From positions 1-34,783 of IMG/VR virus record IMGVR_UViG_3300031519_000100: 34,783 nt of DNA. One strand, written 5' to 3'. Positions 1-34,783 of the stretch are shown here, in pieces. A program made the position numbers and the translations under genes. Numbering within the stretch: position 1 is the stretch's first letter; each line of letters opens with the position of its first letter. Origin of the DNA: a virus. Lineage: Duplodnaviria; Caudoviricetes. The notes under the pieces are model-generated. The model made no database searches. It saw only the letters and a list, made by a program, of their open reading frames with translations, and was not told where the DNA came from.

Positions 1-1
1 T

Positions 2-502
2 AAAACGCTTAACGAATTTGGTAAGTACGTCGTTTCTCAATCAAGAGCAAATCTAACGAGAGGAAAAAAGAACTATACTAAGAACCTTTGGGAAAGTATA
101 AATTATACGTTAGATCAAACTAACGCGGGTCCACGTTTGTATTTTGAGATGGACGATTACGGTATGTTTCAAGATCAAGGAGTAAGAGGTAAGAACCCTA
201 GCCTAGTTAAGAACGGAAAACAAAAAGCTCCTAATAGTAAATTTAGGTTTAAAAATAAAATGCCTCCTCAAAAACCTTTAATGGAATGGGCTAAAAGTAA
301 AAATATAAGATTAAGAGATAGCTCCGGTAAATACAAAAAAGGAGGATATCAAACAATAGGCTTTATATTACAAAAGAGAATATTTGCTCAAGGTTTAAAA
401 CCTAGCTTATTCTTTACTAAACCTTTTGCAAAAGCATTTAAAAACCTACCTCCGGATTTAGGTAATAGCTTCGGTATAGATATAGAAAAAATATTAAGTT
501 AG
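2..502 (+). CDS. 5'-truncated tail completion/neck-like virion protein (variant allele of 32683..33204)
   Basis: Open from base 2 (KTLNEFGKYVVSQSRANL...); homologous to the 173-aa ORF at 32683. Confidence 0.8.
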   Translation, partial: KTLNEFGKYVVSQSRANLTRGKKNYTKNLWESINYTLDQTNAGPRLYFEMDDYGMFQDQGVRGKNPSLVKNGKQKAPNSKFRFKNKMPPQKPLMEWAKSKNIRLRDSSGKYKKGGYQTIGFILQKRIFAQGLKPSLFFTKPFAKAFKNLPPDLGNSFGIDIEKILS

Positions 503-505
503 ATT

Positions 506-2032
506 ATGAGCACAAAGATAAACGCAAGAAGTCCCTTTTTTATAAGTTATACCGAACCGGTTAAGCCATTAGTCGCTTTGACCTGTACGTTAATAGATGC
601 CACAAGTTTCGCCGTAGGCGTTCAAGGAGAGATAACATTACCTAATATAGCTTATGGAACTTTTATAAGTATTACAAGTTCAAGTAGTGATTTTGCTAAC
701 GGTAAATGGGCAGTAGTAGCTTCACCAACTACAAGATCTATGATCGTAAGGGTCTTAGTACCTTCCGGATTTTCTAACGCCGGGGCTTATCTAGATTGTA
801 CCGTTACGGCAAATCAAGTAGTTGCTTCTTGTGTAAATAGAATTACTTTAAATACTCCAATATCAGACAAAACTTTATCTGTCTTTGGTTATTCGACTAC
901 AATAACATTAAGTGATAATTTTAGTATAAGTGCAGGCACATTGGCTTACAAATTAGGACAAAATTCTTTTTCGGAGTTTGATTTGTCTTTACAAGCGGGA
1001 GTAGTAACTATAACAACAAAGACAACGGCGGGTGTATTTCCTGTTGTAATTGTTGCTTTTAGTTCAACAGATAGTACTACTTGCGAGGTTGTAGATAGTT
1101 TTAACGTAACCGTAAATAATGCAGGGACATTTAGTTGTACAACTGCAAACCTTTTAGGAGGAAATATATCGTCGGCAGGTGTATTAACGTTACCAAATTC
1201 GGTTGGTTTAATTACCAAGACGATGGAATCAAGTGGAGGTAATCCAGTTACAAGTGTAGCTGCTAACGGTGCAAGTGGATCAATTAGTAAAACTTTATTT
1301 TATGCCATAACAGTACCAACAGGTTTTGCAAATGCAGGTGCGAGTGTTGAATGTAGTGTATCTTATACTCAAACGTCAAACGTAGTAACTCCAACATTAG
1401 CTTGTAATTTAATTGATTTTGATGATCAGGCTATTTTAACATCAGGAGTTGTATTGCCCGGAACTTTAGAAGATCATAATAGTTTTGCATCAGGTAGTTT
1501 GGATTTAACCGACTTTAATTATACCCCTAAAAGTTTTGCAAAAGTTTCAAGTAATACAGACAGAGATGTTACATATTCAATAACAGTACCTAATGGGTAT
1601 TCAAACGCGGGGGCTACTTTAAGTTGTGTTTACGAAATTTTACAACCTGCGGACGTTAATTTTATAGATTGTAATACAAGAGATGAGGTATTTTTTATAG
1701 GCGTTCAAACTCCTTTAGCCTCAAATTATTTAACTGATTATTCCTATGCTACCGCTAACGTTAGATATTTAAAAGTTTACGCAGATACAACTGATGTATA
1801 TAATCTTCAAGGAAAAACGCTTTGCGTAGGATCAATAGGCGGAACTGATAAAAGTCCTTTTATAGTAGGAAACGGAAACATTACTGCAATAGGTAGAATT
1901 AATTATGGACAGGGCGGTGTATCTACCGTAACAGTACCAGAGGAGTTTTGGATTACATTTGGATCAGGAAACGTAGTACAAACTTTACACCGTAAAAATT
2001 ACGCAAACCAAACAACAGTACAGATATTTTAA
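506..2032 (+). CDS. Putative tail-associated surface/adhesion protein with three Cys-bracketed repeats and an Ig-like domain
   Basis: 508 aa, Ser/Thr/Val-rich; three repeats ending VPxG[FY]xNAGAx[LV]xC; lies in the tail operon. Confidence 0.6.
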   Translation: MSTKINARSPFFISYTEPVKPLVALTCTLIDATSFAVGVQGEITLPNIAYGTFISITSSSSDFANGKWAVVASPTTRSMIVRVLVPSGFSNAGAYLDCTVTANQVVASCVNRITLNTPISDKTLSVFGYSTTITLSDNFSISAGTLAYKLGQNSFSEFDLSLQAGVVTITTKTTAGVFPVVIVAFSSTDSTTCEVVDSFNVTVNNAGTFSCTTANLLGGNISSAGVLTLPNSVGLITKTMESSGGNPVTSVAANGASGSISKTLFYAITVPTGFANAGASVECSVSYTQTSNVVTPTLACNLIDFDDQAILTSGVVLPGTLEDHNSFASGSLDLTDFNYTPKSFAKVSSNTDRDVTYSITVPNGYSNAGATLSCVYEILQPADVNFIDCNTRDEVFFIGVQTPLASNYLTDYSYATANVRYLKVYADTTDVYNLQGKTLCVGSIGGTDKSPFIVGNGNITAIGRINYGQGGVSTVTVPEEFWITFGSGNVVQTLHRKNYANQTTVQIF

Positions 2033-2034
2033 TT

Positions 2035-3021
2035 ATGGCATTTGAATCGGTAAACTTACAAATATATATTTATAGCGGAACTTCGGGATCTTATACGGAT
2101 ACGGATTTAAAATACACAATATCTAAAAGCCTAATAGGTACGGACTCAAATATAATGTTTGAGATAGGAGAGCTAGTAAGAGACTATATAACGGTATCTT
2201 TTAATAACGATTATCTTTCAAATACTATTTGGGTTTCTACCGTTGGAACTATTTTAACGGATTTAGGATCTGCGTTTGATTACGGAAGCCCGGTTATAAA
2301 TCATTACTTAGCTTTTGACGGTTACGGTTATTTTGAAGATGCAATTAATCCTCAACTTTCAACCGACGCTTTAATAAGCGCAAATACTATTTACTTACCG
2401 GAAGGAGTAGCGGGAAAACTACCGTTATTTGCGGAAGGCGTAGGAAAGGTAATTATAGACTCGACTACGACTCAAGTAACGGATAACGGAAACTCAAACC
2501 AAAAGATTCAGTATTTAACAATACCCGCTAATAGTACTACTATAAAAGTTTACGCTACCGACGATAGTACTCTTAAAAAAACGATTAACGTAATTAACCT
2601 ATGCGAACCAAAGTTTACTCCTTATAAAGTTACTTTCTTAAATCGTATGGGATCTTATCAAGACGTTTATTTTTTCAAAAAGAGTATAGAAACTTTTAAC
2701 GTAACCGACGAAACCTACAAACGTAATACCGTAAATACCTCAACCGTTACTTATTCCTTAAACGAAACTCAACAACAAAGGTATAACGCAAACGCAACTA
2801 AAAGCATAACGTTAAATACCGGTTTTATAAACGAGGATTCTAATAAAACGATAGAAGAGTTATTCTTATCGGAGAACGCTTGGATTAGGTACGACGGTAA
2901 TACATTGCCTATAATACCTAAAACTAAATCTATGACCTTTAAAACAAGCTTAAACGATAAGCTATCAAACTATACGGTAGACTTCGATTTTGCTTTTAAC
3001 AAGATAAACAATGTACGCTAA
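2035..3021 (+). CDS. Tail structural protein (distal tail-like)
   Basis: 328 aa, beta-rich, directly upstream of and coupled (TAATG) to the large tail-tip gene. Confidence 0.55.
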   Translation: MAFESVNLQIYIYSGTSGSYTDTDLKYTISKSLIGTDSNIMFEIGELVRDYITVSFNNDYLSNTIWVSTVGTILTDLGSAFDYGSPVINHYLAFDGYGYFEDAINPQLSTDALISANTIYLPEGVAGKLPLFAEGVGKVIIDSTTTQVTDNGNSNQKIQYLTIPANSTTIKVYATDDSTLKKTINVINLCEPKFTPYKVTFLNRMGSYQDVYFFKKSIETFNVTDETYKRNTVNTSTVTYSLNETQQQRYNANATKSITLNTGFINEDSNKTIEELFLSENAWIRYDGNTLPIIPKTKSMTFKTSLNDKLSNYTVDFDFAFNKINNVR

Positions 3022-5939
3022 TGTTAGCATTAAAATTATACGTTGCGGATCAAGACGGGGTATTAACTCAAGTAGATTTATTTAAAGATGAGTCCGTTAC
3101 TCTTACTCAATCAATACAAGACGTTAGAGATATAGAGAAAGTATTTACCGATTTTAGTCAGACCTTTTCGGTTCCGGCTAGTAAATTAAACAATAAGGTA
3201 TTTCAACATTTCTATAATTATAATATCGAAGGCTTTGACGCTCGAGTAAAAAGAGATTCAGAGTTATTCTTAAACGACGAGCTATTTAGAAAGGGAAAGA
3301 TAAAGCTAGAAGGAGCTACAACGAAAAACAATAAGGCGCATACTTACAAGATAACCTTTTTCGGTAGTACGGTTAACTTAAAAGATATACTAGGAGAGGA
3401 TAAGATATCCGCTTTAGAGTTTCTAAATAACTTTAAGTTTGATTATACCGACGCTAATATAAAAACCTATATGAGCAACGGGTTAGACGTAACCGTAGAC
3501 AACGTTATTTACGAGGACGCTTTACTCTTTCCTTTAATAAGCCATACGAAGCGTTTAATATACGATTCAACTTCAAGCTCGAGTTTCAAAAAAACGGATA
3601 AACAAAATAATATAGTATATGTAAATAATCAAGGTAGTACTATCGATTATGGTTTAGAGATATCCGAATTAAAACCCGCTTTTAGAGTTGATATAATTAT
3701 TAAAGCTATCGAGCAACAATACAATATAAACTTTACTAACGATTTTTTCAACGCCGGTAATATACCTTACTATAACTTATATCTTTGGTTACATCATAAA
3801 ACGGGAGGGCTATTTGTAGATGACGAAAGCTCTTCGGTATTTGGAAACTTTGTTCAAGATAAAGGCAACGGTAACAATATAACTTTAAGTAGATCTAGTT
3901 TTAGAACTCCAAATAGAGGAGCAAATAGAAAAAATAGAAAAAAACAACGTACTTTAAATCTTACGGTAGTTCCTAGTAATACAACTCCAACCTTTAATAT
4001 ACTCTTAAAAAAAGACGGTTTAGTAATCGAAGAGTATAAGGATCAACAAGTAAACGCCGTCGGTAATACCGAATGGCACGAATGGGGTATAGAAATAGAC
4101 GAAGGTATTTATACTATTGAAGTAGAATGTAATACCGCCGTTACTTTTGGATTTAAAGGGCAAGTAGAAAGAAAGGGAATTTTAGTTACTCCGGATCATT
4201 GGACGGGAACCGCTACAACAATCGTAGGAAACAATATTAACGCCTCTTCTAAATTACCGAATATTAAAATTATAGATTTTATAACCGGTTTGTTTAAGAT
4301 GTTTAATTTAACGGCGTTTCAAAATTATGCCGGAGATATAGAAGTTAAGACTTTAGATTCTTTTTACGAATCGAGTAAAACGGTTTGGGATATTACCAAA
4401 GATATTGATAAGACAGAGCAGACGGTAGATAGCGTATTACCTTTTAAACAAATAGATTTTGATTACAAAGGAACGAAGACTTTTTTAGCCGCAAATTATA
4501 AAGAAAGAGAATATAAAAAATGGGGATCCGCTAACGAAACACCTAAAGAAAAAGTAGAAGGACAAGTATATACAGTACAAAACCCTTTTGAGCATATGAT
4601 GTTTGAAAGACTAAGGGATCAAAATAGCTCCTCTCCAAATCTTACGTCTATACAATACGGTTGGAGTGCCGATATAAAACAAGAACCAACTTTAGGAGAT
4701 CCTTTATTATTTTATCCGGTTTTAAATACGGGAACGGCAATAGGGATAATAGATTCTACTAGCTCGGTTAGTTCCAAATCTAGTTATTACGTTCCGTCTA
4801 ACTCTTCTCTTCTTACGGATTCGGTAAATATAAACTACGCCGCCGAAGGGAACGAGTATGCCGGAAATACGTTTTTAAAAACTCTATTCGATCAATACTA
4901 TAAAAAATATATAACGGAGGTTTTCGATTCGGGACGTAGACTAACTACAACTAAAGCATACTTACCAATTAGCGTAACTAAAAATATGACTCTTGCGGAT
5001 AAGTTTAGAATATCTGACAGGCTTTATAAGATTAATAAAATAGTAACAAACTTTGAAAATAATTTATCGACTTTAGAATTAATTAACACAAGAACAAATC
5101 TTGGAGATTTAATAATTGTTGACACTCAAATAAAACAAAAATATGATAATGTAGCTAAATGTATAACCGTTGATACGGATACTATAACGGTAGACTCAAT
5201 TATAGAAAAAGCTAGTATGGGATGCGGAGACGTTAACGACGGTAAAATACTAGACAACCCAAGTGATAACCAATCTTCTGATATATTGAATCCCAACGAT
5301 CCGGATCCGGGGAACTCCTCGGGTGCTATAATTGTAAGTCCTCCTACTATTGCAAAAATTGGAGACAACGTAGTACACGGAACAGGTACGAATTACACAA
5401 TTAATCCGACTTGGTCTATTACCGAGTTAGGTAAAATAGATCAAACTAAAAACGTAGATGAATATGGTTTTATATTTTCAACAAATAAAGCTAGTTTGTT
5501 AGGTACTGATCTTGAAACAATTAAATTAAACTCTAATACTACGGTTGTTAAATATCCACAAACAGCGTTTACTAACAAGCCAAGCACACCGCATTTAGTT
5601 AAAGTTACAGACTACGCTATTAATTACGGAACTATAAATTACTATATATTTTACGCTAGAACAAATACAAACACTAACTATGATTTTGCAGATGCAATTT
5701 CTGATATTCAAATAGTAAATGCTAGTTCTTATTGTAGCGGAGACTTTTATCAAGGTGTAGCGGTATTTAATGGAGATAAGGAAAATACAATTACATTTCT
5801 AACTAAAGATGGTTACGTAAGAACATATACAATATTGGCAAATGCACAATCAAGTTACTTTGAATGCATTTGTTTAGATTCAATTACTTTAACACACCCT
5901 GCAACAATAGATACGCTATTTGCAGTAAAATGTACATAA
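3021..5939 (+). CDS. Large tail tip/baseplate hub-like protein with variable C-terminal extension
   Basis: 972 aa; N-terminal VDLFKDESVTLTQSIQD...FSQTFSVPAS is typical of siphophage tail-tip proteins; position in tail operon. Confidence 0.65.
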   Translation: MLALKLYVADQDGVLTQVDLFKDESVTLTQSIQDVRDIEKVFTDFSQTFSVPASKLNNKVFQHFYNYNIEGFDARVKRDSELFLNDELFRKGKIKLEGATTKNNKAHTYKITFFGSTVNLKDILGEDKISALEFLNNFKFDYTDANIKTYMSNGLDVTVDNVIYEDALLFPLISHTKRLIYDSTSSSSFKKTDKQNNIVYVNNQGSTIDYGLEISELKPAFRVDIIIKAIEQQYNINFTNDFFNAGNIPYYNLYLWLHHKTGGLFVDDESSSVFGNFVQDKGNGNNITLSRSSFRTPNRGANRKNRKKQRTLNLTVVPSNTTPTFNILLKKDGLVIEEYKDQQVNAVGNTEWHEWGIEIDEGIYTIEVECNTAVTFGFKGQVERKGILVTPDHWTGTATTIVGNNINASSKLPNIKIIDFITGLFKMFNLTAFQNYAGDIEVKTLDSFYESSKTVWDITKDIDKTEQTVDSVLPFKQIDFDYKGTKTFLAANYKEREYKKWGSANETPKEKVEGQVYTVQNPFEHMMFERLRDQNSSSPNLTSIQYGWSADIKQEPTLGDPLLFYPVLNTGTAIGIIDSTSSVSSKSSYYVPSNSSLLTDSVNINYAAEGNEYAGNTFLKTLFDQYYKKYITEVFDSGRRLTTTKAYLPISVTKNMTLADKFRISDRLYKINKIVTNFENNLSTLELINTRTNLGDLIIVDTQIKQKYDNVAKCITVDTDTITVDSIIEKASMGCGDVNDGKILDNPSDNQSSDILNPNDPDPGNSSGAIIVSPPTIAKIGDNVVHGTGTNYTINPTWSITELGKIDQTKNVDEYGFIFSTNKASLLGTDLETIKLNSNTTVVKYPQTAFTNKPSTPHLVKVTDYAINYGTINYYIFYARTNTNTNYDFADAISDIQIVNASSYCSGDFYQGVAVFNGDKENTITFLTKDGYVRTYTILANAQSSYFECICLDSITLTHPATIDTLFAVKCT

Positions 5940-6088
5940 TGATAGAGAATATATTAAACCTTTTAGCAATAGCTAAAGAAGAAAAAGCCCGAGGCGAGTA
6001 TATAGATATAGCTTTAGGTAAAAACAAATTACCCGAATCAATTAAGGAGGGATTAAATCAATATAAAAGAGGGCTATGGCAAAAGTAG
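5939..6088 (+). CDS. Small hypothetical protein (49 aa)
   Basis: ATG overlaps the upstream stop (TAATG); MIENILNLLAIAKEE...; end overlaps the tape measure start. Confidence 0.65.
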   Translation: MIENILNLLAIAKEEKARGEYIDIALGKNKLPESIKEGLNQYKRGLWQK

Positions 6089-7626
6089 TAATGGACGTCG
6101 AGGTAAAAACCGACAGCGCAATAAATAACGTAGACGATCTTAAAGATTCGATAGAAGACGTAGGTAAAGAAACTAAGAACGTCGCAGAGGAAAGCTCAGA
6201 GATGGGTAACCAACTAGACGCTGCTGCGGGCGGAGCTATAACAAAATTTAAAGGATTAATAGGAACCGTAGGAGGTGTCGTAAAAAGTTTTAAAACGTTA
6301 AGAGGTGCAATTATTGCAACGGGAATAGGAGCTTTAATTTTAGCTATCGGTGCCGTAGGAGCGGCGTTTACCAACTCCGAAGAAGGACAGAATAAGTTCT
6401 CTAAAATAATGATGCAAATCGGTGTTGTTACCGGAAACGTAATAGATATTTTAGCAAACTTAGGAAAGGGTATAATGTCTTTAGCTAAAATCTTTAGCGA
6501 TCCGGCGGCTGCGCTTCAAGGATTTAAAGACGGTATAGGCGATGCGGTAAACGGTATTAAAAACTTTAACGAAGAAACCAAAAAGGAGATTAAGTTAGCC
6601 GGTGAGTTATCGGATCAATACGCGGAGGCGGATAGAGCAGAGAGAGCTTTATTAGTTGCAAGAGCTAAAGCAAATAGAGATAGAGCCGAACTTTTAGAGA
6701 AAGCCGTTAATAAGGATAAGTTTAGTACTAAAGAAAGAATAGGATTTCTAGAGGAAGCCGGAGCGTTAGAGGAAAAAATAACAAATCAAGAAATAGAAGC
6801 GGCAAGGTTAAGGTTTGAAGCTAAACAACAAGAAAATACTTTATCCGGATCAACTAAAGAAGATCTCTTAGAGGAAGAACAATTAAGAGCGAGATTAATA
6901 GATCTCGAAACGGCAAAGCTTACAAAAGCTAAAGAGGTAACAAGTCAAGTTATAGCGTTGAGAGCAGAGGAAGCGGCGGCGTTAAAAGTTATAAGAGATC
7001 AAGAAGCAGCCGAAATCAAAGAAGCTCAAGACTTAAAAGACGCTCAAGACAAAGAAAGAGACGATAGAATAGCTAAAGAAAAATCGGATGCGGCAGCGAA
7101 AGCAAAAACTGCGAGAGAACAAGCGGAAAAAGAAGAGGCAGACGCAAAGGCGGCAGCTTTAGATTTAGCGGCGGCTCAAAGAGACAATACTTTAAACGCT
7201 ATTATTAGTCTAGCCGGAGAAGGTTCTAAGGTAGGTAAAGCGGCGGCTTTAGCACAAGCTACTATATCCGGAATACAAGGAGTACAAGCCGCGTTTACTA
7301 CGGCTCAAGCTTCCCCTATTACGGTAGCGTTTCCGGCATATCCTTTTATACAGGCAGGTATTGCGGGAGCCTTTGCGCTTAAAACTATTAAAAGTATTGC
7401 AAGTTCTAAAAAACCTAGCGCATCTTCTAGCGGAGGAGGAGGAGCGGCTGCGTCGGAACCTCAAGCACCGAGTTTTAACGTTGTAGGAGCTTCGGATACT
7501 AATCAATTAGCCCAAGCTATCGGAGAGGATAGTAAAAAACCGGTAAAAGCCTTTGTAGTAAGCGGAGACGTTTCTACGGCTCAATCTTTAGACCGTAATA
7601 TAGTCGAAGGAGCTTCGATAGGATAA
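6076..7626 (+). CDS. Tail tape measure protein
   Basis: 516 aa, Ala/Glu/Lys-rich coiled coil with hydrophobic Gly/Ala segments (AIIATGIGALILAIG). Confidence 0.8.
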   Translation: MAKVVMDVEVKTDSAINNVDDLKDSIEDVGKETKNVAEESSEMGNQLDAAAGGAITKFKGLIGTVGGVVKSFKTLRGAIIATGIGALILAIGAVGAAFTNSEEGQNKFSKIMMQIGVVTGNVIDILANLGKGIMSLAKIFSDPAAALQGFKDGIGDAVNGIKNFNEETKKEIKLAGELSDQYAEADRAERALLVARAKANRDRAELLEKAVNKDKFSTKERIGFLEEAGALEEKITNQEIEAARLRFEAKQQENTLSGSTKEDLLEEEQLRARLIDLETAKLTKAKEVTSQVIALRAEEAAALKVIRDQEAAEIKEAQDLKDAQDKERDDRIAKEKSDAAAKAKTAREQAEKEEADAKAAALDLAAAQRDNTLNAIISLAGEGSKVGKAAALAQATISGIQGVQAAFTTAQASPITVAFPAYPFIQAGIAGAFALKTIKSIASSKKPSASSSGGGGAAASEPQAPSFNVVGASDTNQLAQAIGEDSKKPVKAFVVSGDVSTAQSLDRNIVEGASIG

Positions 7627-7631
7627 TATAT

Positions 7632-7658
7632 AACAAAACAATTTAAAAATTATTATAT
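7632..7658 (+). promoter_or_regulatory. Phage-specific late promoter motif, copy 1
   Basis: AACAAA-N12-TTATTATAT; ATG at 7663. Confidence 0.75.
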
Positions 7659-7662
7659 TAAT

Positions 7663-8664
7663 ATGGATATAGTTGAACTATTTATAGACGAAAACGATGA
7701 GGTTTCCGGAGTGGAGGCAGTAAGCGTAGTAGAAAACCCGGCAATAGAATCCGATTTTGTAGCTTTAAAGGCAGAGGAGTTTAAACTAGCCGAGGTAGAT
7801 AAAGAAAAACGTATACTGATGGGAGCCGCCTTAATTCCAAACAAACCAATCTATCGTCAAAATAAAGACTCAGAATATTATATTTACTTTAGTAAGGCAA
7901 CAGTTCGTAAAGCAAGCGAGTTATTCTTTATTAGAGGCAATCAAAACAATACTACGATAGAGCATCAATTAGAGCTTAAGGGATTAACGACCGTTGAATC
8001 GTGGATCGTAGAATCGGAGCAAGATAAAAGTAGAATGTACAATTTAAACGTACCTATTGGAACTTGGATGATCTCCGTAAAAGTAAATAACGATAAAGTT
8101 TGGCAGCAAGTCAAAGCCGGCGAAGTGAAAGGTTTTAGTATAGAAGGATATTTTGCGGAAAAATTAGAAACAAGACCTAACGAACCGGTAAAAGATGACT
8201 TATCTAAAATAGAAGATCAGTATTTAGTTGAAGAGTTAAAAGAACTTTTACAAGAAGAAAAATTAGAGTCTTATTCCGATTACCCAAGCGGTGTTAAAAA
8301 TAACGCTAAAAGAGGTATTGAGCTTAACGAAAAAGTAAACAACAAATGCGCAACTCAAGTAGGTAAAGTAAGAGCGCAGCAATTAGCTCAAGGAAAACCA
8401 ATAACAACGGAAACTATAAAAAGAATGTTTAGTTATCTAAGTAGGGCAAGAGAAGATTACGACGAAAACGATTCGAAAGCTTGCGGAACTATTTCTTACT
8501 TATTATGGGGCGGTAAAGCCGGTTTACGTTGGGCGGGTTCTAAACTTAAAGAACTCGATTTAATAGAAGAGTCGTTAAAGAAACCTTGTTACGACGGTTA
8601 CGAAATGATAGGCTTTAAAATGAAAGACGGAAAAAAAGTGCCTAATTGCGTTCCAATAAAATAA
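7663..8664 (+). CDS. Prohead protease (XkdF-like) with C-terminal accessory domains
   Basis: AVSVVENPAIE, GAALIPNKPIYR, EH, GTW and KGFSIEG motifs; upstream of scaffold and capsid genes. Confidence 0.8.
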   Translation: MDIVELFIDENDEVSGVEAVSVVENPAIESDFVALKAEEFKLAEVDKEKRILMGAALIPNKPIYRQNKDSEYYIYFSKATVRKASELFFIRGNQNNTTIEHQLELKGLTTVESWIVESEQDKSRMYNLNVPIGTWMISVKVNNDKVWQQVKAGEVKGFSIEGYFAEKLETRPNEPVKDDLSKIEDQYLVEELKELLQEEKLESYSDYPSGVKNNAKRGIELNEKVNNKCATQVGKVRAQQLAQGKPITTETIKRMFSYLSRAREDYDENDSKACGTISYLLWGGKAGLRWAGSKLKELDLIEESLKKPCYDGYEMIGFKMKDGKKVPNCVPIK

Positions 8665-8665
8665 T

Positions 8666-9013
8666 ATGAGTAAAAATCCAAGTCCTCAAAACGATAGTCG
8701 AGCTTGTCTTTGTAAAGACGGCGTTAGCTATTCTAGAGAATGTTGCGACGGTAGTTACCAAGCTCAAGGAATAGGGAGTACGGTAAAAACTACAATAACT
8801 AGATACTATACCGTAACTAATTGTAACGGAGGGCATAAACATATACATACGCACGATCTTGAGTTAACGGTAGGTAATATATACTATTTGGTTTTTGTAC
8901 ATCATAACCATACGGATTGTTATACTATAACGGCAACTAGAACAAACGGACATTTTGAAATAAGTACGGCTAACGCCTATAATAATTGTACAACTTGCCA
9001 AGCGGCGAACTAA
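8666..9013 (+). CDS. Cys/His-rich hypothetical protein
   Basis: 115 aa; RACLC...ECCDGS...QGIG, HKHIHTH, HHNH, CTTC. Confidence 0.7.
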   Translation: MSKNPSPQNDSRACLCKDGVSYSRECCDGSYQAQGIGSTVKTTITRYYTVTNCNGGHKHIHTHDLELTVGNIYYLVFVHHNHTDCYTITATRTNGHFEISTANAYNNCTTCQAAN

Positions 9014-9019
9014 AAATAC

Positions 9020-9046
9020 AACAAACTAAAAACTAATTTATTATAT
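9020..9046 (+). promoter_or_regulatory. Phage-specific late promoter motif, copy 2
   Basis: AACAAA-N12-TTATTATAT; ATG at 9051. Confidence 0.75.
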
Positions 9047-9050
9047 ATAT

Positions 9051-9659
9051 ATGAAATCAACTGATATGTTAAATAAAGTAAAAGAAATTCTTGGGGTTGA
9101 ATTATCCGAAGAAAAAGAAGTTAAGTTGGCACAAGCCGAACTTGAGAACGGGACTATCATAGAATCGGAAAGCTTCGCCGTGGGCAACGAGATCTTTATA
9201 GTTACCGAAGATGAGCGTGTTCCTTTACCTCCCGGTGAATATAAATTAATTGACGGTGAAACTATAATCGTTGAAGAGGAAGGTATTATATCCTCTATTG
9301 GAGCCGTTGAAGAAGCTCCCGCCGAAGAAGAAGTAGAAGCGGAAGAAGATAAAAAGGAAGAGATGGGTTACGCTACTAAAGAAGAACTCGAAGAAGTTAA
9401 AAAAGTAGTAGAAGAAATTAAAGCTATTCTCGATCCAAAACAAGAAGAGGAAGAAATGAGCGAAGAAGCCGATACGAGCGTTAAGTCGGAAGAGACTACA
9501 ACGAAAACGGTATACGCTAAAAAAGAGGAGATGGCTCAAGTTGAAAAGGTTACTCATAACCCGGAAAACGAGACAAATAAAAAAATGAATCTATATTCTC
9601 AAAAAAGAGGTAATAGTACCTTAGATAGAGTAATGCAAAAAATATCAAACTTTAAATAA
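9051..9659 (+). CDS. Capsid scaffolding protein
   Basis: 202 aa, very Glu-rich, between protease and capsid genes. Confidence 0.7.
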   Translation: MKSTDMLNKVKEILGVELSEEKEVKLAQAELENGTIIESESFAVGNEIFIVTEDERVPLPPGEYKLIDGETIIVEEEGIISSIGAVEEAPAEEEVEAEEDKKEEMGYATKEELEEVKKVVEEIKAILDPKQEEEEMSEEADTSVKSEETTTKTVYAKKEEMAQVEKVTHNPENETNKKMNLYSQKRGNSTLDRVMQKISNFK

Positions 9660-9666
9660 ATAGAAA

Positions 9667-10074
9667 ATGTCAACAAAAATAACAACAAGTAATAGCGTAT
9701 TAAGAGCGAGATCAAAGCAAGAAACTTTGACGTCTACTCAAGATATTAGTATTAATGACGCAGGAGCGGAATTTAATATCGCAACGGATGCGAAAGTAAT
9801 GACTCTCCCAGCGATAACGGCAGAGAATATTGGAGCAGAGTTTACTTTTAGAAATACGGGAGCGGACGGTAATAATATTATTACAATTAGCCCGGCGGCA
9901 ACGGATGCAATACACGGAACTATTGCGGCGGTATCTTCTGGAGGAGTAGACAATAAAGATTGGATCAACACAAAAGCATCCGCTAATAAAGGCGATTGGT
10001 GTACTCTTAAAGCAGTAGCTTTAACTGACTGGTATATTACTGGCGGAGACGGAGTATGGGCATCTGAAGCATAA
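9667..10074 (+). CDS. Putative capsid decoration protein
   Basis: 135 aa, beta-rich with TLPA...GxEFTF motif; between scaffold and capsid genes. Confidence 0.5.
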   Translation: MSTKITTSNSVLRARSKQETLTSTQDISINDAGAEFNIATDAKVMTLPAITAENIGAEFTFRNTGADGNNIITISPAATDAIHGTIAAVSSGGVDNKDWINTKASANKGDWCTLKAVALTDWYITGGDGVWASEA

Positions 10075-10102
10075 TAATTAATAAACTTAAAAAAAATATA
10101 CA

Positions 10103-11032
10103 ATGGCAACAACTAATTCATTAACTACTTCATACTCAGGTGAGTTCGCAGGACAGTACATCTCGGCAGCTTTATTAAGTGGTACAACTTTAGACAACGG
10201 ATTAATTACCGTTAAACCTAATATTAAATTTCAAGAAGTAATTAAAAAAGTATCTTCTGACGATATCGTAAAAGATTCTACGTGTGATTTCGATCCGACA
10301 TCGACGCTTACTTTAACTGAGCGTATAATTACACCGACAAATCAGCAAGTAAATCTGCAACTTTGTAAAAAAGATTTCCAAAATGACTGGGATGCAATAT
10401 CTATGGGCTATTCAGCTTTTGATAGCTTACCAAGTTCTTTCGCAGACTTTTTGATTGGTCACGTTTCTTCTAAGGTAGCTCAAAGAACAGAGCAAAGTAT
10501 CTGGAACGGAGCTGCGGCAACTGCCGGACAGTTTGGAGGATTTAAAGAGCTTATGTTAGCTGACGGTGACGTAACCGACGTAGGAGCGGGAGCTGCGGTA
10601 ACTGCGGCAAACGTAATCGAAAAATTAGGACTCGTAGTAGATGCAATTAATACGAGCATTTATTCTAGTGATGATCTTTTTATATATGTATCTCAGAACG
10701 TAGCGAGAGCATACGTAAGAGCATTAGGTGGGTTTTCGGTAGCGGCAACTTCTAACGCGGGTACAGGAGATCAAGGTACTCAATGGTTTAGCGGTCAATC
10801 TCTAAGTTTTGATGGCGTAAAAGTAGCGGTAGCAAACGGACTGGCGGACAACACGATGGTTGCCGCAGAGAAATCTAACCTTTATTTTGGAACCGGATTA
10901 CTAAGCGACCAAAACGAAGTGAAAGTAATCGATATGGCAGATATTGACGGAAGTCAGAATGTAAGAATTGTTATGAGATTTACGGCAGGCGTACAATACG
11001 GAATAGGATCAGACATTGTTCTTTATTCTTAA
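10103..11032 (+). CDS. Major capsid protein
   Basis: 309 aa; TSYSGEFAGQYISAALLSG, CDF, QVNLQLCKKDF, IWNG, NLYFGTGL, VRIVMRFTAGVQ; followed by a strong terminator. Confidence 0.88.
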   Translation: MATTNSLTTSYSGEFAGQYISAALLSGTTLDNGLITVKPNIKFQEVIKKVSSDDIVKDSTCDFDPTSTLTLTERIITPTNQQVNLQLCKKDFQNDWDAISMGYSAFDSLPSSFADFLIGHVSSKVAQRTEQSIWNGAAATAGQFGGFKELMLADGDVTDVGAGAAVTAANVIEKLGLVVDAINTSIYSSDDLFIYVSQNVARAYVRALGGFSVAATSNAGTGDQGTQWFSGQSLSFDGVKVAVANGLADNTMVAAEKSNLYFGTGLLSDQNEVKVIDMADIDGSQNVRIVMRFTAGVQYGIGSDIVLYS

Positions 11033-11051
11033 AAATTAACCAAACGAAATT

Positions 11052-11092
11052 AAAGGTAGGTAAGCCGTTCGTGCCTACTTACCTTTTTTTTT
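11052..11092 (+). terminator. Intrinsic terminator after the capsid gene
   Basis: AAAGGTAGGTAAGC-loop-GCCTACTTACCTTT followed by a T-run. Confidence 0.8.
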
Positions 11093-11107
11093 ATAAAAAT
11101 TATCTAT

Positions 11108-11713
11108 ATGGCGTGCGATCTCACACTTGGAAGAAAAGAACCCTGCAAGGATTCCGTAGGGGGAATTAAAAATATATACTTTGTCGATTTTGGCAAATTA
11201 GGAACGGTAAGTTATGACTCAACTCATACGGACGTTTTAGACGATTTTACCGGTACTACAATCGGTGGAACGGCGAACTCTCTTACCGCTTATAAATACG
11301 AAGTAAAGGGTGGAAGTTCTTTAGAACAAACGGTAACCTCTAGTAGAGAAACCGGAACTACTTTTTACGATCAAACTTTAAATATTACGTTAAAAAAATT
11401 ATCTGCTGCCGATAATAAAGAGCTGAAATTACTAGCTTACGGTAGACCGCATATTTTTGTGGAAGATTATAACGGTAACGTAATGGCTATGGGACTTGAA
11501 CACGGAGCCGACGTAAACGGAGGAACTATTGTCACTGGATCGGCAATGTCAGAACTTTCCGGATACACTTTAACGTTTAACGCTCAGGAAAAAGTAGCGG
11601 CTAATTTCTTAGAGATTACCGTTGCAAATACTGCGGTTGATTATCCTTTCTCTGTAACCGATTTCCCGGGATTAACTGGAGATATTGTAATTACCGAGGG
11701 AACTAATTCTTAA
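11108..11713 (+). CDS. Major tail (tube) protein
   Basis: 201 aa; MACDLTLGRKEPCKDSVGGIKNIYF, SRETGTTFYDQTL, SGYTLTF. Confidence 0.75.
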   Translation: MACDLTLGRKEPCKDSVGGIKNIYFVDFGKLGTVSYDSTHTDVLDDFTGTTIGGTANSLTAYKYEVKGGSSLEQTVTSSRETGTTFYDQTLNITLKKLSAADNKELKLLAYGRPHIFVEDYNGNVMAMGLEHGADVNGGTIVTGSAMSELSGYTLTFNAQEKVAANFLEITVANTAVDYPFSVTDFPGLTGDIVITEGTNS

Positions 11714-11735
11714 TAGATTTTTGTTTTGATAAATT

Positions 11736-11760
11736 AGGGGGTTTTTAGCCCCCTTTTTTT
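11736..11760 (+). terminator. Intrinsic terminator between convergent genes
   Basis: AGGGGG-TTTTTAG-CCCCCT followed by a T-run. Confidence 0.8.
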
Positions 11761-11761
11761 A

Positions 11762-12094
11762 TTATACTGCTAAAGCGGCATAGAATCTATTAGGATTGTA
11801 AAACTTTATAGTACCATACCATTTTTGTCCTCCGTCATAACAAACGGTAATAGTATTGTTTGGAGCTACTATTTTAGATTCTCCATATTGAGTACTTTCT
11901 AAAGTATCAATATACCAACCCGATGGTGCATTTTCTACTTTTAAAACTAAACCTCCCGGAGTATAACTAGATCTTTCTAAATAAGCTTTGCGTCCTTCTT
12001 GATCTTCGCCTATGTATTTGCGATTAGCAATTTTAGCAGCTTTTGCAGCTTGTCTTTTGTTTTCGTTTATTCTAAATATTTCTCTTGATGTCAT
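11762..12094 (-). CDS. Hypothetical protein, moron-like; the only credible minus-strand gene
   Basis: 110 aa filling the gap between major tail and head genes; has its own host-type promoter. Confidence 0.8.
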   Translation of the reverse strand: MTSREIFRINENKRQAAKAAKIANRKYIGEDQEGRKAYLERSSYTPGGLVLKVENAPSGWYIDTLESTQYGESKIVAPNNTITVCYDGGQKWYGTIKFYNPNRFYAALAV

Positions 12095-12118
12095 TTTGTT
12101 TGTTTTTGTTTTACTTTG

Positions 12119-12149
12119 TAAATATATAACTTATTTTCTTATAAACAAA
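12119..12149 (-). promoter_or_regulatory. Bacteroidota-type host promoter
   Basis: Minus strand TTTG-N19-TATATTTA, followed by an A-rich leader to the ATG at 12094. Confidence 0.7.
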
Positions 12150-12186
12150 TAATTAACAATTTATTTTATATAGACTCATTTAATTT

Positions 12187-12213
12187 AACAAAAAACGCCT
12201 TTTATTATTATAT
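12187..12213 (+). promoter_or_regulatory. Phage-specific late promoter motif, copy 3
   Basis: AACAAA-N12-TTATTATAT; ATG at 12218. Confidence 0.75.
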
Positions 12214-12217
12214 ATAT

Positions 12218-12565
12218 ATGATAGTATTGCAAGAAACGAACAACGCTCAAAATATAAACTTTATACCTAGAGAGTATACCGCCGGAGCGTCTTATACTTT
12301 TAATATAGTAGACGAAACTAAAAATAAGAACGTATATAGTCAAGCTACAACCGGAGTAACTCAAAATCTTTATTATAATAGATATAACGCCTCTTTTACA
12401 ACTTTAAAACAAGGAATCTATTATATGTTAACAATCTTATCGGGTACGGAAGTAATTTTTAAAGATAAAATATACTGTACTAATCAAACCGACCTTCCTC
12501 AATATACAATTAATAGCGGAGAGTATGTTTCTAACGATACTACAAACGAATTTATTACAATATAA
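12218..12565 (+). CDS. Virion structural protein (possible head closure protein)
   Basis: 115 aa, coupled to the portal gene, under a late promoter. Confidence 0.55.
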   Translation: MIVLQETNNAQNINFIPREYTAGASYTFNIVDETKNKNVYSQATTGVTQNLYYNRYNASFTTLKQGIYYMLTILSGTEVIFKDKIYCTNQTDLPQYTINSGEYVSNDTTNEFITI

Positions 12566-14331
12566 TGGATAACCTACATATAGTTAATTTAGCTTCTTAT
12601 AATCGACCTCAAATAAGTGAGGATAAGCAAAGAGAATGGGTAAATTATGGGGACGATAATAATTACTATCAATATCTTATAGATTTATATACCAATTCTA
12701 CGACTAACCACGCAATTATAAACGGTGTCGTAAATATGATATATGGAAAAGGGATAGACGCTTTAAACAATAGTAAAAAGCCGAACGAATACGCCGCAAT
12801 GAGATCAATATTATCTAACGATTGCCTACGAAAAGTTTGTTTAGATCTAAAACTATTAGGAGAGGCATCTTTTCAAGTTCTTTATAACGATAGTAAAGTC
12901 GTAAAAGCGGAGCATTTTCCAAGACAAACGCTAAGAGCCGAAAAATGTAACGAAGAAGGTAAAATAGAAGCTTATTATTACGCTCCGGATTGGACTAAAG
13001 TAAAACCAAACGATAAGCCTCAACGAATAGCGTCTTTTGGATTTGGAAACGGTAAAGAACCGGAGATTAAAATTTGTAAAAAATACGTTTCGGGCTATGA
13101 TTATTACTGCCCCGTCGATTACCAAGGAGGGCTGGCGTATGCCGAATTAGAAAGCGAGATAGCGGATTACCTTATAAACGACGTTCAAAATAACTTTTCG
13201 GGAACCAAAGTCGTAAATTTCAATAACGGCGTGCCGGACGCTCAACAACAGCTCCAAATCAAAAACGACGTAATGCGAAAGCTTACCGGCGCAAGAGGAG
13301 AGAAAGTAGTAATAGCGTTTAACAATAACGCCGAAAGTAAAACAACGGTAGACGATATCCCGCTAAACGACGCTCCGGCTCATTACGAGTATTTATCTAA
13401 CGAATGCTCGAACAAGCTAATTGTAGCGCATAGGGTAACTAGCCCATTACTTTTAGGAATAAGAACCGACTCCAACGGATTAGGATCAAACGCCGACGAA
13501 ATAAAAACCGCCGCTTTACTTTTTGACAATATAACAATCAAACCTTATCAAGATCTTTTAACCGATTGTATAGACGATATACTATCCGTTAACGATATAA
13601 GCCTTAAACTCTATTTTAAGACCCTACAACCGCTTTCTTTTATAGAATCGGATAACTTAGTTACCGACGAAGCTAGAGAGGAAGAGACGGGCGTTAAAAT
13701 GGCTTCTCAAGATCAAAGCAATTTAACTTCTCAATTTGACGATAAAAAGATATATGATTTATTAAGCGAGTTTGGAGAGGAAGAGGATTTAGAAAATTGG
13801 GAACTTGTAGACGAAAGAGAAGTAGATTACGATCAAGAAGAAAGCTTAGATAAAATGATCGGTTTAGCGTCAACGGGATCCGCTCGACCAAACGCAAAAA
13901 GTAAACAAGACGGCGAAGTAAAAGATTTAAAGTTTAAAGTACGTTATCAATACGCTCCTTTAGATTCGGATAGTAAGAGCCGGGAATTTTGTACTAAAAT
14001 GGTAAGCGATAAAAAGATATACCGTAAAGAGGATATAGAACAAATGAGTAAACAACCCGTTAACGCCGGATGGGGTAAAGGAGGAGCTTCAACCTACGAT
14101 ATCTGGCTCTATAAAGGCGGTGGATCTTGCAGACATTTTTGGATGCGTAAGACCTATATGGCTAAAGACGTACAACCCGACGCTAAAAACCCAAAAGCCG
14201 AAATAAGCGTTAACAAGGGTAAAAAAGAAGGATTTAAGCCCGTGACTAACGATACAAAGGTAGCCAAACGACCAAGAGATATGAAAAATAGGGGCTTTAT
14301 AAAACCTAAAAACTTTACAACACCAAAATAA
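12565..14331 (+). CDS. Portal protein with C-terminal MuF-like extension
   Basis: 588 aa; WVNYGDDNNY, STTNHAIING, AHRVTSPLLLGI, IKPYQ portal motifs; C-terminal SREFC...YKGGGSCRHFW. Confidence 0.85.
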   Translation: MDNLHIVNLASYNRPQISEDKQREWVNYGDDNNYYQYLIDLYTNSTTNHAIINGVVNMIYGKGIDALNNSKKPNEYAAMRSILSNDCLRKVCLDLKLLGEASFQVLYNDSKVVKAEHFPRQTLRAEKCNEEGKIEAYYYAPDWTKVKPNDKPQRIASFGFGNGKEPEIKICKKYVSGYDYYCPVDYQGGLAYAELESEIADYLINDVQNNFSGTKVVNFNNGVPDAQQQLQIKNDVMRKLTGARGEKVVIAFNNNAESKTTVDDIPLNDAPAHYEYLSNECSNKLIVAHRVTSPLLLGIRTDSNGLGSNADEIKTAALLFDNITIKPYQDLLTDCIDDILSVNDISLKLYFKTLQPLSFIESDNLVTDEAREEETGVKMASQDQSNLTSQFDDKKIYDLLSEFGEEEDLENWELVDEREVDYDQEESLDKMIGLASTGSARPNAKSKQDGEVKDLKFKVRYQYAPLDSDSKSREFCTKMVSDKKIYRKEDIEQMSKQPVNAGWGKGGASTYDIWLYKGGGSCRHFWMRKTYMAKDVQPDAKNPKAEISVNKGKKEGFKPVTNDTKVAKRPRDMKNRGFIKPKNFTTPK

Positions 14332-14332
14332 A

Positions 14333-14836
14333 ATGGCAGAAGCACTATTTGTAACTAGAAAAGATATAGTTAAGTATACTTCGGTATCCGGGGGGCTTGA
14401 TACGGATCGTTTTATACAATACGTTAAGATTGCGCAAAATATACATATACAAAACTATATAGGAACGGATCTTTATAACAAGATTTCAACGGATATAATA
14501 GCGGATAACTTAACAGGTAATTATCAAACGCTTGTAGAAACGCATATTAAACCTTGTTTGGTACATTGGGCAATGGTTGAGTATTTGCCCTGGGCAGCTT
14601 ACGCCGTAAGTAATAAAGGAATATTTAAAGGAACTAGCGAAAACTCGGAAAGCGTATCTAAAGAAGAGGTAGACTTTCTAATAGAAAAAGAAAGAACGAC
14701 GGCGCAATACTATACCGATAGAATGATAGAACATTTTTCGTTCAATGCCTCGAGCCTTTACCCGGAATACTATACTAATAATAACGACGATGTCTTTCCG
14801 GATAAAAGTGCGGACTTTACCGGTTGGGTAATATGA
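14333..14836 (+). CDS. Putative head-tail adaptor protein
   Basis: 167 aa, helical, directly after the portal gene. Confidence 0.6.
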   Translation: MAEALFVTRKDIVKYTSVSGGLDTDRFIQYVKIAQNIHIQNYIGTDLYNKISTDIIADNLTGNYQTLVETHIKPCLVHWAMVEYLPWAAYAVSNKGIFKGTSENSESVSKEEVDFLIEKERTTAQYYTDRMIEHFSFNASSLYPEYYTNNNDDVFPDKSADFTGWVI

Positions 14837-14931
14837 TAAAAAAAATAAAAAAATACAAGCCTAAACAAATAAACGTAATTAAACTAAAAAACTATTTAGA
14901 AAAGATGTATAACAAAAACACAAAAAAATAA
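14833..14931 (+). CDS. Small basic peptide (32 aa)
   Basis: ATGA overlap with the upstream stop; MIKKIKKYKPKQINVIKLKNYLEKMYNKNTKK. Confidence 0.45.
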   Translation: MIKKIKKYKPKQINVIKLKNYLEKMYNKNTKK

Positions 14932-14937
14932 TTATAT
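14911..14937 (+). promoter_or_regulatory. Phage-specific late promoter motif, copy 4
   Basis: AACAAA-N12-TAATTATAT (1 mismatch); ATG at 14947. Confidence 0.65.
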
Positions 14938-14946
14938 ATATAAAAA

Positions 14947-17217
14947 ATGGCAAAACAAGTAATTAATATCGGGACTAATGCAAACGACGGGACAGGCGAC
15001 CCTATAAGAGATGCGTTCGACAAGGTAAACGATAACTTTACGGAATTATATACAGATGATGCAGGAGATGTTAATTCGATAACAGCAACCGCACCAATTG
15101 TAAGAGATTCACCAACTGGAGCAGTTACAATATCGTTAGCCGATGCAGGGGTAACACTTGCTAAAGTGCAAAACGTAGCAGCAAATTCTATTTTAGTTCG
15201 TGACGCTAATAGTAGCGGAGTATTAACCGAAAAGGCTTTAGCTACCACACAAATACTTATTGGAGATGGTACTGGAATGACTGCTGCAGCTTTAAGTGGT
15301 GATGCTACAATGACAAATGCAGGAGTAGTTTCAATAGGAGCAAATAAAATAATTACTGATAAAATATTAGATTTAAATGTTACTACTTCTAAAATTGCAG
15401 ACGATGCTGTTACAACGGATAAATTAGCTAATTCAATTAATACTACAATTACTGATTTACAAACTGACAAATACGATAAAGCAGGAGGCACTATTTCTGG
15501 TGATGCTGCGATTACAGGTAATTTAATAGTAGACACCAATACTTTATATGTAGATTCTTCTACCAATAACGTAGCTATTAACGACTCAACAAACGCAAAT
15601 ATTTCGTTAACTGTTACGTCTAAATCAGGATATGAAGATATAGCATATTTTAAATCTTCAGGCACAAATATAGATGCAAGAATAAATTTGTTTCCAACTG
15701 GTACTGGCAATAGTGTTATAAATTCTGCTTCAAATTCTTTAGAATTACAAACTGCAGGAAGTCCAAAAATGACTATTAATTCAAGTGGCAACGTTGGAAT
15801 AGGTTCAGTAACTCCATCAGGTAAATTTGAAGTAAATACAGGAACCCAATTTGCATATTTCACAAGAACAGCAGGTGACAATGGTAGTATTAACCCTGCT
15901 CTTGCAATTGCCGCTGACGCATCGTCAACAAGATTGTATTCTTACGGTACTGGTATGACTTTTTGGACGGCTGCTGTCGGAGGTACAGCAGCAGAACGAA
16001 TGCGTATTGATTCAAGTGGCAACGTTGGAATAGGGACTACGAATCCGAGTACTCCTCTTCAAGTTAATGGAGTAGCACAAATAGTTACAGGTAGTGACAC
16101 TGCTTTTTATGAAGGCGATGGAGTGAGAATGTTTGGAACTCAATGGTACAGATTTAGAAATTCAGGTGGTAATGTAAGAGCATTGATAAATGTAACAACA
16201 GGGAATCTTTCTTTATATAATAGCAGTAACGTTCTTACTAATCTTATAGCAACAGATGGTAATTCATACTTTAATGGTGGCAACGTGGGAATAGGGACTA
16301 CTAGTCCTGCTTATACACTTCATTTATTAAAATCATCTGGAGATACTGAAATATATATAAATGGACAAAATGGTGAGTCAAGTTTAAGGATGGGGTTAGA
16401 TTCAAGAAATTGGCAAATTAAAACTGCTGCTGCACCTTATCTTTGGTCACTTAATTATGTGGGAACTGATGCTCCTTTGTCAAATATAATTACAGCTAAT
16501 GTAGCAGGCAACGTTGGAATAGGAACTGCTAGTCCTACCTCTTTATTACATTTAGAAAGTGCAAGTTCACCTTCTTTGAAAATAAAAGATACTACACAAG
16601 GCGCAACATTATTAGCTTTTTCTCAAAATGCTGATTCACATATAGGTACTTATAGTAATCACCCCCTAATTTTTGATGCTAACAGTACAGAACGTTTGCG
16701 TATTACAAGTGCGGGGGATGTTTTAATTGGAACTACAACAGCAATTGGTTCAGCTAGTGAAATATTGCAAATAAAAAATGATAACGGAGAACACAAAGGG
16801 ATAGCTGTAGGTAATTCAGATGGAGCTTTAAATACTACGGCAATAGCTTTTTATAATAGTAATGGTGCTGTTGGGGCTATTAGAACAAGCGGAAGTGCGA
16901 CATCTTATGCAACTTCTTCTGACTACAGACTAAAAGAAAACGTTGTACCTATGGAAGGTGCTTTAGACAGAGTAGATGCGCTAAAACCGAGTCGCTTTAA
17001 CTTTATCGCAGATGCTGACAAAACAGTAGATGGATTCCTTGCACACGAAGTAGCTGAAATAATACCTGAAGCTATTAGCGGAGAAAAAGATGCAGTAGAT
17101 AAAGAAGGAAATGCAATCTATCAAGGTATAGACCAAAGTAAGTTAGTTCCTTTATTAGTAGGTGCAATACAAGAACTAAAAGCAGAAATAGAAACTTTAA
17201 AATCACAAATACAATAA
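14947..17217 (+). CDS. Tail fibre/receptor-binding protein with C-terminal peptidase S74 intramolecular chaperone
   Basis: N-terminal INIGxxANDGTGDPIRDAFDKVNDNFTELY anchor; GNVGIG repeats; SSDYRLKEN...GFLAHEV...LVPLLVGAIQEL. Confidence 0.9.
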   Translation: MAKQVINIGTNANDGTGDPIRDAFDKVNDNFTELYTDDAGDVNSITATAPIVRDSPTGAVTISLADAGVTLAKVQNVAANSILVRDANSSGVLTEKALATTQILIGDGTGMTAAALSGDATMTNAGVVSIGANKIITDKILDLNVTTSKIADDAVTTDKLANSINTTITDLQTDKYDKAGGTISGDAAITGNLIVDTNTLYVDSSTNNVAINDSTNANISLTVTSKSGYEDIAYFKSSGTNIDARINLFPTGTGNSVINSASNSLELQTAGSPKMTINSSGNVGIGSVTPSGKFEVNTGTQFAYFTRTAGDNGSINPALAIAADASSTRLYSYGTGMTFWTAAVGGTAAERMRIDSSGNVGIGTTNPSTPLQVNGVAQIVTGSDTAFYEGDGVRMFGTQWYRFRNSGGNVRALINVTTGNLSLYNSSNVLTNLIATDGNSYFNGGNVGIGTTSPAYTLHLLKSSGDTEIYINGQNGESSLRMGLDSRNWQIKTAAAPYLWSLNYVGTDAPLSNIITANVAGNVGIGTASPTSLLHLESASSPSLKIKDTTQGATLLAFSQNADSHIGTYSNHPLIFDANSTERLRITSAGDVLIGTTTAIGSASEILQIKNDNGEHKGIAVGNSDGALNTTAIAFYNSNGAVGAIRTSGSATSYATSSDYRLKENVVPMEGALDRVDALKPSRFNFIADADKTVDGFLAHEVAEIIPEAISGEKDAVDKEGNAIYQGIDQSKLVPLLVGAIQELKAEIETLKSQIQ
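15787..16523 (+). repeat. Four near-identical 17-bp repeats GGCAACGT[TG]GGAATAGG in the tail fibre gene
   Basis: Copies at 15787, 16018, 16279 and 16507, each encoding GNVGIG. Confidence 0.85.
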
Positions 17218-17220
17218 ATA

Positions 17221-17541
17221 ATGAATTACACTTGGAATAATAAAACAGTCGATACCTACCCTACACTAGAGGGTAATAACGATGTAATCTTCAACGTACA
17301 TTGGAGACTTACAGGAGAAGATGAAAATGAAAACGTAGGTAGTACTTATGGGACTCAATCTTTAGAAACTTCAGACCTTTCTAATTTTACAGCATTTGCT
17401 GATATTACAGAAGAAGATATTAATGGATGGGTTGAGACAGCATTAGGAGAAGAAAAAGTTACTGCATTAAAAGCAAGTATAGACGCTCAAATTGCAGAGC
17501 AAGTAACACCTACAGTAGTTACAAAAACTATTGGAGAATAA
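17221..17541 (+). CDS. Tail fibre-associated protein
   Basis: 106 aa, acidic; YTW...VIFNVHWRLTG...INGWV type often found after S74 fibres. Confidence 0.65.
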   Translation: MNYTWNNKTVDTYPTLEGNNDVIFNVHWRLTGEDENENVGSTYGTQSLETSDLSNFTAFADITEEDINGWVETALGEEKVTALKASIDAQIAEQVTPTVVTKTIGE

Positions 17542-17573
17542 CAATTATTAATTAACCTTTAAATTTAAGTAAA

Positions 17574-17783
17574 ATGGCAAAAAACGAAAAGACACCAATT
17601 ACTATTGATGACAAAGAATATTTCTTTGAGGACTTAACACAAGAACAGCAAACAATTGTAAACCATATTTCAGACTTGCAACGCAAAATAAAATCTTCTG
17701 AATTTAATTTACAACAAATATCGTTTGGTAAAGATGCATTTGTTAAAGCCTTAAAAGAAGCATTAGATAATATAGAGGAATAA
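17574..17783 (+). CDS. Small coiled-coil hypothetical protein
   Basis: 69 aa; ITIDDKEY...DLTQEQ. Confidence 0.7.
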   Translation: MAKNEKTPITIDDKEYFFEDLTQEQQTIVNHISDLQRKIKSSEFNLQQISFGKDAFVKALKEALDNIEE

Positions 17784-17784
17784 A

Positions 17785-17928
17785 ATGCAAGATTTGAAGA
17801 TAGGACTTATTAATATTTCAGCTTTGGCTTTATCAATAAGCGAAGCTAACCCTATACTTCAGACAATCAGTTTAAGCCTAGCAATAATATTTACATTACT
17901 ATCCATTTATAAGAAAATTAGAAAATGA
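17785..17928 (+). CDS. Small membrane protein, holin-like (47 aa)
   Basis: MQDLKIGLINISALALSISEANPILQTISLSLAIIFTLLSIYKKIRK: two hydrophobic segments and a basic tail; ATGA overlap with the next gene. Confidence 0.6.
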   Translation: MQDLKIGLINISALALSISEANPILQTISLSLAIIFTLLSIYKKIRK

Positions 17929-18320
17929 ATTTACCAAAAAACGGTGTAGCAAAAGAGATACGTTCATATAGCGGAGCATTATTGATATTTCTTTTTATTG
18001 TTGCTTTAGTGGTAGTGTTTATTCAATACCCTGTATTAGATTCTAACAAAGAAGTTGTAATGATGTTAGTAGGAACATTGAGTGCAAGTTTGGCAATGGT
18101 AATAAGTACTATAACAGGAAGTAAGCCTGACGATATAAACCAACTTAAAAGCAAACTTGATAGTAAAGAACAAACTATTGAATCACTTACTAAAAGCAAA
18201 GACGAATACGAAGCAATGATAATCAAATTGCAAAAGGATATGCTAAAAAATCAAGACGATATGTTTGATAAATTTATTCTTAAACAAGCAATGGACTTTG
18301 ACGATAAAAATAAAAAATAA
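17925..18320 (+). CDS. Two-TM membrane protein with coiled-coil tail (lysis module)
   Basis: 131 aa; two hydrophobic helices followed by a heptad-rich C-terminus. Confidence 0.7.
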   Translation: MNLPKNGVAKEIRSYSGALLIFLFIVALVVVFIQYPVLDSNKEVVMMLVGTLSASLAMVISTITGSKPDDINQLKSKLDSKEQTIESLTKSKDEYEAMIIKLQKDMLKNQDDMFDKFILKQAMDFDDKNKK

Positions 18321-18327
18321 ATAGATT

Positions 18328-18492
18328 ATGCAAACATTTATAATATTAATGAGTTTGATTTTTACAGCAGGTGTAGTAATTTTAGTTTTAATGTATTTTG
18401 GTTATATAAAAGACCAAGACAAAAACGGAATACCTGACAAAGTAGAACAAGAAGTAAAAAAGATAAAAAAAATCTATAAAAAGAAAAAATGA
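18328..18492 (+). CDS. Single-TM protein with DxDxNGIPD calcium-binding-like motif (54 aa)
   Basis: MQTFIILMSLIFTAGVVILVLMYFGYIKDQDKNGIPDKVEQEVKKIKKIYKKKK. Confidence 0.65.
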   Translation: MQTFIILMSLIFTAGVVILVLMYFGYIKDQDKNGIPDKVEQEVKKIKKIYKKKK

Positions 18493-18566
18493 AAGAACCT
18501 AAAACTTGCCAATGTGGAAACACAACAAATCTAAACGGATATTGTGACGGTACTCATTTAAAATAA
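18489..18566 (+). CDS. CDGSH-type iron-sulfur motif microprotein (25 aa)
   Basis: MKEPKTCQCGNTTNLNGYCDGTHLK; ATGA-coupled upstream, stop 3 nt before the endolysin ATG. Confidence 0.65.
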   Translation: MKEPKTCQCGNTTNLNGYCDGTHLK

Positions 18567-18569
18567 AAT

Positions 18570-18920
18570 ATGTTACATTTTGAAACACAAGAATTTGATT
18601 CACCTGACTTACCTAATAGTGGCATTAATATGGATAATGCTTTTTTGCAGATGCTTGACGATGCACGTGGTATTGCAGGGATACCATTTAAGATCACATC
18701 CGGATACAGATCCGTTTCTCACAATAAGTCCGTTGGAGGTGTACAAAACTCCTCGCACCTTATCGGAAAAGCCGCAGATATTGCGGTGGGAAGTGGCAAA
18801 GAAAGATACATTATTATTAATGCCCTTATCAAAGCAAATTTTAAAAGACTGGGCGTCGCTAAATCCTTTATTCATTGCGACAACGATGACTCCAAACCCG
18901 ATTCTATCTGGACGTACTAA
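18570..18920 (+). CDS. Endolysin, peptidase M15 family
   Basis: ITSGYRS..HN..VGG..NSSHL.G.AADI and FIHCD zinc-peptidase motifs. Confidence 0.88.
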   Translation: MLHFETQEFDSPDLPNSGINMDNAFLQMLDDARGIAGIPFKITSGYRSVSHNKSVGGVQNSSHLIGKAADIAVGSGKERYIIINALIKANFKRLGVAKSFIHCDNDDSKPDSIWTY

Positions 18921-18938
18921 TACCGTAGGTAATACTTT

Positions 18939-19355
18939 ATGGCTGAAAGAAAGAAAATAAAAGATACCGCCGTAGGTAAGTTTCTGCTCTCTAAAATTCC
19001 TAACGTTGTTTCGGCTATTGCGGATAATACAGCCGTTGGTAGCGTCTTACAAGCTATTATAGGCGGCTCCGATATGAGCGAAGACGATAAACAAGTAGCT
19101 CTTAAAAAACTTGATATAGAACGAGCCGAAATAGACGGGACTACTAGACGTTGGGTGGCGGACGCTAGGAGCGGCTCTTGGCTATCCTCTAACGTTAGAC
19201 CTTTAACTTTAGTATTCTTAACCGTAAGTTATGTAATAGGTTGGTATATGGGCTATCCTTTGGATTCTATTACCGGTTTGCTGAGTATTGTGATTGGAGG
19301 ATATTTCGGAAGCAGAGGTGTTGAGAAAGTATTCGGAAACTCAAAACATCAATAA
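18939..19355 (+). CDS. Holin (3TM/GTA-holin-like)
   Basis: RWVAD...SWLSSNVRPL, two C-terminal hydrophobic helices, GGYFGSRGVEK; next to the endolysin. Confidence 0.8.
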   Translation: MAERKKIKDTAVGKFLLSKIPNVVSAIADNTAVGSVLQAIIGGSDMSEDDKQVALKKLDIERAEIDGTTRRWVADARSGSWLSSNVRPLTLVFLTVSYVIGWYMGYPLDSITGLLSIVIGGYFGSRGVEKVFGNSKHQ

Positions 19356-19486
19356 TGGCAAAGCAAATAGTTATTAACTATAAAAAAGTTAAGATTAAGC
19401 GTAAGGGAATACATAGTAAATGTAAGAACTCGGCTTTAAAATCTTCTAAGAATTATTCTAAAAAATATCGTGGTCAAGGCAAATAG
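19355..19486 (+). CDS. Small basic peptide ending KKYRGQGK (43 aa)
   Basis: TAATG coupling; MAKQIVINYKKVKIKRKGIHSKCKNSALKSSKNYSKKYRGQGK. Confidence 0.7.
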   Translation: MAKQIVINYKKVKIKRKGIHSKCKNSALKSSKNYSKKYRGQGK

Positions 19487-19512
19487 TGTTTATAACTCAA
19501 TTATCCAAACTC

Positions 19513-19543
19513 TTGATTATTAAAAAAAAACGAAGTAACTTTG
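19513..19543 (+). promoter_or_regulatory. Bacteroidota-type host promoter opening the recombination/replication region
   Basis: TTG-N20-TAACTTTG upstream of the ORF at 19614. Confidence 0.6.
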
Positions 19544-19613
19544 GTGGGTAGTGGTTAAATAACTACTTAATTATCTTATATAATAAATTTTTACAAATTT
19601 TAATTAATATATA

Positions 19614-19871
19614 ATGGAAATTGAAGAAAGAATAAGAAAGATACAAGGGTATAAAACTTGGAGCTTAAAAAAGAAAGTTGATGCTCTTTTAGAAATCGAT
19701 GCAAACAATTATACAAATCTAGGTATAGACTCAAGCAAAACCGAAAAGAAAGAAGTAAAAACAATAAGTAGAAAAATCTATAAGGCTATATCTTTAATAA
19801 GTCCTTTAGACGGTTATATCTTAGAGTCCCATATGAACGAAAAGGATTTAAGAAATCTTATAGATGCCTAA
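19614..19871 (+). CDS. Hypothetical protein
   Basis: 85-aa ORF overlapping the NinG start. Confidence 0.75.
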   Translation: MEIEERIRKIQGYKTWSLKKKVDALLEIDANNYTNLGIDSSKTEKKEVKTISRKIYKAISLISPLDGYILESHMNEKDLRNLIDA

Positions 19872-20247
19872 AAAACCAACAAGAAGTAAACTTGTAAAGA
19901 AACTCGATACGGTATTTAGTCAATGGATAAGGTTAAGCAATGCGGACAACAATAAAAATTGTATTTGTATTACTTGCAATAAGACGTTCTTTTGGAAAGA
20001 AATCCAAGCGGGGCATTTTATGAGTAGAAAACATTATAGTATTCGTTGGGACGAAAGAAACGTTAAACCTCAGTGTGTTGGTTGTAATGTATTTAAATAC
20101 GGAGAACAATATAAATTTTCTCTTTTTTTAGGGAAAGACGCTGCGGAAGTATTATATTTGAAAAGTAAAGAAATTGTTAAGTTTACTAATTATGAACTTG
20201 AAGATAAAATAAACGATTATAGTCTTAGACTAAAAAAGCTTACTTGA
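19864..20247 (+). CDS. ninG: NinG/Rap-like recombination endonuclease
   Basis: LDTVFSQWIR, CITC, QAGHF.SR, RWDERNVKPQCVGCN. Confidence 0.85.
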   Translation: MPKKPTRSKLVKKLDTVFSQWIRLSNADNNKNCICITCNKTFFWKEIQAGHFMSRKHYSIRWDERNVKPQCVGCNVFKYGEQYKFSLFLGKDAAEVLYLKSKEIVKFTNYELEDKINDYSLRLKKLT

Positions 20248-20277
20248 TTTTTTTCTTGTAATATTGTTCTTTGTTTG

Positions 20278-20312
20278 AAAAGGGTAGGATTAATTTCTTG
20301 CCCTTTTTTTTT
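20278..20312 (+). terminator. Intrinsic terminator after ninG
   Basis: AAAAGGGTAGGA-loop-TCTTGCCCTTTT followed by a T-run. Confidence 0.7.
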
Positions 20313-20340
20313 GTTAATTATTTTTTTGTATCTTTACAAT

Positions 20341-20448
20341 ATGGAACAATTTACAAAGGCGGAACTCTATGGTAAGACTTTAGAACTGCAACACGAAAAC
20401 GAACAATTAAAGAATCAATTAATCTTAAACTTAAAGAACAATGAGTAA
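20341..20448 (+). CDS. Small coiled-coil peptide (35 aa)
   Basis: MEQFTKAELYGKTLELQHENEQLKNQLILNLKNNE; preceded by a TATCTTTA -7-like element; overlaps the ERF start. Confidence 0.5.
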   Translation: MEQFTKAELYGKTLELQHENEQLKNQLILNLKNNE

Positions 20449-20965
20449 GAAAGAAACAAGTATTAATGAAAAGCTATTTAACCTACAACAAGAAATAGGT
20501 ACAATTAGCAAGGATGCAAGTAATCCTTTTTATAAGTCAAAGTATTTTGATATAAACTCTTTGATAAAACAACTTCAACCTTTATTAAAAAAGAATAAGC
20601 TTTTACTTTTACAACCTATCGAAGAAGATATGGTAGTAAGTAAGTTACTTTGTATTGAAGGAGGAGGAGGAGTAGTAAGCGGATTAAAATTACCTCCAAT
20701 AGCGGATCCACAAAAATTAGGAAGTTGTATAACATATTACCGACGCTATACGCTTTCAAGTCTTTTAGGTTTACAATCCGAGGATGACGATGCAAATGCG
20801 GCAAGCGGTAACACGATAGAAACAAAAGAGAAACCTTGGCTAAATAAAGATACTTTACAATTTACCAAAGCGATAGACTTCTTAACTCAAGGCGGTAATA
20901 TCAAAGATATAGAAGCAAAGTACAAAATAAGTAAATCGGTTAAGGATGAGTTATCTAAACTGTAA
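20441..20965 (+). CDS. erf: ERF-family single-strand annealing protein
   Basis: KDASNPFYKSKY, PQKLGSCITYYRRYTL..LLGL..EDDDAN. Confidence 0.9.
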   Translation: MSKKETSINEKLFNLQQEIGTISKDASNPFYKSKYFDINSLIKQLQPLLKKNKLLLLQPIEEDMVVSKLLCIEGGGGVVSGLKLPPIADPQKLGSCITYYRRYTLSSLLGLQSEDDDANAASGNTIETKEKPWLNKDTLQFTKAIDFLTQGGNIKDIEAKYKISKSVKDELSKL

Positions 20966-21024
20966 AATAAAAAAAGTATATTACACAACTAAATATAAAA
21001 ACAAATCAATCAAAATAACTATTT

Positions 21025-21357
21025 ATGGAAATTACAGGAAATATCAAATTAATAAACGAAACGGAAACGGGAACCTCGAAAGCGGGAAAGGAATGGGCGA
21101 AACGTCAAATAGTAGTAACGACTAGCGAAACGTATCCTCAACATATAGCTATTGATTTTATGGGAGATAAAATAACTCAAATAAATAATTTCGAAGTTGG
21201 GAACCCGGTAGTAGTATCTATTAATATTAGAGGTAACGAGTATAACGGAAAATACTACAATAGTATAAACGGTTGGAAAATTGCAAACTCAATAGGACAA
21301 GTAAATAATACGGAGCAAAACCCGTCGAGAGAACAAACGGCGGACTTGCCTTTTTAA
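21025..21357 (+). CDS. Single-stranded DNA-binding protein (DUF3127-like)
   Basis: MEITG.I, GKEW.K, YPQ.I, NIRG.EYNGKYYNSI.GWKI; C-terminal DLPF. Confidence 0.85.
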   Translation: MEITGNIKLINETETGTSKAGKEWAKRQIVVTTSETYPQHIAIDFMGDKITQINNFEVGNPVVVSINIRGNEYNGKYYNSINGWKIANSIGQVNNTEQNPSREQTADLPF

Positions 21358-21364
21358 TTTAATC

Positions 21365-21387
21365 GGGGGTTAATAGCCCCCTTTTTT
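21365..21387 (+). terminator. Intrinsic terminator after the SSB gene
   Basis: GGGGGTTAATAGCCCCC followed by TTTTTT. Confidence 0.8.
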
Positions 21388-21396
21388 AATACCTTA

Positions 21397-21546
21397 ATGA
21401 AAAAACTTAAAGAAAATGAGCCTTTCCCCGTTGACTTTTGGAATTACAACGTAAACCAAATTACGGGTTATTATATTAAATCAAACAGAAACGAACAAAA
21501 CAAAAAAACAATTAAAAAATACGCTAAACCCCCACAAGGATTATGA
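21397..21546 (+). CDS. Small hypothetical protein (49 aa)
   Basis: MKKLKENEPFPVDFWNYNVNQITGYY...; ATGA overlap with the helicase gene. Confidence 0.6.
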   Translation: MKKLKENEPFPVDFWNYNVNQITGYYIKSNRNEQNKKTIKKYAKPPQGL

Positions 21547-22457
21547 TAGCACAAGCGAAGAACATACAAAACAAAATACTAGATATTAAATACGGTAGAA
21601 TAAAACAAGGTTTAAAGCTTGGTATACCTCAGATAGATGAGCACTTGCGCTACAAACAGGGCAATTTTAATTTGGTAATCGGACACGCCAATTCGGGGAA
21701 AACAACTATTATGATTTACTTGTTTGTACTTTGGGCGGTTAAATATAAGTTGAGGTTTTTAATTTGGTCGAGCGAAAATACTCCTCAATCAATAGTAAGA
21801 AAGATTATAGAATTTAAAATGGGGTTACCAATTACCGAGGCTACGGATAAACAAATTAATACCGCCGTCTCTTGGTGCGACAATCATTTTAAAATTATAG
21901 ACGTAGAAGATTTATATACCTATAAGCAACTAATAAAAGAAGCTCAACAAATTAAGGACGCTTGGAATTACGATTGTCTTTTAATAGATCCCTATAATAG
22001 TTTATCTAAAGATCCAACGTTACAAAAGCTCGTAGGTAATTCGCACGATTACGATTATCAAGTAGCGAGCGAGTTTAGACTATTAGCTAAGAAGAGAAAT
22101 ATAACCTTGTATTTGAACGCTCACGGAGTAACTAGCGCAATGCGTGCGATACATACCAACGGCGAATATCAAGGCTTGCCTAAACCCCTAGGAATGGCGG
22201 ACGTTGAAGGAGGAGGTAAATGGGGAAACCGGGCTGACGATACGCTTTGTATACATAGATACTCGACGCATCCTACCGATTGGATGTATTCTAATATTTT
22301 CATACTCAAGGTAAAAGAAAACGAAACCGGCGGAAGACCCACACCGTTCGATTCGCCTATACAAATTAAAATGAAGATTAATAACGTCGGGTTTGAATAT
22401 CTAGGATCTGATTTATTAAAAGAAAAAGAATCTATAACCGATAAAATACCGTTTTGA
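21543..22457 (+). CDS. DnaB-like (SF4) replicative helicase, no primase domain
   Basis: Walker A GHANSGKT, WSSEN, Walker B LLIDPYN, LNAH, NRAD. Confidence 0.85.
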   Translation: MIAQAKNIQNKILDIKYGRIKQGLKLGIPQIDEHLRYKQGNFNLVIGHANSGKTTIMIYLFVLWAVKYKLRFLIWSSENTPQSIVRKIIEFKMGLPITEATDKQINTAVSWCDNHFKIIDVEDLYTYKQLIKEAQQIKDAWNYDCLLIDPYNSLSKDPTLQKLVGNSHDYDYQVASEFRLLAKKRNITLYLNAHGVTSAMRAIHTNGEYQGLPKPLGMADVEGGGKWGNRADDTLCIHRYSTHPTDWMYSNIFILKVKENETGGRPTPFDSPIQIKMKINNVGFEYLGSDLLKEKESITDKIPF

Positions 22458-22675
22458 TTATACTAATTTTTTTATTGATAGTTGCGTTTGTCTTTTTATT
22501 AATAGGACATTTAAAAGACGGCGAAATTATTATTAGTCCAATCAAAGGAATAATGTTTGGTTTTTTATATCACAAAGAAGAGTATTTAGAAGAGGACGAG
22601 TTTACCTTACAATGTCTATTAGGAGTAATAAGTGTAAACGTAATATGGAAAAAACCGCCGAATGGCTTAAAATAG
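22454..22675 (+). CDS. Small protein with N-terminal hydrophobic helix
   Basis: 73 aa, TTG start overlapping the helicase stop. Confidence 0.6.
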   Translation: MIILIFLLIVAFVFLLIGHLKDGEIIISPIKGIMFGFLYHKEEYLEEDEFTLQCLLGVISVNVIWKKPPNGLK

Positions 22676-23196
22676 TAGCTAAAGACCATAAAAAGTGGGT
22701 TAAGCTAGTTAATGATTTAGGAGAGTATAGTTTCGCCGAGGATATCGTCCAAGAGGCTTATATTGTTTTATATAAATATACCAATGAAGAAAGTATTATT
22801 AAAAACGGGAAGGTATCTAAAGGATATATGTTTTATACTTTACGTTCGGTTTTGTTTCAATTACACAATGCTAAAAAGAAATTTAAAAAGCAAGAAATAA
22901 CCGACAAAGAATTTTTTAATAAAATACCTCATATAGATAATTTAGACGTTGAGGAAGGTTATAACAATTTTTGTATTCTATTAGATAAAAAGGTAGATAC
23001 TTTTAATTGGTATGATCAAAAGCTTTGGAGGTTATATAGCCAAACCGATATGAGTATAAGGAAAATAGCCTCCGAAACTAATATAAGTTGGGTAAGTATA
23101 TTTAACAGCCTAAAGAATATTAAGAACGATTTAAGAGAGGATTTAAAAGAAGATTACGAGGACTGGCTAAATAAAGATTTCGAACGATTAAAATAA
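22645..23196 (+). CDS. Phage-encoded sigma70/ECF-like sigma factor
   Basis: Region 2-like AEDIVQEAYI; region 4 HTH SIRKIASETNISWVSIFNSLK; start reassigned to the ATG at 22645. Confidence 0.8.
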   Translation: MEKTAEWLKIVAKDHKKWVKLVNDLGEYSFAEDIVQEAYIVLYKYTNEESIIKNGKVSKGYMFYTLRSVLFQLHNAKKKFKKQEITDKEFFNKIPHIDNLDVEEGYNNFCILLDKKVDTFNWYDQKLWRLYSQTDMSIRKIASETNISWVSIFNSLKNIKNDLREDLKEDYEDWLNKDFERLK

Positions 23197-23201
23197 AAAC
23201 T

Positions 23202-23618
23202 ATGGAAGAGTACAAAGGTGACAAAAGAAGTAAGGAATATCGACAATGGAAAAAAAACCTAGAGCAATCTAGTAAAGGATTAGGAGATAAAGTCGAGAAG
23301 GTTTTTAAAACGGTAGGAATTGACAAGGCGGCAAAATTTATATTAGGAGAGGACTGCGGATGCGAAGAGCGTAAGGATACATTAAATAAAATCTTTCCAA
23401 GTAAAAAGATAAATTGTTTAACGGAGGAAGAGTATAATTACTTAGCTAATTTTTTTGAGTCTAAACCTCAAACCGTTAAGCCGGATATCCAAAAGGAGTT
23501 AATTGTTATATACAATCGTATTTTTAACGAGCGAGCCGGTACAACGGGATGCGACTCTTGTTTCGCTAGGGGTATCTTTGCTAAACTAAAACAAGTATTT
23601 AACGAGTATAACGATTGA
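23202..23618 (+). CDS. Conserved phage protein with GLGD...CGC motif, probably metal-binding
   Basis: GLGDKVEK...EDCGCEERK...CL...CDSC. Confidence 0.7.
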   Translation: MEEYKGDKRSKEYRQWKKNLEQSSKGLGDKVEKVFKTVGIDKAAKFILGEDCGCEERKDTLNKIFPSKKINCLTEEEYNYLANFFESKPQTVKPDIQKELIVIYNRIFNERAGTTGCDSCFARGIFAKLKQVFNEYND

Positions 23619-23995
23619 AAGAGAAAGAACTATTTGAGTATCTTATAGATTGTTGTTACCCGGATCTAGTAAAAGCTAAAAAACAAATGTCTCGATGGGA
23701 TTGTTATAGTCCGGATAGTAGCCATAGGATAGAATTAAAATGTAGGGGTAAGCATTACGATACGTTATTAATTGAAAAAAAGAAGTTCGACGCTTTAATC
23801 GTAAAATGTAACGACAATCTCGATATACCTCTTTATATAAATTCTACTCCAAAAGGAGTATTTAAATTTAATTTGTATATTGTTGAGCCGATTTGGGAAA
23901 TACAATACCATAATAAAACTACTCAATTTGCGAACAATAATAAGATACCTAAAGAGGTTGCGATGCTAGATATAAAAGACGCAGAAATATTATAA
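23615..23995 (+). CDS. PD-(D/E)xK nuclease-like protein
   Basis: E...WDC...IELKCR pattern. Confidence 0.6.
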   Translation: MKEKELFEYLIDCCYPDLVKAKKQMSRWDCYSPDSSHRIELKCRGKHYDTLLIEKKKFDALIVKCNDNLDIPLYINSTPKGVFKFNLYIVEPIWEIQYHNKTTQFANNNKIPKEVAMLDIKDAEIL

Positions 23996-24006
23996 ACAAA
24001 GAAACA

Positions 24007-24321
24007 ATGAACAAGAAAATAAACAATATTAAAGAAGCGGAATACTATACAAACTTCAACTTAGTTGGAGAAAATATAATTAAATCAAGAAAGCTAAAGC
24101 CAGAAAACAAAGCCTTAAACGAGATGTATTTCTCTTGGCAAGAGGTAGGCTTTTACGTACATAACCTTATAGGTAGCGAGAGACTTTATAACGATTCTTT
24201 AAGCGAGTACCGAACCGATAAAATAAGAGCCGTAGAGCGTGCGAGAGTTGCCGAAGATAAGGTTAAAGGATTAGAGGAAGAGATACAAAGACTAAAAACT
24301 AGAATCGATGTTGGTATTTAA
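24007..24321 (+). CDS. Hypothetical protein with C-terminal coiled coil
   Basis: 104-aa ORF within the operon. Confidence 0.7.
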   Translation: MNKKINNIKEAEYYTNFNLVGENIIKSRKLKPENKALNEMYFSWQEVGFYVHNLIGSERLYNDSLSEYRTDKIRAVERARVAEDKVKGLEEEIQRLKTRIDVGI

Positions 24322-24403
24322 AATTATTTTAGGGTACGGACTATTAAGAATAATAGAAGCAATGGTAGTAAAAGCAATTAAACAAAGTTATTTCGATGAG
24401 TGA
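24308..24403 (+). CDS. Small hydrophobic peptide (31 aa)
   Basis: MLVFKIILGYGLLRIIEAMVVKAIKQSYFDE; bridges the gap between neighbouring genes. Confidence 0.4.
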   Translation: MLVFKIILGYGLLRIIEAMVVKAIKQSYFDE

Positions 24404-24665
24404 TTCAATAAAGAAGTGGCACGAAATGCAAGAAGATAAAAAATGGACTTCCGATAGTACGGGATACTCTTATAATAATCTTCCGAAAGATCCAATAGTA
24501 GAAAACGTTTTAAACAAGTTTAAGGCTCGATCAAGAGACGGTATTATAAAGTATGGCACAACTCTATACGATAACCCCGACGGGTTTTTTAAGTTCCTTA
24601 CGCATCTTCAAGAGGAGTTAATGGATGCTACGCTATATATTGAGAAGCTAAAACAACAGAAATGA
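24396..24665 (+). CDS. Hypothetical protein, possibly MazG-like nucleotide pyrophosphohydrolase fold
   Basis: GIIKYGTTL...HLQEELMDATLY. Confidence 0.5.
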   Translation: MSDSIKKWHEMQEDKKWTSDSTGYSYNNLPKDPIVENVLNKFKARSRDGIIKYGTTLYDNPDGFFKFLTHLQEELMDATLYIEKLKQQK

Positions 24666-24775
24666 AAGAATCAACATTAGTTAAGATGCAATACGATCTT
24701 AAGTTAGTACAACAAGCTTTAGTAGTTGCGTTAAATAAAATAGAAGCAATAGAAAATAAATTAGAAAAAAGTTAA
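24662..24775 (+). CDS. Small coiled-coil peptide (37 aa)
   Basis: ATGA coupling; MKESTLVKMQYDLKLVQQALVVALNKIEAIENKLEKS. Confidence 0.55.
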   Translation: MKESTLVKMQYDLKLVQQALVVALNKIEAIENKLEKS

Positions 24776-24782
24776 TAAAATG

Positions 24783-24812
24783 TTTGTATGTTAAAAATAA
24801 ATACTATATTTG
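24783..24812 (+). promoter_or_regulatory. Bacteroidota-type host promoter
   Basis: TTTG-N18-TATATTTG; 33 bp (24765-24797) identical to 30309-30341. Confidence 0.8.
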
Positions 24813-24837
24813 AGTATAATTAACAAAAACAAACAAA

Positions 24838-25062
24838 ATGAAAGATTTAAAAATAACACAATTAGAAGAAACGGTATTAGAGATTATCTCTTGGGGAGAT
24901 GAGTACGAAGAAACTCCAGCTGAATGTTTTGGGAATATAATGGACAGCTTTAACGGAAGTAAAAATCAATTAAAAGGGGTTTTAGGTTCGCTTATTACAA
25001 AAGATTTAATATGGGAAGGAGAATACCCAAACGGATTAAATAGTTATCATTTAAATAATTAA
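24838..25062 (+). CDS. Hypothetical protein, moron-like (possible winged helix)
   Basis: 74 aa with its own promoter and terminator; ITQLE..VL...NQLKGVLGSLITKDLI. Confidence 0.75.
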   Translation: MKDLKITQLEETVLEIISWGDEYEETPAECFGNIMDSFNGSKNQLKGVLGSLITKDLIWEGEYPNGLNSYHLNN

Positions 25063-25070
25063 AAATAACA

Positions 25071-25091
25071 GGGGGCGAAAGTCCCCTTTTT
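25071..25091 (+). terminator. Intrinsic terminator
   Basis: GGGGGC-GAAA-GTCCCC followed by TTTTT. Confidence 0.8.
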
Positions 25092-25103
25092 AAATAAAGA
25101 ACA

Positions 25104-25250
25104 ATGGACATAGAAAAACGTACACAAAACGCATTTAAGATTGGACAGGCTTTAGGTAAAGCAAAGCAAATACTTTATTATAGCACTAACGATATTAATA
25201 AAAAACAATTACAAGAATTAATTAAAACAATAAATAGCATAGAATTATGA
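25104..25250 (+). CDS. Small hypothetical protein (48 aa)
   Basis: MDIEKRTQNAFKIGQALGKAKQ...; ATGA overlap with the next gene. Confidence 0.55.
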   Translation: MDIEKRTQNAFKIGQALGKAKQILYYSTNDINKKQLQELIKTINSIEL

Positions 25251-26014
25251 TAACATTACTAAACGGGGACGCTTGGGCAAAGGAAGAAATCCTAGCTAAT
25301 ATGTTTGACGATGAGTTTTATTATGGGCATCTAGGCAAGCACGCTTTAAGTAGCTCAAGCCTTAAAACTATTCTTAAAAGTCCTAAGACTTATAGAAACG
25401 TAATTAAGTACGGAGATCCTAGCGCAGATAGTCCGGCTTTATCTCTAGGAAAATTAGCACATTGGATGTTATTAGAACCGCATAAGATTGATAAGCTACA
25501 TTTTATAGACGCTTCGACTAAGAATACATTAAAATATAAAGAAGCTAAAGAAAACTACGACGAAGTATTTTTAACTAAAGAACGCAAAGCAACGGAACGA
25601 ATAACCGACGCCGTACTAAGAAACGAAGCCGCTTTAAAACTATTAAGTAATAGCGAGTTTGAAGTTCCCGAGATTGCAATGCTTGAAGGATTACCGTTTC
25701 GAGGAAAGGCGGACATTATACAAGGCGATACTATAATTGATTACAAGACATCTAGCGAGCTTAAAGGATTTAGGTACTCGGCGGATAAGTACGGGTATGA
25801 CCTACAAGCCTATTTATATTTAAGACTTTTTAATAAAAAGAAGTTTACTTTTTTAGTAGTAGATAAAGGAAGTACCGATATAGCAATATTCGAAACAAGC
25901 GAAGATTTTATTAATAAAGGAAAAGATAAGTTTTATACCGCCGTTGAGAACTACAAGTATTTCTTTGAGGATAATAACGATCTCGACCAATACGTTATGC
26001 GGGGAATACTATGA
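25247..26014 (+). CDS. RecE/exodeoxyribonuclease VIII-like PD-(D/E)xK exonuclease
   Basis: LSSSSLK..L.SP, G.L.H...LEP, E, RGKADII, IIDYKT, YDLQAYLY. Confidence 0.85.
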   Translation: MITLLNGDAWAKEEILANMFDDEFYYGHLGKHALSSSSLKTILKSPKTYRNVIKYGDPSADSPALSLGKLAHWMLLEPHKIDKLHFIDASTKNTLKYKEAKENYDEVFLTKERKATERITDAVLRNEAALKLLSNSEFEVPEIAMLEGLPFRGKADIIQGDTIIDYKTSSELKGFRYSADKYGYDLQAYLYLRLFNKKKFTFLVVDKGSTDIAIFETSEDFINKGKDKFYTAVENYKYFFEDNNDLDQYVMRGIL

Positions 26015-26664
26015 GAGAGTTTAGCTTCGATACAATAGAAGATTTCGACGGGCATATTAATAAAAGTATTCCTTCGTTTAATATATTACTAAACTTAATA
26101 GAAAACATTTCTTATAGTTTTATAAGAGATAATTATAACGTCTACGATTTAGGTTGCTCCAAAGGTAGCTTACTTTTAAATCTAAGTAAAGACAATAAAA
26201 CAAATACTAAGTTTGTAGGATACGATATATCTTCAAACCTTTTGCCTAAGAAACAAGATAAGGTATTATTTGAAAAAAGAGATATAACGGAAGAGGATAT
26301 TAAATTTGTAGATCCGTCTTTAATATTGTCGATATTTACGTTACAGTTTATTGATTATAGTAAAAGAAAACCTTTACTAAATAAGATATATAAATCTTTA
26401 AATAAAGGAGGAGCTTTTATAATAGCAGAGAAAGTATTTGTTGAGGACTCGTATATACAAGATATATTTACTTTTGCCCTATACGATTATAAAATAACTA
26501 ATTTTACTCCTAGCGAGATCTTGAGCAAACAAAAAGATTTAAGAAAGATTATGTTTCCCCTAAAGGAAAAAGAAAATATTAAGTTATTTAAAGAAGCCGG
26601 GTTTAAAACAATAGAACCTTTTTTCCAATCCTTAAATTTTAAAGCTTGGTTATGTATAAAGTAG
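26011..26664 (+). CDS. cmoA: CmoA-like carboxy-S-adenosylmethionine synthase
   Basis: FD.HI.KSIP, VYDLGCS.G, FTLQFI...R..LL.KIY..L..GGA.I.AEK, EI..K...L...M and AGF...E.FFQ.LNF all parallel the CmoA family. Confidence 0.82.
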   Translation: MREFSFDTIEDFDGHINKSIPSFNILLNLIENISYSFIRDNYNVYDLGCSKGSLLLNLSKDNKTNTKFVGYDISSNLLPKKQDKVLFEKRDITEEDIKFVDPSLILSIFTLQFIDYSKRKPLLNKIYKSLNKGGAFIIAEKVFVEDSYIQDIFTFALYDYKITNFTPSEILSKQKDLRKIMFPLKEKENIKLFKEAGFKTIEPFFQSLNFKAWLCIK

Positions 26665-27737
26665 AATACAAACCTATAAAATTAAAAGACGTTAAGGAGG
26701 AGTCTAATAAAAACCTATTTAACGTTATCTCTTTCTTTGCCGGAGGAGGAGGATCTTCTTTAGGATATAGAATGGCGGGAGGAAAAGTCTTAGCAATAAA
26801 CGAATTTGTAGAAAGCGCACAAGATACCTACCGGGCTAATTGGGAAGATACTAAAATATACCCTAGCGATATAAGAGAGATTAAAGGAGAGGATATACTA
26901 AGAGATCTTAACCTTAAAAGAGGAGAGCTAGATATATTAGACGGATCGCCCCCCTGCGCTTCTTTTTCTATGGCTGGCAATAGAGAGAAAGATTGGGGTA
27001 AAGAAAAAAAGTATAGTAACAAGACTCAAAAGACCGACGATCTATTTTACGAGTTCTCAAGATTAATAAAAGAAATTCAACCTAAAACTTTTATAGCGGA
27101 AAACGTTAAAGGTTTATTAATCGGTCAAGCCAAAGATTTATTTGGTAGCGATCAACTATCTATGTTCGGAGAGCATAAGGAGACGATATACCATACCTTA
27201 ACTAATATAGGTTATAGAGTTTCTTATAGAGTTTTAAACGCTAAAAACTTTGGAGTACCTCAATCAAGAGAAAGATTAATTATAGTAGGTGTAAGAGACG
27301 ATATACAAAAAAGATTTAAATTCCCTAAACCAACAAGCTATATATATAATCTAAAAGAATCTTTTAAGGACTTAGAGAATACAAAGGAAGAGCTAAAGGA
27401 ATCTAATATCGAAGCTTACGCAATATATCAAGAGTCTAAAAAGCTACAAGAAGGAGAACAAAGCGAAAAGTATTTTAGTCTAATAAAGTCCGATAGAAAT
27501 AAACCGGCGGGAACCCTAACTCAAACGGCGGGATGTATATCCGCTGCCTCTATTATACATTGGGAAGATAGAAAGTTTACCGTTAAGGAAGCTAAAAGAA
27601 TAATGAGTTTTCCCGACGATTATAAATTAGAAGGAAAGTATAGAGATAAGATAGAAAGACTAGGGAGAGCCGTTCCCCCTTTATTAATGAGAGCGGTAGC
27701 AAAGCAACTATATAATTTAATTTTAAAAGAACAATGA
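26652..27737 (+). CDS. C5-cytosine DNA methyltransferase homologue, predicted DNA carboxymethyltransferase
   Basis: Motif I FAGGGG, IV GSPPCASFS, VI ENVKG, VIII PQSRER; motif X reads GRAVPP instead of GNAVPP; start reassigned to the ATG at 26652. Confidence 0.88.
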   Translation: MYKVEYKPIKLKDVKEESNKNLFNVISFFAGGGGSSLGYRMAGGKVLAINEFVESAQDTYRANWEDTKIYPSDIREIKGEDILRDLNLKRGELDILDGSPPCASFSMAGNREKDWGKEKKYSNKTQKTDDLFYEFSRLIKEIQPKTFIAENVKGLLIGQAKDLFGSDQLSMFGEHKETIYHTLTNIGYRVSYRVLNAKNFGVPQSRERLIIVGVRDDIQKRFKFPKPTSYIYNLKESFKDLENTKEELKESNIEAYAIYQESKKLQEGEQSEKYFSLIKSDRNKPAGTLTQTAGCISAASIIHWEDRKFTVKEAKRIMSFPDDYKLEGKYRDKIERLGRAVPPLLMRAVAKQLYNLILKEQ

Positions 27738-28171
27738 AACAAATAAACATATTCGGAGAGATAGAAGAAAAAACTTGGTTTGAGGATAACTTAAAACAAA
27801 TCAAAATAGGACTAGAAGGCGAAAGCCAAATAAGAGCAATGTTAAGCAAAAAGAATATAAGGTTTATGCAAGCCGACTTAATATTTAACTATAACGATCA
27901 GTACTATTGCGGAGAGGTTAAAACACAAGAGAAGTATCTAGCTCCTCCTTTTGACGGTCACGGATTAGCAATGTGGCAAATAACCGCAAGATTAAACCTA
28001 TATAATAAAACGGGAATTATACCTTACTTATTCGTTAGATGCCTAACCGATAACGTTGTATATCATCAAGACCTTAGAGAGTTAATGAAAACCAATTATT
28101 TTCAAACTAAAGGATCTAGCCCAAGAGTAATATTTAATTTAAACGATTTTAAAAAAACTACTATTGAGTGA
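27734..28171 (+). CDS. PD-(D/E)xK restriction-fold nuclease-like protein
   Basis: GLEGE...ADL...GEVKT pattern; ATGA-coupled to the methyltransferase homologue. Confidence 0.6.
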   Translation: MKQINIFGEIEEKTWFEDNLKQIKIGLEGESQIRAMLSKKNIRFMQADLIFNYNDQYYCGEVKTQEKYLAPPFDGHGLAMWQITARLNLYNKTGIIPYLFVRCLTDNVVYHQDLRELMKTNYFQTKGSSPRVIFNLNDFKKTTIE

Positions 28172-28380
28172 ATAAAGAAAAAATGCGAGACCATTATCTT
28201 TTAGCTTTAGTCGATATATCAAACGGAAAAGATATAAGAGAGCTAGAAGAGGCAATCGATTTATACGAACTAAACGAAGAGTATGAGGCTTGCGCCGGAA
28301 TATTGAAAGCAATACACGAATCAGGATACTTAACAATAAAAGACTTAATAAAAATAATAGATGAACAACGAGACGATTAA
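28168..28380 (+). CDS. Hypothetical protein
   Basis: 70 aa, GTGA overlap; EEYEACAGILKA. Confidence 0.7.
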   Translation: MNKEKMRDHYLLALVDISNGKDIRELEEAIDLYELNEEYEACAGILKAIHESGYLTIKDLIKIIDEQRDD

Positions 28381-28846
28381 ACAACTAGTAGAAAACTATT
28401 TTAAAATAAAACTAAATAGTAAAACAAGAGTTAGACAATACGTAGAAGCGAGAGCAATATACTATAAACTATTAAGAGAGAATACTCGAATGAGTTTAGC
28501 CGCTATTGGTAAAACAATGGATAGAGACCACGCAACGGCTTTGCATTCAATAAGAAAGATAGAAGATTGGTTACAATTCGATAGACAATTAAAACAAGAC
28601 TACAATACCTTAAACGCTAGGGTACAACACGCTATAAGATTAAACCCGGATTTATTTAACGAGGTTAAATCGGTAGAAGAGTTTTACGAGGTTGAGTATA
28701 AGAAACTAGAGGATAAATATAACCAAGTATTAAGAAACAATACAAAAGAATATAGGGAGTTGGTTACTAAATACAACTTCTTAAAGTCGGTATTAAAGGT
28801 ACATCAACCTAAAAGAATAGAGAGCGGAGAGTTTGATCTAGTTTAA
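28361..28846 (+). CDS. DnaA domain IV-like HTH DNA-binding protein
   Basis: R...VEARAIYYKLLRE.T.MSL.AIG..M.RDHATALHS..KI resembles the DnaA C-terminal signature. Confidence 0.8.
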   Translation: MNNETIKQLVENYFKIKLNSKTRVRQYVEARAIYYKLLRENTRMSLAAIGKTMDRDHATALHSIRKIEDWLQFDRQLKQDYNTLNARVQHAIRLNPDLFNEVKSVEEFYEVEYKKLEDKYNQVLRNNTKEYRELVTKYNFLKSVLKVHQPKRIESGEFDLV

Positions 28847-28871
28847 CAAATTGATACAAAAGTTATTATAT
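28845..28871 (+). promoter_or_regulatory. Phage-specific late promoter motif, copy 5
   Basis: AACAAA-N12-TTATTATAT upstream of the terminase small subunit gene. Confidence 0.75.
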
Positions 28872-28896
28872 AATTGAATAAACAATCTATTTCAAT

Positions 28897-29139
28897 ATGG
28901 ATAAGAGAATAAATAACGGAGGAGCTAGAGAAGGAGCCGGAAGGAAACCTAAAGCCGAAGAGATAAAACTAGTAGAAAGATTAAGCCCTTTAGAGGACGA
29001 TGCGTTAACCGCTTTATCGGAAGGAGTTAAATCCGGGGATATCAAATGGGTAACTCTATACCTCAACTACTATTTAGGAAAACCTAAAGAAACTAGGGAT
29101 ATAACTATAAACGAGGACTTACCTCTTTTCGTAGATTAA
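28897..29139 (+). CDS. terS: Terminase small subunit (putative)
   Basis: GGAREGAGRKP N-terminus; abuts the large subunit gene. Confidence 0.7.
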   Translation: MDKRINNGGAREGAGRKPKAEEIKLVERLSPLEDDALTALSEGVKSGDIKWVTLYLNYYLGKPKETRDITINEDLPLFVD

Positions 29140-30309
29140 ATGCGGGTTAAAATAACCAAAGCATTAACCAAGTTAAGAGAATTAGATAAACGAATCAAAG
29201 TAGTAAGAGGTGGAACTTCCGCCGGTAAAACTATTTGTATTCTACTTATCCTAATCGACTATGCAATAAAAAACCAAGGTAAAGAGATAAGCGTAGTATC
29301 GGAGTCTATACCACATCTCCGTAGAGGAGCTTTAAAGGACTTCTTATCCGTTTTAAAAGGACTCAATAGGTATAAGGAAGATCAATTCAATAGGAGTACC
29401 TTAAAGTATACTTTTACGAATAATAGTTATATCGAGTTCTTTTCAACGGATCAACCGGATAAACTAAGAGGCGCACGAAGAACCGACCTCTATATCAATG
29501 AATGCAATAACGTACCGTTCGACGCATATACTCAGTTAGCCGTAAGAACCTCCGGAGATATCTGGCTTGACTATAATCCGTCGAGTTTGTTTTGGGTTGA
29601 TAAAGAAATAATAGGGCAACCGGATACGAACTATATAACCCTAACCTATAAAGACAACGAAGTACTTCCGCAATCAATAGTAGACGAAATAGAGAAAGCA
29701 AGAGAAAAAGGTAAGACCTCGACTTATTGGGCTAATTGGTGGAACGTCTACGGACTTGGAAAAATCGGTGCGCTCGAGGGAGTATGTATTCCGGATTGGA
29801 AAGAGATTGATAAAATACCAAACGAAGCTAGACTATTAGGATATGGCTTAGATTTTGGATACTCGGTAGATCCAAGTACGATCATTTCTCTTTACAAATG
29901 GAACGAAGCCTATATATACGATGAGGTACTATATAAGAAAGGAATGCTCAATAGAGATATTAGTAGATTCTTAACTCAACTAGATATAAAAGAAACTATT
30001 GTGGCGGATTCCGCAGAGCCAAAGAGTATCGCCGAACTTCAAGGGTACGGGCATTCTATATACGGAGTAAGCAAAGGAAGAGATTCCGTAGTACACGGTT
30101 TAAACCTAATGAATCAAAACGAGATCTACGTTACCTCAAGAAGTAAGAATCTAAAAAGAGAACTAGGAGGTTATATATGGGCTAAAGATAAAGAAGGAAA
30201 TACGTTACAAAAACCTACGGGGTTGCATCCGGACTGTATAGATGCGGCACGCTATATTTTAACCGATCAATTAGAGAACCCAAATAAAGGAGAATATTAT
30301 ATTTATTAA
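29140..30309 (+). CDS. terL: Terminase large subunit (PBSX/SPP1-like)
   Basis: RGGTSAGKT Walker A, LYINE Walker B, DYNP, GLDFGY..DP, DSAEP, DCIDAARY. Confidence 0.95.
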   Translation: MRVKITKALTKLRELDKRIKVVRGGTSAGKTICILLILIDYAIKNQGKEISVVSESIPHLRRGALKDFLSVLKGLNRYKEDQFNRSTLKYTFTNNSYIEFFSTDQPDKLRGARRTDLYINECNNVPFDAYTQLAVRTSGDIWLDYNPSSLFWVDKEIIGQPDTNYITLTYKDNEVLPQSIVDEIEKAREKGKTSTYWANWWNVYGLGKIGALEGVCIPDWKEIDKIPNEARLLGYGLDFGYSVDPSTIISLYKWNEAYIYDEVLYKKGMLNRDISRFLTQLDIKETIVADSAEPKSIAELQGYGHSIYGVSKGRDSVVHGLNLMNQNEIYVTSRSKNLKRELGGYIWAKDKEGNTLQKPTGLHPDCIDAARYILTDQLENPNKGEYYIY

Positions 30310-30326
30310 AAAAAGTTAATAAAATG

Positions 30327-30356
30327 TTTGTATGTTAAAAAAGTTTTGTATATTTA
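30327..30356 (+). promoter_or_regulatory. Bacteroidota-type host promoter
   Basis: TTTG-N18-TATATTTA; shares blocks with the promoters at 24783 and 12119. Confidence 0.75.
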
Positions 30357-30375
30357 CAAAGTAAAACAAAGACAA

Positions 30376-30579
30376 ATGAAAGTAAACAAAATACAAGAAG
30401 GAGTATACAAGATTAAAGACTCAAGAGGGACTTGGATAGCTACGGGTGGTTATGCTACTATGAATGGTAAGTGGACAGCTTTCGATGCTAGTACTCGTGA
30501 AGATTGTACAACTTTAAATAATTGGGCAGTACAATTTGACACTTTTAAACAATTAAAAGAATTTGCAAAAAACAATTAA
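30376..30579 (+). CDS. Hypothetical protein, moron-like (67 aa)
   Basis: Start reassigned to the ATG at 30376, downstream of the promoter. Confidence 0.75.
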   Translation: MKVNKIQEGVYKIKDSRGTWIATGGYATMNGKWTAFDASTREDCTTLNNWAVQFDTFKQLKEFAKNN

Positions 30580-30586
30580 TAAAAAG

Positions 30587-30617
30587 TTTGGTAGTTAATA
30601 AAAAGTTTATATCTTTG
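30587..30617 (+). promoter_or_regulatory. Bacteroidota-type host promoter
   Basis: TTTG-N19-TATCTTTG. Confidence 0.8.
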
Positions 30618-30632
30618 AGTATAATTAACAAA

Positions 30633-30701
30633 AATAGAGGTTACTAATCGTTAGATTTTCGTTGAGTAACTAAACAAGACAAAAGAGATTAAACCTCTAT
30701 T
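30633..30701 (+). other. Inverted-repeat-bounded structured leader element
   Basis: AATAGAGGTT (30633-42) and AACCTCTATT (30692-701) form a perfect 10-bp inverted repeat; inner GTTACT/AGTAAC stem. Confidence 0.55.
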
Positions 30702-30719
30702 ATATTAAAACAAAGACAA

Positions 30720-30974
30720 ATGGAAACTAAAATATTTTATACGGAAACAGGATACGATAGAACAAGCTACATCTTTTTTGAGATGAGAAAGGAAACAAAA
30801 TGTTTTTATTACTTAGAAGCTATTGGAAAACATAACAACGAATATGGCGTTAATCCAGATAGAACTAAGGTTACGGGAACAGGATTTAGAATCAAAAAAG
30901 AAAACAAAAGTTTCATACAATGGAACGGACAATCTTTAAAAGAAAATAGAAACTATACTTATACAGGAGCATAA
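30720..30974 (+). CDS. Hypothetical protein, moron-like
   Basis: 84 aa with its own promoter and terminator. Confidence 0.75.
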   Translation: METKIFYTETGYDRTSYIFFEMRKETKCFYYLEAIGKHNNEYGVNPDRTKVTGTGFRIKKENKSFIQWNGQSLKENRNYTYTGA

Positions 30975-30992
30975 GAGGGGAACCTCTTTTTT
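30973..30992 (+). terminator. Intrinsic terminator
   Basis: AAGAGG-GGAA-CCTCTT followed by TTTT. Confidence 0.65.
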
Positions 30993-31011
30993 ATTAACCA
31001 ATCAATTAACT

Positions 31012-31164
31012 ATGACAACAAAGAAAAACAATAGAGTAGAAACAAGGATATTAAAAGCTATCTTTAGTAGTAAGAATATAATATTAGGATCAACTTGGGT
31101 TTTAACGGCTTACGCTTCAATGTACGCTTGGATGTATTTAATAATGTTTATATTTGAATTATAA
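31012..31164 (+). CDS. Small single-TM protein (50 aa)
   Basis: MTTKKNNRVETRILKAIFSSKNIILGSTWVLTAYASMYAWMYLIMFIFEL. Confidence 0.55.
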   Translation: MTTKKNNRVETRILKAIFSSKNIILGSTWVLTAYASMYAWMYLIMFIFEL

Positions 31165-31165
31165 A

Positions 31166-31384
31166 ATGCGAGAGGCTTGTTGGTACGAGAATATATATAT
31201 AGTTCAAAAGCCTATTAGTCGAGGTACTAAAAAGGGAGGTTACGACGTAAAGATTAATATAGATTACAAGGGTAAGAATACAATCGAAGGTAACCAAACC
31301 TACCAACAAAACTCAATCGAGTTAGAAGATAAAATAGAAGAGGCGTATAGATACGCTTATAAAAGGTTTATATTAGGAGAATAG
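31166..31384 (+). CDS. Hypothetical protein (72 aa)
   Basis: ATG at 31166, 1 nt after the upstream stop. Confidence 0.65.
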   Translation: MREACWYENIYIVQKPISRGTKKGGYDVKINIDYKGKNTIEGNQTYQQNSIELEDKIEEAYRYAYKRFILGE

Positions 31385-31427
31385 TTTGGGCAGCTACAAA
31401 TGTCCGTTTCATTTTGTTAGTAGGATT

Positions 31428-31459
31428 AGGGGAGCTTACCTGACTAGGTTCCTCTTTTT
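31428..31459 (+). terminator. Intrinsic terminator before the tail operon
   Basis: AGGGGAGCTTA-loop-TAGGTTCCTCT followed by TTTT. Confidence 0.65.
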
Positions 31460-31466
31460 CTATTTA

Positions 31467-31493
31467 TACAAATAAGGTTTAATTTTATTATAT
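31467..31493 (+). promoter_or_regulatory. Phage-specific late promoter motif, copy 6
   Basis: TACAAA-N12-TTATTATAT; ATG at 31498. Confidence 0.75.
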
Positions 31494-31497
31494 ATAT

Positions 31498-32157
31498 ATG
31501 AAAGTACAGATAACCGTTCCGGATAGTTTAAAGGATATTAAGCTCGATCAATATCAAAGGTTTGAAAAGCTAAATACCGAAGAAAATAAAGACACTTCTT
31601 TTATACTTCAAAAAATGATTGAGATCTTTTGTAACCTTAATCTAAAGGACGTAGCTAATATTAAGTTTAGAAGTATTCAAGAAATAACAAAGCATCTTAA
31701 CGGGGTATTTGACGTTAAAACAAATCTTACCTCAACGTTTAAATTAGGTGGAAAAGAGTTTGGATTTATACCTTTGCTAGACGAAATAACTCTAGGAGAG
31801 TATATCGATCTCGATACCTATCTAGGAGACTGGCAAAAAATGAATAACGCTATGAACGTTCTTTATAGACCAATAACTTTTAAGAATAGTACTAGATACA
31901 ATATAGAAGACTATAAGGAAAGCGATAATACCGAACTCCTAAAAGATATGCCTTTAGATATCGCAATGGGTTCCCTTGTTTTTTTTTGGAATTTAAACAA
32001 CGAACTATTACAAACTACCCTGAAATATTTGAATCAAGAGGCGAAGAAAATGAATATGGATCAGCGGCTGGTTTTGGAAAAAAGTGGGGTTGGTATCAAT
32101 CAATCTATGGACTCGCTCAAAAAGATGTTACCAAGTTTGATGATATTACAAAACTAA
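31498..32157 (+). CDS. Putative tail assembly chaperone (zero-frame product)
   Basis: 219 aa; first gene of the tail operon; contains a T9 slippery run. Confidence 0.6.
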   Translation: MKVQITVPDSLKDIKLDQYQRFEKLNTEENKDTSFILQKMIEIFCNLNLKDVANIKFRSIQEITKHLNGVFDVKTNLTSTFKLGGKEFGFIPLLDEITLGEYIDLDTYLGDWQKMNNAMNVLYRPITFKNSTRYNIEDYKESDNTELLKDMPLDIAMGSLVFFWNLNNELLQTTLKYLNQEAKKMNMDQRLVLEKSGVGINQSMDSLKKMLPSLMILQN

Positions 32158-32237
32158 ACGCTAATAAATGCTTTATGTATCTAGCCTTTGAAAAGGAAAA
32201 GATAGAATTAGAAAAAAAACAAATAAGAAGTAAATGA
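31986..32237 (+). CDS. -1 frame extension of the tail assembly chaperone
   Basis: Begins exactly at GTT TTT TTT TGG (31978-31989); encodes YPEIF...KWGWYQSIY; stop overlaps the next ATG. Confidence 0.7.
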   Translation: MEFKQRTITNYPEIFESRGEENEYGSAAGFGKKWGWYQSIYGLAQKDVTKFDDITKLNANKCFMYLAFEKEKIELEKKQIRSK

Positions 32238-32692
32238 AAGGATTCTACAACTTAACGGATAAATTAAAAGATACTTTACTTGCAGAACCTTTTGTTAATA
32301 CGGTTACTTTCGGAAGTATAGACGAAGTAGACTTAAACAAACAGACGATCTTTCCTTTATCTCATATTACGGTAAACAATACAACCGTAAATAGTAAGAC
32401 CTTAACTTTTAACGTTAGTATCCTAGCAATGGATATAGTCGATATAAGTAAGGAAGCGACTACAGATATATTTGTAGGAAACGATAACGAACAGGACGTA
32501 TTAAATACTCAATTAGATTTATTAACTAGAATTATAAATATCCTTCAACGAGGTAATCTCTTTACCGAACTTTACCAAGTAGAAGGAGACGTAAGCTGCG
32601 AGCCTTTCGTAGATAGATTCGAAAACAAACTAGCCGGCTGGGTTGCAACCTTTGACGTAATAGTCCAAAACGATATGACGATATGCAATTAA
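32234..32692 (+). CDS. Tail terminator-like protein
   Basis: 152 aa, acidic; VNTVTFG, IFPLSHI, EPFVDRFEN.LAGW. Confidence 0.6.
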   Translation: MKGFYNLTDKLKDTLLAEPFVNTVTFGSIDEVDLNKQTIFPLSHITVNNTTVNSKTLTFNVSILAMDIVDISKEATTDIFVGNDNEQDVLNTQLDLLTRIINILQRGNLFTELYQVEGDVSCEPFVDRFENKLAGWVATFDVIVQNDMTICN

Positions 32693-33204
32693 AGGAAGTA
32701 AATAAAACTCTTAATCAATTCGGTAAGTACGTCGTTTCTCAATCAAGAGCAAACTTAACGCGAGGTAAAAAAAACAATACTAAAAACCTATGGGATAGTA
32801 TAAATTATACTTTAGATCAAACAAGCGCAGGACCACGTTTATATTTTGAAATGGACGATTACGGTATGTTTCAAGATCAAGGAGTAAAGGGTAAAAACCC
32901 TAGCCTAGTAAAGAACGGGAAACAAAAAGCCCCGAATAGTAAGTTTAGTTTTAAGAATAAAATGCCTCCGCTCAAACCTTTAATACAATGGGCTAAAAGT
33001 AAAAATATAAGACTAAGAGATAGTAAGGGAAAGTTTAAAAAAGGAAGTTACCAAACAATAGGATTTATATTACAAAAGAGAATATTTGCTCAAGGTATAA
33101 AACCTAGCTTATTTTTTACTAAGCCTTTTGCAAAAGAATTTAAAAACCTACCTCCGGAGTTAGGTAATAGTTTCGGAATAGATATAGAAAAAATATTAAG
33201 TTAA
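32683..33204 (+). CDS. Tail completion/neck-like virion protein
   Basis: 173 aa, basic; LWDSI.Y, M.DYG.F.D.G, MPP...L..W, GIKP..FF. Confidence 0.6.
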   Translation: MQLKEVNKTLNQFGKYVVSQSRANLTRGKKNNTKNLWDSINYTLDQTSAGPRLYFEMDDYGMFQDQGVKGKNPSLVKNGKQKAPNSKFSFKNKMPPLKPLIQWAKSKNIRLRDSKGKFKKGSYQTIGFILQKRIFAQGIKPSLFFTKPFAKEFKNLPPELGNSFGIDIEKILS

Positions 33205-33205
33205 T

Positions 33206-34732
33206 ATGAGCACAAAGATAAACGCAAGGAGTCCCTTTTTTATAAGTTATACCGAACCGGTTAAGCCTTTAGTCGCCTTGACCTGTACGTTAATAGATGC
33301 CACAAGTTTCGCCGTAGGCGTTCAAGGAGAGATAACATTACCTAATATAGCTTATGGAACTTTTATAAGTATTACAAGTTCAAGTAGTGATTTTGCTAAC
33401 GGTAAATGGGCAGTAGTAGCTTCACCAACTACAAGATCTATGATCGTAAGGGTCTTAGTACCTTCCGGATTTTCTAACGCCGGGGCTTATCTAGATTGTA
33501 CCGTTACGGCAAATCAAGTAGTTGCTTCTTGTGTAAATAGAATTACTTTAAATACTCCAATATCAGACAAAACTTTATCTGTCTTTGGTTATTCGACTAC
33601 AATAACATTAAGTGATAATTTTAGTATAAGTGCAGGCACATTGGCTTACAAATTAGGACAAAATTCTTTTTCGGAGTTTGATTTGTCTTTACAAGCGGGA
33701 GTAGTAACTATAACAACAAAGACAACGGCGGGTGTATTTCCTGTTGTAATTGTTGCTTTTAGTTCAACAGATAGTACTACTTGCGAGGTTGTAGATAGTT
33801 TTAACGTAACCGTAAATAATGCAGGGACATTTAGTTGTACAACTGCAAACCTTTTAGGAGGAAATATATCGTCGGCAGGTGTATTAACGTTACCAAATTC
33901 GGTTGGTTTAATTACCAAGACGATGGAATCAAGTGGAGGTAATCCAGTTACAAGTGTAGCTGCTAACGGTGCAAGTGGATCAATTAGTAAAACTTTATTT
34001 TATGCCATAACAGTACCAACAGGTTTTGCAAATGCAGGTGCGAGTGTTGAATGTAGTGTATCTTATACTCAAACGTCAAACGTAGTAACTCCAACATTAG
34101 CTTGTAATTTAATTGATTTTGATGATCAGGCTATTTTAACATCAGGAGTTGTATTGCCCGGAACTTTAGAAGATCATAATAGTTTTGCATCAGGTAGTTT
34201 GGATTTAACCGACTTTAATTATACCCCTAAAAGTTTTGCAAAAGTTTCAAGTAATACAGACAGAGATGTTACATATTCAATAACAGTACCTAATGGGTAT
34301 TCAAACGCGGGGGCTACTTTAAGTTGTGTTTACGAAATTTTACAACCTGCGGACGTTAATTTTATAGATTGTAATACAAGAGATGAGGTATTTTTTATAG
34401 GCGTTCAAACTCCTTTAGCCTCAAATTATTTAACTGATTATTCCTATGCTACCGCTAACGTTAGATATTTAAAAGTTTACGCAGATACAACTGATGTATA
34501 TAATCTTCAAGGAAAAACGCTTTGCGTAGGATCAATAGGCGGAACTGATAAAAGTCCTTTTATAGTAGGAAACGGAAACATTACTGCAATAGGTAGAATT
34601 AATTATGGACAGGGCGGTGTATCTACCGTAACAGTACCAGAGGAGTTTTGGATTACATTTGGATCAGGAAACGTAGTACAAACTTTACACCGTAAAAATT
34701 ACGCAAACCAAACAACAGTACAGATATTTTAA
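33206..34732 (+). CDS. Second copy (terminal repeat) of the 508-aa Cys-repeat tail-associated protein
   Basis: Translation identical to 506..2032. Confidence 0.6.
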   Translation: MSTKINARSPFFISYTEPVKPLVALTCTLIDATSFAVGVQGEITLPNIAYGTFISITSSSSDFANGKWAVVASPTTRSMIVRVLVPSGFSNAGAYLDCTVTANQVVASCVNRITLNTPISDKTLSVFGYSTTITLSDNFSISAGTLAYKLGQNSFSEFDLSLQAGVVTITTKTTAGVFPVVIVAFSSTDSTTCEVVDSFNVTVNNAGTFSCTTANLLGGNISSAGVLTLPNSVGLITKTMESSGGNPVTSVAANGASGSISKTLFYAITVPTGFANAGASVECSVSYTQTSNVVTPTLACNLIDFDDQAILTSGVVLPGTLEDHNSFASGSLDLTDFNYTPKSFAKVSSNTDRDVTYSITVPNGYSNAGATLSCVYEILQPADVNFIDCNTRDEVFFIGVQTPLASNYLTDYSYATANVRYLKVYADTTDVYNLQGKTLCVGSIGGTDKSPFIVGNGNITAIGRINYGQGGVSTVTVPEEFWITFGSGNVVQTLHRKNYANQTTVQIF

Positions 34733-34734
34733 TT

Positions 34735-34783
34735 ATGGCATTTGAATCGGTAAACTTACAAATATATATTTATAGCGGAACTT
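34735..34783 (+). CDS. 3'-truncated copy of the 2035..3021 gene
   Basis: MAFESVNLQIYIYSGT, cut by the window end. Confidence 0.7.
   Translation, partial: MAFESVNLQIYIYSGT

Follow-up and report, generated by a model that had tools for sequence, protein, structure and literature searches.

What does a marine phage gain from a gene for the carboxy-SAM synthase CmoA placed next to a homologue of the cytosine C5 DNA methyltransferases? The window, i.e. the whole stretch of 34,783 nucleotides that was analysed, contains a complete phage genome of about 32.7 kb (1..32701), and the record is rated 100% complete. The two ends of the record share a 2,083-bp overlap with 97% identity, and no exact terminal repeat was found. 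The terminase has its best matches in Flavobacterium phages (49%), one homologue of the 145-aa protein encoded downstream of the two genes carries a Xanthomarina label, and the host is probably a member of the Bacteroidota. A preliminary description of the locus predicted that the phage carboxymethylates cytosines in its own DNA and thereby probably evades restriction. The features that bear on this proposal are collected in the following table.

Table 1 Features of the modification locus and of the phage genome (aa amino acids, CAB/VTG avoided word on the two strands)
Feature	Position	Strand	Remark
Exonuclease VIII-like gene	25247..26014	+	Stop bounds the swappable slot on the left
cmoA, predicted carboxy-SAM synthase, 217 aa	26011..26664	+	CmoA models and structures
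Swappable modification slot	26011..27716	+	cmoA and cmoX here; amino-methyltransferase, Mom or TAGT in relatives
cmoX, predicted cytosine C5-carboxymethyltransferase, 361 aa	26652..27737	+	ORF open from TTG 26646
SPPC catalytic motif IV, S101-C104	26946..26957	+	Cys104 equivalent to SpCmoX Cys98
QLSMF in 12-residue loop insertion, beta-clamp-motif-like	27153..27167	+	Insertion absent from SpCmoX
Target-recognition region of CmoX	27453..27563	+	Divergent from SpCmoX (alignments)
Motif X Arg (R341 from TTG), codon AGA	27666..27668	+	SpCmoX Arg350, M.HhaI Asn304
Predicted PD-(D/E)XK nuclease, 145 aa (D48, E61-x-K63)	27734..28171	+	Overlaps the cmoX stop by 4 bases
CAB/VTG avoidance, genome-wide	1..32701	.	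Absent in tail-fibre block near 15001-17500

Both genes of the preliminary description were recovered, the cmoA ORF at 26011-26664 overlapping the ORF at 26646-27737. The first matches the CmoA family along its full length, as had been claimed: its best matches are CmoA models and structures, with TIGR00740 at E 1.7e-37 and 129 bits (below the equivalog cut-off of 193.3 bits) and the CmoA/YecO entries of the PDB at E 2e-25 to 5e-24, far ahead of other methyltransferases at 2e-6 or weaker. In the E. coli enzyme, Arg199 forms a salt bridge to the carboxylate (PMC3663124). The column of this residue (E. coli positions were counted by hand along the alignment) is occupied by Gln174 here, and Arg178 follows at +4, one helical turn on. 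A similar shift occurs in the active SpCmoA, which has Glu at the Arg199 position and then Arg at +4.

CmoX probably starts at ATG 26652, since its homologues begin at that Met. Its top sequence match is 8YF3 (E 2.5e-72), which is also the top fold match of the CmoX model (Foldseek rank 1, E 7.5e-33, TM 0.81/0.88), and it shares 40% identity with the CmoX of S-B43. The C5-methyltransferase motifs FAGGGG (26736), SPPC, ENV (27099) and QSRER (27261) as well as the Arg-containing motif X (ERLGRAVPP) are present as reported before, and all 56 aligned rows have the motif X Arg. The further claim that this Arg takes the place of the cofactor-facing Asn holds in alignment with the motif X Asn of M.HaeIII and M.HhaI and with the Arg of SpCmoX; the matches to M.MpeI and Dcm, which had been suggested as references, end before motif X. 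The loop insertion contains QLSMF, which we take to resemble the beta-clamp binding motif. A QxxxF-type motif is found in 112 of 120 homologues, and the loop has lower confidence in the CmoX model. Target prediction from the recognition region was tried and did not give a clean result on its own, as similar regions occur in five loci with CA values of 0.81-1.11 (L164, L165, L168, L173 and L175).

Two engineered precedents had been named for such an exchange in motif X. Conversion of E. coli Dcm by N436K, which is reportedly one of them, was not found in the literature passages searched. The conversion of M.MpeI by N374K is in print: a basic residue at motif X leads to carboxy-SAM use and 5cxmC in engineered M.MpeI N374K and M.CviPI (PMC13288465).

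A natural system of this kind, consisting of CmoA and CmoX and producing 5-carboxymethylcytosine, was shown for Synechococcus phage S-B43 (PMC12783734; PDB 8YF3). Its wild-type CmoX, with Arg in motif X, accepts only carboxy-SAM, and its target is GC (PMC12783734). As in that phage, the neighbour of CmoA here is a C5-methyltransferase homologue that has SPPC and an Arg in motif X; F31, E53, F54 and D75 correspond to F25, E47, F48 and D69 of SpCmoX, counterparts of C98 and R350 exist too, and all published diagnostic residues are present. The predicted chemistry is that of the published system, and the expectation that a compact version would be notable is not supported on the grounds given, in view of 5,615 published CmoX candidates, CmoA accompanying 4,257 of them (PMC12783734), and the same two-gene form without CmoY in S-CRM01. 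The supplements of that paper were searched for four IMG/VR contig ids, with no match (PMC12783734). The carboxymethylation chemistry is not new here; the context is.

Unlike the S-B43 system, the present one has no CmoY ligase and no ParB partner. Three ligase queries gave no tblastn match to CmoY in the phage's own genome, PF00733 (amide ligase) had no match in the 100%-complete record with positive controls, and ParB, Mom, TAGT and other amide ligases were not found in the genome. The genome also lacks tRNA genes, and family scans of it label no CmoB, in agreement with the preliminary description. By analogy, it is very probable that carboxy-SAM is made from SAM and prephenate and that 5cxmC is the product; it would probably be the final base as well, since no CmoY is present. 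Further differences from S-B43 are the divergent target-recognition region and clamp-motif-like loop of CmoX, the overlapping nuclease gene, the swappable slot, the avoidance of CAB and not of GC, and a phage of about 32.7 kb with a probable Bacteroidota host.

The residues D48, E61 and K63 of the predicted nuclease are conserved in at least 90% of 21 aligned rows. Its model (pLDDT 92) has an Hjc-like fold, with Holliday-junction resolvases as the closest structures at middling values (Z 7.1, rmsd 2.9, 85 aligned), and PDDEXK_14 is its look-alike in the Atlas (score 0.96). Archaeal Hjc and RecU, the closest solved folds, have the PD-(D/E)XK core in common with it; however, identities are 10-24%, scores are middling and the context of the 145-aa family is DNA modification. 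An N-terminal QINIF is again clamp-like. The protein could not be placed in any family of Pfam, PHROG, NCBIfam or PADLOC and has no match in annotated phages, and on cellular DNA it was found on one contig only, so that no host can be assigned from it; no RNA holder is listed. Of 104 distinct family members, a count that includes near-duplicates, 99 have a DNA-modifying gene next to the nuclease. Located upstream are 55 DPPY-type and seven CPPY-type amino-methyltransferases, 17 MT-A70 and 13 CmoX, and more rarely two Mom and one each of ordinary C5, TAGT and EcoRI-type enzymes; two further members have the methyltransferase downstream instead, and L259 and L342 lack an adjacent modifier. A Vsr-like repair role was set aside in view of the general features of Vsr, as the family has a canonical E-x-K motif and is paired with adenine modifiers.

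Three phage lineages contain near-identical genomes that differ in having cmoA and cmoX or an amino-methyltransferase before the same nuclease. The exchange is seen between the window and L012/L295 (nuclease 92%, and terminase 100% for L012), between L013 and L014 (both 99%) and between L163 and L306 (nuclease 97%, terminase 93%), and the alternative slot allele was seen in two other runs too. Among 13 near-complete sister genomes none has the nuclease (searched with a control) or a C5 enzyme.

The genome avoids CA (rho 0.67), namely CAC (0.36), CAG (0.48) and CAT (0.46), with CAA at 1.13. At silent positions, 565 codon-spanning CAB/VTG sites are observed against 1266±23 expected from 200 own-codon shuffles, and three sister phages without the module are near the expectation of the same procedure. 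The terL gene has 30 CAB sites here against 67-97 in 62 sisters without the nuclease. Counted over loci that are not independent samples, CA is at most 0.67 in 16 of 19 slots with the nuclease and at least 0.95 in 62 of 63 slots without it. The avoided word, which is CAB, CAG or CAH-like, tracks the nuclease clade, whichever modifier is present. A single clade of the depleted lineages was rejected (p-AU 0.0005) in an AU test run after the first tree had been seen; an underpowered independent-pairs test had only two supported pairs (p 0.5). L056, L160 and the majority of the distant loci that combine the nuclease with DPPY or MT-A70 enzymes do not avoid CA, and no shared avoided word was found among distant nuclease loci. 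Deamination of cytosine was rejected as the only reason for the loss of CA: the prevailing changes are T to C in VTG and A to C or G in CAB, and the use of several escape routes indicates selection. Avoidance of CCWGG as the cause of CAG loss in L243, L244 and L308 was likewise rejected, ACAG and TCAG being depleted too.

Three features overlooked before, the nuclease-like gene that overlaps cmoX, the exchangeable slot and the avoidance of CAB, shift the likely role from plain camouflage to self-protection in a restriction-modification-like pair; the preliminary interpretation is partly supported, namely in its chemistry. The chances appear to be even that CmoAX provides the modification in a phage restriction/nicking-modification pair, with CA(B) and not GC as its site. 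CmoA would supply carboxy-SAM, CmoX would transfer the carboxymethyl group to cytosine, probably at CA(B) sites, and the phage genome, so marked, would be safe from the predicted nuclease whose gene follows immediately, an enzyme that would cleave host or rival DNA lacking the modification. Composition suggests, with somewhat better than even probability, that CmoX targets the C of CA(B) and not GC. The 145-aa protein, judged by its context, has about one chance in two of being the matching site-specific nuclease; as CAB is asymmetric, it might be a nickase. More speculatively, CmoX might ride the host beta-clamp to modify DNA soon after its synthesis, because with an asymmetric site one daughter duplex would be left unmarked. 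Still more tentative is the full picture of a carboxymethyltransferase-based phage restriction/nicking-modification at a 2-3-base CA site, in which the protective chemistry (5cxmC, amino-methyl, Mom, glycosyl) would be swapped as alleles before one nuclease family, 5cxmC and methyl alleles would stand side by side across several lineages, and nuclease and modifier would both be tethered to the host sliding clamp.

Camouflage by an orphan modification, as proposed for S-B43, is a rather unlikely alternative. CmoAX would mark CA against host restriction, avoidance would be the cost of a bulky mark, and the downstream protein would be a structure-specific resolvase or packaging helper travelling with modification genes. 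The complete phage G026, with cmoA and cmoX and without such a nuclease, indeed avoids CA (0.53), as do six of 61 CmoX loci without the nuclease, and Hjc and RecU are the best folds of the 145-aa protein. GC is slightly depleted in S-B43 (0.78) and S-CRM01 (0.67), two other cyanophage stretches having 0.86 and 0.93; this control is weak, with partial genomes and with an absence of the two comparison phages that applies to the 40 rows listed of 894. In addition, phage methyltransferases near terminase genes were predicted to be packaging-linked (PMC4738411). However, the same word is avoided with the small methyl allele and CAG is avoided with Mom, a NinG/Rap junction nuclease is already encoded in the phage genome, and the modifiers adjoining the nuclease family are of eight types. 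A host defence recognising CAB, which would drive both avoidance and the choice of modifier while the phage nuclease has another target, seems improbable. It would fit L067 and L072, which avoid CA, the slot of L067 having neither nuclease nor modifier, and switching of chemistry is what modification-dependent host restriction would favour; on the other hand, the avoided word changes with the clade of the phage nuclease, and L095 combines a CAB-type nuclease and CAB avoidance with a terminase branching apart from that of the window.

Marking of CG or GC by CmoX, with the CG excess (1.36) as a gain of protected sites, is very improbable. CG is 1.2-1.55 in the module clade and 0.34-0.82 in undepleted sisters, and GC is the target in S-B43, but GC is unremarkable in the phage genome (1.13), CAB is also lost by changes of C to T and of A to C that give rise to no CG, and CAA/TTG is spared in clade A, not in clade B. 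Hardly credible is an ordinary 5mC methyltransferase beside a generic or inactive CmoA-like methyltransferase. The CmoA score below the family cut-off and the missing Arg199 would speak for it; the active SpCmoA lacks this residue likewise, wild-type SpCmoX with the same motif X Arg is restricted to carboxy-SAM, and cmoA is present at 52 of 64 CmoX loci in a set that comprises the Arg type only.

A self-protecting nuclease pair would resemble in function the chlorovirus nicking-modification systems Nt.CviPII (/CCD) and Nt.CviQII, where a nuclease encoded by the virus recognises a short asymmetric site and has a cognate modifier, and where the presumed role is host DNA degradation (PMC7019647). 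In contrast to these, the present virus is a bacteriophage, the mark would be carboxymethyl instead of methyl, and nicking is only surmised. The Mom-REase systems predicted in jumbo phages join an unusual base modification to a REase-fold nuclease predicted to act against host or superinfecting phage DNA (PMC7824862). Mom also occupies the slot in two relatives of the window; unlike the jumbo-phage fusions, the genes are separate here and the chemistry is interchangeable, and PMC7824862 does not mention CmoA or carboxy-SAM.

If the reading from context holds, 5cxmC would gain an offensive role beyond camouflage, self being shielded while unmarked DNA is destroyed. The slot would then be a natural experiment on why carboxy-SAM is paid for when a methyl group fills the same place, which bears on modification-dependent host defences. 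Whereas M.MpeI N374K and M.CviPI are engineered and act on CpG or GpC (PMC13288465), the enzyme described here is natural and predicted to be CA-directed; it could become a new reagent beside those of epigenetic sequencing, as could nucleases that cut very often, at CAB, CAG or CAH-like sites. Such a reading would also suggest that the targets of thousands of CmoX enzymes may partly be readable from genome composition.

The preliminary description assigned to the window a CmoA-type carboxy-SAM synthase and a homologue of C5-methyltransferases whose motifs I, IV, VI and VIII are intact and whose motif X asparagine is replaced by arginine, and both the model search and the alignment agree with this account. 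Judged by sequence, the two proteins belong to the phage CmoA and the CmoX families.

Predicted modification genes of the window and the adjoining nuclease gene
Feature	Position (nt)	Strand	Remarks
cmoA	26011-26664	+	CmoA match across the whole ORF; TIGR00740 E 1.7e-37, under cut-off; CmoA/YecO structures E about 1e-25
cmoX	26646/26652-27737	+	C5-methyltransferase homologue; motifs I, IV (SPPC), VI and VIII present
motif X ERLGRAVPP of cmoX	Arg at 27666-27668	+	aligns with Asn of M.HaeIII and M.HhaI
predicted nuclease	27734-28171	+	4-base overlap with the cmoX stop

The top match of the window CmoX is that of Synechococcus phage S-B43 (SpCmoX, 8YF3), in sequence (E 2.5e-72) as well as in fold (TM 0.81/0.88), and every SpCmoX residue named in the available text of PMC12783734 has a counterpart. 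In the window CmoA a glutamine occupies the column of E. coli Arg199, the role of which is described in the accessible part of PMC3663124, and an arginine lies four residues further on; since the active S-B43 enzyme (SpCmoA) is shifted likewise, this is no argument against activity. According to the available text of PMC12783734, phage CmoA makes carboxy-SAM, CmoX writes 5-carboxymethylcytosine (5cxmC) at GC with Arg350 as key residue, and CmoY ligates glycine, while 4,257 of 5,615 CmoX candidates occur with CmoA and 2,251 with a ligase.

By analogy, the predicted window pair very probably makes 5cxmC. CmoY is present in S-B43 but was absent from the whole window record, so that the window system stands outside the three-gene CmoA-CmoX-CmoY system and 5cxmC is probably its end-product base. 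The two-gene arrangement recurs in S-CRM01. The chemistry is already known, and alone the pair is a further example of a described type; its setting of nuclease, slot and word avoidance is apparently new. The main text of PMC12783734, as far as available, mentions neither a partner nuclease nor a clamp nor Bacteroidota, and a literature search at abstract level in openly accessible sources revealed no account that places CmoX in such a pairing with a restriction enzyme or assigns it a CA target.

The 145-aa protein downstream of cmoX had no match in family-model scans. It possesses a conserved D48 and E61-x-K63, its look-alikes are PDDEXK_14, and its confident structure model has Hjc resolvases as top matches with middling scores. 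The family comprises 277 representatives (E<=0.001). A DNA-modifying gene, of eight types, adjoins the nuclease in 99 of the 104 distinct sequences from the loci examined (window and near-duplicates counted in); in the remaining five the neighbour is FtsK, a gene without a label, an exonuclease alone (two cases) or the end of the contig. Of the 55 upstream genes labelled DPPY-type, three show no such motif in the available DNA. From gene context, chances are about even that this predicted nuclease is the cognate partner of CmoX. An MT-A70 methyltransferase lies immediately upstream of family members 17 times in phage and metagenome contigs (L265, L269, L270, L276, L284, L294 and others).

In near-identical phages cmoA and cmoX are replaced by a CPPY-type amino-methyltransferase (PF01555) before the same nuclease (window versus L012/L295, L013 versus L014, L163 versus L306). 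DNA identity of 93-95 % ends at the exonuclease stop (26014) and restarts at 27717. Both alleles have diverged at about the pace of the lineages that carry them (CmoX 92 % and 76 %, methyltransferase 88 % and 72 %), which suggests long coexistence. Two other sequencing runs (X5, X7) each yielded one contig linking 26010 to 27734, a join of 37 letters with likeness 88 that may stem from a close relative instead of the same species; the loose end of the X5 contig reads as the start of the alternative methyltransferase. Elsewhere the slot holds Mom or a TET-associated glycosyltransferase (TAGT). The Mom-family gene (PF25680; L244:1109-1693, L308:402-986) precedes a CAG-clade nuclease, with avoidance limited to CAG, and the glycosyltransferase (PF20691; L245:3-869) lies directly before a nuclease homologue, with CA mildly low (0.87).

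In the window CA/TG is depleted (rho 0.67), namely CAC (0.36), CAG (0.48) and CAT (0.46), with CAA at 1.13. Codon-spanning CAB/VTG words number 565 against 1266±23 expected from 200 shuffles preserving protein and codon usage, versus 953/940, 1106/1060 and 846/872 (seen/expected) in three loci of sister phages without the module. Compared with sisters, C at NNY preceding G is raised (0.71 versus 0.26), and C preceding A[CGT] (0.09 versus 0.29) and XCA preceding a non-A base (0.18 versus 0.52) are lowered. Because several routes of loss are used, the word is selected against, and deamination is excluded as the explanation. The terminase gene has 30 CAB sites in the window, 17-32 in its clade and 67-97 in 62 distinct nuclease-free sister genes whose upstream DNA is available for 2.6 kb or more; among those with short upstream DNA 2 of 50 are low. 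The tail-fibre block (15001-17500) is free of the bias (CA 1.09), which suggests recent acquisition.

On the whole, the avoided word tracks the nuclease clade. Among 82 distinct complete slots, CA is at most 0.67 in 16 of the 19 with nuclease (one avoids CAG only, L056 and L160 neither) and at least 0.95 in 62 of the 63 without, the exception being L067. Genome-wide searches of the 13 sister genomes with a completeness of 90 % or more found neither nuclease nor C5 enzyme; the control, which covered the nuclease search alone, detected it in 4 of 4 known carriers. In the nuclease tree (24 chosen rows) the CAB clade (support 95/99) has three CmoAX and four methyltransferase modifiers, the CAH-like clade (95/91) three and one, and the CAG clade (93/96) methyltransferase and Mom. 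A terminase tree built from 28 chosen rows shows five changes of the depleted state, and a single clade of depleted lineages, tested after the first tree was seen, is rejected (p-AU 0.0005). An independent-pairs test on 18 of the 28 rows gave only two supported pairs (p 0.5) and thus does not establish the association statistically across lineages, and no common avoided word was found among distant nuclease loci. Alternatively, CmoX by itself may drive CA avoidance: the complete phage genome G026, with cmoA and a CmoX of duplicated recognition module, has CA 0.53 and CC 0.71 despite lacking the nuclease, and CA is below 0.7 in 6 of 61 distinct CmoX loci without it. Such cases support a CA target and weaken the need for the nuclease; CA(B) is, from composition, somewhat favoured as predicted CmoX target. 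CA is also strongly avoided in some loci whose available DNA contains no modifier: L067, where the slot lacks both genes; L259/L260 and L342, which have the nuclease alone with no adjoining modifier; and the truncated L072 and L150.

In the proposed mechanism with a nuclease partner, CmoA would most likely convert host SAM and prephenate to carboxy-SAM. The host, itself inferred to be a Bacteroidota member, probably has no CmoA, since one Bacteroidota control genome gave no TIGR00740 match. CmoX would mark phage DNA with 5cxmC at CA(B), the nuclease would cut or nick CAB left unmarked in host or competitor DNA, and leftover self-cutting would select against CAB in the phage. Since CAB, with the exception of CAG, has a cytosine on just one of the two strands, marking would have to follow replication quickly. 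A QxxxF motif, resembling the clamp-binding consensus, occurs in 112 of 120 CmoX homologues and is missing in SpCmoX; the predicted nuclease and the alternative methyltransferase bear similar motifs at their N-termini. Such motifs would fit tethering of the putative modifier or nuclease to the clamp. The pair would work like the chlorovirus Nt.CviPII system (PMC7019647) and like the Mom-REase pairs that PMC7824862 predicts for jumbo phages, as far as the available texts describe them.

Some CmoX forms of about 470 aa (L376:14374-15774 in G026, L189:9947-11353, proteins P0010, P0018 and P0026) have the target-recognition region and motifs IX-X tandemly duplicated with Arg in both copies, and are possibly bispecific; G026 avoids both CA and CC. 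Moraxella phage Mcat8 (L011:15779-17486), a prophage, has an unannotated CmoX with motif X Arg (48 % identity) and, after it, a CmoA-like gene. Tandem CmoX-like genes lie near cmoA in L164:9980-12351 and L168:9980-12068, two loci with low GC (0.76-0.81) and a depletion of AGCT/AGCC.

The window is a single phage record with a completeness rating of 100 % and a unit length of about 32.7 kb. Its ends (1-2083 and 32702-34783) overlap over 2,083 bp at 97 % identity (55 mismatches, 4 gaps), probably two strain variants within one assembly. GGCC, CATG, CTATAG, GCTAGC, GGTACC, GAATTC and GAGCTC are absent throughout and CGCG is rare, as is typical of host restriction-site avoidance; most sisters likewise have no GGCC and CATG.
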